Below the pieces are notes generated by a model that worked only from the letters and a program-made list of their open reading frames with translations, was not told where the DNA came from and did not search any database. From assembly GCA_963700285.1 (NCBI GenBank), contig CAVOXA010000009.1, positions 224,001 to 288,000 on the forward strand: 64,000 nt of DNA, in the 5' to 3' direction. This document shows positions 1 to 64,000 of the stretch, one piece after another. A program made the position numbers and the translations under genes. How positions within the stretch are numbered: the first letter of the stretch is position 1; each line of letters opens with the position of its first letter. Source of the stretch: an uncultured Chloroflexia bacterium. GTDB taxonomy: Bacteria > Chloroflexota > Anaerolineae > JAAYZQ01.

Positions 1-178
1 CCTCCAGCATCCCGGCCAATTGCTCCACGTCGATGTCAGCATAGCCGTCCTCGTTCTTGGGGAATTCTCCGCTGGCTGCATTGCCCTCGGCTTCGGGGGC
101 TGCCGGACCACAAGCGGTCACCAGTAAGGCCAGAACGGCCAGGAACCCAACCAGCGGCCATAGATTCTTCTGTTTCAT
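1..178 (-). CDS. Lipoprotein, probably rhodanese-like domain (5' part; runs off window start)
   Basis: Not in ORF track. Read manually: AGGAG RBS then MKQKNLWPLVGFLAVLALLVTAC (lipobox) GPAAPEAEG...GYADIDVEQLAGMLE, which resembles the start of a rhodanese domain. Confidence 0.65.
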   Translation of the reverse strand, partial: MKQKNLWPLVGFLAVLALLVTACGPAAPEAEGNAASGEFPKNEDGYADIDVEQLAGMLE

Positions 179-323
179 CGTGATACTCCTCTGTTTGGTA
201 TATGAACTGACAACGTCTCGAACTGCAATTCCACGCCATTGCCGGTGGGGTCGCGGACCAGAAGGTCGCTCTCAAACTCGCCATCACGCGGGTACTCGAC
301 CCGAAAGCCGGACGCCAGCCTCC

Positions 324-782
324 TCAAACTGGATCAGGGCGTCTTGAAAACTCTCCATTGGCAACGTCTATGGAAAATCTCAGGCCACCGCGGACCAGCG
401 CGGCGACCAGTACGGCATGCGCATCAGACCCTGCTGGGGCGGACGCCTCCTGGGCGTCCGCAGACGAGGGCTCCTGGCTGCGTGCCGGTGCAAGTACCGG
501 TTTGACTACTGTCCGATCCCCCCGCTCGTACAACGTGATGAGCCCCAATGGTCGCCGCAGAGCACCGGCTGCATAGAGCATTAGAACACTATAGCCTGGT
601 TTCGCGCCGGTGGCTCCGCTGTGATCGGGTAAGGTCAGCGTGCCCCTGTCCCTCCTATCTGCCCCAACCACTGAACGCAGGCTGAAGGTACGCTGCACCA
701 TCCATCCCTGTCGCTCCAGGGCCTCAACGATCTGCGCCTCGATCTCGTCGAACGGAAGGTCGGATGCAATCAGGTACTCCAT
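324..782 (-). CDS. Hypothetical protein (152 aa)
   Basis: ORF with GAGGTG RBS; same strand as the downstream lipoprotein gene; no family recognised. Confidence 0.6.
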   Translation of the reverse strand: MEYLIASDLPFDEIEAQIVEALERQGWMVQRTFSLRSVVGADRRDRGTLTLPDHSGATGAKPGYSVLMLYAAGALRRPLGLITLYERGDRTVVKPVLAPARSQEPSSADAQEASAPAGSDAHAVLVAALVRGGLRFSIDVANGEFSRRPDPV

Positions 783-919
783 GACTCACCTCTGTGCCTC
801 CAGTATACTCGGAGGACCCCCTTGGTGCAAGCGCACTTTGCCCCCTCTCCTCCAGGCTAAACAGCGCATATCACGGCGGCCTCACCATGGGCGAAATGGC
901 CCATAGATTCGAACGCACA

Positions 920-949
920 TTGACGCCGCGAGGAGATCTGTGGTAAGAT
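920..949 (+). promoter_or_regulatory. Sigma70-type promoter for the two-component operon
   Basis: TTGACG-N18-TAAGAT with TG extended -10, about 50 nt before the GTG start at 997. Confidence 0.5.
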
Positions 950-996
950 GAGAGACATGGGAAATCAAAGATCCAGCGAGTCTTCCGGAGGGAGCC

Positions 997-1659
997 GTGA
1001 CCGACGTCCAGCCGATCCGCGTTGTCCTGGCCGACGACCATGCTGTCGTTCGCAAAGGCATCCGCGAATTCCTCGAGGCCGAGGATGATATCCAGGTCGT
1101 AGCCGAGGCCGCCGATGGGGCCGAGGCCGTGTCCCTGGTTGCCGAGCACCGGCCCGACGTGGCCGTACTGGATATCCAAATGCCGGTAATGACCGGTATC
1201 GACGCCACGCGGCACATCAAGGCAAAACACCCGGATGTTCGGGTACTGGTTCTCACCGCCTACGATGACGACCCCTACATCTTTGCCCTCCTTCAAGCTG
1301 GGGCCAGCGGCTACATGCTCAAGACCGCGGACTCGAGAGAGCTGGTCCATGCCGTCCGGGCCGTGTACCGGGGAGAATCCGCCCTGGATCCAGCCGTGGC
1401 CCAGAAAGTGATCCAGCAGTTGACTTCTGGCCGGCCCTTGGGCGCCCAGGCCGCAGTTGAAGCGCTCACCGAGCGCGAGGTAGAAGTTTTGCGCCTAGCA
1501 GCCAGGGGCCTGACCAACAAGGCCATCGGGCAGGCGTTAGGCATCAGCGACCGGACGGTGCAGGGCCACCTGGCCAACATCTATGGCAAGCTCAACGCCG
1601 GCAGCCGGACGGAAGCGGTGACCGAGGCGCTGAAGCAGGGCTGGATCACCATCGAATGA
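997..1659 (+). CDS. NarL/LuxR-family response regulator
   Basis: REC domain (LADDH, VLDIQMP, LTAY, GYMLK) plus LuxR HTH (LTEREVEVL...GLTNKAIGQAL.IS.RTV..H..NIYGKL). Confidence 0.95.
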   Translation: MTDVQPIRVVLADDHAVVRKGIREFLEAEDDIQVVAEAADGAEAVSLVAEHRPDVAVLDIQMPVMTGIDATRHIKAKHPDVRVLVLTAYDDDPYIFALLQAGASGYMLKTADSRELVHAVRAVYRGESALDPAVAQKVIQQLTSGRPLGAQAAVEALTEREVEVLRLAARGLTNKAIGQALGISDRTVQGHLANIYGKLNAGSRTEAVTEALKQGWITIE

Positions 1660-3453
1660 GCCGCGACGGGACTGAGGGGAACGCGGGGCAGGCTGGCCGG
1701 TCGAGAAGGTTGCCCCTCAGGCTGCGCGGGCTGACCTTCCAGATCGTGCTGTGGACGGTCTTGCCCCTGACGCTGGTACTCATCGGCGTGGCCTTTACCG
1801 GCGTCTACAGCCACGAGCAGTCCATGCGCCGACTGGTGCAGGAAAGGGACCAGGCGCTGGCGGCAGTCAGCGCTTCCCAGGCCACGGACCTTCTGCAGAT
1901 CCGGACAGAGGCACTGGCCAGGCTGGCGGCAGAGCAGCCTTTCCACCACCAGGATTACGCGACTGTCGAAAGCTTGCTGGCCGAGGCCGGAGACCTGGAT
2001 GGGCTGTTTGCGGATTCCGCCGTCCTGGTGGACGAGAGCGGCGATCTGATTGCCAGCGTGTCCTCCCCGCCCCCGTGGACGCAGGACGAACCACTGCCTG
2101 CATTGGCCCGCACCGCAATGGCCCAGCAGGACATCGCCATCACGCCTCCCTTTGAGACAGCCCTGGGAGAGTCCGTGGTGCTGATGGGCCTGCCGATCCA
2201 AGACGAGGCGGGAACGACCTATGGCGTATTGGCCGCCGTGGTGGCGCTAGACGGCCTGGAGCTGGAGAGCTTGTTGAGCCAGGTACGGGTGGGGGAACGA
2301 GGCGCCGTCTACCTGGTGGATGGTTCGGGGCAGATTCTGGCCAGTACCCCGGCGGACAAGGCCCGTTCCAGCTTTGCTGGGCCACAGCGGCCTCAAAGTA
2401 GCACTCCAGGATAACAGCCCGGGCGCTACCCTGTGCCACGGACCGGATGGCGAGCGGATGACCCTGGCCTATGCGCCGGTGGACTATGGTGGTCTTGGCT
2501 GGCGGGTACTCATCGAAGAACCCTGGCAGGAGGTGGTCGGTCCGGTACTCCGCTACTCCCAGTTTGTGCCCCTGGTGGCCGTGCTGGCGGCCATCGTTTC
2601 GGTTCTGGCGCTCTACTATGGCCTGCGGTCCATCGTCCGGCCGCTGCAAGCCCTGGGCCAGCAGGCGGAACGTGTCGCCTGGGGAGATTTCGAGGCTACA
2701 GGCTCGCCCGTAGGCGGCGTAGAGGAGATCGAGGATCTGCGCCGGACCCTGGACCAGATGGCCGGCCGCATCCAGAGCTACCAGCACGGGATGCACGACT
2801 ATATCGCCGCCATGACCGAAGGCCAGGAGGAGGAACGGAAGCGGCTGGCGCGCGAACTGCACGACGACACTGCGCAGTCCCTCATCGCCTTGAACCAGCA
2901 GGTGGAGATGGCCCAGAGGCTTCTGACCAAAGATCCGGATCGTGCCGCTGAGCGGCTAGCCTCCATGCGAACCATGCTCACGGAGACAATCGAGGCCGTG
3001 CGTCGTTTCAGCCGCAACCTGCGGCCCATCTACCTGGAGGACCTGGGCTTTATCCCGGCTTTGGAGATGCTGACGCGGGAGGCAGACCAGAGGGAAGCCG
3101 TCACCCTGCATTTTGTCACGGCCGGCGCGATACGCCGCCTGATGCCCGACCTGGAATTGGCCGCCTATCGCATCGTCCAGGAAGCGCTCAACAACGTGAT
3201 CCAGCACGCCAGGGCAAGCGAAGCCTGGGTCGAGGTGCGCTTTGAGGACAGTCAACTGGTTCTAGCGGTTCGGGATGACGGCCGGGGGTTCGAGGCCCCC
3301 GACCTGCCCGATGCCCTGGCCCGCCGGGGACACTTTGGCTTGATGGGCATTCAGGAACGGGCGCTGCTCTACGGCGGCCAGTTGACAATCCGCTCCGAGC
3401 TGAATGGCGGTACAGAGCTGATCGCCAGCCTTCCCACCCGCACTCCAGGATGA
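1656..3453 (+). CDS. Membrane sensor histidine kinase (Cache/HAMP/HisKA_3/HATPase); one frameshift near 2370-2400
   Basis: ORFs 1656-2414 and 2320-3453 join: two TM segments, HAMP, ERKRLARELHD H-box, QEALNN, DDGRGF, HFGLMGIQER. Confidence 0.9.
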
Positions 3454-3525
3454 TCCCCCCGCGCGAGTAAAGATCTATCCTTCTTGTACCGTTATGCTAC
3501 ACCTTTCGTCTGCTTGCTGTCCGGC

Positions 3526-3768
3526 TTATTCACCCCCATCCTGCAATGCCTTGCGTAGAGGTGCCCCGACAAATGGCAGCCCAAAGAGCGGAGCAAAGAC
3601 ACACCGGTCAAAGATACCGGCAAGCAGAGGCACGAGGCCGATGATGGCCAGGATCCAGCCCACCGTGCCCTGGACGACCAATGGCCCGATCAGGACCAGA
3701 GCCAGGCCCACCACGATGCGCGTGATGCGTCCAGCCGGACTTGCCAAAAATCTAAACAATCCTTTCAT
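3526..3768 (-). CDS. DUF2892/YgaP-like small membrane protein
   Basis: 80 aa, GRITRIVVG, two TM helices, GLVPL..G..DRC.FAP.FG motif; AGGAGG RBS. Confidence 0.8.
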   Translation of the reverse strand: MKGLFRFLASPAGRITRIVVGLALVLIGPLVVQGTVGWILAIIGLVPLLAGIFDRCVFAPLFGLPFVGAPLRKALQDGGE

Positions 3769-3867
3769 ACTTCTAGACCTCCTGTGAGTTTCCTTCTAGA
3801 ACCTCCCCTATAAGCCCTCAGTGCGGGTTGGAGCTATGGCCTCGCACGCAGTGCACTCTCTAAGTTC

Positions 3868-3896
3868 ATTATAGTCTGAAGTCAGACCTTTGTCAA
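3868..3896 (-). promoter_or_regulatory. Consensus sigma70 promoter with palindromic operator in the spacer
   Basis: Minus strand TTGACA-N17-TATAAT; the spacer contains GTCTGA-N2-TCAGAC (3874-3887). Confidence 0.7.
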
Positions 3897-4082
3897 TTCA
3901 CCAACGACACGCACTTCCGGGCGTCACCCAAAATCGAGTAAGCGCCAAACATGCCACCTACTACTCTGCAAGGGCGACCTGACCCCGCCAGATGGCGGGG
4001 TGAGAACGCGCCGTTCGGCGCTGTTGTCTCCTGCACGGGCCTGCTATACTCTGCCTGGTATCCCATCTACATGGAGGCAACG

Positions 4083-4724
4083 ATGACCGAATCGAAAGGT
4101 ACCAAGTCAAAGGCATCCCGCAGCGCCAAGCGTGCTCGTTTCGCTGAGCCGGAGGCAAAGTCAGGCGGGGCCTCGCCGGTGGTCCTGATCGCCGGCCTGG
4201 TTGTGGTCCTGGCTATTATTGGCGGGATCGCTCTCTTGCTGGCAGGCTCGTCCCCAACGGCCGCCGAACCTGCCGCCGGCTCTCCTTCCAATACTTTGAC
4301 CAGCAATCGGACGGGCAGCCAGGGCCTGCTGGTCAGCGCCGCGACACAGGGCCACGATCCGTATCCCCTGGCCGTGGCCGAGAATGGCCAGGTACGGCTC
4401 CCGCTCTCCACCTTTGACGACTATGAAGCCCACTATTACACCTATATGCACGAAGGCAACTCCATCGAGTTCTTTGTCCTCAAGAGCCAGGACGGCACCG
4501 TTCGAGCGGCGTACAATGCCTGCGATGTGTGCTTTGCAGCCAAGAAGGGCTACACCCAAGATGGCGACGAAATGATCTGCAACAACTGCGGGCGCCGATT
4601 CCCCGCCGACCAGATCAATGTGCTACAGGGCGGCTGCAATCCCTCTCCTTTGACCCGAACTGTGGAGGGGGATACACTGATCATCCAGGAAGCGGATATT
4701 CTGGCCGGCATGGGCTACTTTTAG
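4083..4724 (+). CDS. DUF2318 membrane-anchored Fe-S/Cys-rich protein
   Basis: One TM helix, then AYNACDVC...GY.QDGD.MICNNCG.RF...GGCNP.PL; GGAGG RBS before ATG 4083. Confidence 0.85.
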   Translation: MTESKGTKSKASRSAKRARFAEPEAKSGGASPVVLIAGLVVVLAIIGGIALLLAGSSPTAAEPAAGSPSNTLTSNRTGSQGLLVSAATQGHDPYPLAVAENGQVRLPLSTFDDYEAHYYTYMHEGNSIEFFVLKSQDGTVRAAYNACDVCFAAKKGYTQDGDEMICNNCGRRFPADQINVLQGGCNPSPLTRTVEGDTLIIQEADILAGMGYF

Positions 4725-4736
4725 GGGGTGCCAACG

Positions 4737-5894
4737 ATGCGGTTGAGAGATGTAACCCTACGCAACCTGCGTCGCCGCAAGGGACGCAAACTTTTGCTCG
4801 TTGCCGGCATGTCCATCGGGGTGGCGACCGTCGTAGCCCTGATGGCCATCACGACGACGATGCAGGCTGATGTCGCCACCAAGCTGGACGAGTACGGGGC
4901 TAACATTCTGATCGTACCCAAGGCCAATGATCTCTCCTTGTCCTACGGCGGCGTTGCCGTCGCCTCAGCAGCCTACGACGTCGGCGAACTGACCGAAGCT
5001 GATCTGGACCGCATCCAGACCATCAAGAACGCGCGCAATATCAGCGTCGTCGCGCCCAAGCTTCTGGGGGCCATGCCCATCGGCGGCCAAACGGTGCTGG
5101 TGGCCGGCGTGAGATTTGACGACGAACTGCGACTCAAGCAGTGGTGGGACATGGAGGGCGCTGAGCCAAACTCCCAGGACGAGGCTCTGGCCGGACTGCG
5201 CCTGGCTCGCACCCTGGATCTGGGCGCTGGCGATGACGTCAACATAGACGGCCATACCTTTCGAGTGACAGGTATCCTGGCCGAGAACGGATCCCAGGAT
5301 GACGACATCCTCTTCATTGACTTGGGTGCTGCCCAGCAAGTCATGGACAAACCCCAGAGCGTGAGCCTGGTGGAGGTGGCCGCTCTCTGTACCGAGTGCC
5401 CGGTAGAGGATATGGTCGAGCAGATCGGCGGCGTGCTACCTCAGGCGCGCGTAACTGCCCTCAGGCAGGCCGTGACGCTTCGTATGGAGACGGTAGGGCA
5501 GTTGAGCCGCTTTGCCCTGGCCGTGTCAGCGGTCGTGGTCGCCATCGGTGGATTGGTGGTACTGACCACCATGCTGGGTGCCGTGGCCGAGCGGCGACAG
5601 GAGATCGGTCTGTTTCGGGCGCTGGGATTCCGCCGGCAGCACGTGATGAATATTGTACTCGGCGAGGCTGCCTTGGTCAGCCTGGCAGGGGGCATCGTGG
5701 GCTGGTTGGTGGGCATGGCCGCAGCCATCGTATTGTCACCACGCTTGGCCAGCCTGACTTCCGCTGTGCAGTGGAATCCTTGGCTGGCCTTGGGCGCAGT
5801 CGGCGGAGCACTGCTCGTCGGCCTTCTGGCCAGCCTGTACCCTGCCATCAGCGCCTCACGGTTGGATCCAACTACCGCGCTGCGGTCCTTGTAG
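4737..5894 (+). CDS. MacB/FtsX-type ABC transporter permease
   Basis: LRNLRRRKGR N-terminal motif, large extracellular loop with ALCTECP, ERRQEIGLFRALG, YPA..ASRLDP..ALR. Confidence 0.9.
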   Translation: MRLRDVTLRNLRRRKGRKLLLVAGMSIGVATVVALMAITTTMQADVATKLDEYGANILIVPKANDLSLSYGGVAVASAAYDVGELTEADLDRIQTIKNARNISVVAPKLLGAMPIGGQTVLVAGVRFDDELRLKQWWDMEGAEPNSQDEALAGLRLARTLDLGAGDDVNIDGHTFRVTGILAENGSQDDDILFIDLGAAQQVMDKPQSVSLVEVAALCTECPVEDMVEQIGGVLPQARVTALRQAVTLRMETVGQLSRFALAVSAVVVAIGGLVVLTTMLGAVAERRQEIGLFRALGFRRQHVMNIVLGEAALVSLAGGIVGWLVGMAAAIVLSPRLASLTSAVQWNPWLALGAVGGALLVGLLASLYPAISASRLDPTTALRSL

Positions 5895-5908
5895 GGAGGG
5901 TATGGGGC

Positions 5909-6580
5909 ATGATCGAACTTCAGAACCTGACCAAGACCTACAATGGCGGCAGCGTGCCCGTCCATGCCCTGCGGGACGTGACTTTCCACGTCGACGAAGG
6001 CCAGTTCGTGGCCGTCATGGGACCTTCGGGTTCGGGCAAGAGCACGCTGCTCACCGTCCTTGGGGCGATGAATCCACCGACACGGGGCCGGGTACAGGTC
6101 GACGGAATCGACGTCTATGGCCTCCCGCTTGAACGCCAGGCTGATTTTCGCCAGGAATATGTAGGATTTGTCTTCCAGCAGCTCCAGCTCTTGCCCTACC
6201 TCACTGCCCAGGAGAACGTGCTGCTGGCTTTGGCCATCGCCCGCTTGCCCAAGCAGGAAAAACTGGCGCGCGCCCGCGAGGCAATGGAGCGGGTGGGGCT
6301 GCAAGGCAAAGAGGACCGGCTTCCCAGCCAGCTTTCGGGCGGGGAACAGGGCCGGGTCGCGGTGGCGCGAGCCATCGTCAACCAGCCGCCGCTTCTCCTG
6401 GCCGATGAGCCGACCGGCAACCTGGACCAGGCTACCGGCACACAGGTCCTGGACCTGTTGCGGGATCTAAACAGTGCGGGCCAAACCGTGATCATGGTCA
6501 CCCACGACCTGCAGGCTGCAGAATATGCGAGTCGCAAGGTAAACATCCTCGACGGCCGGATCGTCGGCGATCACCAGTAG
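5909..6580 (+). CDS. ABC transporter ATP-binding protein (LolD/MacB type)
   Basis: GPSGSGKST Walker A, LSGGEQ signature, LLADEPTGNLD, VTHD. Confidence 0.95.
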   Translation: MIELQNLTKTYNGGSVPVHALRDVTFHVDEGQFVAVMGPSGSGKSTLLTVLGAMNPPTRGRVQVDGIDVYGLPLERQADFRQEYVGFVFQQLQLLPYLTAQENVLLALAIARLPKQEKLARAREAMERVGLQGKEDRLPSQLSGGEQGRVAVARAIVNQPPLLLADEPTGNLDQATGTQVLDLLRDLNSAGQTVIMVTHDLQAAEYASRKVNILDGRIVGDHQ

Positions 6581-6600
6581 TCCCATTCGACGCAAGAAAG

Positions 6601-6652
6601 AGCGCCAGCCATGTGGGCCATAGACCCGGGCTGGCGCTGAAGCGCCTACTAC
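6601..6652. terminator. Hairpin between convergent genes, overlapping a GTAG-type REP-like half site
   Basis: AGCGCCAGCC...GGCTGGCGCT 10-bp stem. GCGCTGAAGCGCCTACTAC (6634-6652) is the near reverse complement of GTAGTGCGCGCTTCAGCGC at 46489. Confidence 0.45.
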
Positions 6653-6677
6653 GAACCTGTGCTCACCTACCGCGCAA

Positions 6678-7493
6678 CTACTGCTCCGCCTGGTAGCGCT
6701 CCACGATTTCGCGGACTGTGGAAACCTCGATGCCCAATTGACCGGCCAGATCGCGCATCCGCAAGTGGGTATCCACTTCCTCGGGCAACCCCAATTCGGC
6801 GATCAGAACCTCCAGCGGCACCTGGCACAGGTCGACGACCTCCTGCAGGGTCATCCGGCCTTTGATCTGGGAGCCGGGGAGTGGGCTGCCGTCCTCGGGC
6901 GGCAGTACTCCCGACCCGGCACCATCGCCCAAGCCCTGCCCCTGATCGCCGCCCGCACCAGATCCCTGGGGCACATGGTCATCGCCGGCCTCAGGGGTCA
7001 CAGGCTGCTGTGCAGGTACCGCAGTGGGCACGGCTGGCGCAGCAGCGGGCTCAGCTGGAATCGGAGTCGGCTTGAGAGGAGCCCGAGACGGCGCCGACTC
7101 AGGCTCTTCCACTGCCTCAGGAGCCTGTTGAGCATCACCAGGAATCCACGTTCCACCGAGGTAGGCAGCCACAGCAATCCTGAGGGCCCACACTTCCGTG
7201 CCCGGCACCAATTTCTCCAGCTCTTTCAGCTCTGTTTCAGGAGGCACTGTCTCATCGGCGCCGATCATTGTATAGAGGACGTCCAGCGGGATGTCATAGG
7301 TTTCGGAGACGGTAGCCAGCGTCATCCAACCCTTGATGCCAGCCGGATCGGCCTGGCCGCTTTCGTCCAGCATGACTTCGCCCCGGCCGCTGGTCTGCCA
7401 GACACCGGCAGCCTTGGCGATCCATACGCTGCCCAGAAGAGTGAGTACAACCAAAACCGGCATCAGGTACTTGTTCACCTTGATGGACTTCAT
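6678..7493 (-). CDS. Exported/membrane-anchored hypothetical protein with two copies of an 'IKG(W/R)MTL' domain
   Basis: MKSIKVNKY + TM; IKGWMTL..V...YDIPL and IKGRMTL..V...CQVPL separated by a Pro/Ala/Gly linker; start overlaps the stop of the upstream 4Fe-4S gene. Confidence 0.75.
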   Translation of the reverse strand: MKSIKVNKYLMPVLVVLTLLGSVWIAKAAGVWQTSGRGEVMLDESGQADPAGIKGWMTLATVSETYDIPLDVLYTMIGADETVPPETELKELEKLVPGTEVWALRIAVAAYLGGTWIPGDAQQAPEAVEEPESAPSRAPLKPTPIPAEPAAAPAVPTAVPAQQPVTPEAGDDHVPQGSGAGGDQGQGLGDGAGSGVLPPEDGSPLPGSQIKGRMTLQEVVDLCQVPLEVLIAELGLPEEVDTHLRMRDLAGQLGIEVSTVREIVERYQAEQ

Positions 7494-8362
7494 ACTACAC
7501 GCTCCTTCTTGCTGGGCTTCAGTGCTCCCGGTAGGGCGGGCCCCAGCGTGACACTTAGGGCTCCGTGCCGGGGACAGACGTCCACACACTCCAGGCAGCC
7601 GATACAGTCGGCCGAGACTGCCAGATCGGCCTGGGCCACGTCGATCTTGACCGGGCACTTCAAATTGCACACGCCGCAGCCCAGGCACTGGCTTTCCTCG
7701 CGCCGGATGCGCAGCAGGCTCAGGTTGCCCATGATGCTGATGGCTCCACCCAGAGGGCAGAGGTAGCGGCACCAGGAGCGCTCGATCAAAACAGCACCGG
7801 CCGTGACAACAAGGGCCACGGCGTAGGCCGGCCAGTGCTCGGCCAGGTTGAACTCAAAGATCCAACCCAAGCCAAAGATCGTACGGTAGGGGTCATAGTC
7901 CGCGAACCACAGTCTGACGGTGGAGACGGTGGCATAGAGGATGAGGGCCAGGGTCAGGTAGCGACCGTAGGTCAAAACGCGATCTAGCCGGGCCGGGACC
8001 TTGATCTCGGGCAGGTGCAGCTTCTTTCGGATCCAGTTGAGCAGGTCCTGGAAGGCGCCAAAAGGGCAGATCCAGCCGCAAAAGGCACCTCCGGCCAGGA
8101 TCACACCGGCGATCAAGCCCAGCAGCAGGACCAGGTTGGACTGGTGGGTCTTTTGGACAAAGAGCCCTCCGCTGCTCAGCCAACGCCACAGCGTCTCAAA
8201 ACCGCCAAAGGGGCAGTAGGCGTCGATAGAAGCCAAATGCTCTGTCGTGATGACATTGTGGCGGATACTGCTGACAATGATAAAAAGCCCAAAGCCCACC
8301 TGGGTCATGCGGCGAAGCAGTTGGGTGCGAGGCCACTGGACCTTCCTGCTGGCAGTTGCCAT
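7490..8362 (-). CDS. NapH/MauN-like 4Fe-4S binding membrane protein
   Basis: AYCPFGG, FCGWICPFG, WCRYLCPLG, and two ferredoxin motifs CLGCGVC...CP and CIGCLEC...CP. Confidence 0.9.
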   Translation of the reverse strand: MATASRKVQWPRTQLLRRMTQVGFGLFIIVSSIRHNVITTEHLASIDAYCPFGGFETLWRWLSSGGLFVQKTHQSNLVLLLGLIAGVILAGGAFCGWICPFGAFQDLLNWIRKKLHLPEIKVPARLDRVLTYGRYLTLALILYATVSTVRLWFADYDPYRTIFGLGWIFEFNLAEHWPAYAVALVVTAGAVLIERSWCRYLCPLGGAISIMGNLSLLRIRREESQCLGCGVCNLKCPVKIDVAQADLAVSADCIGCLECVDVCPRHGALSVTLGPALPGALKPSKKERVV

Positions 8363-8405
8363 GATGGATCCCCCCTTGCCACGTGTTGTTCCCCCGAACT
8401 TGGCC

Positions 8406-8459
8406 AGTGTAATGGCAGACTGTGAAGAAGTTGTGAAAAAGAAATGCATAAACTGTGAA
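8406..8459 (-). promoter_or_regulatory. 11-bp-periodic TTCACA direct-repeat array plus -10 box (OmpR/PhoB-type site)
   Basis: TGTGAA on + strand at 8421, 8432, 8454; minus-strand -10 TACACT at 8406-8411, 9 nt from the array; same layout at 17426-17468. Confidence 0.6.
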
Positions 8460-8570
8460 GGCCCAGCAGCCCTCGCATGCCTATTTGGCAGCATGGATCT
8501 GTGATAGACCATGGGCAGGAAGGTCAATGAAGCGTGGGGCAAGCGCACGGTTCTCGTGGCCTCGAGGGAG

Positions 8571-8599
8571 TTGACACCTGCCAATTCCTATACTACACT
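8571..8599 (+). promoter_or_regulatory. Sigma70 promoter for the ECF sigma operon
   Basis: TTGACA (8571)-N17-TACACT (8594). Confidence 0.6.
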
Positions 8600-8683
8600 C
8601 TTTTGAATATAGAAACTGTGAGGATACCCGTATCCGTCTGGGCAGAATTCCGTTAGAGTGATTAGTTGATAACCATTGCTTCC

Positions 8684-9244
8684 ATGCCTGCGGACGAGAA
8701 GGCTCTGATCCAGTCAGCTCAGCAGGGCGACGCCGAGGCCTGCACTGTGCTGTACAATCGTCATTATGATGCTGTCTATCGCTACTGCTACTACCGGGTA
8801 GGCGATGTACACCTGGCTCAGGATCTCACAAGCGAGGTCTTTGTACGCATGGTGGACAAGCTGGACACATTCAGAGTACGTGGGCGGCCACTGCTGGCCT
8901 GGCTGTACACCATCGCCCGCAATCTGATCACTGACATGCAACGCCGGCAGGGAAAGGCGGCCCTCATGCCGCTGAACGAAGCATCTGAGTTCCACATGGG
9001 TGACGAGGCAGATCTCACCAGAGACGTGGAACGGAAGCTCGAGGCCGACTGTCTGGCAGCCGCTCTCCGGCATCTGACCGAGGAACAACGCCAGGTGATA
9101 CTGCTCAAGTTCATGGAAGACCTGGATAATGGCCAGGTTGCCCGCCTGCTGGGCAAGACCGAAGGGGCCGTAAAGTCGTTGCAACACCGGGCGCTAGGAG
9201 CATTGCGCCGAGCCGTCACGAAAGAACGCTGTTATGAAGCATGA
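8684..9244 (+). CDS. ECF RNA polymerase sigma-70 factor
   Basis: AQDLTSEVF, AWLYTIARN, LTEEQRQVILLKF, VARLLGKTEGAVKSLQHRA; alternative TTG start at 8666. Confidence 0.93.
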   Translation: MPADEKALIQSAQQGDAEACTVLYNRHYDAVYRYCYYRVGDVHLAQDLTSEVFVRMVDKLDTFRVRGRPLLAWLYTIARNLITDMQRRQGKAALMPLNEASEFHMGDEADLTRDVERKLEADCLAAALRHLTEEQRQVILLKFMEDLDNGQVARLLGKTEGAVKSLQHRALGALRRAVTKERCYEA

Positions 9245-10616
9245 CCTTGATACCGCACTGGACCAATGTCTGGTCAATCTGCGCGGTGGGATGGACATCG
9301 AGAGTTGTCTGGCACAGTACCCAGAGGATGCCCACAAGCTGCGGCCCTTGCTGCAGTTGGTGACGCAGGTAGGCGGGGTGATCATCCCGGCTTCGTCCTC
9401 TGCAGCACGCGCCGCGGGGCAGGAGCAGATGCTGACCGCGCTGGCCAGGAGGCGCGAGCGGGAAGGCGCGACCGATCGGTTCGTCCGTGCCATCAAACGG
9501 ATGGCAATTGGGCTTGTCCCAGGAAGACTCTGGGGCCCGGCGCCAGGTTGGAGCCTGACAGCCGCCGCACTGCTGGTCATCGTGCTGGTTGTGGCTGGCG
9601 GAGTGACTGTCAGGGCCTCAGCAGAAAGTCTGCCGGGTGGAACTCTTTACCCACTGAAACTGGCCAGCCAAAGGTTACAAGTGGCGCTCACCTTCGATGA
9701 GGCGAGGCAGCAAGGACTGGAGGTACAGTTTGAAGCCCAAAGACGACTGGATGTGCAGGCGGTGCTCAAGGGTGGCCAGCAGGCGTCCGTCGAATTCCAG
9801 GGAGTGCTCCAGCGCATGGAGGGAGACATCTGGGTGGTGGGCGGCCTATCAGTCACTTTGCAGGACTCGACCGAGATCTTGGGGCAGCCTCAGCGGGGGG
9901 CCCTGGTCCGGGTGCGGGGCAGCCTGCCCGGCAACGGTAGCCTGCTGGCCACCTGGTTGCACGTGGAGCCAGGCATAACTCAGGAGCCCAGCCAGACACC
10001 ATCGGCAACGGCAACAGAAACGGTGGTTCCGTCTGAGACACCAGAGCCAACCGACACGCCGCAACCGAGCGACACACCACAACCAACAGAAACTGCTGAG
10101 CCAATCGAGACGCCTGAGCCAAGGAGCTCCCCAGAGCCAAAGGAGACGGAAGGGCCGGACGAGACTCCCGAAGCAGGCGAAACCAGTGAGTCCGAGGCGA
10201 CGTCAGAACCGGTCGAGACACCAGAAGCTAAGGGCACACCGGAGCCCGGGGACGAAGCGGAACCCACCGAAGCACCAGAGCCCGAGGATACTCTAGAACC
10301 CGGAGGCGAACCGGACCCGACCGACGCGCCAGAGCCCGAGGATACTCCGGAGCCCGAACACAAACCGAAGCCAACCGATGCGCCAGAGCCCGAGCATACT
10401 CCGGAGTCCGAACACAAACCGAAACCAACCGATGTGCCAGAGCCCGAGCATACTCCGGAGCCCGAACACAAACCGAAAGCAACCGATGCGCCAGAGCCCG
10501 AGCATACTCCAGAGCATGAGGACGAAGCGGAACCGACCCACGCACCAGAGTCGGACGAGGCGCCAGAGGCTGGCAAAGCAGGTCAGGGTGAGCTAGCCAT
10601 ACCGCCTGACGATTAG
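9234..10616 (+). CDS. Putative anti-sigma factor (DUF5667/DUF5666-like) with Pro/Glu/Thr-rich repeat tail
   Basis: Overlaps the sigma stop; LDQCL...IESCLAQYPE.A..LRPLL N-domain, one TM, SLPG..LYPLK motif, beta-rich domain, repetitive tail. Confidence 0.8.
   Translation: MKHDLDTALDQCLVNLRGGMDIESCLAQYPEDAHKLRPLLQLVTQVGGVIIPASSSAARAAGQEQMLTALARRREREGATDRFVRAIKRMAIGLVPGRLWGPAPGWSLTAAALLVIVLVVAGGVTVRASAESLPGGTLYPLKLASQRLQVALTFDEARQQGLEVQFEAQRRLDVQAVLKGGQQASVEFQGVLQRMEGDIWVVGGLSVTLQDSTEILGQPQRGALVRVRGSLPGNGSLLATWLHVEPGITQEPSQTPSATATETVVPSETPEPTDTPQPSDTPQPTETAEPIETPEPRSSPEPKETEGPDETPEAGETSESEATSEPVETPEAKGTPEPGDEAEPTEAPEPEDTLEPGGEPDPTDAPEPEDTPEPEHKPKPTDAPEPEHTPESEHKPKPTDVPEPEHTPEPEHKPKATDAPEPEHTPEHEDEAEPTHAPESDEAPEAGKAGQGELAIPPDD
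10260..10550 (+). repeat. 54-bp (18-aa) intragenic tandem repeat PTDAPEPEHTPEPEHKPK, about 5 copies
   Basis: Unit ccgaccgacgcgccagagcccgaggatactccggagcccgaacacaaaccgaag and variants, read directly. Confidence 0.85.
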
Positions 10617-10719
10617 GCAGCCTGACCGGATCCTCAGGGTTCAAACCCGGAAGTCTTGCGCCTGGATAGCAGAACCTGACAGGCGACAGTAGCACAAACT
10701 GCAAGTGGAGAGGTGACCA

Positions 10720-11694
10720 ATGGATCTTCGCGCGACCAGCTTTGAGGGGCGTCTTGCCCATAACCACGTCAGCCGCAGGCAGTTTCTCAAGTTCTGCGGA
10801 CTGATGACGGCCACGCTGGCCCTGCCGGCCCACTATACCGGCCGCGTTGCCAAGGCCCTGATGACAGCACCACGCCCGCCCGTGGTCTGGCTCGAGTTCC
10901 AGGACTGCACCGGCGACACCGAATCGTTCCTGCGGGCCAGCCAGCCGGGGGTGGACGAGCTGCTGCTGGACATTCTTTCCCTGGACTATCACGAGACACT
11001 CATGGCACCGGCCGGTGCCATGAGCGAGAAATCGCTGCAGGACACGATGAGCCAACTTTCCAGGCCAGTACCTCTGCGTCGTGGAGGGTTCGATCCCCAC
11101 CGCCGCCGGCGGCATCCACTGCATGATCCGCGGCCGGACGGCGCTCAGCATCGCCCAGGAGGTATGCAACAACGCCCTGGCAACCCTCGCCGTGGGCACC
11201 TGTGCCTGGGATGGCGGCCTGGCCGCCGCCGCCGCCCAACCCCACCGGGGCGGTTGGCGTCAGGGATGCCGTGCCCGGGCTGCAGCCCGCTCATCAACCT
11301 GCCCGGCTGCCCGGCCAATGTCGTCAACATCACGGCGACGATCATCCACTTATCTGACCTTCAACGAGTGGCCGCAGACCGACAGTTCGGGGCGGCCCCA
11401 CTTTGCCTATGGCGAGGAGATCCACGACGAGTGCGAACGGCACGACCACTATGAGCACGAACGGTTCGTGCTCGGCCTGGGGCGACCAGGGACACCAGCA
11501 AGGCTGGTGTCTGTTCAAGATGGGCTGCAAAGGACCGGAAACCCACCACAATTGCCCCTCAGTCAAATGGAATGACGGTACCTGCTGGCCCATCGAGGCC
11601 GGGCACGGCTGTCGTGGGCTGCGCCGAAGCGGGCTTCTGGGATCGGATGACACCCTTCTACGTGCCGCTGAACGACGATGAGCATGATGACTAG
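10720..11694 (+). CDS. Group 1 [NiFe]-hydrogenase small subunit, Tat-exported; several frameshifts
   Basis: SRRQFLKFC Tat signal, [79 protein letters not shown]; ends ...[12 protein letters not shown] with no C-terminal TM anchor. Confidence 0.9.
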
Positions 11695-11798
11695 CGTCAA
11701 GCGGCTGGAACTGAACGCTACCTCGTGGCAGGGTGGACAGGATCCAAACCAGGGAAGCTTCCCCCACGAGAACCAAACATACGGAAGGAGAAACCGGT

Positions 11799-13608
11799 AT
11801 GTCCGATCCAACGCCCAATGGGGCGAATAAGCTTCATCTGCCGCTCATACAGGGCCATGATACCTCGGGGAGAGGCGTGCCGCCGGCCTCACAGAGGATT
11901 GCCATCGATCCCATCACGCGGATCGAGGGACACCTGCGCCTCGAGGTCCAGATCGAGAACGGCCAGGTCACCGACGCCTGGAGCGCGGGCATGATGTTCC
12001 GGGGCATCGAGCTGCTGCTGCCGGGGCGGGATCCCCGGGATGCCTGGGTCTTTGCCCAGCGCATCTGCGGCGTCTGAACGACGGTTCACGCCATCTGCTC
12101 CGTGCGAGCAGTTGAAAACGCCCTGGGCATCACCATTCCCGACAATGCCCGCATCCTGCGCAACCTGCTTGAAGGCGCCCAGTTCGTCCAGGACCACGTG
12201 ATTCACTTTTACCATCTCCACGCCCTGGACTGGGTGGACATCGTCAGCGCCCTGTCCGCCGATCCGGCGGCCACCAGCCACCTGGCCCGGTCCATCTCGG
12301 ACTGGCCCAACTCCAGCCCGGCCTACTTTCAGGGGGTGCGGGATCGCCTGCAGACCTTTGTGGACAGCGGCCAACTGGGCCTTTTCGCCAACGCCTACTG
12401 GGGCCATCCCGCGCTACAAGCTGCCGCCCGAGGCCAATCTCCTGGCCGTGGCCCACTACCTGGAGGCGCTGGACTGGCAGCGCGAGATCATCAAGATGCA
12501 TGCCATTCTGGGCGGCAAGAACCCCCATCCGCAGACCTACCTGGTGGGCGGCATGGCCATTCCGGTCGACCCGAACAGCCAGCATGGCATCAATCCGGAG
12601 CGGATCGCCCAGCTGAAGCATCTGGCCGCCCAGGCTCTGGAGTTTGTGCAGAAGGTCTATCTCCCCGACCTGCTGCTGATCGCCTCCTACTATACGGAAT
12701 GGGCCGGACCTGGGCGAGGGAGTGGGCAACTATCTGGCCTATGGCGACTTTCCCGCCGACACTAGCGGCAATCCGGCTGCCCTGTGGCTGCCACAGGGCG
12801 TCGTCTGGAACAAGGACCTCGGCAGCACCGCCAGAAGCCCTGGACCACAACCAGATCCGGGAATATGTCACCCACTCCTGGTACAACTATGCGGAGGGAG
12901 ACGGCGCTGGCCAAGCATCCGTGGGATGGAGAGACGGACTGGAACTATACCGGGCCGCAGCCACCCTTCGACCAACTCGATACGGACGGCAAGTACTCCT
13001 GGCTCAAGGCGCCGCGCTACAACGGCCAGCCCATGGAGGTCGGACCGCTGGCGCGCATGGTGGTGGCCTATGCCGCCGGCCACAGCCGCGTGCGAGAGCT
13101 CGTTCGACTCAGGTGCTCGACCAGCTGGGCGTTGGACCTGAGGCCCTCTTCTCGACGCTGGGCCGGGTAGCGGCGCGGGGCATCGAAACGCTGGTCATCG
13201 CCGAAAAGCTGCAGGGCTGGATCAGCGAACTGGAAACCAACATGAACAGCGGAAACCTGGCCATCCACAACGGGGCGCAAGTGGGATCCCAGCACCTGGC
13301 CGGCCCAGGCCATGGGCTGGGGCATCACCGAAGCGCCGCGCGGTGCGCTGGGCCACTGGGTGCGCATCGAGAACGGGACGATCGCCAACTACCAGTGCGT
13401 CGTGCCCAGCACCTGGAACGGCTCGCCCCGCGACGCCCTCGGCCAGCGCGGCCCCTGGGAGAAGGCGCTCATCGGCACGCCGGTGGCCGATCCGGAAAAG
13501 CCGGTCGAGGTGCTGCGCACCATCCATTCCTTCGATCCCTGCATGGCCTGCGCCGTGCACATCGTCGATCTAGATGGTCGCGAGCTGACAAGGATCCAGA
13601 TCGTATGA
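11799..13608 (+). CDS. Group 1 [NiFe]-hydrogenase large subunit with in-frame TGA (putative Sec) in motif L1; several frameshifts
   Basis: [93 protein letters not shown] plus cleavable C-terminal extension; GAAGGAG RBS. Confidence 0.92.
12075..12114 (+). promoter_or_regulatory. In-frame UGA plus putative bacterial SECIS element
   Basis: TGA at 12075-12077; stem CTGCTC (12095-12100)/GAGCAG (12106-12111) with loop CGUGC, extendable past a U-U mismatch. Confidence 0.65.
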
Positions 13609-13631
13609 AACAAGTACCGGGAGCAAGATAG

Positions 13632-13895
13632 ATGTGCCTGGCCATTCCAGCACAGATCAGGTCTATTGACGGCTTTGAAGCACAAGTGGAGATCGGGGGG
13701 GTGAGCCGCACCATCAGCGTGGGGCTCACCCCTGATGCCTCGGTCGGCGATTACGTGTACGTCCACACCGGCTTTGCCATCAGTGTGGTTGACGAGGCTG
13801 AAGCCCAAGAGAGCCTGCAGTTGCTGCGGGAACTCGCCGATACCTACCCGGTGGAAGAGTTGTTCCTGTCTACCGGCGACCTCGCCCCGCCGTAG
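13632..13895 (+). CDS. hypC: Hydrogenase maturation chaperone HypC/HybG
   Basis: MCLAIPA N-terminus; GDYVYVHTGFAI. Confidence 0.95.
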   Translation: MCLAIPAQIRSIDGFEAQVEIGGVSRTISVGLTPDASVGDYVYVHTGFAISVVDEAEAQESLQLLRELADTYPVEELFLSTGDLAPP

Positions 13896-13919
13896 CTGAC
13901 AAGGACGGCGTTGGACACT

Positions 13920-13948
13920 TTTACACCCAGTGAGAAATGTGGTAAAAT
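13920..13948 (+). promoter_or_regulatory. Sigma70 promoter for the multiheme cytochrome gene
   Basis: TTTACA-N17-TAAAAT with TG extended -10. Confidence 0.5.
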
Positions 13949-14066
13949 AATGGGGCAGCCATCTTGCGGATGCATCCGGCGGAATAAGCTTAGAACAAGC
14001 GCACGCGGTTGATCTTGGGCCTACGACAGGCCCCCTTACAGAACGTTCAAGGAGGAGGTAGCAACT

Positions 14067-15416
14067 ATGGATGTTGTTAGGTCGAAATGGCTGATAATCA
14101 GCGTCTTGTTCCTGGCTGGCCTCTGTGCCAGCATCGTCGCACTCAGCGCCTGGACCGAACCGGCTGCCGCCGCGCCCGAACTGGGTGCGACGGGGCCCGG
14201 TCTTGAAACCGGCTCTCCGGCTGCTGGCAATTATGTCGTTCTAACTTGGAACGATCTGGGCATGCACTGTTACAACCCTGACTTTCAGGACATCGGCGTC
14301 CTGCCTCCCTGGAATACCCTTTGGGCGCAGGTTGTCCGGGTGGGGAACCCGCCCCAGATCGTCAGCAGCGGCATCAAGGTGACGTTTGAGTTTCCCGACA
14401 ACACCTACTCGGTTGGCAAGTCCGACTTCTGGGACCAGAGCCCCTACCGGAGCGGCCAAAACGCTGAACTGCTCTTCAATCTGCCCCAGCCCTTGCCGGC
14501 AAACGTAGGCTTGACCGGTACTGGCTTGGCAGGTGAGATGGAGCTGCGCGGAGATCACTTTGTGGCTGAAGGAATCCCGTTGACAGAGTACCGGGACAGT
14601 GCCCCCTCAACTCCCTACCCCTACCAGTTGGCGACGGTCATCGCCCGTGACGCCAGCACCGGCCAGGAACTGGCCCGTACCGTGACCGTCGCGCCAGTCT
14701 CGACAGAGATGCACTGCGACAACTGTCACTATGACAATGGCCCTGGCAATGAGGATTTCGCCACAGGGGTAGTGGAGCAGAACATCCTGTCCCAGCACGA
14801 TGAAGAGAACATGGACAAGTACCCAACCGGTCACCAGGGAGCATTGATGAACCGGCGGCCCGTTCTCTGCGCCGAATGCCACGCCTCGAACGCGCTGCAA
14901 GCCCCCGGTGCGCCGGGCGTCCCGAACCTGTCGAAGGCCATCCACGACAAGCACGAGGGCAAGGTCCCCGACACGCTGGCGGGCTGCTACAACTGCCATC
15001 CAGGCCCCCAGACCGAGTGCCTGCGCGGCGTCATGTCGGACCAATATGACATGGATTGCATGGACTGCCACGGCGGCATGGATGCCGTCTCCAAGAACCC
15101 CAATCCCTGGCTCAACGAACCGCGCTGCGACAACGCAGCCTGCCACGGCAGCGCCTACCAGCAGGACCAGCCCCTGTACCGGATGTCCAAGGAGCACGGC
15201 GGCGTCTATTGCGAGGGTTGTCACGACAGCACGCATGCCATCGCCCCCAGCGCCGAACCGAATGACGCCATCAAGTTCATCGCCTGGCAGGGGCACGCGG
15301 GCACGCTGGACACCTGCACCGTCTGCCACGCTTCTCAGCCTTCGGGTGGGGGTCCGCACGGCTCCGAGCCGTCACAGCGTTGGTACCTCTACCTGCCGCT
15401 CGTCGTGCGGAACTAG
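14067..15416 (+). CDS. Exported multiheme c-type cytochrome (6 CxxCH + 1 CX4CH)
   Basis: Signal peptide; WNDLGMHC N-domain; CDNCH, CAECH, CYNCH, CMDCH, CDNAACH, CEGCH, CTVCH; C-terminal YLYLPLVVRN. Confidence 0.9.
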   Translation: MDVVRSKWLIISVLFLAGLCASIVALSAWTEPAAAAPELGATGPGLETGSPAAGNYVVLTWNDLGMHCYNPDFQDIGVLPPWNTLWAQVVRVGNPPQIVSSGIKVTFEFPDNTYSVGKSDFWDQSPYRSGQNAELLFNLPQPLPANVGLTGTGLAGEMELRGDHFVAEGIPLTEYRDSAPSTPYPYQLATVIARDASTGQELARTVTVAPVSTEMHCDNCHYDNGPGNEDFATGVVEQNILSQHDEENMDKYPTGHQGALMNRRPVLCAECHASNALQAPGAPGVPNLSKAIHDKHEGKVPDTLAGCYNCHPGPQTECLRGVMSDQYDMDCMDCHGGMDAVSKNPNPWLNEPRCDNAACHGSAYQQDQPLYRMSKEHGGVYCEGCHDSTHAIAPSAEPNDAIKFIAWQGHAGTLDTCTVCHASQPSGGGPHGSEPSQRWYLYLPLVVRN

Positions 15417-15601
15417 GCATGCAAGTCGCTCCAGGTGAAGGGAATGCCTGTCGCGGCGCCGCTATGTCGGGCTAGGTTGGGCCTCGAAGGCCTGGAGGAG
15501 TTCTGCGGGGGTTCGCTGGGATCGTAACAGCAGAACTCGCAATGAAAAGCGGGAAGGAGCCAAGCTCCTTCCCGCTTTGTACCTGATCGACTTGCTTTTC
15601 G

Positions 15602-16603
15602 CTAGCCGCCCCGCCGTCCCCCGCCAGCCCACAGGGGCCGGCCGTTCTCCTCACGGATGAGCACACTCTGGCCGGTGCTGGCGTTGTCGATCTGACCGAT
15701 CTCGAGGTCTTCGCCCTCATAGAAGCCGGTTAGTGTCAGGTTGTCACCAACCTGGACCTGGAAACCCTGTTCCTGGACGAAGCGCCAGGCGCGGCCATCT
15801 ATGACGATCTCTTGCCCATCCACAGCCTGCACGACCAGAGCGTCGCTCGCTACACTGGAAACGCTGCCCTGGACCTCCAGCCAGCCGTCAACCTGGGCCT
15901 GGCCGGTGCCACTTCCATCGCCAGATACCTCTGCCTGGCCCAGCCCACCAGAGCCGCCCTGGCCGCGTCCACCCTGACCACGCCCACCTTGACTCGCAAG
16001 CGCCTGCTGCTCGGCAGCACGCTGGCCGCTACCCGACCAGGCCGGCCGGCCATCGTCGTCACGGAGGCTGATGGTCTGGCCATCAGCCAGCCTCGTCACC
16101 TGGGTCGCCTTCAGTTCATCGTCCTCCCAGTAGCCCGCCACCTGCACCCGGTCGCCGGCCGCAAGCGTGAACCCCTGGGCCTCCATGTAGCCCGGCCCCG
16201 TGCCTACTACAATCTCCTCGCCACCATCCGTCTTGACGACCAGATCTACTCCGGTTGCTGGAGCCTGTACCACGGTCCCTTCGTAGGCAATCTGCTCACC
16301 CGAGGGAGCTTCAAAGTTGGGATACTGCCGCTCGGCAACACCAGCGCCCTGCCCATAGCCACCGCCGCTATACCCCTGGGTATCGACCCCTGCGCTCCGG
16401 CCCCGGCCATAGCCCTGACCGCCTGCCACTGCCTCGCCTGCCAAGTCTCCTACCTCGACCCGGCCCTGACCGTAGCCCCGGCCCTGTGCCTCGGCCACAT
16501 TCTCTGTCTTGTCCAGTGTGCGAATTATACCTCCCGCCACCAGGACCCCAATCAACCCCACCAACAGCGTTCCCAACACGATTTTCTTAATCATCTCGTT
16601 CAT
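15602..16603 (-). CDS. Membrane-anchored Gly-rich protein with two OB-fold-like repeats
   Basis: N-terminal TM, GRGYGQG tracts, repeated 'QGF....GD.....G.WE/YE.....LR.E.GRP.W' units. Confidence 0.75.
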   Translation of the reverse strand: MNEMIKKIVLGTLLVGLIGVLVAGGIIRTLDKTENVAEAQGRGYGQGRVEVGDLAGEAVAGGQGYGRGRSAGVDTQGYSGGGYGQGAGVAERQYPNFEAPSGEQIAYEGTVVQAPATGVDLVVKTDGGEEIVVGTGPGYMEAQGFTLAAGDRVQVAGYWEDDELKATQVTRLADGQTISLRDDDGRPAWSGSGQRAAEQQALASQGGRGQGGRGQGGSGGLGQAEVSGDGSGTGQAQVDGWLEVQGSVSSVASDALVVQAVDGQEIVIDGRAWRFVQEQGFQVQVGDNLTLTGFYEGEDLEIGQIDNASTGQSVLIREENGRPLWAGGGRRGG

Positions 16604-16696
16604 CCTTTCAGTCAGTCTGTTCTCTTTGTTTCGAGTCCCAACGTTTCCAAGTGTACCTTCACGTGATTGTCTTTGAAGTACGAATTTCGTTCCGCC

Positions 16697-17371
16697 CTAT
16701 ACTTGATCACTACTGGCCAGAACAGCCTTGCCTGGCACTTGCGACGGTCCAGTCTGCGGCTGGGGCAGCAGCGAGAGGAAAAACCGGGCGGTCACATTCT
16801 TGACCCAGCGCCAGTGGATGGCAAAGTGAAGCACCGCTGCTACGATCACGACTACTCCGCTCCAGGTGTGGATCAGGTCCCAGGTAGTCCGGCTGAAGAG
16901 AAAGCCTGGATCCCAGTTTGGATTGCGCCCGCCCTCAAAACCACCGGAAGGGCCAAAGACAAAGTAGATGCCCGACAGGGCGCAGAGCAGAAAGCTAATG
17001 GCAATCACGAGGTTGATGGCGACATTCACTTTGGCTCCCTTGGAAAGCTTGGGGCCCTGTGGCCGCATGCCGCTCACCATACGCCCGCTCATCCTCTTGA
17101 CCCACTGCCAGTGGATGGCGAAATGGACGACGATTGCCACGATCATCAGCAGGCCACCCCACAGGTGCAGGTCACTCCAGGTGTGGCGGCCGAACAGGAT
17201 GGTGAGGCCATAGGTCGCATTGCGCCCGCCCTGGTAGCCGCCCGAAGGCAAGAAAAGAAAGTAGACTCCCGTCAGGGCAGCCACGATACCGCCTATTAAT
17301 ACGGCGAGATCGATGAGCCAGTTCTGTCGTGTTTGCATCGACATTCTAATGGGTTTGGGATTCTTCATCAT
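16697..17371 (-). CDS. Tandem DUF4405 (cytochrome b-like) membrane protein
   Basis: Two repeats of TG/SG...W..LH.W.G...HFAIHW.WVK with conserved His residues; GAGGTG RBS. Confidence 0.85.
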   Translation of the reverse strand: MMKNPKPIRMSMQTRQNWLIDLAVLIGGIVAALTGVYFLFLPSGGYQGGRNATYGLTILFGRHTWSDLHLWGGLLMIVAIVVHFAIHWQWVKRMSGRMVSGMRPQGPKLSKGAKVNVAINLVIAISFLLCALSGIYFVFGPSGGFEGGRNPNWDPGFLFSRTTWDLIHTWSGVVVIVAAVLHFAIHWRWVKNVTARFFLSLLPQPQTGPSQVPGKAVLASSDQV

Positions 17372-17425
17372 TTCACCTCGGGTTCTCCCTCAAGTAGTCG
17401 TCTTGTTCCCGCAATTTCTGGCCCC

Positions 17426-17468
17426 ATTATGACCGAGAATCGTGAAGAAGCTGTGAAGGACTTTTGAA
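17426..17468 (-). promoter_or_regulatory. 11-bp-periodic TTCACA-like direct-repeat array plus -10 box
   Basis: + strand CGTGAA 17441, TGTGAA 17452, TTTGAA 17463; minus-strand -10 CATAAT at 17426-17431, 9 nt from the array. Confidence 0.6.
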
Positions 17469-17604
17469 AGTTTCATGTGGACGCTGCTGCAGCAGGCTAA
17501 CCAGCCACACAATGCGCGTGCCTATCCTTGACCGGCCAGACGAATAGGCCTTTACTTGGGACACCCAGGAACGAATCATCCTCTCTATTTCCTCAAGAGA
17601 CGAC

Positions 17605-17633
17605 TGGACAGCGAATGCCCGATGTGCTATAAT
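17605..17633 (+). promoter_or_regulatory. Sigma70 promoter for the ABC/kinase operon
   Basis: TGGACA-N17-TATAAT with TG extended -10. Confidence 0.6.
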
Positions 17634-17695
17634 CGTGAATGCCGGAACAATCTTGGGTGAGCGATTCACCCCAATTCAAGGAAGGAGTTGCCGAG

Positions 17696-19320
17696 ATGAA
17701 CAAGATACTGAGCGACAGACGCCTGGTACTTGCCCTTGCCGGTACCTTACTGCTGTTGGCCCTGGTGGTCAGCGCCTGTGGGCCTGGGGGTGGCACTACG
17801 GAGACCCTGGTCGTATTGATCGACAACGATGAAGGGCCGATCACACCAGCCAACTTTAACACCTTCATTGGCTATTATATGGGCGGCTGGGTATATGATC
17901 AACTGTTCGTCCGCTCAACGGACCTGATCTCAGTGCCCGCCCTGGCCACGGAGGCCGAATCAGAGCGACGATGGGCTGACCTGGGAGTATCACCTTGCGC
18001 GAGGACGTCAAGTGGCACGATGGCGAGCCCTTTACGGCGGATGACGTGGTCTTTACCTACAACTGGCTCAAGGCAGCCGGCCGGGCCCCAGCCCTGGAGG
18101 TGATGGACACCATCCAGGCCAACGGTGAGCATGGGGTGACCATCAGCCTGCAGGAGCCAAGTCCATTCTTCCTCGACGAGGCTCTGGCCCAGTACTATAT
18201 CATGCCCGAACACGTCTGGAAGGATCAGGAACCGGTCAGCGGGGAACTGAGCCAGTTCCAGGGCAAGATCGGCACGGGGCCTTACAGACTGCTGGAGATC
18301 GTTCCCGGTGAGTCATACACCTTCGAAGCGAACCCCGACTATTACCGCGGGGAACCACTGGTACAAAACCTGATCGCCAAGATCGTAAAGGACCGCACCC
18401 AGCAGTTCAACCAGCTTAAGGCTGGTGATGCGTCCGCTGTCCTGTCCTCAGTCCCCCCGTCGCTGGTGGAGGAGCTTGCCGGGACAGAAGGCATCGACCT
18501 AGCCCAAGGATCCGATTTCTTCAACTATGTGTTCTATGCCAACGGCTCCCGGCCCCCATTCGACAATCCAAAAGCACGGCAGGCCATAGCCCTGGCCATC
18601 GATGCCCAGAAGCTGGTGGATACCGTGTTGCTGGGACAGGGCATCCTACTGCCCGTGAGCTACTACCACCCGGACCTGCCCTGGGCCATAAACATTCCTG
18701 GTGAGTACAACCCGGAGGCGGCGAAGGCTTTGCTGGACGAAGCGGGTCTCGTGGACTCTGATGGCGACGGCATTCGGGAGGTCAATGGTGGGCCGGCCAG
18801 CTACGAGGTCCTTTGCGATATCAACAACACCGTAGAAGTGCGATCCACTGAGCTGATCGTTGACATGCTGAAGGACGTCGGCATCCAATCAGAGCAGCGC
18901 TGCATGGACATTGACACCGCGGTGACCTACATCTGGCCCAGCTTTGTGGCCGTGCCCGACCCCGAGTATGGCCTCGGAATCTGGGGCTGGTCTTCTGCCC
19001 CCCAGATCCAGCGCGGGTTCCTGCGTTTCCTGACCAACTGCAATCTCGAAGAGATTGGCTGGGCAAACTTGACGGGAACCTGCGACCCCACGCTGGACGA
19101 GCTTTTTGCCGAGTATGTGACCAACCCCGACCCGGCCCGGCAGGAGGAGCTGGCGAAGGCTATCCAGGAGCAGTTTGCCGAGACGCTGGTCTTTATCCCG
19201 ATCATGTCCCCCGGAGGCAATTTTGCCTATCGTCCTGCCGACTATGATGGCTGGCAGTATATGAAGGGGACAGGGATCATGACCCTGTGGTCCTTCTTGC
19301 CGGACGACGCGGCAGAATAG
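17696..19320 (+). CDS. Family 5 (Opp/Dpp/Nik-like) ABC substrate-binding lipoprotein; frameshift near 17970
   Basis: LVVSAC lipobox; PALA..., LREDVKWHDGEPFTADDVVFT, IGTGPY, ANPDYY, PPFDNPKARQAI. Confidence 0.9.
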
Positions 19321-19342
19321 GCGCGCCTGGTTTGCAGCCTAC

Positions 19343-20362
19343 GTGTCGAGCCTGACGCTGCGCTCGTTGAGAGAGGTCATCGATCCACAGATAAGTGGGT
19401 TTGAGGACTGCCTGATCAAGACCAGCGCAAGCCCGAGTACCGTCCACCGGGTGGCCCTGTCCTATCCACAGGGCCACCCGGGTGTGCGGTCGGTGATCGT
19501 CAAGTCGATCGCACCGGTCTGGTCCGGCGATCCCCACGGCCCGGATCGGGAAGCTGGCTTCTACACCAAACTGTTGCCTTGTCTGGATGTAGAATCCCCG
19601 GACGTGTATCATGTTGGTATCGAACCGAGGAGCCAGCGCCGCCTGATCGTGATGGAGGACATTTCGGCGAGCCACCGCTTCCCGCCGCCGACCCACCACT
19701 GGAAGCCAGACGAAGCGGAGTACATGGTCAAGGCCTACGCCCGGCTGCACGTGAACGGCCAGCGCTGCCTGCCACCAGAGAATGAGCGAGACTGGATGTG
19801 GCGCATGGCGCTCCACGAAAGAGATTGGGAGCCCGAGACACTGGCGGGCATGGTCTATGAAATCGCCGTCCAGGGGATGTGGGCGCCTGTGCCACGGATA
19901 GAGAAACTGATCGAGCGAACGCTGGCCGATCTCGCGCATTTTGCTCGCCATGCGCCGACCCTGCTGCACAACGACGTCTATCCACCGAACGTCGCGCTGC
20001 CGCTTGACCCAGGGGGCAAAGCAACACTTCTCGACTGGGAGATGGCTGGCTGGGGGCTGGCCGAGCTCGACCTGGCTTTTATGTTCCTGCAGCCGTTTCG
20101 TAGCGCTCAGTACCTCGATCGGGGCAAGGTGCTAGGCAACTACTGGGCGCAGCGCCAGGCGCTGGAGGGGGCATGTCCGCCTTTCGAGGAGCGGCAGGCT
20201 GTTCAGAGTCACGCCGACGCATTGTGGGCCCTATCTCTGATTCCAGTGGCCCACAGAGTGGCAGCCAAGCCATACCCCACCGGGTCCGCGCCCCAGGTCT
20301 ACTGGGAATCGATGTTTGGTGTGCTGCATGAGCGGTTATCCGACCTCTGTGGTAGGCTCTAA
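19343..20362 (+). CDS. Aminoglycoside/choline-kinase-like phosphotransferase (APH fold)
   Basis: VIVK, REAGFY, IVMED, LLHNDVYPPNV (Brenner motif), LLDWE, ELDLA. Confidence 0.85.
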   Translation: MSSLTLRSLREVIDPQISGFEDCLIKTSASPSTVHRVALSYPQGHPGVRSVIVKSIAPVWSGDPHGPDREAGFYTKLLPCLDVESPDVYHVGIEPRSQRRLIVMEDISASHRFPPPTHHWKPDEAEYMVKAYARLHVNGQRCLPPENERDWMWRMALHERDWEPETLAGMVYEIAVQGMWAPVPRIEKLIERTLADLAHFARHAPTLLHNDVYPPNVALPLDPGGKATLLDWEMAGWGLAELDLAFMFLQPFRSAQYLDRGKVLGNYWAQRQALEGACPPFEERQAVQSHADALWALSLIPVAHRVAAKPYPTGSAPQVYWESMFGVLHERLSDLCGRL

Positions 20363-20403
20363 CCAAGCTGCCGACAACGCAGCGACAGACTGAGATTGAT
20401 CCT

Positions 20404-21384
20404 GTGATGAGGAACCCCTTTCGCCGGCCAATTGTATACGCCATCACTTTTTTCCTGGCCATTACCCTAAATTTCTTCCTGCCGCGCCTGATGCCTGGGG
20501 ATCCGCTAGCGCTCATAGCTGGCAACGCCGTCCGCCAGATGAACGCCGAGCAGATCGCCAAGCTGCGCGACGTCCATGGGCTGGACAGACCGCTGGGCGA
20601 GCAGTACCTACGCTACCTGGGCCGGCTGGCTCGGGGCGACTTGGGCCAGTCCTATCGCTACAGCGGCGGTAAGACGGTGCTTCAGGTCCTGGCCGAGCGC
20701 TTTGTCTGGACCTTCTTTTTGGTGTCGGTCAGTCTCACCTTAGCCCTCGTCATCGGTTCCGCCCTGGGCGCGTGGGCTGCCTGGCAGCGGGGCCGGGCCA
20801 GCGACCTGGGTTTGCTGACCGGTCTTTTCACCCTGCGCGCGATGCCCAGTTTTTGGCTGGCCATGATGCTGATCCCTATCTTTGCCATCAGCCTGCGCAT
20901 CTTTCCCGCCGGGGATTCCTATTCATTCCCGCGCCCTACCGGTTGGGTGGCTGTGGCCGATGTACTGTGGCACGCGGTGCTGCCCATCACGGTCCTCATG
21001 CTGGCCTATATCCCGACGGCCTTTGCCATCATGCGCTCCTCGCTGCTGAGCGTGCTCAGCGGTACCTATGTACGTACCGCGCGGGCCAAGGGCCTGCCCG
21101 AAAGGACAGTCCTGTATCGCCACGCCATGCGCAACGCCCTGCTGCCCGTGCTCACAGCTTTTGCGCTGGACTTTGGGCAATTGCTGGGCGGCGTGCTGCT
21201 CATTGAAACGGTCTTTAACTACCGGGGCATGGGCAACATGATGTTTGAGGCTGTCAAGAGCCGGGACTATCCCTTGCTCCAGGGCGGGTTCCTGGTCTTT
21301 ACCTTGGGCGTGCTGATCATCAATTTGATCACCGATTGGCTATACACACGCTTGGACCCCCGCTTGAGAGGGGGTCGCGCATGA
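20404..21384 (+). CDS. OppB/DppB-type ABC permease
   Basis: LNFFLPRLMPGDP, GLDRPL.EQY, GDLGQS, YVRTARAKGL, IETVF, RDYPLLQG. Confidence 0.93.
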   Translation: MMRNPFRRPIVYAITFFLAITLNFFLPRLMPGDPLALIAGNAVRQMNAEQIAKLRDVHGLDRPLGEQYLRYLGRLARGDLGQSYRYSGGKTVLQVLAERFVWTFFLVSVSLTLALVIGSALGAWAAWQRGRASDLGLLTGLFTLRAMPSFWLAMMLIPIFAISLRIFPAGDSYSFPRPTGWVAVADVLWHAVLPITVLMLAYIPTAFAIMRSSLLSVLSGTYVRTARAKGLPERTVLYRHAMRNALLPVLTAFALDFGQLLGGVLLIETVFNYRGMGNMMFEAVKSRDYPLLQGGFLVFTLGVLIINLITDWLYTRLDPRLRGGRA

Positions 21385-22283
21385 GCGATGGTAATGAAAG
21401 GAGGGGTTGGTCGCTCTTGCCTCGCCGGCCAACCTCTCCGTCCCAGATCGAGCAGCGGATCCCGCGCCGGTTGTCCAGTTACGCTGGCATTCTCGGTTTT
21501 GCGACACTCACAGGGTTGATCCTGCTCGCGGTCGTTCCCGGCCTGGTGGCGCCCTATGATCCGGCAGAAACGGTAGGACGCCCCTTGCAGAGGCCCAACG
21601 GCCAGTTTCTATTGGGTACGAACGACATTGGCCAGGATCTGTTGAGCGAGCTGATCTGGGGCACCCGCGCCTCCCTCGCCATCGGCATCATCGTAGGATT
21701 TCTGGCCGTAGTTACGGGGACGATAGTGGGGCTGGTTGCCGGCTACACATCGGGAGTGCCAAGCGCCCTACTGATGCGCCTGACCGACCTCACCCTCGTC
21801 CTGCCCTTCTTGCCGCTGGTCATTCTGCTCAGCGCCTACGTGGGACCCAGCCAGGGCAACGTGATCCTGATCCTGGCCTTTGTATCCTGGGCCGGACCCG
21901 CACGCCTGATCCGATCCCGCGTGCTGTCCCTGCTCACTGAACCCTACATCGAGGCGGCCCAAGCCATAGGCTGTACGAGCCGGAGGATCTTGATGATTCA
22001 CGTCTGGCCTGGCGTGCGGTTCATCGCTCTGGTGCAGTTGCTCCTGGTCGCCAGCGCCGCCATCCTGGCCGAGGCCAGTCTCAGTTTTCTGGGTCTGGGC
22101 GATCCGTCGGCCAAGAGCTGGGGAACCATGCTCTATTTTGCCCGGGCCAGCGGTGCGTTCCTCACCGATGCCTGGCGTTGGTGGGTGCTGCCCGCCGGTG
22201 TGATGATCACCTTGACGGTCCTCAGCCTGGCACTCATTGGCTATACCGCCGAAGAGGTCCTGGAGCCAGGGTTGCGCACATAG
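21381..22283 (+). CDS. OppC/DppC-type ABC permease
   Basis: LLGTNDIGQDLLSELIWGTRASL, YIEAAQAIG, EASLSFLGLG, SWGTML. Confidence 0.93.
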   Translation: MSDGNERRGWSLLPRRPTSPSQIEQRIPRRLSSYAGILGFATLTGLILLAVVPGLVAPYDPAETVGRPLQRPNGQFLLGTNDIGQDLLSELIWGTRASLAIGIIVGFLAVVTGTIVGLVAGYTSGVPSALLMRLTDLTLVLPFLPLVILLSAYVGPSQGNVILILAFVSWAGPARLIRSRVLSLLTEPYIEAAQAIGCTSRRILMIHVWPGVRFIALVQLLLVASAAILAEASLSFLGLGDPSAKSWGTMLYFARASGAFLTDAWRWWVLPAGVMITLTVLSLALIGYTAEEVLEPGLRT

Positions 22284-22466
22284 CCAGTCCATGCTAACAT
22301 GACCACGAGACCGTTGGAATGATGCTGTATGCAAGCCGGTGGGAAAATCATTTTTGCCCATCCGATCTGTCATGTCCTCACTGGCGGACATGACAAGCGA
22401 TCTTGTGGTTGTTCCGCCGAACTTGATACGCTACCATTGGAGAAGAATGGAGAGGCCCTGAACAAA

Positions 22467-23801
22467 ATGTCCAAGCCCGCAGCCACCTGTCATTTGACCC
22501 CTGAAGAGGACTTTCTCTGGAACTGTGCTCGCCAGTGGCGTGCCCCGTCGATGCCTGCGTGTACTGCCCAGCTTGATTGGCAGCGACTCATCGAGATGAG
22601 TCGCTGGAATCGGATGCAAATCCTCCTCCATAGGGTACTCGCTGGAACCGGCCTGCTGGATGACCTGCCAGCCGGGGCAATGGCGCTGCTCCGCGAGGAC
22701 ATCGACCGCTATACAGAGAATGCCGAAATCCTGGGGCGGGGGCTGCGACGCTACTTATCCCTTGCGGGACAGCGGGGCGTCGAAACCGTGGTCCTCAAGG
22801 GGCTCTCCGTCTCGATCAAGATCTACGGCGATCCGTCCATACGGCCGGGCGGTGACGTTGATCTCCTGGTCCGCAAGGATCAAGTGGACGCCTGCGTGGC
22901 TGTGCTGGAGGAAATGGGGCTGGGTCGCTATTGGCCCCATCTCATGGACGACGCCTACTATGGGCGCCATCACCTCCACCAGCAGAGGTGCTCGAAGGAC
23001 ACCAAGATCTGGTTCGAGGCCCATTGGGCCCTGGATCATCCCTACACGCTGCTGACCATCGACTACGAAGCGCTGATGGACAGAACCACCCCGGGCGAGC
23101 TGCTGGGAGGTTCTGTGCGGGACCTGGCCCCCCCTGATCTGCTGCTGAGCCTGGCCGCGCACCTGGTCAAACACGCCGTTTACCTGCCCAGCGCAGTGGA
23201 TCGGCCCGATCTACGCCGCATCATCCTGGCCGACGGCATGCTGATGTACTTTGTGGATGTCGCCGAGGCCGTCAAGAGGTACGACGATGAGATCGACTGG
23301 CCCTTCCTGATAGCGCTGGCCCAAGCATCGGGGGCAACCACGATCCTGGGTTCGGTGCTCCGCATCTGCCGCGACCATCTGGAGGCCGCCGTGCCCGGCT
23401 TTGTGGTGGACGAGCTGCCGATACGCGCGCCCAAGGGTTTAACGGCCCGGATGATGAAACGGCTGATCGACTATCAAGTGGCGACGCACCAAGGGCAGGA
23501 TCGCAGCCGCTTCTGGGATTTTATGTTGATGACCGACGAGTCCTTCATCCTGCGCCCCATTCGCGCACTGGATACGGCAGCCTACTTTGTGCCTGGTTCG
23601 GATTTCCTGGAACGCCGCTACGGAGGAGCATCGTGGGCACACGCGGCTGGCCACGTGGCCCGGGCTACAGAGCAATACGCCCGCCTTGGTGTAGACACCG
23701 CCTACTACAGTTGGAGACGGAACCGGCGCCGCAAATCCCTGGCCCAGAGCGCTCCAGCGGCTGACGTGCCATCAGGCGATCCTTTGGCCGGCAGCGACTA
23801 G
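22467..23801 (+). CDS. Nucleotidyltransferase family protein (NTP_transf_5 type)
   Basis: VVLKG, YG.P..RPGGDVDLLV, FEAHW motifs. Confidence 0.85.
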   Translation: MSKPAATCHLTPEEDFLWNCARQWRAPSMPACTAQLDWQRLIEMSRWNRMQILLHRVLAGTGLLDDLPAGAMALLREDIDRYTENAEILGRGLRRYLSLAGQRGVETVVLKGLSVSIKIYGDPSIRPGGDVDLLVRKDQVDACVAVLEEMGLGRYWPHLMDDAYYGRHHLHQQRCSKDTKIWFEAHWALDHPYTLLTIDYEALMDRTTPGELLGGSVRDLAPPDLLLSLAAHLVKHAVYLPSAVDRPDLRRIILADGMLMYFVDVAEAVKRYDDEIDWPFLIALAQASGATTILGSVLRICRDHLEAAVPGFVVDELPIRAPKGLTARMMKRLIDYQVATHQGQDRSRFWDFMLMTDESFILRPIRALDTAAYFVPGSDFLERRYGGASWAHAAGHVARATEQYARLGVDTAYYSWRRNRRRKSLAQSAPAADVPSGDPLAGSD

Positions 23802-23818
23802 GAGAGCCAGCAACCATC

Positions 23819-25138
23819 GTGGCAGCGCTCAAGGGCAGCATTCTTGGTGCCTGGAGGCTTGTCTCGCCTGCAGCCCGGCAGACAGCCTTTCTCTTTGGTG
23901 TAGACTCGTTCACCAACATCGTGGACTATGGATTTCACGTCTTTCTGAGCAGGGCGCTCCTGCCAGGACAGTTTGCTGTCGTGCAGACCATCAATGCGGT
24001 CTTTCTCATCCTGGTCACAGCTTTTGGCGTGACGCAGCCGGTGATGGCCCGCTTTGTGGCCGAATCGGAAATAGGGGACGATGGCGCAGCCACTGCCGGC
24101 GGTCCACCGAGCCGGGTCATCTTCCAGCGCTTTTTTCGCTTCAGTGCTATTCTGGGCCTGCTCTTGGCGGGTTTGGTCTGGCTGGGACGGCATCCGGTGG
24201 GTCAGTGGCTGAACGTGCCAAGCGCTGCGGTGGGCTTGGGGGCGACCATGATCTTGCTGGCTCTACTGCGACCCGTGGTGGGCGGCATGCTTCAAGGAGC
24301 ACAGCGCTTCGTGGCCTTTGGCTCGACGCGCTCCATCCACGCCGTGGGCCGTCTTGTGACAGGCGTGATCCTGATCAGTCTGGGCGGTGGCGCCCTGGCT
24401 GCCATCGCGGCTTTCCCCATCGGCGGCGCCCTGGCCTTGTTGGGGGGGCTGCTCTTCCTGGGCATGGCGGTCTGGCGGCCGGGTGCCCCGCCACAGAAGC
24501 AACTCTGGCGCGACGTCTTTCGACTATCCGCCGCCGCCTTCGTCGCCTTTGCGGCTTATATGAGCATGATGAACAGCGATCTGATCTGGGTGAACCGCAG
24601 TTACTCGGGTGAGATAGCCGGAGCCTATGCTTCCGCCGTCCTGTTGCGTAGGGTCATGGCTTTGTTGCCTGGCGCGGTTTTGGTGGTCATGTACCCACGG
24701 GTAGTGACCCGGGTGAGCAATGGGCAACTGCCAGACTCGATCTTGTGGAAGGCGAGTGCCGTGATCTGCGCATCCACTCTCGCGCTCACCGGACTTTATG
24801 TCTCCTTCGGCCCAACCATCATGACCGCCGCTTTCGGCCAGGCATACGGCACTGCCGCCCCCTTGCTAGGATGGATGGGGGTGGGCATGCTGGGCTATGG
24901 ACTGGCCTCCATCTGGATGAACCTCTACCTGGCGACGCGGCCGCTACCTTATGTGAGCCTGTTGGCAGCGATGGCCGTAGCGCAACACCTTCTGCTGGCA
25001 AGTTTCCAGGAGAACGTCCGCCAGGCAACGGCCATCTTTGTATCAAGTGGCTGGGTACTGGCCTTGGGCGGCCTGCTGATCTACCTGTTTGTGCTGCGCC
25101 CGCACCTGATCCGGACACCAAGCGAAGGCAAGTCTTGA
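23819..25138 (+). CDS. Wzx/MATE-like oligosaccharide flippase
   Basis: About 12 TM segments; LQGAQRF, NSDLIWV, AGAYASA, V.YPRV motifs. Confidence 0.8.
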   Translation: MAALKGSILGAWRLVSPAARQTAFLFGVDSFTNIVDYGFHVFLSRALLPGQFAVVQTINAVFLILVTAFGVTQPVMARFVAESEIGDDGAATAGGPPSRVIFQRFFRFSAILGLLLAGLVWLGRHPVGQWLNVPSAAVGLGATMILLALLRPVVGGMLQGAQRFVAFGSTRSIHAVGRLVTGVILISLGGGALAAIAAFPIGGALALLGGLLFLGMAVWRPGAPPQKQLWRDVFRLSAAAFVAFAAYMSMMNSDLIWVNRSYSGEIAGAYASAVLLRRVMALLPGAVLVVMYPRVVTRVSNGQLPDSILWKASAVICASTLALTGLYVSFGPTIMTAAFGQAYGTAAPLLGWMGVGMLGYGLASIWMNLYLATRPLPYVSLLAAMAVAQHLLLASFQENVRQATAIFVSSGWVLALGGLLIYLFVLRPHLIRTPSEGKS

Positions 25139-25141
25139 AAC

Positions 25142-26185
25142 ATGGATATTGACACACTTTACGACAGCCACAAGGATCACCTGGAGGATTTCTGGTCGCG
25201 ACGGCAGAACCGGGCCCGTTTTGTCCGGAAGGTAATGCTGTTCGACCGGACCGTTGTACTGCGCAGCAATGATGAGCCGGTATTGGCCGCTATTGAAACC
25301 TGCCTTCCCCAGTACTCCAGGGCGCGCCAGGCAGGGCTGCCAGACTTTTCTATCCAGATCGTGGTTCACGCTGCCCCCCAGAGTCCTGGCGCCGCACCCG
25401 ACGATCTAATCGACTACATACAGTATACAGGCAACGAGCAATGGCTCGCAATGCAATTGGGTGCCTGGGGACACTGCCATGTAGACCTGGCCCGAGGCGA
25501 AGCGGTGGCAGTTCTGACCCCCCAACTGGCCCAGCGGCCCGACCTCGTCGGCCGCTGTCTGCTCAACACGATTATCACCAACTTTTTCATCGCCAGCGGC
25601 TACGCGATGCTGCATGCATGCTGTCTCTATCATCAGGGGCGGGCTGTGCTCTTGATGGCTACCCACAACAGCGGAAAATCGACGACCGCACTACGTCTGG
25701 CCCTGGCCGGCTACCCGTTGCTGTCGGACAGTATGATCTTTCTGACGCCGGGCGGTGACAGGCCGCAGTTGCTGGGCTTTCCGGTGGGCCGGATCAAGCT
25801 GCGCCGGGATATGGTGCCCGCTTTTCCAGAAGTAGAAGCTCTGCTGGCGCCGGAAATGGTTCGTGGTGAGACAAAGTACAGTTTTGACCTGCGCCAGCTT
25901 GACCCAGCGCTGGTCTGCGAGGAAGCGGCTACCCCTGCCGCCATGGATCTCTGCCTGCTGACCCGCGGCAGCGGCAGCGACACCCAGCTATCGCCAGCCT
26001 CCAGGCAAGCCGTAGAAACCAGCATCATGGAAAATAGCTTGTTCTACGATACGTGGCAGGTCTGGCGCCGAAACTTGGTCAGCATCGAGCAGATCGTGGA
26101 CGTGGCAGGGTGGCACCATCTGGTCATCGGCAGAGACCCGGAGCAGGTCGTCGCAGCGGTTCGAGGTTTGTGGAGAGCGCCTTGA
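25142..26185 (+). CDS. HPr-kinase-related P-loop kinase
   Basis: LHACCL..QGRAVLL + ATHNSGKSTT Walker A + LLSDS. Confidence 0.75.
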   Translation: MDIDTLYDSHKDHLEDFWSRRQNRARFVRKVMLFDRTVVLRSNDEPVLAAIETCLPQYSRARQAGLPDFSIQIVVHAAPQSPGAAPDDLIDYIQYTGNEQWLAMQLGAWGHCHVDLARGEAVAVLTPQLAQRPDLVGRCLLNTIITNFFIASGYAMLHACCLYHQGRAVLLMATHNSGKSTTALRLALAGYPLLSDSMIFLTPGGDRPQLLGFPVGRIKLRRDMVPAFPEVEALLAPEMVRGETKYSFDLRQLDPALVCEEAATPAAMDLCLLTRGSGSDTQLSPASRQAVETSIMENSLFYDTWQVWRRNLVSIEQIVDVAGWHHLVIGRDPEQVVAAVRGLWRAP

Positions 26186-28140
26186 ACGCCTTTGCCCGAC
26201 TGCACCAGCGCCTCGTGGATTCTGGAGAAGCTGGGTCACCTGGTCCTTTGTCCCGGCAGCGATTCTTTGTTCTCCTGGTCATAGGCTGCGCGCTCCTGGT
26301 CTTTGTGATCACCTACTTTGCACGGGTTTCCTACTCGAGATCGGATCCTCTACCCAGCCTCCTGGTATCCCAAGCCATATTGCAGCAACACACAATCAGA
26401 CTCGATGCCTACATGGACTCGCCAATCCTGGAGCGGCCGGGATTTACCGCAAAAGCTGAAAATGGACACAACTACTACTACTGGCCCCTCGGTCCCTCCG
26501 TCTATTCGATCCCCTTTGTGTGGCTGGCGAATCTGTATGGAAAGGATATGGCTGAGCCTAACCAGAACGATTGGGTACAGAACCTGATCGCTGCTGGCCT
26601 GTGCTCCCTGGTATTTGTCATCCTCTACAAGATCTGCCGGCGATTTGTCAGCCCTGGGGCCAGCCTGGTGATAGCAGCGGTCTCCACGTTCGGGAGTGCG
26701 CTCATCAGCACCATGGGGACAGCACTCTGGAACATTGACTATGCCGTGCTCTTTATCGCGCTGGCCCTCCTGCAGCTTATCTACCTCGAAACGGGAGAAC
26801 CAGAACAGACCAATCCTACCCTTCTCGGCGGGCTACTCTTCTGCGCCTTTTTCTCCCGACCTTCTACCTTGACTTTTATCTTGGTTACCCTCGTCTTTCT
26901 GCTGCTCAGACACCGCCGGGTCTTTGCCAAGGCCGCAGCCGTGGCCCTTGTTCTGCTGGTCGGCTTCCTGGCATTCTCCTGGCTGGAGTACGGGCAACCC
27001 TTCCCCGACTATTACTCGGTGGGCAGGCTGCAGGTAGATAGGGGCCCGCTCTGGGTGGCCCTTTACGGGCATTTCCTCAGCCCTTCGAGGGGCATTTTGA
27101 TCTACAGTCCTTTTTCCGCCCTGCTGCTGGCCGGTGTTTTGGCATCCTTCTGGAGCCTGCGCCGGGATCCCTTGTTCTGGTTCGGCGCTACCTGGTTTGG
27201 CCTGCACATTGTCGTTGTCTCGAGGTCCACTATCTGGTGGGGGGGACATTCCTACGGGCCCAGGATCCTGACGGAGGTGATCCCGGCCCTGGTTCTGTTC
27301 ACAGCCCTCCTGTGGCGCGCCGTCTCCCGGAAGTACAGCCTGCGCGTGCAGAAAGCCGTTGTGGCCAGCTACATCCTCCTTGGACTGGCCGCGGTATTCA
27401 TCAACAGCTATCAGGGCCTCTATAATCCCAGTACACAGCGCTGGAATGGTACGGGACTGGATCCCAACGTGGCCTATTCTGCCTACGTACTCGATTGGCG
27501 ATATCCACAGTTCACGGCTACCTACCCAGCCATTTGCGCTCGAAATCGCGAACTTTTGTCCCACGCGCTCGAACGCGGCGCCTTTGACCTGGCAACCTAC
27601 AAACCGGGCGACACGATCACCTATGCCAGCGGCATCGACATCATCCCTCCCACACCAGTCATGTCGACGGAGGCCGTGAGCCAGGTTCCGGACGAGTGGC
27701 TTGTCCCCCACTCGCACCAGGTCTTGCTCCCTGCCATCTCTTTTGCACGAGAGAATGCCATCTTTGTTGGCTGGTCAGAGGCGAGGAATGGTACTCGCTG
27801 GTCCGAATGTACGGAAGCTGGCATCGTCTTTGAGCTCGGAGAGGTGGATCTTGAGGATCAGCCATATTTGCTCGAGATCTCGGCCGGGTCGCTGGGTGTG
27901 CAGAGGGCGAGCGTCTACCTCAACGGGGTTGGCATCGGTAATCTCGTCTTCCCGGGACCTGTGACGGCGCCCAGCAGGCGCACGATCCCGTTCGATGGGG
28001 CGCTTCTTGACCCAAACGGCCTGAACGAAATCAGATTCCACCTGCCCGACGCCAGGTCGCCAAACAGACGCGACCCGCGCATTCTGGGTTTGACCTTGAT
28101 GGACCTGCGCATTGACACTACCAGCGAAGTCGAGCCATAG
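26182..28140 (+). CDS. GT-C-like polytopic membrane transferase with C-terminal extracellular beta domain
   Basis: SD in first loop, many TM helices, SRP, SPSRGILIYSP, WWGGHSYGPR; C-terminal GWS..E..RWS domain ending DPRILG; start codon uncertain. Confidence 0.7.
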   Translation: MNAFARLHQRLVDSGEAGSPGPLSRQRFFVLLVIGCALLVFVITYFARVSYSRSDPLPSLLVSQAILQQHTIRLDAYMDSPILERPGFTAKAENGHNYYYWPLGPSVYSIPFVWLANLYGKDMAEPNQNDWVQNLIAAGLCSLVFVILYKICRRFVSPGASLVIAAVSTFGSALISTMGTALWNIDYAVLFIALALLQLIYLETGEPEQTNPTLLGGLLFCAFFSRPSTLTFILVTLVFLLLRHRRVFAKAAAVALVLLVGFLAFSWLEYGQPFPDYYSVGRLQVDRGPLWVALYGHFLSPSRGILIYSPFSALLLAGVLASFWSLRRDPLFWFGATWFGLHIVVVSRSTIWWGGHSYGPRILTEVIPALVLFTALLWRAVSRKYSLRVQKAVVASYILLGLAAVFINSYQGLYNPSTQRWNGTGLDPNVAYSAYVLDWRYPQFTATYPAICARNRELLSHALERGAFDLATYKPGDTITYASGIDIIPPTPVMSTEAVSQVPDEWLVPHSHQVLLPAISFARENAIFVGWSEARNGTRWSECTEAGIVFELGEVDLEDQPYLLEISAGSLGVQRASVYLNGVGIGNLVFPGPVTAPSRRTIPFDGALLDPNGLNEIRFHLPDARSPNRRDPRILGLTLMDLRIDTTSEVEP

Positions 28141-28176
28141 CGCGCTCGTCTCTGTCTGGAATGGAGGAGGCAGACC

Positions 28177-28578
28177 ATGACCGTACAACTGGACATTCGT
28201 ACCCGGACCCAGAGCGAGCTCCAGGATATCACGGCTGAAGTGCAGCGCGCCCTGGCTGAGACCGGCGTACAGCAAGGGGTCTGCCACATCTTTGTGCCCC
28301 ATACGACGGCGGGGGTAACGCTCAACGAGAACTGGGACCGTGATGTCAGGGGCGACCTATTGCGCGCTTTGGTGGCGATGGTCCCTGATGTGCCCTACCA
28401 TCACGGCGAGGGAAACTCGCCGGCGCACCTCATGTCCACGCTGGTGGGGGCCAGCGAGACGCTGCTGATCGAGGGGGGCAGGCTGGTACTCGGGAGCTGG
28501 CAAGGGGTGTATCTGGCCGAGTTCGACGGTCCTCGCCAAAGGCGGGTGTTGGTCAAGATGGTACCTGACGTATCGTAG
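28177..28578 (+). CDS. yjbQ: YjbQ/UPF0047 family protein
   Basis: PHTTAGVTLNEN, HGEGNSPAH, LGSWQG.Y..EFDGPR.R. Confidence 0.92.
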   Translation: MTVQLDIRTRTQSELQDITAEVQRALAETGVQQGVCHIFVPHTTAGVTLNENWDRDVRGDLLRALVAMVPDVPYHHGEGNSPAHLMSTLVGASETLLIEGGRLVLGSWQGVYLAEFDGPRQRRVLVKMVPDVS

Positions 28579-28580
28579 GC

Positions 28581-29216
28581 TCAGTCAAAGACGACGACCT
28601 CTTTGCCGTGTAGCTTTTCCAGCACCCGGCTGGCGATCAGCTCCAGGTGCAAGTTCACGGCCACGAAATTGAGATCGTCCGTCGGGATCGTCAGGACAGG
28701 GCACAGCGAAAAGCCATCCACCCAGGCATCGTATAGCTCGTTAAGCTGGGTAAGGTACTCCGGGGCAATCTGTTGCTCATAGTCGCGCCCCCGCTGCCGG
28801 ATCCGCTCCTGCAGCACAGGCACCGAAGCCTGCAGATAGATGACCAGGTCGGGTGGGGGCAGGATGGTGATGACCGTCTGGTATAGGTCCCAGTAGCTTG
28901 CCCAGTCTCGTTCACTCATATGTCCTTGCAGATGCAAGTTTCGGGCAAAGATCTCGGCATCCTCGTATACGGTGCGGTCCTGGACGACCGTACCGGGCCG
29001 GTCGATGATCTGGCGGTGATGGCCCAATCGTCGCGACAGAAAATAGACCTGGGAGTGAAAGCTCCAGGTACACATATCCTTGTAGAAATCGGCCAGGTAG
29101 GGATTGTCGTCCACCGCTTCGTAGAAGGGTTCCCAGCAGAGGTACTCGCTCAGCTTGCCCGTCAGCGTGGACTTGCCCACCCCCACGTTGCCGGCCACGG
29201 CAATGAACTTTTTCAT
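28581..29216 (-). CDS. Deoxynucleoside kinase
   Basis: IAVAGNVGVGKST, EAVDDNPYL..FY, QDRTVYED, PDLVIYL, RGRDYE. Confidence 0.92.
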   Translation of the reverse strand: MKKFIAVAGNVGVGKSTLTGKLSEYLCWEPFYEAVDDNPYLADFYKDMCTWSFHSQVYFLSRRLGHHRQIIDRPGTVVQDRTVYEDAEIFARNLHLQGHMSERDWASYWDLYQTVITILPPPDLVIYLQASVPVLQERIRQRGRDYEQQIAPEYLTQLNELYDAWVDGFSLCPVLTIPTDDLNFVAVNLHLELIASRVLEKLHGKEVVVFD

Positions 29217-29288
29217 GCTCCTGTCTCTCCTCTCGGTCTCCGCTGGGGCTCGGTCGAGGACCTCGCCCAACCGACGCGCTGATGAACT

Positions 29289-29478
29289 TTGACAACTTGG
29301 TCGGGTCATTCCGTGACCTCGTCATTCTGAGCGCAGCGAAGAATCTCTTCTTCCCTTTTCAGGTGATTCCACTTGAGTAGGTGGAGATTCTTCGCCTCCA
29401 CTACGCTCCGGCTCAGAATGACGAGCCTATGGGAACCGCCTATTCAGCTCGGACCCCACTACCGATTTAGGTTGTCAA
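29289..29478. repeat. REP-like palindromic element inside imperfect terminal inverted repeats (MITE-like)
   Basis: CTCGTCATTCTGAGC-GCAGCGAAGAATCTC (29318-29347) pairs with GAGATTCTTCG...GCTCAGAATGACGAG (29384-29425); outer TTGACAACTTGGTCGG / CCGATTTAGGTTGTCAA. Confidence 0.6.
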
Positions 29479-29525
29479 CAAGCATAAGCGCGCATCACGA
29501 ACCAGACGATTGTCGGGGTTGGGGC

Positions 29526-31553
29526 CTAGTTGTCAGAGATGGCCGGGCTGGGTCGTCCGGCAGCGGTAAAGACCAGCTCGGTGCCCAGGTAGAGCTGGTC
29601 TCCCCACCCGGCTTTAACCAGTACGTCCCGGTCTTCCCTGGTCATCTGCACTTCCACCTGGGCGGCACCCACCTTCCGGGCCAACGCCTCGATCCAGGGT
29701 ACCATCTGTTCCTGGGCGAAGGCTATCGCCTCATCCAGGTCATAGAAATCATGGATCCCCTCCGGCAGGTGAAGGCGCAGCAGCTCGCCATCCTCCATGG
29801 GCGCAATGAGCACGCGCTGGCGCTGCACGACGCCACCGGCCACGGCACCGACGGCGTTGGCCACTTCGGCGTAGGGCGGAATGATCAGATCCGTGTTTAG
29901 CCGTTCAGCGACCCGAGGCATGTAGGCTTCCACCGGTGCGCCGATGGCCACGATGGGCTGGCGCAACGTCAGGGAAAAGCCCAGGTCGCTCCCGTGCCCA
30001 TCGTCCAGCGCCCGCTCCAGGAGCGCTGCCGCCGTGGGCTCTTGATCCCAATCCGGGAGACGGCACTCATCGCTCAGTACCTTGCTCACCAGGGCCGTCG
30101 CAGCCCGCCGTGACACGCCTTCCACCACATCGCGGCAAAAGTCATCCGGAGCACGGCGGCCATGAGCCGCCAGTACCCGGGCGCCCAGCCTTGCCGCCTC
30201 GGCATCCCACAGATCGAGGCGGCCCAAGGCATGCAGGGCATCCGTGGGCGTGAAACCAGCCTGCTGCACCAGTCGCTCGGTAACCAGGCGCTCAATGCGG
30301 CGCAGTACCAGAGCGCCATAGCGGGACTCTTGCACAAGCGCCGGCAGAGATGCAGGCCCCCGGGCCAGCCGTTTCAGGATGGCGGCTTCGTCGTCGTCCA
30401 ACGACCGTGTAGGGTGCCGGCGCGCCAGCAGGAACTGAACCGCGACATCGTCGCGCGGAGGCACCGTGGCCTGGCTGCGAAGCTCACTGACCACCTCGGG
30501 ATACTGGCTGGCCAGCAAGCTGAGTGGCACCACCCGGCGCGGACCGATGACAAGACGTCGGTCGGGCGTCACCCGCACATGGCTATCGCCGCCCAACCCC
30601 TCGGTGTAGACATCCACGGCCTCAACCATCGTCCGCCAGCGTCCCACTTGGGCGCCCTCGGGATTCACCTGGGGCCGGCCCTCCCGCAGCCCAGCGATGT
30701 CCGTGGTCGTTCCCCCCACGTCTATCGCCCACAACCGGCCATCCTGGAGATCGCCATTGGCATGCTGGGCCAGTTGCCAGGCGCCTACCGCGCTGGCTGC
30801 CGGTCCCGACAGAATGGTCTCGATGGGCCGCTGCATGGCCCACTCGGCGCGCACCAGGGAACCGTCGCCCTTGACAACCATCAATGGCGCCGCAACCGAT
30901 CGCTCCGATAGGGCCTGGCGCAGCGTATCGATCAGCTCCCGCAGCAAGGGCACGAGCCGGGCATTGAGGGCCACGGTCGTAGCCCGTCGCACAGAGTTCA
31001 GACGGGTGGTCAGGTCGTGGCCGCAGGTAACGGGCAACCCAGTCCGCCCTTCGATCAGCTCCCGGGCCCGCAGCTCGTGGGCCGGATTTCGCACGGCGAA
31101 ATAGCCCGACACGGCAAAAGCTTCAACCCGCTCCCGACGGGCCAGGACGGCCTGGAGCAAGGTGTCCTCGTCCAGGGGCGCGGCTTCATCGCCGTGGATG
31201 TCGTGTCCGCCCTGGATATAGACTACGTCGTCGGTGACCAGATCCTGCTCAAAGCCGTACTGCTGGATCAGATCGGGATCGTAACCGATGAGGATCAGGC
31301 ACACAGGACTGCCCTGCCCCTCCACGATGGCGTTGGTCGCCAGCGTGGTGGACAGGGCCGCCAGGCCCACGTCCCCTGGCGGAGGCGCCCCAGGGCGCGC
31401 AAAAACTGCGTCGACCGCCTCACCGATGCCGATGGACAGGTCCCGCCGCGTCGTCAGGGCCTTGGCCGAGCAGAGGACCTGGCCGCTGTTGTGATCAATC
31501 AGCACGGCGTCAGTATACGTGCCTCCTGTGTCGATGCCTAGTGCAATGGTCAT
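29526..31553 (-). CDS. Hydantoinase/oxoprolinase (HyuA-like) family protein
   Basis: LGIDTGGTYTD, STTLATNAIVEG, NARL, ETILSGPAAS, DVGGTTTD, GLGGDS, TPTD, VANAVGA. Confidence 0.9.
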   Translation of the reverse strand: MTIALGIDTGGTYTDAVLIDHNSGQVLCSAKALTTRRDLSIGIGEAVDAVFARPGAPPPGDVGLAALSTTLATNAIVEGQGSPVCLILIGYDPDLIQQYGFEQDLVTDDVVYIQGGHDIHGDEAAPLDEDTLLQAVLARRERVEAFAVSGYFAVRNPAHELRARELIEGRTGLPVTCGHDLTTRLNSVRRATTVALNARLVPLLRELIDTLRQALSERSVAAPLMVVKGDGSLVRAEWAMQRPIETILSGPAASAVGAWQLAQHANGDLQDGRLWAIDVGGTTTDIAGLREGRPQVNPEGAQVGRWRTMVEAVDVYTEGLGGDSHVRVTPDRRLVIGPRRVVPLSLLASQYPEVVSELRSQATVPPRDDVAVQFLLARRHPTRSLDDDEAAILKRLARGPASLPALVQESRYGALVLRRIERLVTERLVQQAGFTPTDALHALGRLDLWDAEAARLGARVLAAHGRRAPDDFCRDVVEGVSRRAATALVSKVLSDECRLPDWDQEPTAAALLERALDDGHGSDLGFSLTLRQPIVAIGAPVEAYMPRVAERLNTDLIIPPYAEVANAVGAVAGGVVQRQRVLIAPMEDGELLRLHLPEGIHDFYDLDEAIAFAQEQMVPWIEALARKVGAAQVEVQMTREDRDVLVKAGWGDQLYLGTELVFTAAGRPSPAISDN

Positions 31554-32251
31554 GAAGGATCCTCCCGTCGCCGCCAGCAGGTCTTTTGTAGGGCACAGTA
31601 TTTGCAGGCCGACCCCACCTTGTTCGTTTCATACTCTGGTCCCAGCCCAATGATGCCCGAGGCTGACTTGTGGGGTTCCAGAACGCAATGGGAGTTGAGT
31701 TCTACGCCAATGGACTCCAGGGGTAGCAGGCCGCACAGTTCCCGCTGGCCCCGCAGTGACCAGCCCACCAGTGACCCAGGGCTCAGAGAAGGACTCACGC
31801 CCCAGCCCATGTCCGCAGCCGTCTCCTCGGCCAGACAGCGGATCGCTTCGCCGACAGCGCCCAGCGCTACTACACCAGCATTGTCCAGCATGTACGCCTT
31901 CAGGGTCTGGCGCTCATTGTGAAGCTCGTGGACTCGCTGCCCCAAGGCCGGGCCAATGGTCGCCACAGTCACTAGAACTCGCTGGGCACCCTTCATAAGG
32001 CTAGCCTTGGAGCCGATGCGGAGCGTGGCGCCTTGTCCAGCCTGATCAGGGTACGAGACCGTCACACTCTGTCCATCGACTGCATCCACATCATACCATT
32101 CGTACACGGCCCTCGGCTCCCACAGTGTCTGTCCCAGGGCAATGGCCTCCTCGGCATCCTGGAGCAATTCTGGCCGGATCTGCCGTTGGCCCCGTGATTC
32201 GACGATCTCTTCAGCGGCTACAGAAACCGGTACGTCGGTCAAGATTGGCAT
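31550..32251 (-). CDS. Stand-alone B12-dependent methionine synthase activation-domain-like protein
   Basis: VATIG, LD..G...., SPG...W....QR.L...L....IGV.L...C.L.P.KS.SG.IGLG, C-terminal CKYC....C..R. Confidence 0.75.
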   Translation of the reverse strand: MPILTDVPVSVAAEEIVESRGQRQIRPELLQDAEEAIALGQTLWEPRAVYEWYDVDAVDGQSVTVSYPDQAGQGATLRIGSKASLMKGAQRVLVTVATIGPALGQRVHELHNERQTLKAYMLDNAGVVALGAVGEAIRCLAEETAADMGWGVSPSLSPGSLVGWSLRGQRELCGLLPLESIGVELNSHCVLEPHKSASGIIGLGPEYETNKVGSACKYCALQKTCWRRREDPS

Positions 32252-32426
32252 CGCATCTCCCATTCTAGTTCTCTTCCACTATTTGCCAGGCATTCGCGGC
32301 ATTGTACCACGCTTTTCCGCTCAGCAAAAATGTCAGGTTGGTCAAATCTGGACTACGGGTGTATAATACGGGGCCTCCCGCCCGGTTGGAGGAGCAGGAG
32401 TCTGGCAACTGGAAAGGGAACCCCTG

Positions 32427-33251
32427 GTGGAATCAAAACCCAAGGATCTGCAGCAACCCGCACCGCGCTGGCCCAAGCTAACGGTGGTAGTCGTAGTCCT
32501 GGCGGTCATGGTCATCCTGTTGGCCATCGTTCTTTCCCCTGCCTCGCTGCTGGGCAAAGCGGACCGGGTGGGCTATGCAGTCTGCCATCAGATCCCGGAG
32601 CGGTCCTTTGTCCTGGCCGGGCGCCCACTGCCCCTCTGCGCGCGCTGCACCGGAACCTTTCTTGGCGCCACCCTGGGGTTGGCAGTCATGCTTCTCCTGC
32701 GACGCGGGCGTGCCTCCCGCATGGCGCCTGCCTCAGTCCTGTTTGTCCTGATCCTTTTCATTGGCTTATGGGGTTTTGATGGCTTGAACTCCTACATGAC
32801 GCTCTTTCCAGGCGGACCGAACCTCTACGAGCCGCAGAACTGGCTGCGGTTGACCACCGGCCTGCTCAACGGCCTGGCGCTCATCATCTTTGTCTTTCCA
32901 ATATACAATTTTACGCTGTGGCGGGAGCCGACCGATGAACGGGTGATCAGGAGCATCTGGGAGTTGATGGCCATCCTACCCGTGGTCGCCCTGCTGGTTC
33001 TGGTCATCCAGGCAGAGATCGGTTTCTTGCTTTACCCCTTGGCCATCCTCAGCAGTCTGGGGGTCTTGATGCTGCTGGTACTCATCAACTCCATGCTGGC
33101 CGCCGTGATATTGGGGCGTGAGGGCTATGCCCTGACCTTTCGACAGGCCCTGGTTCCCCTCACGGTGGGGGCCGCCATGGCCATCCTGGAGATTACCGCC
33201 ATCGTTCTGTTCCGAGACTATTTGACAGCCAGGTTTGGACTGCCCTTCTGA
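32427..33251 (+). CDS. DUF2085 membrane protein
   Basis: GYAVCHQIPERSF, LPLCARCTG, DG, RLTTG. Confidence 0.85.
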   Translation: MESKPKDLQQPAPRWPKLTVVVVVLAVMVILLAIVLSPASLLGKADRVGYAVCHQIPERSFVLAGRPLPLCARCTGTFLGATLGLAVMLLLRRGRASRMAPASVLFVLILFIGLWGFDGLNSYMTLFPGGPNLYEPQNWLRLTTGLLNGLALIIFVFPIYNFTLWREPTDERVIRSIWELMAILPVVALLVLVIQAEIGFLLYPLAILSSLGVLMLLVLINSMLAAVILGREGYALTFRQALVPLTVGAAMAILEITAIVLFRDYLTARFGLPF

Positions 33252-34318
33252 TCTTCTTTCCCGGTTCCGTCCCGGGAGGCTGCGAGAACGGCTCGGAAGA
33301 GGCGCGCCGGACTCTCGCGGATCCAGACAAAAGCCAACAGTGTGTCGATCAGGGTAAAGACCAGCACAAAGGCCCGCCGGCCAATGACAAAGATGGTAAA
33401 CTGGTCCAGCGAAAGACCAGCCAGGCCCAAAACAGCCGCCCAGCCCCCTTCCAGGAACCCCAGGGAGCCAGGCGTAACGGAAAAGATCAGGGCCAGTTGG
33501 GTCACACTCACCCCCATGGCCAGCAAATACCAGGGGATGTCAAGCTTCAGGGCATTGGCGATAAAGATCAGCCGCGCGGAGAGCAGGCCATACAGCAGGA
33601 TGGTCAGGAGGAAGGCCTGAATGGCCACTCGATTGGGCAGGATCCTTCTGTTGGTCACCTGATCCAGTTGCTGGGGCAACCTATGGGCGAATCTGGGGCC
33701 GATGATCGGCACCCGGGCCAGGGGATGGGCCAGGCGAGAGCCGGTCCGGCCCACCAGGCGTAGGGTCGCACCATACCGCAGGCCAATCACTATTGCCCCG
33801 ACGATCACAGTACTGGCCATGAGGACAAAGGCTACAGTCAGGCTGATCCCATTTGCCAGGAAAAGGGCCACCGGCAAGACCAGCAGCAGGGCCAGAATCA
33901 GGTCAAAGAGTTTGTCCACGAACACGGACAGGGCCGATTGACGCAGCGAGACGCTGCGCGAGAGGCTGAGGGCCACGGGACGCCCGCCCAGCATGCCCAC
34001 CGTGATGGGCAGCACCTGGCCCGTTAGCATGCCGATCATCTGATAGGTAAAGTAGTAGCGGAACGGGCAGGGCTCAGAAAAGTCGATCACCTGGTTGGCA
34101 ATGAGGGACCAACGATAGGTGGCTACCAGATTCCATAGAAGTGTAACCACAAAGGCGGCGAACACGTAGCGCCAGTCCGCCCGAACAATCACTTGCCAGG
34201 CCTCAATCCCCCCCAGGTACAGGATCAAGCCAAAGACCAGCACACCGGACAGGTTGATCACCCAGGACAGGATCCGGTTACGTTTCTGGTTCTTGGTACG
34301 TCCAGGCTTCTCGCTCAA
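33218..34318 (-). CDS. Lysylphosphatidylglycerol-synthase-TM (UPF0104) flippase-like protein
   Basis: YRW, VLP, VFVDKLFD, TPGSLGFLEG motifs; multiple TM; TTG start inferred. Confidence 0.8.
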   Translation of the reverse strand: MSEKPGRTKNQKRNRILSWVINLSGVLVFGLILYLGGIEAWQVIVRADWRYVFAAFVVTLLWNLVATYRWSLIANQVIDFSEPCPFRYYFTYQMIGMLTGQVLPITVGMLGGRPVALSLSRSVSLRQSALSVFVDKLFDLILALLLVLPVALFLANGISLTVAFVLMASTVIVGAIVIGLRYGATLRLVGRTGSRLAHPLARVPIIGPRFAHRLPQQLDQVTNRRILPNRVAIQAFLLTILLYGLLSARLIFIANALKLDIPWYLLAMGVSVTQLALIFSVTPGSLGFLEGGWAAVLGLAGLSLDQFTIFVIGRRAFVLVFTLIDTLLAFVWIRESPARLFRAVLAASRDGTGKEDQKGSPNLAVK

Positions 34319-34522
34319 ATATCGCTTCCCTTCTGTTGTCAGGTAAACTGATGCAGTGTACCACAGAACCAACGATCGCGCACATTGCCATTCCGGGTTG
34401 AACATAAGGACAACCACAGTGCTGGAGTCCCACGACGCAATTGACCAGCCCGACAAAGAGTGCTAGAATTGCTCCCGTGCATATCCAGGGGAATTCGAAA
34501 AGAACGTTCTGCGAGAAGTGAC

Positions 34523-36163
34523 ATGCTCAACATCGAAGGGCAATTAGAGCAAAAGACAGCTCAGCTCGCGGCGTTGCGTGAAATAGGCCGCGCCATCAAC
34601 ACCGCCTGGGAACTGGAAACTACGCTGACCCTGATCACCCGCCGCACAGCCGATGTCATGGGCATGGACTCTTGCTCCATCTACCTGCTGAGTGATAAAG
34701 GCGAAGCGAGCGGTGAGATCCTGGTGCTCAAGGCCACCACCGGACTCGCGGCCAGTGCGGTTGGCAGGGTCTACCTGCGGCTGGGCGAGGGCCTAACGGG
34801 GTGGGCGGCACAGACCGGCCAGCCGGTTGCTGTGGCCGACGCAGCCCAGGATCCGCGTTTCCAATACCTTCCCGAGACGGAAGAAACTCGCTTCCAGTCC
34901 TTGCTGGCTGTGCCACTGGTAAACCAGGAGCGCGTGATAGGCTCCATGAACGTCCAGACGCGAGAATATCACGAATTCTCCTCCGACGAGGTGGAACTGC
35001 TCGGCCTCATTGCTGACCTGGCCGCCGGGGCGCTAGAGAAGGCAATGCTCTACGAGGGCATGCAGCGTCAGATCGGTGAACTCTCCGCCCTGGCCGAGGT
35101 GAGCGAGACGATCACCTCCCCCCGCTACCTGGACGAGATGCTGGAAGTTGTCGTCGAAATGGCCGCTCGCGTCATGAAGGCGCGTCTCTGCTCGCTGATG
35201 TTGCTAGATGAAGCCAGCGGCGAACTGATCCTGCGGGCGACTCAACCCTGGAGCATCGCCTACCGCGACAAGCCGCCCCTGCACGTCGGCGAGGGGGTCG
35301 TGGGACAAGTGGCCAAAGAAGGACAGCCAGTGGCTGTCCTCGACGTCCGCCAGGAACCCCGCTACCGCCATTCCGACATCGCCCGGCAAGAAGGGCTGTG
35401 TTCGCTACTCTGTGTCCCTCTTTCCGTCCGCGACCGGGTGATCGGCGTCATGAACTGCTATACGACCGCGCCCCACCGCTTTTCCAGCGAGGACATCTCG
35501 CTCTTTTCCACGCTGGCCAACCAGACCGCGCTGGCCATTGAAAACGCGCGCCTGGTGACCAACGCGGCCATCGTCCGCGAGATGCACCACCGCATCAAGA
35601 ACAACCTGCAGAACGTGGCCATGCTGCTCCGCCTGCAGATGAGCGCTGAGCGACCTATTTCGGCGCGAGAAGTGCTGAACGAGAGCATCAACCGTATCCT
35701 GAGCATCGCTGCCGTTCACGAGGTACTCTCTCATCGCGGCTTTCGGCTGGTAGACGTCAAGGAAGTACTGATGCGCGTGGGCCAGGCGGTGGTCCAGAAC
35801 ATGCGCCGGCCCGGCCTGGAGATCCATTTTTCTGTCGAGGGTGACGACGCCGCCCTTCCCTCTCAGGCCGCTACCTCGCTGGCCCTGGTCGTGAACGAGC
35901 TGGTTCAGAATGCCTTGGAGCACGCCTTTGTTGGCCGCTCTCAGGGTCAGGTTTCCGTTTCTCTGCAGCATTCAGGCAAAGACCTGGTCGTTGAGGTCCG
36001 GGACAATGGTATGGGCCTATCCGGCAGCCTGTCCAGTCACCTGGGATTAGAGATCGTCGAAACACTGGTTCGCGAAGACCTACATGGCGATTGGGCATTA
36101 GGTGAGGACAATGGCACCGTTGCCCGCGTGACTCTGCCCCTGGGAGAGGAATCCTCACGCTGA
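34523..36163 (+). CDS. Cytoplasmic double-GAF histidine kinase (HisKA_2, PdtaS/EutW-like)
   Basis: Two GAF domains (GEGLTGW, GEGVVG); EMHHRIKNNLQ H-box; NELVQNALEHAF; DNGMG; LGL.IV. Confidence 0.92.
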   Translation: MLNIEGQLEQKTAQLAALREIGRAINTAWELETTLTLITRRTADVMGMDSCSIYLLSDKGEASGEILVLKATTGLAASAVGRVYLRLGEGLTGWAAQTGQPVAVADAAQDPRFQYLPETEETRFQSLLAVPLVNQERVIGSMNVQTREYHEFSSDEVELLGLIADLAAGALEKAMLYEGMQRQIGELSALAEVSETITSPRYLDEMLEVVVEMAARVMKARLCSLMLLDEASGELILRATQPWSIAYRDKPPLHVGEGVVGQVAKEGQPVAVLDVRQEPRYRHSDIARQEGLCSLLCVPLSVRDRVIGVMNCYTTAPHRFSSEDISLFSTLANQTALAIENARLVTNAAIVREMHHRIKNNLQNVAMLLRLQMSAERPISAREVLNESINRILSIAAVHEVLSHRGFRLVDVKEVLMRVGQAVVQNMRRPGLEIHFSVEGDDAALPSQAATSLALVVNELVQNALEHAFVGRSQGQVSVSLQHSGKDLVVEVRDNGMGLSGSLSSHLGLEIVETLVREDLHGDWALGEDNGTVARVTLPLGEESSR

Positions 36164-36222
36164 TGGGCGAAGGTCTCCTCCCTGATGGGCAAAGGTCTCC
36201 TCCTTGACGGGCGAAGGTCTCC
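36161..36222 (+). repeat. 22-bp tandem repeat, about 2.8 copies, starting at the kinase stop codon
   Basis: TGATGGGCGAAGGTCTCCTCCC / TGATGGGCAAAGGTCTCCTCCT / TGACGGGCGAAGGTCTCC. Confidence 0.8.
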
Positions 36223-36291
36223 GGCCGAGCCCTTTTACCCACTGGGGTGAATCCTTGAACAATCCCACCATCACAAACACTTGGAGCGAAA

Positions 36292-36855
36292 ATGCGCGTA
36301 TTGATTGCCGATGACGAAGCCCTCATCCGCATGGGGCTGCGAGCCATGCTCCGAGATATGGGGCACGAGGTTGTGGGTGCCGCAGTCGACGGCCAAGACG
36401 CTCTGCGGCTTGCCTGCCAAACCTGCCCCAGCTTGGCCATTCTGGACATCAAGATGCCAGGCATGGATGGTCTGAACGTGGCAGCAGCCATTGCCCAGCG
36501 CTGCCCCTTGCCGGTCGTGATGCTGACCGCCTACAGCGAGCGCGATCTGGTCCAGAAAGCAGCAGAGACCGAAACGGTACAGGCTTACCTGGTCAAACCC
36601 ATTCGCGAAGAAGAGTTGGCCCCCGTCATCGAACTGGCTGTGGCCCGCTTTGCCGAGTGGCAGGCCCTACGGCTGGAAGCTGCCAGTCGTCAGGAGGCCC
36701 TGACAGCACGCGCCACCGTGGCTCAAGCCAAACAGATTCTCATGGATCGCGACGGGCTGACCGAGCGCCAGGCATTCCTGGAGATCCAGCACCGCGCCCG
36801 CCGCCAGCGCCAGACCATGCGCCAGGTAGCAGAGGTATTGCTGCGGGCGATTTGA
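36292..36855 (+). CDS. REC-ANTAR response regulator (PdtaR/EutV-like)
   Basis: IADDE, LDIKMP, LTAY, YLVKP; C-terminal V.QAK.ILM..DGLTE.QAF..IQ..AR.....MRQVA ANTAR domain. Confidence 0.92.
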   Translation: MRVLIADDEALIRMGLRAMLRDMGHEVVGAAVDGQDALRLACQTCPSLAILDIKMPGMDGLNVAAAIAQRCPLPVVMLTAYSERDLVQKAAETETVQAYLVKPIREEELAPVIELAVARFAEWQALRLEAASRQEALTARATVAQAKQILMDRDGLTERQAFLEIQHRARRQRQTMRQVAEVLLRAI

Positions 36856-36880
36856 CATTACCCCGATCCTGTGATATAGT
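36852..36880 (+). promoter_or_regulatory. Sigma70 promoter of the glutamate-synthase-like operon
   Basis: TTGACA (36852)-N17-TATAGT (36875) with TG extended -10. Confidence 0.75.
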
Positions 36881-36945
36881 CTTGCCAGAACGGTGAGCCG
36901 CGCCATGGCGTGGTTCACAAGAACAAGCAAAGCATTGGGGCCGTG

Positions 36946-36996
36946 AAGCCCTTGGTGCTGAACCAGCCTGGTTCAGCGCCAAGGGCTTTATTTTTT
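36946..36996 (+). terminator. Intrinsic terminator in the 5' leader (attenuator)
   Basis: 19-bp stem AAGCCCTTGGTGCTGAACC / GGTTCAGCGCCAAGGGCTT with 5-nt loop, then TATTTTTT; lies between the promoter and ATG 37021. Confidence 0.85.
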
Positions 36997-37020
36997 CAGC
37001 CACGATCCAGGAGAGAGTTG

Positions 37021-39543
37021 ATGACCGGGCGCTATCATATTCACACCAAGCCAGCTCCACCAGACTTCACCTACCCAGCCAAGTTCCGGCTGGGCGAAGG
37101 CGACGATTACGTCAAGTATGGCCATGCCCCCTTTGAGCAAGGTCGCCGCGGGGGCGATCCACACTGGACGGCCGAGGTTATCAGCCAGACTTGGTATCAA
37201 GCCGAGACGGGTCGTATTCCCATCTCCGGCGCGGGCTACGGGGGTGCTTTTTCCGGCCCCGGATTCGACGGCATCTGGCTTGACATGTCCGAGATCGTCC
37301 GCCCTACCCGCGACGGGATCCACGGGCGCGAGTATATCTCCACGACAGTGGTCCTCGGACAGCGGCCGGCCGGCCTTTGCTTCGACGCGACGGGTCAACT
37401 GGTCTCGCAGATTCCACCGCAGGTCGAGATCCCCATCCCCACAATATTTGACCCGCTTCCGGTGCCGCTACCGGGAGACGGCGCCCAGTTGGCCGTGGTC
37501 CGCGCAGCTGCTCAGTTGGGGACACTGGCCCTGGTCCGGACCGAAGAATGGATCGACGGGCTCCAGGGCTATGCCGAGGCCATCGTGCCCCTGCTTACCC
37601 TCGATGACGATCCCAGGGCAGAGCGGCTGCGGGCGGCGCGAATGATCGAGATCGACGCCGAGTTTGATGAGAATATGGATGCGGTACTGGCATTGGCGCG
37701 CCAGATCCGGGCAGACTATCCAGCGACAGTGGTCGCCGTGCGGCTGGCTCTGGGTCCCGAAAGCCCGGCACAGGTGGAGGACTTGGCTGCCGGCGGTGTT
37801 GGGGTGGTCCACCTCTGCGCCGACGAGGGCGGCTATGAGCAGAGAGGTGACGCTCCGCGCTTTCTGTCCGATGCGCTGCAGGACGTCCACCAAGAGCTGG
37901 TGGAAGCAGGCCTGCGCGACCAGGTAACGCTGGTCGTGGGCGGTGGCATCGCTGCCGCTGAGCACGTGCCCAAGGCACTGGTCTGTGGCGCCGACGCTGT
38001 GGCCGTGGACTTTGCCCTGCAGGTCGCGCTGGGCTGTGCGTTGTGGGCCGATGTTCGGCGTCCTTGCCCGGTCGAGGACGCAGAAACCAACGTCGAGTTC
38101 GGTACCCAACGCATCGTGAATCTGATGGCTGCCTGGCGCGACCAGCTTCTGGAGGTACTGGGCGCCATGGGCATGCGCGAGGTCCGCCGTTTGCGGGGTG
38201 AGTTGGGCCGGACCATTTTCCAGAATGGGGAAGAGGAGGAATTCCGCAGCCTTTTTGGACACACAATCGCCGGGCACCCAGAGGCGGCGCCCCCTGAACC
38301 AGGCGATGGCGAGTTGGAAGGCGACCTGCGCTGGCCGACGCCCCTCATCTTGAGCACTGCGGAGCAGGGACGTACCGGACGGCCACCGGTCGCAGGGCTA
38401 GAGTGCCACGTGGGCCGCTCCGGCGGCGGCTTTGACCGCCTCCGCTTTCCTTTCGAACTGGAAAGCGACCGGAGCCTCAAGCCCGAAGCCCGAGTTGCCG
38501 GACTGCCTGGCCAGCAGTTTCCTTCTCTCGCCCTTGACCTGAACCGTCGCGATGCCACCCGCCCCCGCATCCAGATCCCCCATCCCTGGTACGGCGCGGG
38601 GATGTCCTTTGGCTCAGTCAGCGTGCAGACCATGCTCGCCCGCGCCTGGGCGGCAAAGTACTGGGATTCATTTACCTGCACCGGCGAGGGCGGCTATCCC
38701 GACGAGCTGATTCCCTACGCCGATCACATCATCACCCAGGTGGCCACCGGCTTGTTTGGCGTGCGCGAGGAAACGATCCAGCGGGCGCGCATCGTCGAGT
38801 TCAAGTACGCCCAGGGCGCCAAGCCCGGCCTGGGCGGCCACCTGCTGGGCAGCAAAGTCACCCCGGCCGTGGCTGCCCATGCGCGAAGCGGTAGTGGGCA
38901 CCAGCCTCTTTTCGCCCTTCCCCTTCCACAGCGTCTATTCCGTGGAGGACCACAAGAAACACGTGGACTGGATCAAGACCATCAATCCCCTTGCTCTGAT
39001 CTCGGTCAAGGTATCCACCCCCACCGACGTGGACATGGTGGCCGTCGGCAGCTACTATGCCGGGGCGCACATCGTCCATCTGGACGGCGCCTACGGAGGG
39101 ACTGGAGCCGCGCCGGAGATTGCCAAAAAGAACATCGCCATGCCCCTGGAGTACGCCATCCCCAAGGTACACCGCTTTCTCGAAGAAGAGGGCATCCGCG
39201 ACGAGATTGTGCTCATGGCTTCTGGCGGTGTACGCACGGCCTATGACATCGCCAAGGCCATCGCCCTGGGCGCTGACGGCTGCGTCATCGGTACCGCGGA
39301 TCTCATTCGCCCTGGGCTGCGTCCGCCTGGGCACCTGCGAGCGAGAGAACGGCTGCCCCTTTGGCATCACCACCACCGATCCCGAACTGGCCAAGCAGGT
39401 AGATCCCATGGAAGGCGGGCACCGGATCGCCAATCTATACACATCGTGGCGCATCACAGATCGCAGATATCCTACAGAGGCTTGGGTTGCCGAGCACACG
39501 CGACCTGCGGGGAAGGACCGATCTGCTGGTCTATCTTGCATAG
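37021..39543 (+). CDS. Glutamate-synthase-related FMN protein with two fused barrel modules; frameshifts near 38880, 39305 and 39455
   Basis: Module 1: WLDMSEIVRPTRDGIHGRE, GGGIAAAEHVPKALVCGAD. Module 2: GMSFGS, TGEGG, QVATGLFGV, QGAKPGLGGHL, DGAYGGTGAA, ASGG.R...DIAKAIALGADG, C-x5-C-x5-C; ends DLRGRTDLLVYLA*. Confidence 0.85.
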
Positions 39544-39613
39544 GAATCTGAGATTGCATGACGCAACACGCCTGGCATCATGTATAGGAAAACGCTGACT
39601 CGGAGCTGAAACC

Positions 39614-42288
39614 ATGAACCCACTCACAATCGCCGATCGCATCATTGCTTCGCGCCGGAGCCTGGTGTATGGGCGTCCTGCGCCGCCCATACACAAAGCC
39701 ACTGCAAGAAGGAGGCTGTGGCGTTGTTGGGCTGGCCGCCTCGGTGCCGGTGGCAGGCCGGCACCTGATGGCCCCTGCACGACAGATGCACAACCGGGGC
39801 AACGGCAAAGGGGGCGGCATCGCTGCCGCCGGGCTGTCCCCTGCACAGATGCGCGTCTCACCGGAGACGCTCCAGGCATGCCACGCTGCTCCAGGTTGCC
39901 TACCTGGATCCTCGATGCTCGCGCCGAGGTCGAGCAAAGCGCCATCCTGCCAGACCTGTGATGTACTGCAGGCCTACGCCGTACCCACGCTGGACGACCA
40001 CCGCGATGTGCCGGGGCTGGAGGTCAGGCCTCCGGATGTGTGGCGCTACTTTGTCCGGGCCAAGCCCGGCGCACTGGATCGCTTTCGCCGACGAGCATGA
40101 CCTGGAGGCTCTGGCGGCCCGACAGGTCGAGGACGAGTTCGTCTACCGCAACAGCTTCCAGCTCAACCAACGCTTCTACGCCAGCCTGGGCGAACAGCGG
40201 GCCTTTGTCCTCTCCCACGGGCGGGACCTGCTGGTCTTCAAGATCGTCGGCTATGCCGAGCAGGCGGCAGCCTACTACCTGCTGGAGGACCTGAAGGCCC
40301 ACGTCTGGATCGCCCACCAGCGCTACCCCACCAAGGGACGGGTCTGGCATCCGGGCGGCGCACACCCGTTCATCGGCCTGAACGAGGCACTGGTACACAA
40401 CGGCGACTTTGCCAACTATCACGCCGTTGGCGACCTACCTGCGACAGCGAAACATCGCCCCGCTGTTCCTGACCGATACCGAGGTCAGCGTGCTGCTCTT
40501 TGACCTGCTGGACCGCGTCTACGGCTACCCGCTGGAAGCCACCATCGAGGCGCTGGCGCCCACCACAGAGCGCGACTTTGAACTGCTGCCCCCAGAGAAG
40601 CAACGCCTCTACCAGGCGGTTCAGGCAACGCACCTGCACGCCTCGCCCGATGGGCCTTGGTTCTTTATCATCGCCCGCAGCCAGCCCGACGACCAGCAGT
40701 GGCAGTTGCTGGGCATCACCGACACCTCCATGCTGCGGCCTCAGGTCTTTGCCCTCCACGAAGGCAAGGTCCAGATCGGTCTCATCGCCTCTGAAAAGCA
40801 GGCCATCGACGCCGCCCTGGAGAGCCTGGCCGCCGAGGATGAGCGGATCTGTCCCGTGGCCGATCGCTACTGGAATGCGCGAGGCGGAAGCCACACCGAC
40901 GGCGGCGCCTTTCTGTTCACTGTCAGGCAGACTGCCCCGCGTCAGGCCGCTCAGAATGGGCGCGGACGAGAATTGATTGTGACCGACAAGTTCGGGGAGG
41001 AGGTCACGACACCGCTGGACCAGATCCACAACAATCCCAGTACCGCGACGCTGTACCCTCCCGTTCTGACTTGGACCGCGGGGGCACAATTCTTGACGGG
41101 CGGCCAGGAGCCCTCCAGTTGGGTCGTGGCTGGCCCCGAGGGAATTGCCGCCGCCTGGCATTGGCTGTGCCTGGAGATCCAGGCATGGGACTATGGTCAA
41201 TTGACCTGGTTCTGCGAGCGAATGGTAGCGCTGGCGTCCACCACTGCGGCACCACTGAACGGTGAGACCTGGGGATTTGTCGTGGGCCTGCTCACCCGGC
41301 TACGGGATCGGTCAGTACGATCCCGGTGCAAAGCGACGGGCCTCGATCCTGGCTATGGTGGACCGTACCCTCAGGTCCATCTTTGACACCGTGCCATTGC
41401 TGGCGGCCAGTGGTACAAGCCCTCTGCGACGTGTGAACTGGGAGACACGGGTCACGCTACGCGGGCCGCGTGATGCCGAGACGGTATTGGTACTAGATGC
41501 CTCCCGCTACCCGCCCGAGGGGGATGATTCGGCGGCCAGACTCATCGTCACAGCAGCCAGTTTGGGCTGGCGGCGCCTGGTCACCTACAATTGGCGGGGC
41601 GGACGTTTTTGCGGCTGCGGGCTGGGTCCGGGAAGCGAAGGGGTACGCATCGACGTCTATGGTTCCAGTGGCGACTACTTGGGCTCCGGTCTGCAGGGAG
41701 CCGAGGTCCACGTCCATGGCAGCGCCCAGGATCAGGTCGGCCAGATCCTCAAGGTCGGCAAGCTGGTGATCCATGGGGACGTGGGACAGACCTTCATGTA
41801 CGGAGCCAAGGGTGGGGAGGCCTACGTGCTGGGCAATGCAGCCGGCCGGCCGCTGATCAACGCTGCCGGCTGTCCCCGGGTGGTGATCAATGGTACCTGC
41901 CTCGACTATCTGGCCGAGTCATTCATGGCTGGCAGACCCGCTCAACGGCGGCGGCTTTGTCGTCCTCAATGGCATGGCCTTTGACGCCCACGGACAGATG
42001 GTAGCCCAGCGGACGCCCTATCCTGGCGGGAACCTCTTTTCACTGGCTTCGGGCGGGGCCATTTATCTCCGAGATCCCTACCACATGGTGGTTGAGGACC
42101 AACTCAATGGAGGAGCCTTCACACCCATGACTGAGGCCGACTGGAACTTGATGGTGCCCTACCTTGAGGAGAACGAGCGCCTGTTCGGGATCGCGGTAGA
42201 GTCGCTACTTACGGTGACAGGCAAGATTAGACGGCCGGAGGAGGTCTATCGCAAGGTAGCAGCCGTACAGTTGGAGGCTCTTGCATAG
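39614..42288 (+). CDS. Ntn glutamine amidotransferase domain fused to GXGXG (GltB C-terminal) domain; several frameshifts
   Basis: EGG-CGVVG, MHNRGNGKGGG, AHQRYPT, GAHPF, VHNGDFANY, TDTEV, DGPWF, DTSMLRP, ASE; C-terminal GSSGDYLGSG, GDVGQTFMYGAKGG, GNAAGRP, DYLAESFMAG. Confidence 0.85.
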
Positions 42289-42485
42289 ACCACAGGGTAC
42301 CATGGGCTCACGCCCACCTTGGCTGGAAGCTCCCATCCGCTTGTGGTCGGGTTTCTACCTTCCAACAACAGCCCTTCAAGCGCAGCTACACGAATGGGCA
42401 TTGTGCCCGGGGTACGACCCCCATGCTTTCACGAGCTATTATGGGAAGGGATGGCCTGCAGAATGCCGCACTGGCACACTTTTGG

Positions 42486-42950
42486 TCAGACCGAGTTGGA
42501 AAACGGCCGCAGATGGTAATGGGTCCCCGTGATATATCGCTCCAACTGCTCGATCATGAACTCTTGATGGGATATGATGGCCTTGACCACATCCCCGATA
42601 GAGATCACGCCGACCACCTGATCATCTTCCAGCACGGGAAGATGGCGCACGCGCTTATCGGTCATCAGGGCCATGCACTCCTCGGTGCTCTGCTCGGGGC
42701 TCACATAGACCACCCTTTCAGTCATGATCTCCCCAACCCAGGTATCTTTAGCCGACTTGCCCTGGAGGGTGACCTTGCGAGCATAGTCCCGCTCCGACAA
42801 GATGCCCCCCAGACGGTCCCCATCCATGACCAGCACCGCCCCGATGTTCTTATCTGCCATCAATTGGAGCGCATCGTAAACTGGAACATCGCACCCAATT
42901 GACCAGACCTCGTGGCCCTTGTTCCGCAACATTTCCCTAACTGTAGTCAT
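42486..42950 (-). CDS. CBS-domain pair protein
   Basis: MADKNIGAVLV, GILSERDYARK, IMT, RVRHLPV, GVISIGDVVK. Confidence 0.92.
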   Translation of the reverse strand: MTTVREMLRNKGHEVWSIGCDVPVYDALQLMADKNIGAVLVMDGDRLGGILSERDYARKVTLQGKSAKDTWVGEIMTERVVYVSPEQSTEECMALMTDKRVRHLPVLEDDQVVGVISIGDVVKAIISHQEFMIEQLERYITGTHYHLRPFSNSV

Positions 42951-43188
42951 TGTTGGCCTCCTCCTTCCGCCAGCGATCTCGGGCGCCATTATAGCACAAG
43001 ATCTGGCCTGGCGTCAACCGCCGGGTTCAAGGCATGGTGGCTGGTGGCCCGAGTCTGACCGCCAAGTCTATGACCCTTTCTGGGCTGCTGCATCAACGGC
43101 CGGCGCACGCACGGCTGGGTCGCGCAACAGAGCTACTGCTCAATAGAACATTTGAGCGGAAACGCCTTCTGTGGTACAATGGTCCCCG

Positions 43189-45672
43189 ATGGACACAGCC
43201 ACCTTTCTCAAGCAGATCAAGAACCTGCCCGGCTACCGGGACCAGGTCGTCCACGTCGAGCGGCTGCCCGCCCGCCGGGCGCGCTACGGCAAGCTGGACC
43301 GGCCCCTGCCGCCGGCCCTGGAGGCGGCCCTGCGCGGCATCGGCGCCGAGCAGCTCTATACGCCACCAGGCCCAGGCCATCAACGCCGTCCGCGCCGGGC
43401 CAGCACGTCATCCTGTCCACCGGCACGGCCAGCGGCAAGACCCTGGCCTACAACCTCCCGGTCCTGGAGGCCCTCCTCGCCGACTCCCGGGCCCGGGCCC
43501 TGTACCTCTTTCCCACCAAGGCCCTGGCCCAGGACCAACTCCGCGGCCTGCGCGAACTGGCCCAGGGCGAGCGGCCTGCGGGCAGCAAGCGCTTTGGCAC
43601 CTACGACGGCGACACACCCCAGGGCGCCCGCGCCCGCCTGCGCCGCGAGGCGCAGCATCCTGCTCACCAACCCCGACATGCTCCACCTGGGCATCCTGCC
43701 CAACCACACCCTGTGGGCCGACTTTTTCGCCAACCTGCGCTTCGTCGTCCTCGACGAGGCCCACGTCTACCGGGGCGTGTTTGGCTCCCACGTGGGCTGC
43801 GTGCTGCGGCGGCTGTGGCGGGTCTGCGCCCGCTACGGCGCGGCGCCCCAGATCATCGCCTGCTCGGCCACCATCGCCAACCCCGGCGAGCACCTGCAGC
43901 CGCCTGACCGGCGTCGAGCCGGTGGTCGTGGACGACGACGGCGCGCCCCGCGGCGCCCGCGACTTTGTCCTCTGGAATCCGCCCTTTGTGGACCAGGCCC
44001 AGACCGCCGCGGCGCAGCGCCAACATCGAGGCGGCGCGCCTCTTTGCCCGACTGGTGCAGGCCGGCATCCGCACCATCACCTTTACCCGCGCCCGCCGCG
44101 TGGCCGAGCTGATCCTGCTCTACGCCCGCCGCATCCTGGAGGACGACGCTCCAGGCTCTGGCGCGACCGGGTGCGCGCCTACCGCGCCGGCTACCGCCCC
44201 GAGCAGCGCCGCGAGATCGAGCGCGGCCTGCGCCCCGGCGGCGACCTGCTGGGCGTGACCGCCACCTCGGCCCTGGAGCTGGGCATCGACATCGGCGACC
44301 TGGACGCCTCGGTGCTGGTCGGCTATCCGGGCACCATCGCCAGCCTGTGGCAGCAGGCCGGGCGGGCCGGGACGGGGCACGCGCCGCGCCCTGTCGGTGC
44401 TCATCGCCCTGGACAACCCGCTGGACCAGTACTTCATGCGCCATCCCCGGGACCTGTTTGGCCGGCCCCACGAGCACGCGCTCATCGACCCCTCCAATCC
44501 CTACATCCTGGAGCAGCACCTGCCCTGCGCCGCCCACGAGATTCCCGCTGTCGCGGGGCTCGGAGGAGGAGGGCAGACCTATGCGACGCCCTCCGCTGCC
44601 CGCTCGCGCACCGCGCCGGGCGCTGCCGGGCCGTCGCCGGCGAACAGCCCCCGGCCGCAGCCCAGCCAGCGGCAGCACCCACGCCCAAGCCGCCGCTGCC
44701 CCCTGGCCTGGCCCAGGGCGACGACGAGGCGCTCTTCGGCGCCGGGTTCGTGCCGGCCATGATCGCCCTGGAAGAAAGCGGGCGAGCTGGAGTACCGTCG
44801 GGGCGAGGGTCGGACCGCTGGTACCCCCGGCCCGGCGCCTATCCGGCCCAGAAGGTCTCGCTGCGGGCCCTGGCCGGCTCGCGGGTGGCGCTGCTCAACG
44901 CCGCCGCAGACTACCGCCTGCTGGAAGAGATCGAGGGCACCATCGGCCCTGTACCGCGTCCACCCCGGCGCCATCTATCTCCACCAGGGCGAGTCGTTCC
45001 TGGTGCGCGAGCTGGACCTGGACGCCGGGCACGCCATCCTCGAGCCGGTGCAGGTGAACTACTACACCCAGCCCCGCGAGATCAACGACGTGCGCATCCT
45101 GCGTTCGGTGGCCCACAAGCAGGTCGGCGCGGCGACGGCGCACCTGGGCGAGGTGCGGGTCACGCAGCAGGTGATCGGCTACCGGCGGGTGCAGCAGTTC
45201 CGCGAGGAGGTGCTGGGCGTGGAGGATCTGGACCTGCCGGCCCAGACCTTTGACACGGTGGCCCTGTGGTGGGAGGTGCCGCCGGACATCCTGGCCCAGG
45301 TGCAGCGGCGGCGGACTCGATCCGGCCGGCGGGCTGCACGCCGTGGAGCACGCGGCCATCGGCCTGCTGCCGCTGTTTGCCATGTGCGACCGCTGGGACA
45401 TCGGCGGGCTGTCGACGCCGCACCATCCCGACACCGGCACGGCGCTGGTCTTCATCTACGACGCCTTTCCGGGCGGCGTGGGCATCGCCGAGAAGGGATT
45501 CGACCTGCTGGCGGAGCTGTGGCGCGCGACCTACGAGGCGGTCCGCGACTGCCCCTGCGAGGATGGGCTGTCCGAGCTGTATCCAGAGCCCCAAGTGCGG
45601 CAACAACAACGAGCCGCTGGACAAAGCAGGCGGCGCGTCCTGATCCTGGCCGATCTGCTGAGGGGTACTTGA
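43189..45672 (+). CDS. DEAD/DEAH-box helicase with C-terminal DUF1998 Zn domain (MrfA/Hrq1-like); many frameshifts
   Basis: [99 protein letters not shown]. Confidence 0.9.
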
Positions 45673-45913
45673 CTCCTGTCCTTCTGCTGGGTTTTGATTT
45701 GCTTGTGACGCTACCTTCGCACAGTTGGCGGATACACGCTTTGGCGTCCATCAGCGCCTGACCTTCCGCCAGCAATTCTAAATCTGTTGTTGGAACTTTA
45801 CTCGCTTTGCCATCTGGCCCCTCCGATCTCGCGCGATCACGACCAAGCCATTCCCCCACCATACATACGCTATCTCCCTTCGTTGAGAATTGCTGGAGCG
45901 CTTCCCTCTAGAA

Positions 45914-45942
45914 TTGACTCCTAGGCGCTTTTGCGATAGAAT
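45914..45942 (+). promoter_or_regulatory. Sigma70 promoter
   Basis: TTGACT-N17-TAGAAT upstream of ORF 46089. Confidence 0.5.
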
Positions 45943-46088
45943 CGCTTTTTACCCCTTTTGTGCTGGTGCTTGTGTGCTCTTTCACCGGGGCTGATCAGTG
46001 TTTTGATCTGGTACGGCATGGCAAAACCTGCGGAACGTGGGAGTCAGGCCTTCTGGTCGGGGCTGATCCAGGAGGAGGGAGGAACAAG

Positions 46089-46430
46089 ATGGCAAGTGAT
46101 ACGGAACTGCATCTGATCCAGCGCGCTCGGGCACTCGTAGACGAAGGCTTCTATGTGAACAACCTGCGCGACGTGGTCGACCTGTACCGGGAACCATCCC
46201 TTGTGACCAGGTGGCCCACGGCCCTTTTTGTGTTGCGGACGATCACGCTGAATATCATCTACGAATGGGACAAACAGCCCGTTGTTTCTGCTGATGCGGA
46301 CAGGGTTCGCGCTCAACTGCAGCCCCTGTTCCGCCAGGTCTTGGACCTACTGGCCAGCGACGCAGACGCCGCGCAGGTTTATGCCGCGCTGGACGACCTT
46401 GTGCTGGCCTGGACAGAACTCAGCATCTAG
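46089..46430 (+). CDS. Hypothetical protein (113 aa, helical)
   Basis: Strong GGAGG RBS, MASDTELHLIQR...; no family recognised. Confidence 0.65.
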   Translation: MASDTELHLIQRARALVDEGFYVNNLRDVVDLYREPSLVTRWPTALFVLRTITLNIIYEWDKQPVVSADADRVRAQLQPLFRQVLDLLASDADAAQVYAALDDLVLAWTELSI

Positions 46431-46488
46431 GGCTTCCCTGGCGACCCATTCGATCGCAGTTGGTCCTGAACTAGGGCGGGCCCAGTTT

Positions 46489-46527
46489 GTAGTGCGCGCT
46501 TCAGCGCGCTTCTACGGCGCTGAAGCA
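46489..46527. repeat. GTAG-type REP-like palindrome between convergent genes
   Basis: GTAGTGCGCGCTTCAGCGCGC followed by GCGCTGAAGC; related half site at 6634-6652. Confidence 0.45.
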
Positions 46528-46603
46528 TCTCCTGAGCATAGTCAAAGGCACCCCCAAGAGCGCCCACTGCGAAACAGGTTGTCTTATTAGGACCTGTTCT
46601 TTA

Positions 46604-48049
46604 TCACTGCTCCTGAACCCGATCAGGGCGCACGATCGGCGGCCTGGTCTTCCAGAAGCCTGTCGCCTGCTCAAAGGCGTGGGCTAGCTGGAGCACGCCC
46701 CAGTCATCGTGGTGCCGGCCCACGATCTGCAGACCCACCGGAAGACCCCCTTCCGTGAAGCCACAGGGTACCGAGATGGCGGGCAACCCCAAGACGCTGA
46801 TATAGTAGCAGGACTTCATCCAGTCGATATAAGTCGCCATTTCAACGCCGTTGACCTCAGTCACGTAAGGTTGGGTGACGTCAAAGGGCGGTACCTGGCT
46901 CACGGGGAAGACCATGAACTCGTACTCTTCCATGAACTGCCGGGTGCGCTGGTATAGTTCCGTGTGCTTGCGCTCCGCACGGCCGATCTGGGGGCCCGTC
47001 AGTTTTTTCCCCTCCTCGATGTTCCAGACAATGGTGTCCTTTATCTGCCCAGGGTGGCTGTCCAACAGATCTCCATAGGACAGCTCAAACTGCCAGGCTC
47101 GGAGGACTTTGAAGGCTTTGTCTGCTCCGGCGAAATCAGGCTGGGTTCGGTCGACCCGGCAGCCCAGTTCATCGAAAACCCCGCGCTGGTCCTCCAGCAC
47201 GGCTGTGACCCGTGGGTCGACGGGCAGCCCTCCGAAGTCTGGGCTCCACGCAATCTGAACACCGTGGAAATCGCGATCCAGCGGTCGCCGGAACCCCTCA
47301 CCTGATTCAGCGATGGAGATCGGGGAGCGTGGATCGGGTCCGGCCATGGCGCTGATCAGGAGGGCCGCGTCGCCCACGGTACGGGCCATCGGCCCTTGCA
47401 CGCCCAACGTTGTCCAAGCAGCCAGGCTTGGCCACGAGGGTACGCGGCCGGGAGACGGTCGGAAGCCGACCACATTGCAATAGTTGGCCGGGTTGCGCAG
47501 GGAGCCGCCCATGTCGCTGCCGTCGGCGATGGGGATCAGGCCGCAGGCCAGGGCCACTGCTGCCCCGCCGCTGCTGCCACCACAGGTCTTGGACAGGTCG
47601 TAGGGGTTTCTGGTAACGCCAAAGACCTCGTTGTAGGTCTGGGACCCCGCGCCAAACTCGGGCGTGTTGGTCTTGCCGATGGTCAGCGCCCCGGCCGCCC
47701 TGAGGCGTTCGACGATGAGGGCATCTTCCTCCGGGACAAAATCGGCAAAGATGGGTGATCCGAAGGTCGTCCGGATCCCTTTTGTGGGGATGAGATCCTT
47801 GTGCGCGATAGGCAGGCCATGCAGCGGTCCCAGGGGCTCGCCAAGCGCCACAGCCTGGTCCGCTCGATCTGCTGATTCTATGGCGTGCTCTGGCAGCAGT
47901 GTCACGATGGCATTAACCTCAGGGTTGTAGCGCTCGATCTGCTCGAGGTGCGCAACCATGACCTCGCGCGCGGACAACTCCCTCTTACTAATGGCTTGAA
48001 CCAAGTCCCGGGCGGTCATGAAGCAGATTTCCGAATTGGACACAGTCAT
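46604..48049 (-). CDS. Amidase signature family enzyme
   Basis: LHGLPIAHKD, GKTNTPEF, GGSSGG, GSDMGGSLRNPA, GPMARTV, GLPVGLQIVG. Confidence 0.93.
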   Translation of the reverse strand: MTVSNSEICFMTARDLVQAISKRELSAREVMVAHLEQIERYNPEVNAIVTLLPEHAIESADRADQAVALGEPLGPLHGLPIAHKDLIPTKGIRTTFGSPIFADFVPEEDALIVERLRAAGALTIGKTNTPEFGAGSQTYNEVFGVTRNPYDLSKTCGGSSGGAAVALACGLIPIADGSDMGGSLRNPANYCNVVGFRPSPGRVPSWPSLAAWTTLGVQGPMARTVGDAALLISAMAGPDPRSPISIAESGEGFRRPLDRDFHGVQIAWSPDFGGLPVDPRVTAVLEDQRGVFDELGCRVDRTQPDFAGADKAFKVLRAWQFELSYGDLLDSHPGQIKDTIVWNIEEGKKLTGPQIGRAERKHTELYQRTRQFMEEYEFMVFPVSQVPPFDVTQPYVTEVNGVEMATYIDWMKSCYYISVLGLPAISVPCGFTEGGLPVGLQIVGRHHDDWGVLQLAHAFEQATGFWKTRPPIVRPDRVQEQ

Positions 48050-48173
48050 CCTCCTTCAGGCTAGAGATGATCCTGCCACGGCTTCCCTCTGGATGTTATA
48101 GCACATTCCCGGGCACAGTTCAAGTCTCAAGGGCGTTGGAACGTTAAAACGCTGAACCAGAGGGAGAGTCATC

Positions 48174-48237
48174 TTGACAACATCGGGCAGACTGGTGTAT
48201 CATTTCGATTAGTGGAATACAATTCCACTATCCGGAA
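48174..48237 (+). promoter_or_regulatory. Promoter with tandem IclR-type operator boxes
   Basis: TTGACA-N18-TATCAT, then 15-bp boxes TTTCGATTAGTGGAA (48203) and TTCCACTATCCGGAA (48223), forming the IR TAGTGGAAT-N3-ATTCCACTA. Confidence 0.6.
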
Positions 48238-48295
48238 CGATTTTCGCCCAGATTCTTGTGGCGCCATGTCCTGATTCTGTCCTGGGAGTGCTACC

Positions 48296-49078
48296 GTGCT
48301 CAATGCCTCGTCGGTGGCAGCCGTTGATAGATTGGTGAGAATACTGGATAGCTTTTCGGCAGAGCAGCCGGGATGGTCCCTGGCGGAGCTCAGCGCCCAC
48401 CTGCAGTTGCCAAAAAGCACGCTTCACCGCTTCCTGGTAAGTCTTGAGACCCACGACATCCTGCGTAGGAACCCCGATGACAGGCTCTGGCGCCCCGGCT
48501 ACAGGCTATTGGGCTGGGGCGAGTTGGCGGAAAAGACCATCGGCCTGAATCATCTGGCCCGGCCACTGATGAGCGAGATCGCCGCCGCCACGGGAGAAAT
48601 GGTCGTGTTGACGGTTTACTCTGGACAAGAGGCGGTCTGTACCGAAGTGATCGATGCTCGCCACTCCGTCCGGCTGGCCTTAGAGGTTGGGACGCGGCGA
48701 CCCCTCCACGCCGGCGCATCCTCCAAAATCCTCACAGCCTACCTTCCTGAGGCCGAGGTCCAGGCTGCCATCCGAGATCGGGGCCTGCCCAGGCTATGCA
48801 CCAACACCATCACAGATCTGGAGGATCTGCAGGCCGAGCTGGCGAGGATCCGCGATCTGGGGTACGCCCAGAGCCTGGAAGAAACGGACCCGGGCGCTTG
48901 GGGCATTGCTACGCCCATCTTTGACGGTGGGGGCGCTATGGTTGGCGCCATCGGAATTGCCGGACCGATCCAGCGCTATACCGAGGATCTGGCGCGGCAG
49001 TACGTTGCCCTCTGCCGGGAAGCTTGTCAGCAGGTTTCGGAACAACTTGGCGTGCGACCAGCCCCTGACGCGTCCTGA
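48296..49078 (+). CDS. IclR-family transcriptional regulator
   Basis: SV.AVDR...IL, LPKSTLHRFL HTH, GTRRPLHAGASSK, R..GYA...EE...G...IA.PIFD. Confidence 0.93.
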   Translation: MLNASSVAAVDRLVRILDSFSAEQPGWSLAELSAHLQLPKSTLHRFLVSLETHDILRRNPDDRLWRPGYRLLGWGELAEKTIGLNHLARPLMSEIAAATGEMVVLTVYSGQEAVCTEVIDARHSVRLALEVGTRRPLHAGASSKILTAYLPEAEVQAAIRDRGLPRLCTNTITDLEDLQAELARIRDLGYAQSLEETDPGAWGIATPIFDGGGAMVGAIGIAGPIQRYTEDLARQYVALCREACQQVSEQLGVRPAPDAS

Positions 49079-49171
49079 TCTCGGTGGTTTGTGTGTATGA
49101 GATAGCTGGGGTACAGACAAAAAACACCAGATCCCAGATCTGGTACAAGCAGAACAGATGGAGGGACAGAT

Positions 49172-50101
49172 ATGGCTGATCTTGTCGGAATGGACATTCT
49201 CGACGGTGCGCAGTTCACCCGAAACGATCTGGTGCGGATCATGGAGGTGGCTGCTGATTTCCGGCAGCAACTTGAAGAGGGACAGCCGTCAAAGCTCATG
49301 GACGGCTATGTGATGGGCTCGCTCTTTTTTGAGCCCAGCACCCGCACCCGGCTGTCCTTCGAGACCGCGATGCACCGGCTGGGCGGTGCTGTGGTGGGTT
49401 TTGCCTCGGCCGGAGTCTCTTCCACAGCCAAAGGCGAATCGCTGGAAGATACGATCCGAACCGTTGACCAGTACGTCGACATCATTGCCATGCGCCACCC
49501 CGAGATTGGTTCCGCCCGGCGGGCGGCCGCAGTTGCCGAGGCGGTGGTACTCAATGGCGGCGACGGTGCAGGCCAGCATCCCACCCAGGCCCTGTTGGAC
49601 CTGTTTACCATCGAGTCGGAATGCGGCGGGGTCGACGGCAGGACCATCGTGCTGTGTGGCGACCTGAAGAACGGCCGTACGGTGCACGCCGGGGTCGAGC
49701 TCTACAAGCACTATGACTGCAAGATGATCTTTGTAGCGCCCCAGGCACTCGGAATGCCAGCCGGCATCACCGCCAGCCTTCGGGAACAGGGCATCCTGGT
49801 GGAAGAGACGATGGAGCTCGAGCCAGCCCTGGCCGAGGCGGACGTGTTCTACATGACCCGCATTCAGAAGGAGCGCTTTGCGGACCCGGCCGAGTACGAG
49901 AAGCTCAGTGGCAGCTATATCCTGACCCGTGAGATCGTCGAGCGCGTGAACCCAGGTGTGACGGTGCTGCATCCCCTGCCGCGGGTGGACGAGATCACGA
50001 CTGACGTGGACAGCCTGCCCGGCGCAGCCTATTTCCGCCAGGCAAAGAATGGCGTCTGTATTCGCATGGCCCTGATCGCCCTGGTGCTGGGCAAGGTGTA
50101 G
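49172..50101 (+). CDS. pyrB: Aspartate carbamoyltransferase catalytic subunit, in a catabolic context
   Basis: FFEPSTRT, KGES..DT, MRH, NGGDG..QHPTQ, GDLKNGRTVH, YMTRIQKERF, HPLPR. Confidence 0.9.
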   Translation: MADLVGMDILDGAQFTRNDLVRIMEVAADFRQQLEEGQPSKLMDGYVMGSLFFEPSTRTRLSFETAMHRLGGAVVGFASAGVSSTAKGESLEDTIRTVDQYVDIIAMRHPEIGSARRAAAVAEAVVLNGGDGAGQHPTQALLDLFTIESECGGVDGRTIVLCGDLKNGRTVHAGVELYKHYDCKMIFVAPQALGMPAGITASLREQGILVEETMELEPALAEADVFYMTRIQKERFADPAEYEKLSGSYILTREIVERVNPGVTVLHPLPRVDEITTDVDSLPGAAYFRQAKNGVCIRMALIALVLGKV

Positions 50102-50136
50102 AGCTGCAAGGATGATCAGCTTTTTGGAGTGCGTAC

Positions 50137-52480
50137 ATGGACAAGCATAGATTTAACATCCTGGGCAAGGCAGCGAGGCGCAAGGACGGCGTAGCGCGGG
50201 TCACCGGCCAGGAGAAATATACGCCAGATATCAGGCTGCCGCGTATGCTCCAGGGTCGGATCTTGTCCAGCCCCTACGCCCATGCCCGCATCAAAAGCAT
50301 CGATGCCAGCGCTGCCCGAGGCGATGGGAGCTGTGGTCATCACCTGGGACGATATTCCCCACAAGCGCTACAACGAGCGCATCATCACCATTCCCTCAGT
50401 ATTACACAAAGACCACTATGTACTGGCGGACAAAGTCCGGCGCATGGGCGAGGCCGTGGCCGCTGTGGCAGCCGAGACCGAAGCCTTGGCCGAAAAAGCG
50501 ATGCGTGCCATCCGGGTCGAGTACGAGGTGCTGCCCGTCGTCACCGACCCCTTTGAAGCCATGGCGCCAGGCGCAGCGTCGATCTATGATACCATCGACT
50601 GGGGGCCCGACGAAATCAGGATCGAGAACAACATTGCCTGCCAACGCGACGTGAAAGAGGGCGATGCGGACAATGCCTTTGCCGAGGCGGACGTCGTCGT
50701 GGAGGGTCGTTTCAGCACGCAAAAGATCTACCACGCTCAGATGGAGCCCAAGTCCTGTGTCTGCCGGCCAGAGCCGGATGGCGGTCTTACCGTCTGGCCC
50801 ACGACCCAGTCGATCCACAACGTGCGCATTCTGCTGGGCGAGATTTTCGATATCCCTCTGAGCAAGATCAATGTCAAGAAGGTTCCAGTGGGTGGCACTT
50901 TTGGCTCCAGCATTCAGATGAACCCACCGATCCCCATCTGTGCGGCCCTGGCGCTCAAGGCCGGCCGGCCGGTCAGGCTCACGCTCACGCGCGAAGAGGA
51001 TGTCCACGACCACACGCGCTACGCCTCTCACATCCACCTCAAGCTGGCGGCCAAGAGCGATGGTACGCTGACCGGCGCCGAGATGGAGCTGGTGGCCGAC
51101 ATCGGCGCTCACAATATCCAGGCCTACTCTTTCCTGGGGGTCAGTGTCGGCTGGCTGGTCTCCCTGTACAAGCTGCCCAACGTATGCTACAAGGGCACAG
51201 CCGTTTACACCAACAAGGCCATCTCCTGCGCCATGCAGGGCTTTGGCAACCCCCAGGTCACCTTTGCCGCAGAATCGCTGATGGACGAGCTGGCGGACAA
51301 GCTGGGCATGGATCCGCTGACACTGCGCTTGAAGAACTATGTCGGCCTGGGTGACAGTTTCTGGGGGCAGGGGCCGCTGGTTCGCTCCATCGTACAGAGC
51401 GATGGCGTGCCCGAACTTCTGCAGCAGGGCGCGGAAGCCATCGGCTGGGATGTCCGGCCCCAGCCAGGGACCCAAACCGCTCGCCGCAGGCGGGGCATCG
51501 GCCTGGCCCGCGGCTTCCACACCTCCAGCGCTGGCGCGCCACAACCGGGCGACGTGATTGACTTTTCGGGCGCCATGGTCAAGGTGAACATCGACGGCTC
51601 CGTCGACGTCATCACGGCGTTGATGGACCACGGCGGTGGCACGCTGGAGGCCATCGCCAAGCTGGTGGCGGAGGAGTTGTGCGTGCCCCTGGACAAGGTG
51701 AACATGGCCCCGGCGGAGACCTGCTCAACCGTCTATGACTGTGTAACCCACGCCACGCGCGGCGTGTATGCTGGCGGTGGGGCGGCGGTCAAGGCGGCCA
51801 AAGAGGTGCACCAGGAATTGCTGGATACCGCTGCCCGCTACCTCAACGTCATGCCCGAAGCGCTGGCGCTGCGTCTGGACGAGGGTCTGGGGCAGAGCGT
51901 GATCTATGCCCCCTCCATGCCCGAACGGTGCATGACGTTGCAGGAACTCGCCACCCGCTGCTGGGAACAGAGCTGGAAGACCATCGCCTCGGTGGTCAGC
52001 TACCGGCCGACCAACTGCCCGCCGGCCTATGTCACGGTCTTTGTGGAAGTTGAGGTCGATACCTGGACCGGACAGGTACGGACCCTGCGGGCAGTGATGG
52101 GCAGCGACTGCGGCACGGTGGTCAACCCGGTGATGGCTGCCGGTCAACTGGAAGGTGGCCTCAGCAAGGGCGTGGGCTATGCTCTATACGAGAGCAACGA
52201 GTGGAACGCGGCTGGCCAGGTGGCCGGCGGCGGCTACTGGATCGATGCCAAGACAGCGGCCATCGGCGAGACACCCCACGTGGACGGCCTGACCATCCAT
52301 TTTGCCGATACCTACGAGCCGACTGGTCCCCATGGCGCCAAGGGGATCGGGGAGGCGGCGGCCAACCCGGTGGCGGCCGCCTACGCCAACGCCATCACCA
52401 ACGCCCTGGGAATCCGTTTCTACGAGCTACCCATCACGCCGGAAAAGATCCTGCGGGCGCTGAAAGGTGAGGAGGCTTAG
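50137..52480 (+). CDS. Xanthine-dehydrogenase-family Mo-binding large subunit 1; frameshift near 50310
   Basis: RVTGQ..Y, SPYAHARI, MEP, GGTFG, TREE, QGFG.PQ..FA.E, GQLEGG, GAKGIGE. Confidence 0.88.
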
Positions 52481-52482
52481 CC

Positions 52483-53987
52483 ATGTGCCAGGAAAGCCAA
52501 GCCTATCCCATGACGAACACCCACATCCTCCTGAACGAGTTTGACTATTTCGAGCCGGCCTCGCTGGCTGAGGCGTTTGCCCTGCTGGCCACGCACGGCG
52601 ATCGTGCCCAACTGCTGGCCGGCGGCTCCTATCTGCTGGTGCAGATGAAGCAGGAGCGGGCCGCGCCAGAAGTAGTGGTCAATATCAACCACGTGCATGG
52701 CTTGAGGGGCGCTGCCTGGCGCGACGACCAGCTTTGTATCGGTGCGCTTGCGACGATTCGTGAGACTCACAGTTTGCCAGTGGTACAATCCGGCTACCAG
52801 GCACTGGCCGAAGCCTGCGCTGCCTTTGGCTCGATGCAGATCCAGATGATGGGTACCCTTGGCGGGAACGTGTGCAACGGCTCACCTGCCTCCGACGCCG
52901 TGCCTGCGCTGATGGCCTTGGACGCGCGACTGGTGCTGGCCAGCCAAGGAGGGGAGCGCACTCTTCCGCTGTCCCAATTCTTGCTGGGCCCAGGCAGGAC
53001 CGCTCTGCGGGCCGGCGAGGTGCTGTCTCACGTATTGCTGCCCAAACCAGAGCAGGGAACGGGCAGCGCTTTCATCAAGCTTGCACGCGTGGCCGCCGAT
53101 CTGGCCAAGGTGAATGCCGCGGCTGTCGTCGTCCGTGACGGCGACTAGGATCAAGGACTGCAGAGTAGCCTTTGGTTCTGTGGCCCCTACGGTCATCCGG
53201 GCGGTCGAAACAGAGGCTTTCCTGCATGGCAAAGCCTTCAGCCCGGATCTGGCACTGGCCGCCGGCAAAGTCGCCATGGGCGAGATCACGCCCATTGACG
53301 ACGTGCGCTCCACGGCTTGGTACCGCCGCGAGGTGACCAGGGCGGTCACGTATGATCTTCTGATGGCGGCCTGGGATCGTGCAGCCGAGGAAAGGCCCAG
53401 CAGTGGACGGGGCGCTGGCCAGTACGCCGGTGGGTGTGGCCAAAACCCTGCGCTCAGGACGGCCCGGGCTGCAGGCCGCGGCGGGCGAACAGATGCCGCT
53501 GACGCTGCGGGTGAACGGCGAACAACATCATGCCTGGGTGACCCCCAATGACCTGCTGCTCAACGTATTGCGAGAAGACTTGGAATTCACCGGTCCCAAG
53601 TATGGCTGCGGCATTGGCGAGTGCGGCGCGTGTACCGTGTTGCTCAACGGCCGGCCGGCCCTTGCCTGTCTCACGCTGGCGCTGGCGGCCGATGGAGCCG
53701 AGGTGGTGACGGTCGAAGGCCTCCAGGCCGCCGATGGGGCCTTGCACCCTCTGCAGGAGGCTTTCCTCGATCACCAGGCTTTCCAGTGCGGCTACTGCAC
53801 GCCCGGTATCCTGATGATGTCCAAGACGCTGTTGGATGATATCCCGGTACCGGACGAGGACGACGTACGCGATTACCTGCGCGGCAATCGTTGCCGGTGT
53901 ACCGGTTTCGCCAGCATTGTCCGCGCTGTTCTGAGCAGCGTACAACAACCGCATGGCGCGCTACCGGATATTGGGCGCCAGGATTAG
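52483..53987 (+). CDS. XDH-family FAD subunit, probably fused to a [2Fe-2S] subunit; frameshifts near 53146 and 53390
   Basis: LAGGS.L, QI..MGTLGGNVCNGSPASD, PIDDVRST..YR. No stop before the linker to LRVNGE, GPKYGCGIGECGACTV, QCGYCTPG, GNRCRCTG. Confidence 0.8.
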
Positions 53988-54003
53988 GATATTGGAGGGT
54001 TCA

Positions 54004-54870
54004 ATGCTACCAGTGTACAGTTCGCTGCAGCCGGCGACGTTGGACGAGGCGCTTGGCGTGCTGGCCGGAGTGGATGACGTGCTGCCCATCGCCGGCGGCA
54101 CCAATGTAGTCATGGCCATGCGCGATGGACAGCACCGGGGCAAGACGCTAATGGATGTGACCCGGTTGGCAGAGTTGCGTGGCATCCGCCTGGAAAATGG
54201 ACACGTGGTTATCGGCGGCGGCACCACGGCCGCCGAATTGCTGGACTCCACACTCATAGCCGAACACGCCCGACCTCTGCACCAGGCCTCCCGGGTCTTT
54301 GCCAACCCGCTGATCCGCAACCGGGCTACCGTAGCGGGCAACATCGCGGACGCTTCCCCGGCAGCCGATATGGTCCCGCCCCTGCTGGTTCTGGATGCGG
54401 AGGTGGACCTGGTCAGCGCATCCGGGAGCCGCTGGATCCCGTTGGACCAGTTCATGGTGGGCGTCAACCAGACCATGCGGCAGCCCGACGAGTTGATCGT
54501 CTCCCTCCGCTGGCCGATCCCCACGGCGTGTAGTGCGGGCGCTTTCCACAAACTGGCATTGCGCAAAGGGAGCGCTTGTTCAGTGCTGAGTGTGGCGGTG
54601 CTGGTTCAAGCCAACAGCGCCGGGCACGTCTCTCTGGCCAGGATTGCGATGGGGGCGTTGGCCGCCAAGCCCGTCCGTGCTTACCAAGCTGAAGACGTGC
54701 TGGCAGGCAAAGCCCTGACAGACAATGTCATCGAAGTTGCCGCCCGATTGGCGGCAGAGTCGACAGAGCCCATCGACGACGTGCGCGGGACGGCCTCCTA
54801 TCGCCGGCGCATGGCCGGCGTATTGACCCGACGCTTGCTCACAGAGGCGGCGGAGCTGGGGCAGGAGTGA
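54004..54870 (+). CDS. XDH-family FAD-binding (medium) subunit 2
   Basis: IAGGTN, IRNRATVAGNIADASPAAD, PIDDVRGTASYR. Confidence 0.9.
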   Translation: MLPVYSSLQPATLDEALGVLAGVDDVLPIAGGTNVVMAMRDGQHRGKTLMDVTRLAELRGIRLENGHVVIGGGTTAAELLDSTLIAEHARPLHQASRVFANPLIRNRATVAGNIADASPAADMVPPLLVLDAEVDLVSASGSRWIPLDQFMVGVNQTMRQPDELIVSLRWPIPTACSAGAFHKLALRKGSACSVLSVAVLVQANSAGHVSLARIAMGALAAKPVRAYQAEDVLAGKALTDNVIEVAARLAAESTEPIDDVRGTASYRRRMAGVLTRRLLTEAAELGQE

Positions 54871-54874
54871 TGCA

Positions 54875-55375
54875 ATGACACCGAAACTGGTAGCACTCAA
54901 CGTAAACGGCCGGACGCACCACGTCGCCCTCGAGCCTCACATTACCTTGCTGCGGGCCTTGCGCGAGCTTGGCTACACCGATGTGAAGAACGGCTGCGAA
55001 AAAGGTGAATGCGGGGCCTGCGCCGTGCTCCTGGATGGCGCTGCAGTCAACAGTTGCCTGGTGCTGGCTTGGCAGGCCGACGGTGTAGAGATCGTGACCA
55101 ACGCTGGGCTGGGGACGATGGATGCCCCCCACCCATTGCAGAAAGCCTTCGCCGACCACGGCGCGGTCCAGTGCGGTTATTGCACGCCTGGCATGATCGT
55201 CTCTGCCAAGGCATTGCTGGATCGAGAGCCAGATCCAAGTGAGGAGGAGATCCGCGAGGCGCTCTCAGGCAATCTCTGTCGCTGTACCGGCTATGGGCAG
55301 ATCTTTGAGGCGGTCAGGGTTGCCGCAGCCGAGATCCGGTCAGACACGGCTCGGTACGAGAAGGGAGGTGCATGA
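54875..55375 (+). CDS. XDH-family [2Fe-2S] (small) subunit 2
   Basis: KNGCEKGECGACAV, NSC, QCGYCTPG, GNLCRCTGY. Confidence 0.93.
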   Translation: MTPKLVALNVNGRTHHVALEPHITLLRALRELGYTDVKNGCEKGECGACAVLLDGAAVNSCLVLAWQADGVEIVTNAGLGTMDAPHPLQKAFADHGAVQCGYCTPGMIVSAKALLDREPDPSEEEIREALSGNLCRCTGYGQIFEAVRVAAAEIRSDTARYEKGGA

Positions 55376-57765
55376 TGGAGGCACGATACAGGGCCAAGCC
55401 ACTCCCGCCCGTCAATCTGCCGGAACTCCGCCAGGTGGGCAAACCTTTGCGCCGGATAGATGCCATGGGCAAGGCGGTGGGTCACACCACCTATGCCGGT
55501 GATTATTCCATGCCCAACATGCTCCACGCCAAGGTTCTCCGCAGCACCGAGCCGCATGCCCGGATCGTGTACCTGGATGTAAGCCGGGCTGCTGAGTTGC
55601 CGGGTGTGGCCTGCGTGCTCACAGCCGCCGATATGGAAAACGCCGGAAAACTCACCACCGATCTGCCGGGCCAGACCGGGCAGCAGCGACGGGCCGGCTC
55701 CGACGCTCAGGTGCTGGCGGCCGAGATCGTCCGTTTTATGGGTGAACCCATCGCTCTGGTGGCGGCCGAGACCGTCGAGATTGCCGAGCAAGCGCTGAGA
55801 CTGATCGAGGTCGAGTATGAGCCCCTGCCCGGTGTGTTTGACCCTCACAAAGCACTCGAGCCCGGCGCCCCCGTGATCTACGAGCCGGATAACCTGGTCG
55901 CCAGGTGGAAGATCCGCCGGGGGGATGTGGACAAGGGCATGGCGGCGGCCGACTTGATCGTAGAGAACACCTTCCGGGTCCCCTTCCAGGACCATGCCTA
56001 CATCGAGCCTGAAGCGGGCCTGGCCTGGGTGGATGGGCAGGGTGTGATTAACATCCGGGTCTGTACCCAGGTGGTGGAGCATTTCCGCAGCATCGCTCGC
56101 GCTTTGGGGGTACCCCAGAATAAGATCCGTGTGCGCGGAACGCTGCTGGGTGGCGGCTTTGGTGGCAAGGAGGATATCACGGTAGAGATCTTTTTGGCGC
56201 TTCTTGCTCAAAAGACCGGCCAACCAGTCCGCCTGGCCTACACCCGTGAGGAGTCCTTGATCGGCCATTCCAAACGCCATCCCTTCACCATCACCCATCG
56301 TACCGGCGTGCAGCGCAATGGCCGGCTAACGGCGGCTGAGATCAAGCTGGTGGCTGATTCGGGCGCCTATCCCTACCTCAGCCCCTACGTCCTGCTCTAC
56401 GCTACGGCCATGTCCAGCGGCCCGTACCGCATTCCTCACCTCAAGGTCGATGGCTATGCGGCTGCCACGAATCAGACATTCGCCAGCGCCTTCCGTGGCT
56501 TTGGCGGTCCGCAGGCCTGCTTTGCCTATGAGGGTCAGATGGACGCCATCGCCGAGGCGCTGAACATGGACCCTCTGGAGTTGCGCAAGATCAACTACCT
56601 GCACACGGGCGATCCCATCGCCACCGGACAGGTCATTGACAGCGCGGCTTGGCTGGAAGAGACGGCAAGCCGCGCGCTGGCAGCCCTGGGGGAAAAGACG
56701 CCCAACCACGGCCCGGTCAAGACGGGCTGGGGCTTTGCGTCCTATTTTCAGTCGTATGGCCGCATAACCTGGATGCACGATACCAGCCGCGCCTGGGTAG
56801 GTCTGGAACTGGATGGCACGGCCGTGATCCGCAGCGGTGTGCCGGACCTGGGTGCGGGACAGATCAACACCCTGGCCCAGATCACGGCCGAGATCCTGGG
56901 CGTGTCGCTGCACGACATCACCGTATACAGTACCGACTCGGCCGTGACACCGCTGGCCGGTACCTCCACAGCTACCCGGCAACTCTACATGTCCGGCAAC
57001 GCGGTGAGCATGGCGGCCAACGCCGTCCGGCAGGTACTGCTGGAGCGGGCACAGAGGCATTTTGAGGAGGAAATCGAGGATCTGGACCTGGCCGATGGGC
57101 GGGTGTTCGTCAAGGGCGATCCGGACCAGTCGATGCCGCTTAGCGAACTGGCGGCGATCTGTGCCGCCGAGGGGCTGGAGCTGTCCAATCTAGCCCAATT
57201 CAATGCTCCCTTTACCGGCCCGCTGGACCCCGAGACCGGCCAGGGGCGGATCTGGCCTGATTTCACCTTCGGCGCCCATGCCGTGGAGGTGGCCGTGGAT
57301 ATGGAGACCGGCCAGGTGGATATCCTCAAGAGCATCGGCTGCCACGACGTGGGCCGGGCCATCAACCCCGATGCCTGCGAGGGCCAGATCGTCGGCGGTG
57401 CACACCAGGGCCTGGGCTACGCCATGTTGGAAGGATACCGCATGAAAGAGGGGCGGGTTGTTACGCCATCGCTGGCCGAGTATCTCCTCCCCACTGCCGT
57501 AGACTTTGTGCCCAGCCAGGCCATCATCCTGGAATCGGGTACCGGCAAAGGGCCGTTTGGTTCGAAAGGGATCGGTGAACCAGCCCTGACACCAGCCGCA
57601 GCGGCTGTGGCAAACGCTGTCGCCGACGCGGTTGGAGCCCGTGTCTACGAGCTGCCGCTGACGCCCGAGCGGGTGTTGGCGGCTATCGATCAGGCCCAGT
57701 CCGGCCAGCTCTGGCACAAAAAACGGGGCGAACCCAGCGCAGAAGTCCCATCCGACCCTCAGTAA
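55372..57765 (+). CDS. XDH-family Mo-binding large subunit 2
   Basis: RS..PHARI, HAYIEPE, GGGFGGKED, AFRGFGGPQ, GAGQ, ATRQ, GQIVGG, SKGIGEP. Confidence 0.92.
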   Translation: MMEARYRAKPLPPVNLPELRQVGKPLRRIDAMGKAVGHTTYAGDYSMPNMLHAKVLRSTEPHARIVYLDVSRAAELPGVACVLTAADMENAGKLTTDLPGQTGQQRRAGSDAQVLAAEIVRFMGEPIALVAAETVEIAEQALRLIEVEYEPLPGVFDPHKALEPGAPVIYEPDNLVARWKIRRGDVDKGMAAADLIVENTFRVPFQDHAYIEPEAGLAWVDGQGVINIRVCTQVVEHFRSIARALGVPQNKIRVRGTLLGGGFGGKEDITVEIFLALLAQKTGQPVRLAYTREESLIGHSKRHPFTITHRTGVQRNGRLTAAEIKLVADSGAYPYLSPYVLLYATAMSSGPYRIPHLKVDGYAAATNQTFASAFRGFGGPQACFAYEGQMDAIAEALNMDPLELRKINYLHTGDPIATGQVIDSAAWLEETASRALAALGEKTPNHGPVKTGWGFASYFQSYGRITWMHDTSRAWVGLELDGTAVIRSGVPDLGAGQINTLAQITAEILGVSLHDITVYSTDSAVTPLAGTSTATRQLYMSGNAVSMAANAVRQVLLERAQRHFEEEIEDLDLADGRVFVKGDPDQSMPLSELAAICAAEGLELSNLAQFNAPFTGPLDPETGQGRIWPDFTFGAHAVEVAVDMETGQVDILKSIGCHDVGRAINPDACEGQIVGGAHQGLGYAMLEGYRMKEGRVVTPSLAEYLLPTAVDFVPSQAIILESGTGKGPFGSKGIGEPALTPAAAAVANAVADAVGARVYELPLTPERVLAAIDQAQSGQLWHKKRGEPSAEVPSDPQ

Positions 57766-57774
57766 GGAGAAGTA

Positions 57775-59142
57775 GTGGTGGAGATAAAGTACGATCTATT
57801 GTTCGCCGGCGGTACGGTGGTCACTGGCCAGGGCATGCAGCTGGCCGACGTGGGGGTCTGGGGAGAAAAACTGGCAGCCATCGGCCGGGATCTGCCTCAA
57901 GAGGCAGCCAGGGAGGTCATTGACGCCAGTGGCAAGTACATCCTGCCAGGCGCTATCGATGTGCACGTGCACCCTGTCTATCTCGACAGCGTGGAGCACT
58001 GTTCTGCCCTGGCCGCTTATGGCGGAACCACGACCGTGATCCATTTTGCCTACGCTCGTACCGGAGAAAGCTTGCTGGACAAGGTCGAGGAGATGAGGGC
58101 GGACGGGTTGGCCAACTCCCGGCTGGACTTTGGCCTTCATGGTGGCATGTTTGAGGCTCCCCGTCAAGTGCCCGAGATCCCAAAAGTGATGGATCTGGGC
58201 GTCCGCTCGTTCAAGTTCTTCCTGACCTACCTCAAGCAGGGCTGGTACACCGATGACTACCAGTTGATCAAGGCCATGGATATCCTGGCAGAACAGGGTG
58301 GCATGGCCATGGTCCATGCTGAGAACGGCGGCGCCATCGATTACCTGGAAGACAAATACCTGAAGGGCCCGGGGGCATCGGCCCGTTACTTTAATGCTTC
58401 CCGGCCTGCCGCACTGGAGGAGGAAGCTGCTTTCCGCTCGATCCGCCTGGCAGAGCTTGTAGATTGCCCGCTGTACATCGCTCACGTAACCTCGGCGCGG
58501 ACGGTTGACCTTATCCGCCGCGAGCAGGCTGCCGGACGCAAGGTCTTTGCCGAGACCTGTCCTCAATACCTGACCCTTACCCAAGAGATCATCGAGGAGC
58601 GTGGGGCGCTGGCCAAGATCGGGCCGCCCATCCGATCGGCCGCTGACCGTGACGCGATATGGGCCGGCCTGAGGGATGGCACGCTGCAAGCAGTCTCTTC
58701 GGATCACGCGGCCAAGGCCAAAGATGTGAACGGCGATTTCCTGGAGCAGGGTTTTGGCTCGCCGCAGATGGAAACGCTCCTGCCGCTGGTATACGATGGC
58801 GGCGTGAATCGGGGCCGGATCAGCCTGGTCCGGCTGGTTCAAGTGCTGTGCGAAAACCCGGCCCGCATCTTTGGTCTCTACCCGCGCAAGGGTACTCTGG
58901 CCATCGGCTCGGACGCCGACTTGGTGGTTTTGGATCCCAACCACGAGTTCACCATTCGCTCAGAGAACCAGCACTCGAAGGCTGGCTATACCTTGTACGA
59001 GGGACGTACGGTTCTGGGTTGGCCAGAGATGTCCTTCCAGCGCGGGCAGCCCGTCCTCTGGCAGGGGCAGGTGGTAGCGAAACCCGGCGGTGCCCATTTC
59101 CTGCCGGTACAGCCAGCCCAAATCGAACCACTGACCGTCTGA
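57775..59142 (+). CDS. Cyclic amidohydrolase (dihydropyrimidinase/hydantoinase/allantoinase family)
   Basis: PGAIDVHVH, GGTTT, SFKFF (carbamylated Lys), VHAEN, YIAHV, ETCPQYL, PPIR, SSDH, NPARIFGLYPRKG, GSDADLV. Confidence 0.9.
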   Translation: MVEIKYDLLFAGGTVVTGQGMQLADVGVWGEKLAAIGRDLPQEAAREVIDASGKYILPGAIDVHVHPVYLDSVEHCSALAAYGGTTTVIHFAYARTGESLLDKVEEMRADGLANSRLDFGLHGGMFEAPRQVPEIPKVMDLGVRSFKFFLTYLKQGWYTDDYQLIKAMDILAEQGGMAMVHAENGGAIDYLEDKYLKGPGASARYFNASRPAALEEEAAFRSIRLAELVDCPLYIAHVTSARTVDLIRREQAAGRKVFAETCPQYLTLTQEIIEERGALAKIGPPIRSAADRDAIWAGLRDGTLQAVSSDHAAKAKDVNGDFLEQGFGSPQMETLLPLVYDGGVNRGRISLVRLVQVLCENPARIFGLYPRKGTLAIGSDADLVVLDPNHEFTIRSENQHSKAGYTLYEGRTVLGWPEMSFQRGQPVLWQGQVVAKPGGAHFLPVQPAQIEPLTV

Positions 59143-59169
59143 CTCGAATCACGGCTGTTTCGCATACCC

Positions 59170-59196
59170 GTCATCCTGAGTGCAGCGAAGGATCTC
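59170..59196. repeat. Half copy of the REP-like element at 29318
   Basis: GTCATCCTGAGTGCAGCGAAGGATCTC versus GTCATTCTGAGCGCAGCGAAGAATCTC (24/27 identical). Confidence 0.65.
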
Positions 59197-59213
59197 GGTA
59201 ACTGGAGGAACAC

Positions 59214-61081
59214 TTGGAACCAAAGATACTCACCGGAAGCGAAGCGTTGGCCATGGGCGCGCTGCGCGCCGGGGTGAAGGTCGTGACAGGCTACCCCGGC
59301 ACGCCATCTACCGGAGCCATTGACCAGCCTGCTCAAGATGGACTTGCCGGACCGCCACGTGGAGTGGAGTACCAACGAAAAGGTAGCCTTTGAGATTGCC
59401 GCCGGGGCGGCTTGGGCCGGCCAGCGGGCAATGTGTACCATGAAGATGTCGGGGGTCAACGTGGCCTACGACTCACTGATCTCCATCGCCTATTCCGGCG
59501 TCAATGGCGGTCTGGTAATCTATGTAGCCGACGATCCTGGCGTGAGCGCGGGTATGTGCGAGCAGGATACGCGCGGTTTCGCGCTTATGAGCGACCTGCC
59601 CATCCTAGAACCGGCCACGGTGGCAGAGGCCTACGAGTTGGTCCCGGTGGCCTTTGATCTCTCCGAGCAGACCGGCACCCCGGTCTTTGTCCGCTTGGTG
59701 ACGGCGCTGGCCAACTCATACGCGTCCGTGACCGTGGAGGAGCCCCTGCCTCCCGCCCTTCGCGAGCCGATTCTTGAGCGCGACATCGCCAAGTACACCA
59801 AGGCTGGTTCGCTCATCTGCCTGAACCAGCACCGCGACCTGATAGCACGCCTGGCAAAGTCGGCGGCAATCATCGAGCAGATGGGCATCAACCGGCTGCG
59901 CCTCGCGGAAAATGCTGGTGGGTTGGGCGTCGTGGCCGCTGGGGTGGTCAACTCCTACCTGGAAGAGGGTTTTGAGGTTACGGCCGAGTATGGTTCTGAC
60001 CGCGAGGCTGTCTCGGTACTAGAGGTCCGGGCCAGCCACCCGTTCCCGGCTCGTCAGGTGCAAGAGCTTCTGGCCCACTGTGGCGTCATCCTGGTACTGG
60101 AGGAGCTAGAGCCGTACCTGGAGCAGGGTGTGATCATGGAAGCCCAGCGGGCTGGCTTTGAAGGGCGTGTCGTGGGCAAGCTGGATGGGCCACTCAGCCG
60201 ACTGGGCGAATACGGCCTCAAGCAGGTAGTGGAGGGGCTGGCGGAGGCGCTGGATCTCTCGATCCCGCCAGGCCTGTTCCAGGGAAGCATAGAGGCGGAG
60301 ACCCTGGCCGCCGCCCGGCCCATCACCGTCTGCGCCGGATGCCCGCACCGCGGAACCTACCTGGCCATCAACCGGGCCTTGAGAAGACTGCGGTTCAAAA
60401 AGGACGAGGTGATGGTGACCGGCGACATCGGCTGCACCATCCTGGGTATGAACCCGCCCTTTGACACGGTCTGGAACGAGGTCTCGATGGGGGCCAGCAT
60501 CAGCCTGGCCCAGGGCTATGTCCACGGCGGCGTCGAGACCCCGGTCATTGCCACCATCGGCGATTCTACCTTCTTCCATGGCGGCATCCCGGGGCTGATC
60601 AACGCTGTGCAACACCAGGTTCCACTGACCCTCATCATCATGGACAACGGCTGGACGGCCATGACCGGTATGCAGGTCAACCCCGGTACGGCCGGTGCAT
60701 TCCAGTCTGGCGGGCAACAGGTGGATATCGCCAGGATCATCCCGGCGCTGGGCGTTGAGCACTTTTTTGAGATCGACCCCTTTGACCTGGCTGGCTCCGC
60801 AGCGGCGATCCAGGAGGCCCTGACCCTGCCCAGGGTCAAGGTGATACTGGCCCGGCAGGAGTGCGCTATCCAGTCCGTCCGGCACGGCGACCAGGCCGGC
60901 CTTGTCCAGGTCGATGCCGAAAAGTGCAACCTGTGCAAGCTGTGCATCATCCAGACCGGCTGTCCGGCTATTGATATCGGTCGAAGATACCATCGTGATC
61001 GATCCCAGCCTGTGCGACGGCTGCGGGCTGTGTGCGGAGGTATGTAACTTGGACGCCATCGTGAAAGAGCCAGCGCCATGA
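59214..61081 (+). CDS. iorA: Indolepyruvate:ferredoxin oxidoreductase alpha subunit; frameshifts near 59320 and 60985
   Basis: TTG start with GGAGG; [21 protein letters not shown]....[32 protein letters not shown]-terminal 2x[4Fe-4S]. Confidence 0.9.
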
Positions 61082-61664
61082 AATTCGACCTGTATCTGGT
61101 TGGGGTAGGCGGCCAGGGTGTCCTGACCATCGGTGACGTCATCACGGAAGCGGCGCTGGGCTCGGGGATTCCAGCCAACTTTTATCCGACCAAAGGGATG
61201 GCCCAGCGCGGCGGTTTTGTCAAGGCTCAGGTGCGGTTGGGCCGCGCGATGGTGGGACCGCAGATCCCCGAGAAGGGCGCGGACCTGGCCATTGCCATGG
61301 AGCTTTCAGAATCGCTGCGGGCGGTGCGCTTTGTCAGGCCCGGCGGCGAATTTGCTGCTCTTTGGGCACGTGTGGCAGCCCACAGCCGTCATGCTGGACA
61401 AGGCGCCCTATCCTGGCCTGGAGGCCGTCGAGGAACAGGCAGCGGCCGCGGAGATCAGTCCTTCACTACCTTGACCCGGCGGGCGTACCGGTGCTCGATG
61501 GAAGGCCCGTCCCGGCCAATGTGTACGTGTTGGGCGCTGCCCTGGGCTTGACACGCCTGGGAAATGTGCTGGACCCCGCCGCGGTGGAGGAACTGGTCGT
61601 CTCCCGCTGGAAACGCGGCGTGGAAGCCAACCGGCTGGCATTCCGGGCCGGGCTAGAGGCTTAG
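61078..61664 (+). CDS. iorB: Indolepyruvate:ferredoxin oxidoreductase beta subunit; frameshifts near 61355 and 61455
   Basis: VGVGGQG, GMAQRGG, AD...A.E..E..R, ANVYVLGA, N..AF.AG. Confidence 0.88.
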
Positions 61665-63723
61665 ATGGGCCTGCAGAGTCTGTTCTACCCGCGCGGGGTG
61701 GCCGTCATCGGATCTACGTCCCTGGGAAAACTGGGCTACCAGCTCATCCGCCAGTTGCAGGACGGTGGCTATCGGGCCGTGTACGCGGTGAACCCGACGG
61801 GCAAAGGGCTACCCGCAGACCAGGACCAGGCTGCCGTGCCAGGCTTTGCATCCATGATACAGATCGGCCCGCCCGTGGACCTGGCGGTGATCGTCTCTCC
61901 TACAAGTACCGTGCCGGCTGTGCTGGAGGATTGTGGTCGGGCGGGGATCAAGGCGGCCGTCATTATCACGGCCGGCTTCTCCGAGGTAGGCAATCACGCC
62001 GGAGAGGCGGAGGTGGCGCGTGTGGCACGGCAGTACGACATCCGCTTCGTAGGCCCCAACTGCGCTGGCATTGTCAACACGCTTCACAAGCTGACCCCCA
62101 CACTGGAGACCCTGCCGCCTGCTGGGAAGTGTATCGCTTATCGCCCAGAGCGGTGCCGTGGGTGGTGTGGTATTGGCCTGGGCCAAGGAATTCGGACTGG
62201 GCATCTCCAAGTTTGTGAGCTATGGCAACGGGGCGGACCTGCGCGAAGTCGAGTTGTTGCGCTACCTGGCCGGCGATCCGGACACGGACGTGGTGGCGCT
62301 GTACATCGAGAGCGTCAGCGACGGTCGAGCGTTCATGGAGGCAGCCCAGTACTGTACCCGGCACAAGCCCCTGCTGGTTATCAAATCCGGCCGGACCGAA
62401 TCGGGGCAGCGGGCGACCCTGTCCCATACCGGCTCGATGGCTGGTGCGGATGCGGTGTACGATGCGGCGCTGCAGCAGTGTGGGGCCATCCGTGTGCAAA
62501 CAGTGGAGGAGCTGTTTGACGCTTGCAAGGCCTTCAGCGTTCTGCCGCCGCTGGATGGCGACCGGGTTGTTATTGTGACCAATTCTGGCGGTCCGGGGGT
62601 GATGGCGGCGGATTGGGCGGAGGAGATTGGGCTGGACGTGGCCGAACCGAGTTCGATGGGCCAAGCTCGGCTTGCCGAGTTCCTGCCCCCCCACTGCGCC
62701 TTCAAGAATCCGGTGGACCTGACCGTCGAGGGCACCGAAGACGGCTATCGCCGGGCGCTATTGGCCCTGCTCGAAGAATATGACGCCGCGCTGGCCCTGA
62801 ATATCGCCCCGGCCTACCTTGACTCGGTGTCGCTGGCGCGTGGCGTCTGCGACGCGGCCAAAGGGAGCGGGAAGCCGGTCGCGGCGGCCTTTTTGCCTGC
62901 CCAGATCGTCAAGGATGCGCTGCCCTACCTGGAATCGCGGGGGATTCCCAGTTTTGCCACTGGAGAGCGGGCGGTGAGCGCGCTTGGTCACATGGCCCGT
63001 CACCAGGCCCGGCAGAAGGCTTGGCGGCAACCGCCAAGCCCTGACCCCGAACAACAGATCCCCGGACTCCTTCCTGGCTCGGTGCAGATGTTGGAACACG
63101 AGGCGATGGACTGGCTGAAGGCCAATGGGTTCCCCGTCCCGGACTATTGCTTTGCAGCCACGGCGGAAGGTGCTCTCCAGGGATGCCGCGAGATCGGTTA
63201 CCCGGTGGTGATGAAGGTCGTTTCGCCTGATATCCTGCACAAATCCGACGTGGGTGGGGTGGTCTTGCATGTCCAGGATGGCGCCGCGGCGGAAGCTGCG
63301 TTCTCCCGACTGCGCGACGCGGCCGCCGGCAAGGATTTTCGCGGCGTTGTCATCTACCCCATGCTCCAGGGGGCGCAGGAAGTCCTGCTGGGCCTTTCAA
63401 GGGACCCCCAGTTCGGCCCGGTAGTGGCCTGTGGCCTGGGCGGCGTCTATACCGAAGTCTGGCAGGATATCGCGTTGCGGGTGGCGCCGGTGGATACTCA
63501 GGAGGCCGGAGACATGATCAGAGAGCTCAAGTCGTTGCCCCTGCTTCAGGGTACGCGCGGCAAGCTTCCCTGCGACTTGGGTGCCCTGGCCGGCGTACTG
63601 GCCGAATTCTCTCAACTACCCTTCCGCTACCCGGATATCAGTGAGGTCGATCTCAACCCGGTCTTTGTCTTCCCCGAAGGGATTGTGGTGGGAGACGTAC
63701 GAATCATCAACAGGAGCAAGTGA
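61665..63723 (+). CDS. ADP-forming acyl-CoA synthetase (fused alpha/beta); frameshift near 62130
   Basis: P..VAVIGS, ITAGFSE, GPNC.G, QSGA, S.GN.ADL, K.GRT..G..A..SHTGS, TNSGGPG, NPVDL, HKSDVGGV, DPQFGP, DLNP. Confidence 0.9.
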
Positions 63724-63725
63724 CT

Positions 63726-64000
63726 ATGGCATCCAAGGTCAAACCCCAACCAGGATTGAAGAACTTGCGACCCTACGTACCCGGTACACCCATAGAGGAT
63801 GTTCAGCGCCAGTATGGCCTCAAGGATGTCATCAAGCTGGCATCCAATGAAAACCCCTTTGGCTCCTCGCCCAAGGCCCTCGAAGCGATCCGCCAGGCGC
63901 TGCCCCGGCTCAACCAATACCCTGACTCCGGATGCCATGCACTCCGCCACGCCCTGGCAACAGCCCTCCAGGTGGATCCAAAACAGCTTGTCGTCGGCAA
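63726..64000 (+). CDS. hisC: HisC-family (histidinol-phosphate/aromatic amino acid) aminotransferase, 5' part
   Basis: Not in ORF track. Read manually: MASKVKPQPGLKNLRPYVPGTPIEDVQRQYGLKDVIKLASNENPFG.SPKA...YPD...LR..LA....V....LVVG, open to the window end. Confidence 0.85.
   Translation, partial: MASKVKPQPGLKNLRPYVPGTPIEDVQRQYGLKDVIKLASNENPFGSSPKALEAIRQALPRLNQYPDSGCHALRHALATALQVDPKQLVVG

Follow-up and report, generated by a model that had tools for sequence, protein, structure and literature searches.

The locus described here raises the question of whether a TGA codon interrupting a hydrogenase gene is a stop, an error or a selenocysteine (Sec) codon, and what a selenium atom would do at that place. 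The window, i.e., the whole stretch of DNA analysed (64,000 nucleotides; G000:C9:224001-288000), belongs to an uncultured Chloroflexia bacterium whose assembly (G000) comprises 7.05 Mb in 22 contigs and is 89% complete. The original prediction read the TGA as Sec at the bridging cysteine of a [NiFeSe]-hydrogenase of a non-canonical kind, followed by a SECIS-like hairpin. The features of the locus are collected in Table 1.

Table 1. Features of the hydrogenase locus, with positions counted from the first letter of the window.
Feature	Position	Strand	Remarks
ECF sigma factor and anti-sigma-like gene	8666..10616	+	Upstream of the small subunit gene
Small subunit gene	10720..11694	+	Tat signal; CTGD; six single-base insertions in the assembly
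Group 1 [NiFe]-hydrogenase large subunit gene	11799..13608	+	Seven single-base insertions in the assembly
N-terminal extension motif KLHLPLIQG	11829..11855	+	Resembles the xLPL(I/V) ending many proteins of the source genome
TGA in frame, on the second Cys of RxCGxC (N-terminal)	12075..12077	+	Hyd-1 C79 position; putative selenocysteine
SECIS-like hairpin, 6-bp stem, CGUGC loop	12095..12111	+	+19 pairs with +33; T-A/A-T covariation
C-terminal L2 motif DPCMACAVH	13534..13560	+	Both ligands Cys (TGC); C-terminal tail follows
hypC maturation chaperone	13632..13895	+	TIGR00074, 86.6 bits (cut-off 48)
Multihaem c-type cytochrome, candidate electron acceptor	14067..15416	+	Six CxxCH

Judging by its alignments, the interrupted gene is the large subunit of a [NiFe]-hydrogenase of group 1, adjoined by a small subunit that bears a Tat signal. 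Its orthologue from a genome of the same genus (G001) matched solved group 1 enzymes over the full length (residues 2–554), most closely 3myr_B (705 bits, E 1e-210) and with E 8e-181 for Escherichia coli Hyd-1 (3uqy_L), vs. at most 110 bits for group 3 entries. None of the NCBIfam equivalog cut-offs was reached by this orthologue, and a HysA-type identity was rejected, given 411 bits on the HysA model against a cut-off of 780 and no DPUxxC. The L1 motif RxCGxC, the L2 motif DPCxxCxxH and the equivalents of E28, D118 and R509 are all present. In the 3uqy_L alignment of the G001 orthologue, the TGA corresponds to C79 of Hyd-1, a bridging ligand between Ni and Fe, as PMC13582414 also states for the N-terminal CXXU position; the other three metal ligands are cysteines, so only the second L1 cysteine is TGA. 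Residues are numbered after PMC8020662, where the glutamate of EGH is number 28. Only one group 1 large subunit was found in the source genome by tblastn, and two subunits of group 3 found there carry Cys at the L1 site. The named close relatives of the gene are mostly Anaerolineae/Chloroflexota, and the host probably belongs to that class as well.

Several claims of the original prediction concern the reading frame itself, and they hold. The TGA falls on the second Cys of L1 (RICGVC), on which the reading frame and the Hyd-1 alignment agree; the same frame continues with hydrogenase sequence, as seen from the open downstream frames of relatives; and the C-terminal motif is plain Cys (DPCMAC, coded by TGC). 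Gene callers were expected to split such a gene, and 20 of the 120 best database hits indeed lack the L1 motif, most of these fragments beginning at a GTG within the hairpin.

Independent homologues with TGA at the same codon, for which the prediction had proposed to search, are numerous. At least 116 matches in GTDB follow the pattern [QE]RICG[V/I]-TGA-xxxH, and among the 116 listed, 105 are hydrogenase large-subunit loci, assigned by upstream motifs to groups 1/3 (at least 85) and group 4 (at least 20); these counts are lower bounds because the pattern demands exactly these residues. Eleven of the 116 were discarded as chance matches, such as the stop before cysN in Acinetobacter. The record titles of the carriers name Anaerolineae, Desulfobacterales/Desulfobulbia, Nitrospirota, Desulforudis, Syntrophomonas, Coriobacteriia, Rokubacteria and Myxococcales. 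Within the host order, TGA occurs in 6 of 23 genomes at eight loci, six of which read open to DPCMAC, the two frameshifted ones being the window's gene and L026.

Some individual carriers are worth describing. Loci L051 and L086 belong to the complete genome of Desulforudis sp. Tu-874; both encode one and the same CxxU large subunit of a group 1a-like type (QRICGVUPISH, C-terminal DPCIAC). CxxU was also found in a group 3-like subunit of a Myxococcales MAG (L063), in Coriobacteriia subunits with unusual insertions (L038 and L144) and in a subunit from Thermodesulfovibrionales whose C-terminal motif is DFCIAC (L049).

Is the TGA a mistake of sequencing, or does it mark a dead gene hit by a nonsense mutation? 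A single base suffices to turn TGC into TGA. However, the same TGA stands in more than 100 loci of many phyla, and the alternatives to it are telling. From the host class, 401 genomes were sampled evenly and searched with an L1 pattern open to any TRN codon; a hand count gave 53 L1 sites, 17 with TGA and 36 with TGC/TGT, and none (0/53) with TAA, TAG, TGG or TAY. Likewise, among the best 80 metagenome relatives of a Sec-type query, 79 hold the site, with 38 TGA, 41 Cys and nothing else. Errors do not explain this pattern, since TGG is equally close to TGC and yet was never seen in the 53 and 79 sites. The codon is also spanned by three contigs that two studies assembled from short reads of close relatives, and no other letter is listed in them at 12075–12077 or in the stem.

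The original prediction also warned of many indel errors in this gene, and rightly so. Compared with G001, the large subunit gene carries seven single-base insertions (12414, 12715, 12826, 12912, 13106, 13110 and 13278) and the small subunit gene six. All 13 indels of the operon are +1 insertions, with no frame-breaking deletions in the conserved parts. Such a load, 13 insertions in about 2.9 kb, is denser than in several neighbouring genes (none in the sigma factor, one in the cytochrome), and to that extent it favours an error or a dead gene. Against this, dN/dS relative to G001 is 0.11 for the small and 0.12 for the large subunit, like that of the neighbouring genes (0.05–0.17), and the short-read contigs of relatives from four public runs omit one base at or near most of the insertions (as judged from 12 of 19 contig rows; e.g., 11052, 11233, 11470, 11612, 12413, 12826, 13106, 13111 and 13277). 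Moreover, selD and selB are split by frameshifts in the same assembly too (G000:C9:56688-57628 and G000:C10:2126954-2128870). No source reads were found in public runs, none of which matched half of the sequence words, and no RNA run was among the listed matches. Most likely, the 13 insertions are long-read artefacts, and the idea of an error or a dead gene behind the TGA is scarcely credible. Even a real breakage of the window's copy would leave the recoding untouched. A seemingly new stop in the large subunit gene of the window may stem from the alignment at the 13106–13110 insertions or at the gene end.

If the TGA encodes Sec, the host should be able to make and insert it. The search of the source genome for selA, selB, selC and selD, which the original prediction had named as a check, found all four over their cut-offs: selC with 67.5 bits on RF01852 (cut-off 47), a UCA anticodon and a G discriminator, selA with 579 bits, selB with 288 bits and selD with 196 bits. 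The selD gene has an in-frame TGA of its own (TSAAG*ASK). Among the 17 TGA hosts of the class, selA was found in 16 and tRNA-Sec in 14, and all 17 have selA or selC; the three without tRNA-Sec are assemblies of 620–930 contigs. For TGA hosts of other groups, reached from the named loci, selA was present in 40 of 42. Within the class, however, the co-occurrence of selA does not discriminate, because 28 of the 32 Cys-only hosts have it as well. Two further searches were set aside: ARAGORN at a lowered threshold gave long tRNA-Cys/Sec calls that were spurious, and a loose motif scan of the source genome for other TGA selenoproteins returned noise only.

The same machinery bears on another reading of the codon, namely that UGA is decoded in a SECIS-dependent manner as Cys by tRNA-ReC (SelC*), leaving an ordinary [NiFe]-hydrogenase. 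Takano et al. 2026 (PMC13582414) name Cys decoding as a limit of sequence-only work and report tRNA-ReC in about 17% of their Sec-type genomes. In the source genome, on the other hand, a single match exceeds the tRNA-Sec cut-off (UCA, G discriminator), alongside one 72-nt tRNA-Cys, and general tRNA searches of this 89% complete genome revealed no second long tRNA with a U discriminator. Across the 17 TGA hosts, UCA tRNAs with G before the CCA site make up the 14 best matches, and the three weaker second matches are Leu/Ser tRNAs. We regard decoding as Cys as very unlikely.

In bacteria, Sec insertion proceeds by binding of SelB-GTP-Sec-tRNA to a hairpin downstream of UGA. The hairpin of the original prediction, CTGCTC (12095–12100) and GAGCAG (12106–12111) enclosing CGTGC (12101–12105), is also the predicted fold; its loop begins 23 nt past the TGA and has G then U at positions 2–3, as had been described. 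The accompanying claim that the hairpin is built of unusual codons holds for the window's gene: they are rare in its N-terminal part (CGA 1 of 14 Arg, GCA 1 of 21 Ala and GTT 2 of 14 Val codons; GC3 0.82), but less so in the same-genus orthologue (CGA 4/31, GCA 7/54). Folding energy was rejected as proof of a SECIS element, being non-significant in a context of 50–100 nt (z of +0.27 for 50 nt, −0.84 for 60 nt and −0.27 for 100 nt) and giving z −2.39 (6 of 200 shuffles) only for a hand-cut 29 nt; Sec and Cys sites did not differ in it either (p 0.42). It is the comparative evidence, not the folding energy, by which the hairpin is more than chance.

For this comparison, 223 sites were merged into 200 distinct ones, their sequences being related, and folded with RNAfold under a criterion of our own (a loop of 3–8 nt that starts 18–28 nt after the codon and has G at position 1 or 2). 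Within the TxxH type, a G-loop hairpin follows the codon in 111 of 112 Sec vs. 19 of 52 Cys sites, and all six pairs in the register of the window's hairpin form in 74 of 112 vs. none of 52. The loop was found in 7 of 11 P-type Sec sites and in 1 of 20 group 4 sites, where the hairpin sits elsewhere (PMC13582414). The clearest evidence is the covariation found in the hairpins of homologues: positions +19/+33 read T-A at 33 Sec sites and A-T at another 41, codon +7 being TGC (Cys) with GCA at +11 in the former and AGC (Ser) with GCT in the latter. On a tree for which the 13 residues concerned were masked, the two positions change together in 7 of 7 independent pairs (p 0.016, 53 rows). When the Sec state itself was compared with stem pairing over 11 independent pairs, 8.3 went the same way, 0.8 the opposite way and 1.9 showed no difference (median p 0.02, range 0.004–0.07).

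Overall, the Sec machinery, the conservation of TGA and of no other non-Cys codon, the covarying hairpin and the intact frames downstream in relatives support the original reading, and we hold it highly probable that this is a real recoded codon, a conserved in-frame UGA read as Sec. The position of the residue, in turn, comes from the alignment, by which a Ni-Se-Fe bridge is predicted to replace one Ni-S-Fe bridge. Where the C-terminal motif could be read in frame, it is C/C in 78 of 78 Sec-type sites (65 more were unreadable), and reading by eye the C-terminal motifs of the 49 hydrogenase-bearing genomes of the host class gave no TGA in 118. The canopy Asp118, present in all 78 of the 78 Sec rows, and Arg509 do not differ from those of the Cys enzymes, so nothing else at the active site seems to be remodelled.

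In the classical [NiFeSe]-hydrogenases (HysA of Desulfovibrio vulgaris, the Desulfomicrobium baculatum enzyme 1cc1, VhuU and FrhA), a Sec ligand of Ni is likewise encoded by UGA with a SECIS element. However, according to Evans et al. 2021 (PMC8020662), their Sec occupies the terminal C576 position (UxxC), which that paper calls special, and Ser stands for the canopy Asp118; in the window's enzyme, C576 is Cys and the canopy Asp is kept. The solved group 1 subunits 3myr_B and 3uqy_L show Cys at each of the four aligned ligand positions, and the window's enzyme differs further in its CxxD-type, anchor-less small subunit.

A bridging placement of Sec has already been predicted in print, and the window's gene is therefore not new in kind. 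Takano et al. 2026 (PMC13582414) found N-terminal Sec in 47 sequences of group 4, of which 27 have the CXXU form, and excluded groups 1–3. The window's enzyme shares with these group 4 CXXU proteins the Sec codon at the second N-terminal Cys only, the Cys C-terminal motif, the sel genes of the host, the hairpin G at loop position 1 or 2 and the mosaic spread of Sec and Cys on the tree. It differs in belonging to group 1, in its Tat small subunit and in having its hairpin on the S-V-R-A codons, in a sequence other than that of the group 4 hairpin. For groups 1 and 3, Baltazar 2011 is credited in PMC13582414 with two and one N-terminal CXXU sequences, respectively, and with predicting Sec to bridge Ni and Fe. 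Where Evans et al. 2021 mention Baltazar's natural bridging cases, they give them as C579, not C79, which conflicts with the reading of Takano et al. In contrast to those two group 1 cases, the clade of the window's gene contains dozens of carriers.

Reviews place the Sec of selenium hydrogenases at one terminal ligand of Ni. A selenoproteome review from 2026 (PMC13188914), whose table covers 119 families, has hydrogenase large subunits as UxxC only, and the main text of the BSepDB paper lacks the whole word "hydrogenase", although its database and supplements may list such sequences; passages of PMC9961374 and a term search of PMC13326102 contributed nothing further. The literature searched, subscription papers and supplements aside, contained no group 1 CXXU survey and no characterised natural CXXU enzyme. 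The original statement that no characterised example is known thus stands for natural enzymes and fails for an engineered one, Hyd-1 C79U (PMC8020662).

The latter variant was obtained by UAG suppression in the O2-tolerant group 1d enzyme of E. coli, and it has the same residue replaced by Sec, in a protein that did not evolve around selenium. Evans et al. 2021 (PMC8020662) describe it as the most active of four Sec variants, with 13% of the native activity, a lower KM and a higher activation enthalpy; under prolonged O2 it performed worse, and it was almost inactive at 10% O2. By analogy, our best guess is that the natural Sec form would have a lower KM for H2 and no gain in O2 tolerance, a guess limited by its basis in one engineered O2-tolerant enzyme.

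The genes around the TGA suggest how such an enzyme might work. The small subunit has a Tat signal (TIGR01409, 24.8 bits vs. a cut-off of 16.7), matches TIGR00391 over its first 113 aa and has an acidic C-terminal tail with neither a membrane helix nor an anchor; in its CTGD motif, Asp replaces the second Cys of the proximal cluster (CxxD). We propose that SelB and tRNA-Sec would bind the G-loop hairpin 23 nt downstream and place Sec at codon 93, after which HypC and the other Hyp proteins would fill the metal site, where Se is predicted to form a bridge between Ni and Fe. Through its Tat signal, the small subunit would then take the dimer out of the cytoplasm, giving a soluble extracytoplasmic H2-uptake enzyme, whose electrons would probably pass to the neighbouring multihaem cytochrome. 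Without selenium, translation would presumably halt after about 92 codons, so that the genome's only group 1 hydrogenase would be selenium-dependent.

The same sigma/anti-sigma-like pair precedes the small subunit in loci L258, L260 and L261 too, which suggests a dedicated regulator. The anti-sigma-like gene matches DUF5667/DUF5666 and has a long tail of P/E/T repeats. As for the small-subunit motif, 17 of the 30 Sec-type loci in which it could be located have Asp at the proximal-cluster position, as do 5 of 27 such loci of the Cys type. As a separate matter, the cytochrome ends in YLYLPLVVRN (15387–15416), with a [FYH]LP[LIV][IVL]-like motif as in the N-terminal extension of the large subunit. 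This motif is present in the last 13 residues of 43 of the 15044 long frames of the source genome, vs. 11 in a control stretch, and in 57 of the 75 large-subunit homologues that have the N-terminal extension. It may be an envelope-sorting or anchoring signal, placed here at the N-terminus of an anchor-less hydrogenase.

The distribution of the two forms was followed on a FastTree tree of 249 rows, i.e., 149 DNA-checked sequences (from the 200 sites, leaving out short, frameshifted and duplicate ones) and 100 database proteins; the window's gene entered by its N-terminal part only. Among the DNA-checked rows, at least 15 changes between Sec and Cys are required, vs. a minimum of 34 and a mean of 41.8 in 200 shuffles; as the tree is unrooted for this purpose, gain is indistinguishable from loss. 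Many full-length Cys proteins near the window's gene keep the ICSVRAV signature, and one cluster at 90% identity unites three full-length Cys proteins with two 499-aa members that start at VRAVE, where a TGA gene is usually split. Such protein records suggest recent switches between Sec and Cys. At locus L084, Sec-type and Cys-type large subunits lie together and are sister rows in the tree, a pair that resembles the duplicated group 4e pair of PMC13582414.

The alternation of Sec and Cys forms among close relatives makes it most likely that the swap tunes rather than changes catalysis. It is also compatible with another view of function, in which Sec is inserted but is near-neutral for catalysis, the site drifts between Cys and Sec where the Sec machinery is kept anyway, and any benefit is regulatory, synthesis being tied to the selenium supply. 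This view shares the Sec recoding with ours and concerns function alone. The 15 or more changes among 149 rows, the mixed 90%-identity cluster, the unchanged canopy Asp and Arg509 and the engineered C79U, slower and less O2-tolerant than native Hyd-1 according to PMC8020662, all agree with it. On the other hand, a TGA has the cost of a SECIS element, with five codons constrained and Cys/Ser forced at +7, and it nevertheless persists in entire clades of the Anaerolineae, the Desulfobacterota and the Nitrospirota; lineages of group 1, 1a-like, 3 and 4 all have it at this position, with no C-terminal TGA among the 118 motifs of the class. We favour fine tuning in anaerobes and treat near-neutral drift as a serious, though less probable, rival.

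What is new here is the breadth of the bridging form in the host class, the tree-corrected covariation of its hairpin and the frequent switching between Sec and Cys. It is tempting to suppose, though we do so tentatively and would not yet lean on it, that the CxxU enzymes form a large hidden class of natural selenium hydrogenases. They would be the main selenium form in the host class (17 of 53 L1 vs. none of 118 C-terminal sites, the latter from 49 hydrogenase-bearing genomes), with many gains and losses in groups 1, 3 and 4 and a bridge of distinct chemistry, offering, e.g., a higher H2 affinity or an easier loading of Fe(CN)2CO in anoxic, low-H2 habitats. Because the genes are stored as fragments that lack L1, surveys relying on motifs would underestimate H2 uptake in Anaerolineae, Desulfobacterota and Nitrospirota. 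A widespread bridging-Se form would also represent a second natural test of the role of selenium at the NiFe site, in which near-identical Sec/Cys pairs permit comparison and Desulforudis sp. Tu-874 might serve as an experimental source.

Follow-up and report, generated by a model that had tools for sequence, protein, structure and literature searches.

Skeletons derived from histidine are broken down to glutamate by the Hut pathway and by the ergothioneine route, which uses ErtD/ErtE and hydantoin-5-propionate, both proceeding via urocanate and its hydration. Like the route that we propose here for an operon of an uncultured Chloroflexia bacterium, both act on a skeleton derived from histidine, and the ergothioneine route forms a hydantoin and then an N-carbamoyl amino acid. 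However, neither hutH nor hutU was found in the source genome (89% complete), and ErtD models scored far below their cut-off. The operon route is likely unrelated to textbook histidine breakdown. The reaction predicted for its hydantoinase is that of carboxymethylhydantoinase (EC 3.5.2.4), an activity known from orotate fermentation, reportedly from a paper of 1954, and to which, to our knowledge, no gene has been assigned; unlike in the operon route, the hydantoin of orotate fermentation is a side product of carbamoyl-aspartate.

In Thermococcales, a histidine aminotransferase and an imidazole-acetate-specific ADP-forming acyl-CoA synthetase (ACS) have been described (PMC9986279, PMC3942289). 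In these reports, the three enzyme types also present in the operon are proposed to convert histidine to imidazole-acetate with gain of ATP, imidazole-acetate being a fermentation product and the histidine-linked oxidoreductase being left unassigned. The operon differs in that ring-opening genes accompany those of a HisC-type aminotransferase and a fused ACS. The 2,8-dioxopurine (uric acid) pathway, XdhAC-YgfK-SsnA-HyuA-YgeW-YqeA, resembles the operon in its XDH-family enzyme, its hydantoin opening and its catabolic carbamoyltransferase with carbamate kinase, and the preprint has hydantoinase, carbamoyltransferase and carbamate kinase yielding ATP (bioRxiv 10.1101/2025.04.24.650524); unlike in the operon, the substrate is a purine, YgeW is not a true ATCase and neither IOR nor ACS takes part. 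Finally, NnhA of 2-nitroimidazole degradation forms imidazol-2-one, according to PMC11659421, an intermediate that this route and, putatively, the gene set of plasmid NZ_CP109164.1 share with our proposal. There, however, nitro hydrolysis supplies the oxygen at C2, so that a single Mo enzyme would be enough, and the ring is unsubstituted.

The operon and the route proposed for it

The window analysed here is a stretch of 64,000 nucleotides from contig CAVOXA010000009.1 (assembly GCA_963700285.1, the source genome, hereafter G000). ORF and profile analysis revealed 12 genes in one run on the plus strand, separated by gaps of -4 to 93 bp [Table 1]. All the genes named in the sequence-only reading, which had described a co-oriented and tightly packed run, were present, and the operon does extend past the window as that reading had it, terminating with the aminotransferase gene 847 bp further on. 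Five of the genes carry frameshifts in the G000 assembly. These are likely long-read errors, since the extra bases at 50318, 59322, 60983, 61458 and 62124 are absent from short-read contigs of close relatives, a same-genus genome has its indels at other sites, and the reading frames of relatives are intact. A carbamate kinase, a racemase and transporters were sought beyond position 64000, and none was present in the downstream ORFs seen; a carbamate kinase is encoded elsewhere in G000, as it is in 5/5 other genomes tested. An Rfam scan of 46000-64000 returned no match. Short contigs from one metatranscriptome run fall on the operon and were not taken as evidence of expression.

Table 1. Genes of the operon, with positions in the window
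Gene product	Position	Strand	Remarks
IclR-family regulator	48296..49078	+	cluster preceded by same regulator in several relatives
PyrB, aspartate carbamoyltransferase	49172..50101	+	full Asp-binding signature K87, R169, R230, Q232
Mo1 large subunit, XDH family	50137..52480	+	GxGE Glu retained; frameshift ~50318
Mo1 FAD + [2Fe-2S] fused subunit	52483..53987	+	single ORF of ~490 aa in relatives; frameshifts ~53144 and ~53401
Mo2 FAD subunit (FAD2)	54004..54870	+	
Mo2 [2Fe-2S] subunit (FeS2)	54875..55375	+	
Mo2 large subunit	55372..57765	+	33% identity to Mo1
Hydantoinase-fold amidohydrolase, distinct subfamily	57775..59142	+	invariant K153, K280, K313, K315
IorA, 2-oxoacid:ferredoxin oxidoreductase alpha	59200..61078	+	orthologue restricted to genomes with the cluster; frameshifts ~59322, ~60983
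IorB	61078..61664	+	frameshifts ~61350, ~61458
ADP-forming acyl-CoA synthetase, fused alpha-beta (ACS)	61665..63723	+	frameshift ~62124
HisC/ArAT-type (Ibeta) aminotransferase, 375 aa	63720..64000, on to contig position 288847	+	last gene

In the route to which we assign a probability of about 70%, imidazole-4-acetate would arise from histidine through the HisC-type aminotransferase, IorAB and ACS, with gain of one ATP; Mo2 would then hydroxylate the ring at carbon 2 and Mo1 at carbon 5, with water as the oxygen source, yielding hydantoin-5-acetate; the hydantoinase would open the latter to N-carbamoyl-aspartate; and PyrB would release aspartate and carbamoyl phosphate, from which the carbamate kinase encoded elsewhere would draw a second ATP. 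The formulae balance (imidazole-4-acetate + 2 H2O - 4[H] = hydantoin-5-acetate), and the hydrolysis product of hydantoin-5-acetate is the product of ATCase. We infer every substrate, and the order of Mo2 before Mo1, from the observed gene content, conservation, co-occurrence, residues and trees. No description of the route turned up among the listings of a literature search that covered few subscription journals.

Mo, FAD and FeS subunits are present together with the Glu of the GxGE motif, which we take to be the catalytic Glu motif of XDH-family Mo hydroxylases, and the xanthine dehydrogenase, 4-hydroxybenzoyl-CoA reductase and nicotinate dehydrogenase models all scored below their curated cut-offs. 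In the PDB, Mo1 and Mo2 had only distant matches and ACS likewise lacked a close relative; the ESM Atlas returned family names only. Among 72,556 plasmid records, the best match to Mo1 (44%) was located 3.8 kb downstream of nnhA on the Streptomyces plasmid NZ_CP109164.1, the single record to carry nnhA, where another copy of nnhA precedes genes for a hydantoinase, a carbamoylase and XdhC. In our tree the plasmid enzyme is the sister of the Mo1 clade (support 100). Judged by sequence, this nnhA-Mo enzyme-hydA-carbamoylase set thus appears to place a sister of Mo1 near a hydantoinase and a carbamoylase, a link between NnhA and Mo1 that comes from one record at 44% identity; its hydantoinase, unlike the operon enzyme, is an ordinary dihydropyrimidinase without K313. 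Plasmid matches to Mo2 (<=38%) and to the hydantoinase (<=41%) were uninformative. The Mo1 large subunit is predicted to be an imidazol-2-one C5 hydroxylase and that of Mo2, by elimination, an imidazole C2 hydroxylase. Mo1-like enzymes also occur in cultured Moorella/Neomoorella.

The hydantoinase (model pLDDT 93; TM 0.91 to 1nfg) has the hydantoinase/dihydropyrimidinase fold with invariant binuclear metal ligands H63, H65, K146, H180, H236 and D309. Against TIGR02033 (cut-off 393), it scored 387, compared to 413 and 369 for the enzymes of the type B and type C clusters described below. The aminotransferase scored above the TIGR01141 cut-off and has a mixed pocket, D97 and Y19 being HspAT-like and F121 and F258 ArAT-like. 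A separate hisC paralogue sits in the his operon; the copy studied here is probably not the biosynthetic one.

Distribution of the gene set and the probable source of the imidazole ring

The gene set proved to be conserved, the complete set being present in 18 of 401 class-level genomes; these 18 fall in 7 families, so that p-values overstate the significance. An IorA orthologue was detected in 17/34 hydantoinase-carrying genomes and in 0/46 controls, and Mo1 accompanied it in 17/17 cases, including five genomes of family f16 whose IorAB is unlinked. The IOR/ACS and Mo/hydantoinase halves thus co-occur, as the sequence-only reading had supposed. In a phylum sample of 401 genomes, Mo1 was found besides G000 only in G448, in which the Mo pair lies beside a PreA-like reductase gene with no hydantoinase within the 23 kb read. 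Urocanase was present in 3/18 full-set genomes versus 262/367 genomes devoid of a hydantoinase orthologue; within f16, it was absent from 8/8 cluster genomes and present in the 2/2 remaining. Together with the missing HutH and HutU of G000, this supports the claim of a route distinct from Hut, although the absence from G000 may reflect its 89% completeness because G001 (same genus), G205 and G297 carry both systems.

Two cluster variants depart from this pattern. Type B (7 genomes) has IOR, ACS, hydantoinase and PyrB, with a hydantoin-racemase-family gene immediately before the hydantoinase; its IOR, ACS and aminotransferase paralogues differ, and G065 adds a carbamate kinase. Urocanase is present in 7/7 of these genomes, the Mo1 orthologue absent from 7/7 and that of Mo2 from 4/4 tested. 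Type B counts against the imidazole reading, its entry substrate being unexplained. Type C harbors an N-carbamoylase in place of PyrB, retains urocanase (4/4) and is devoid of an IorA orthologue. The anti-correlation with urocanase, the co-occurrence of IOR and Mo enzymes, the racemase, carbamate kinase and carbamoylase variants, and the NnhA-linked sister of Mo1 all speak for the histidine/imidazole route.

It is unlikely, though, that the imidazole chemistry is right and the feed is something other than free histidine, be it N-methyl-histidines, hercynine/ergothioneine products, histamine or imidazole-propionate, or that the aminotransferase, IOR and ACS act downstream on an amino acid released from the hydantoin. 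Consistent with such a feed, L031, G205 and G127 share one MttB-type methyltransferase orthologue next to the cluster, the G212 operon includes a methyl-THF:corrinoid methyltransferase, MTHFR follows the cluster in L026, Hut is kept in types B and C, and the type C carbamoylase comes near the ErtE model (394 vs a cut-off of 520). Against it, a PyrB specific for Asp requires a side chain of two carbons, as results from IOR decarboxylation of histidine; the loss of urocanase points to histidine itself; and we know of no precedent for a HisC-type enzyme acting on Asp or an IOR acting on oxaloacetate.

PyrB and pyrimidine synthesis

PyrB scored 351 against TIGR00670 (cut-off 237) and harbors STRT, R108, H136, K87, R169, R230, Q232 and HPLPR, all Asp-binding residues being kept in types A and B. 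The sequence-only reading had named, among the findings that would refute it, that this pyrB is the only biosynthetic copy. A separate biosynthetic pyrB was sought, and the operon copy proved to be the sole ATCase of G000, as in the other full-set genomes covered by the search. A second pyrB-like match (36-39%, 13 genomes) was rejected as a biosynthetic copy, the six loci read being purine-type clusters and the one protein aligned missing R230/Q232 and thus being no true ATCase but a purine-cluster carbamoyltransferase. In a quick tree, PyrB fell outside the housekeeping pyrC-pyrB clade, in a clade of 19 of its own (SH-aLRT 99); the pyrB genes of relatives adjoin pyrC/pyrD/pyrF, and that of the operon is not in a pyr operon. 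Canonical dihydroorotase was found in 3/18 full-set genomes versus 42/56 relatives, and pyrD in 13/18, often as pyrF-pyrE-pyrD-pyrK without pyrB/pyrC. No hidden dihydroorotase emerged from a six-frame motif scan of G000; the DHAPH codon pattern, sought in 5 genomes, matched 10 times, always outside an amidohydrolase frame, and the motifs were absent from the other TIGR00857 matches read except in G127 and G212. The absence of CarB was rejected as a cluster-specific trait (missing in G000, G001, G037, G041 and G028; present in G053). With PyrB as the only ATCase, canonical dihydroorotase absent from most of the genomes and pyrD retained in most, the module probably contributes to pyrimidine synthesis as well, and the purely catabolic picture is incomplete. 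PyrB would likely double in this role since the genomes lost the ordinary pyrC-pyrB pair, perhaps along with the hydantoinase, predicted to hydrolyze hydantoin-5-acetate and possibly doubling as a dihydroorotase.

The same losses (pyrC being absent from 15/18 genomes) have led us to weigh a reading in which the hydantoinase is a non-orthologous dihydroorotase, PyrB the biosynthetic ATCase, and the Mo pair converts a pyrimidine or other azine carboxylate by hydroxylation to orotate, reduced by PyrD/PyrK. G123 and G286, which keep pyrB, hydantoinase and pyrD and in which no Mo1 or IorA orthologue was found, stand-alone hydantoinase-pyrB pairs (L029, G205:C8) and the PreA-like gene of G448 would fit. 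We nonetheless consider it improbable. We know of no natural pyrimidinyl amino acid precursor. The three substrate residues Arg, Asn and His, invariant in dihydroorotases according to PMC9771888, are replaced by V67, Y92 and K313 in 119/119 close homologues. Moreover, this reading would leave unexplained why urocanase was lost, and likewise the presence of a racemase and of a carbamoylase variant, the link to HisC/IOR/ACS and the NnhA-linked sister of Mo1.

Returning to the histidine route, we more tentatively raise the possibility that the skeleton of histidine ends in the pyrimidine ring, via imidazole-acetate, hydantoin-5-acetate, carbamoyl-aspartate and dihydroorotate. One hydantoinase-derived enzyme would then open the five-membered ring and close its six-membered isomer, using lysine where dihydroorotases have histidine, and the cluster would have displaced Hut and pyrBC in cells mostly without carbamoyl-phosphate synthetase.

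Finally, it is highly improbable that the Mo/hydantoinase half degrades purines/dihydropyrimidines and the IOR half independently ferments Phe/Trp, as the family labels XdhA, dihydropyrimidinase and IOR and the ArAT-like F121/F258 might suggest, since none of the Mo, hydantoinase, IOR and ACS models reaches its curated cut-off, the genomes retain a 2,8-dioxopurine-type purine cluster, further IOR paralogues and dihydropyrimidinases at separate loci, the two halves co-occur strictly, and neither route makes use of PyrB.

Significance of the proposed route

If true, the proposed route would be a second, oxygen-independent route of complete histidine breakdown, with two ATP-yielding steps and a gain of reducing equivalents. 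Imidazole-acetate would thereby have a fate and hydantoin-5-acetate hydrolysis a gene, and Mo hydroxylases would gain two new activities, both on imidazole rings. With the Mo1-like enzymes of Moorella/Neomoorella, the route can be tested directly. The displacement of both Hut and pyrC points to an unrecognised dihydroorotase and to a connection between amino-acid catabolism and nucleotide synthesis.

Organization of the operon and features of its enzymes

The gene cluster of the uncultured Chloroflexota genome G000 is best explained, with a probability of about 70%, by a route leading from histidine through imidazole-4-acetate, hydantoin-5-acetate and carbamoyl-aspartate to aspartate, on which two molybdenum (Mo) hydroxylations would take place; no description of such a route was found in the literature searched. 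The cluster consists of 12 genes with intergenic gaps of -4 to 93 bp, including two XDH-family hydroxylase sets (Mo1 and Mo2), the oxidoreductase IorAB (IOR) and an ADP-forming acyl-CoA synthetase (ACS). As the sequence-only reading had anticipated, the operon continues past the window, the stop codon of its final gene lying 847 bp beyond; the window itself corresponds to G000:C9:224001-288000. The genes located 3′ of this end are unrelated, with no carbamate kinase among the ORFs seen there. G000 has two carbamate kinase genes at other loci, the first beside those for arginine deiminase and the second within a Mo cluster of the purine type. Five of the 12 genes are frameshifted, whereas the hydantoinase gene is intact. 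Since the extra base was absent from the short-read contigs of relatives at five frameshift sites, and since a same-genus genome differed from G000 at these sites while carrying indels of its own elsewhere, the frameshifts are likely sequencing errors in this 89%-complete assembly. A frameshifted run of glutamate-synthase-like genes, recognised from sequence only, is a further sign of assembly indel errors.

PyrB, the aspartate carbamoyltransferase (ATCase) of the cluster, retains all of the residues that we take, from the E. coli enzyme, to bind aspartate, and forms a clade of its own in a tree, separate from the family's pyr-operon PyrB. The hydantoinase adopts a D-hydantoinase fold, fails the dihydroorotase residue test and harbors four lysines invariant in 119/119 close homologues; one of them, K313, aligns to the substrate-binding histidine of dihydroorotase, suggesting from the alignment that the substrate carries a carboxylate. 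For an ordinary dihydropyrimidinase, no hydrolysis of dihydroorotate and poor binding of hydantoin-acetate are reported (PMC4437985). By the criteria of PMC4703992, the aminotransferase pocket falls between HspAT and ArAT. Thermococcales offer a precedent for the upstream module (aminotransferase, IOR and ACS), and the 2,8-dioxopurine pathway one for the downstream energy logic.

Coordinates of the operon and of other loci (G, genomes; L, loci from relatives or database records)
Feature	Location	Strand
Operon: IclR, PyrB, Mo1 large subunit, fused FAD-FeS subunit, FAD2, FeS2, Mo2 large subunit, hydantoinase-fold enzyme, IorA, IorB, fused ADP-forming ACS, HisC-type aminotransferase	window, 48296 onward	+
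Glutamate-synthase-like genes	window, 37021-42288	
Amidase scoring above the PRK07486 subfamily cut-off, transcribed divergently from iclR; seen at that spot only in G000 and G001	window, 46604-48049	-
Type B clusters without Mo enzymes: IOR-racemase-hydantoinase-aminotransferase-PyrB-ACS(-carbamate kinase)	L263, L264, L265, L266, L268	
Mo1/Mo2 homologues with PreA-like reductase, DUF6282, third split Mo enzyme and fumarate-reductase-like flavoprotein (G448, another Chloroflexota class)	L458:2725-19720	
Iron-sulfur protein resembling reductive dehalogenases, an insertion that separates the two Mo sets	L025:4900-6096	
MttB-type methyltransferase orthologue and corrinoid/methyl-THF genes	L031:8756-10189; L349:2838-4313; L449:6860-8311; L262:3161-11248; G000:C1:1559463-1560857	
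Divergent hut operons (urocanase about 600 bits vs about 920 for f16 copies)	L410:5802-10738 (G001); L411:3437-10203 (G297)	
Two nnhA copies, one before Mo-hydroxylase set, one before hydantoinase, carbamoylase and XdhC (NZ_CP109164.1)	L463:8993-16313; L465:13952-19828	
Purine-type cluster with a tandem carbamoyltransferase pair, carbamate kinase and Mo enzymes	G000:C1:1678000-1706000; L336-L341	

Distribution of the cluster and of urocanase

A search of 401 class-level genomes gave a hydantoinase orthologue in 33, and G053 adds one as a split gene. Three forms of the cluster can be told apart. Type A has the gene set of the window. Type B (seven genomes, with the full order in five) reads IorA′, IorB′, hydantoin racemase family, hydantoinase′, class I aminotransferase, PyrB′ and ACS′, followed in G065 by carbamate kinase; no Mo1 orthologue was found in type B genomes, whose clusters may ferment already oxidised histidine, e.g. 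hydantoin-alanine. Type C (four genomes, with the order seen in three) reads Mo1, Mo2, hydantoinase″, N-carbamoylase and cyclodeaminase-like protein. The full set of Mo1, IorA orthologue, hydantoinase and cluster PyrB occurs in 18 genomes from seven families. The IOR and Mo/hydantoinase halves do co-occur in other genomes, the IorA orthologue (split in G087) being present in 17/34 hydantoinase genomes vs 0/46 controls, a restriction that holds even where the genes are unlinked. One MttB-type methyltransferase orthologue recurs beside the cluster, as do corrinoid/methyl-THF genes, and these may demethylate N-methyl-histidines or hercynine; G000 has about 15 MttB paralogues.

Neither hutU nor hutH was found in the 89%-complete G000 assembly, in line with the non-Hut route first proposed. 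Urocanase (HutU) was matched in 277/401 genomes, but in only 3/18 full-set genomes vs 262/367 without hydantoinase (Fisher p 4e-6, overstated because kin are not independent; both counts were treated as one 401-genome sample, assumed from agreeing genome handles, and the background positives include one unpublished genome, G357). Within family f16, urocanase was absent from 8/8 cluster genomes and present in 2/2 others. The three exceptions are G205, G001 and G297; the divergent hut operons of the latter two were possibly acquired separately. Type B and type C genomes kept urocanase (7/7 and 4/4).

Predicted roles of Mo1 and Mo2

When 72,556 plasmid records were searched with Mo1, the top match (44%; next best, 38%) was on Streptomyces plasmid NZ_CP109164.1, 3.8 kb downstream of nnhA, a gene found on no other of these records and matching the solved NnhA at E 5e-238. 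According to PMC11659421, NnhA forms imidazol-2-one by hydrolysis of 2-nitroimidazole, and its host is able to metabolise this product fully. A second nnhA copy on the plasmid is followed by dihydropyrimidinase, carbamoylase and XdhC genes, and the plasmid Mo enzyme branches next to the Mo1 clade as its sister (support 100; FastTree, 26 large subunits). For this one plasmid record, the simplest inference is a route from imidazol-2-one via hydantoin to carbamoylglycine; by analogy, Mo1 is predicted to hydroxylate C5 of the imidazolone, which by elimination would leave C2 to Mo2. The plasmid itself may encode every step by which 2-nitroimidazole would be converted, via imidazol-2-one and hydantoin, to glycine. 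Neomoorella humiferrea, Ca. Formimonas, Anaeroselena and other organisms have proteins that resemble Mo1 at 55-60% identity.

A probable role in pyrimidine supply

The cluster hisC is not the sole copy, a separate one residing in the his operon of G000. For pyrB, the result goes against the sequence-only reading: no true ATCase other than the cluster enzyme was found in genomes of types A and B, so that a purely catabolic picture is incomplete. G000 has four further carbamoyltransferase matches, of which two are OTCs and the others are proteins of the purine-type cluster, one of them ATCase-like but devoid of the residues for the aspartate beta-carboxylate. We found pyrD-pyrK and pyrF-E in G000 but neither dihydroorotase nor CarB. 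The carbamoyl-phosphate synthetase large subunit was not found in five of six genomes tested (G000, G001, G028, G037 and G041), and carbamate kinase may supply carbamoyl phosphate in such genomes.

Canonical dihydroorotase (PyrC) was detected in 3/18 full-set and 0/7 type B genomes vs 42/56 unselected relatives, using two queries and a 43% identity line chosen after the hits were seen. Thirteen of the 18 full-set genomes retain pyrD, 10 of them without pyrC, and some pyrD genes lie in pyrF-pyrE-pyrD-pyrK operons. Type C genomes, the carbamoylase users, kept pyrC in 3/4 cases. In G123 and G286, pyrB, the hydantoinase gene and pyrD are retained, and neither a Mo1 nor an IorA orthologue was detected. 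Given the sole ATCase, the rarity of pyrC, the retention of pyrD and the type C genomes with pyrC, the module seems to have taken the place of pyrBC. Hydantoin-5-acetate and dihydroorotate are isomers, the two cyclic forms that carbamoyl-aspartate can take; thus, a bifunctional hydantoinase acting on both would explain the histidine link as well as the rarity of pyrC. Orotate salvage could account for the latter instead. The module probably has a second role in pyrimidine supply.
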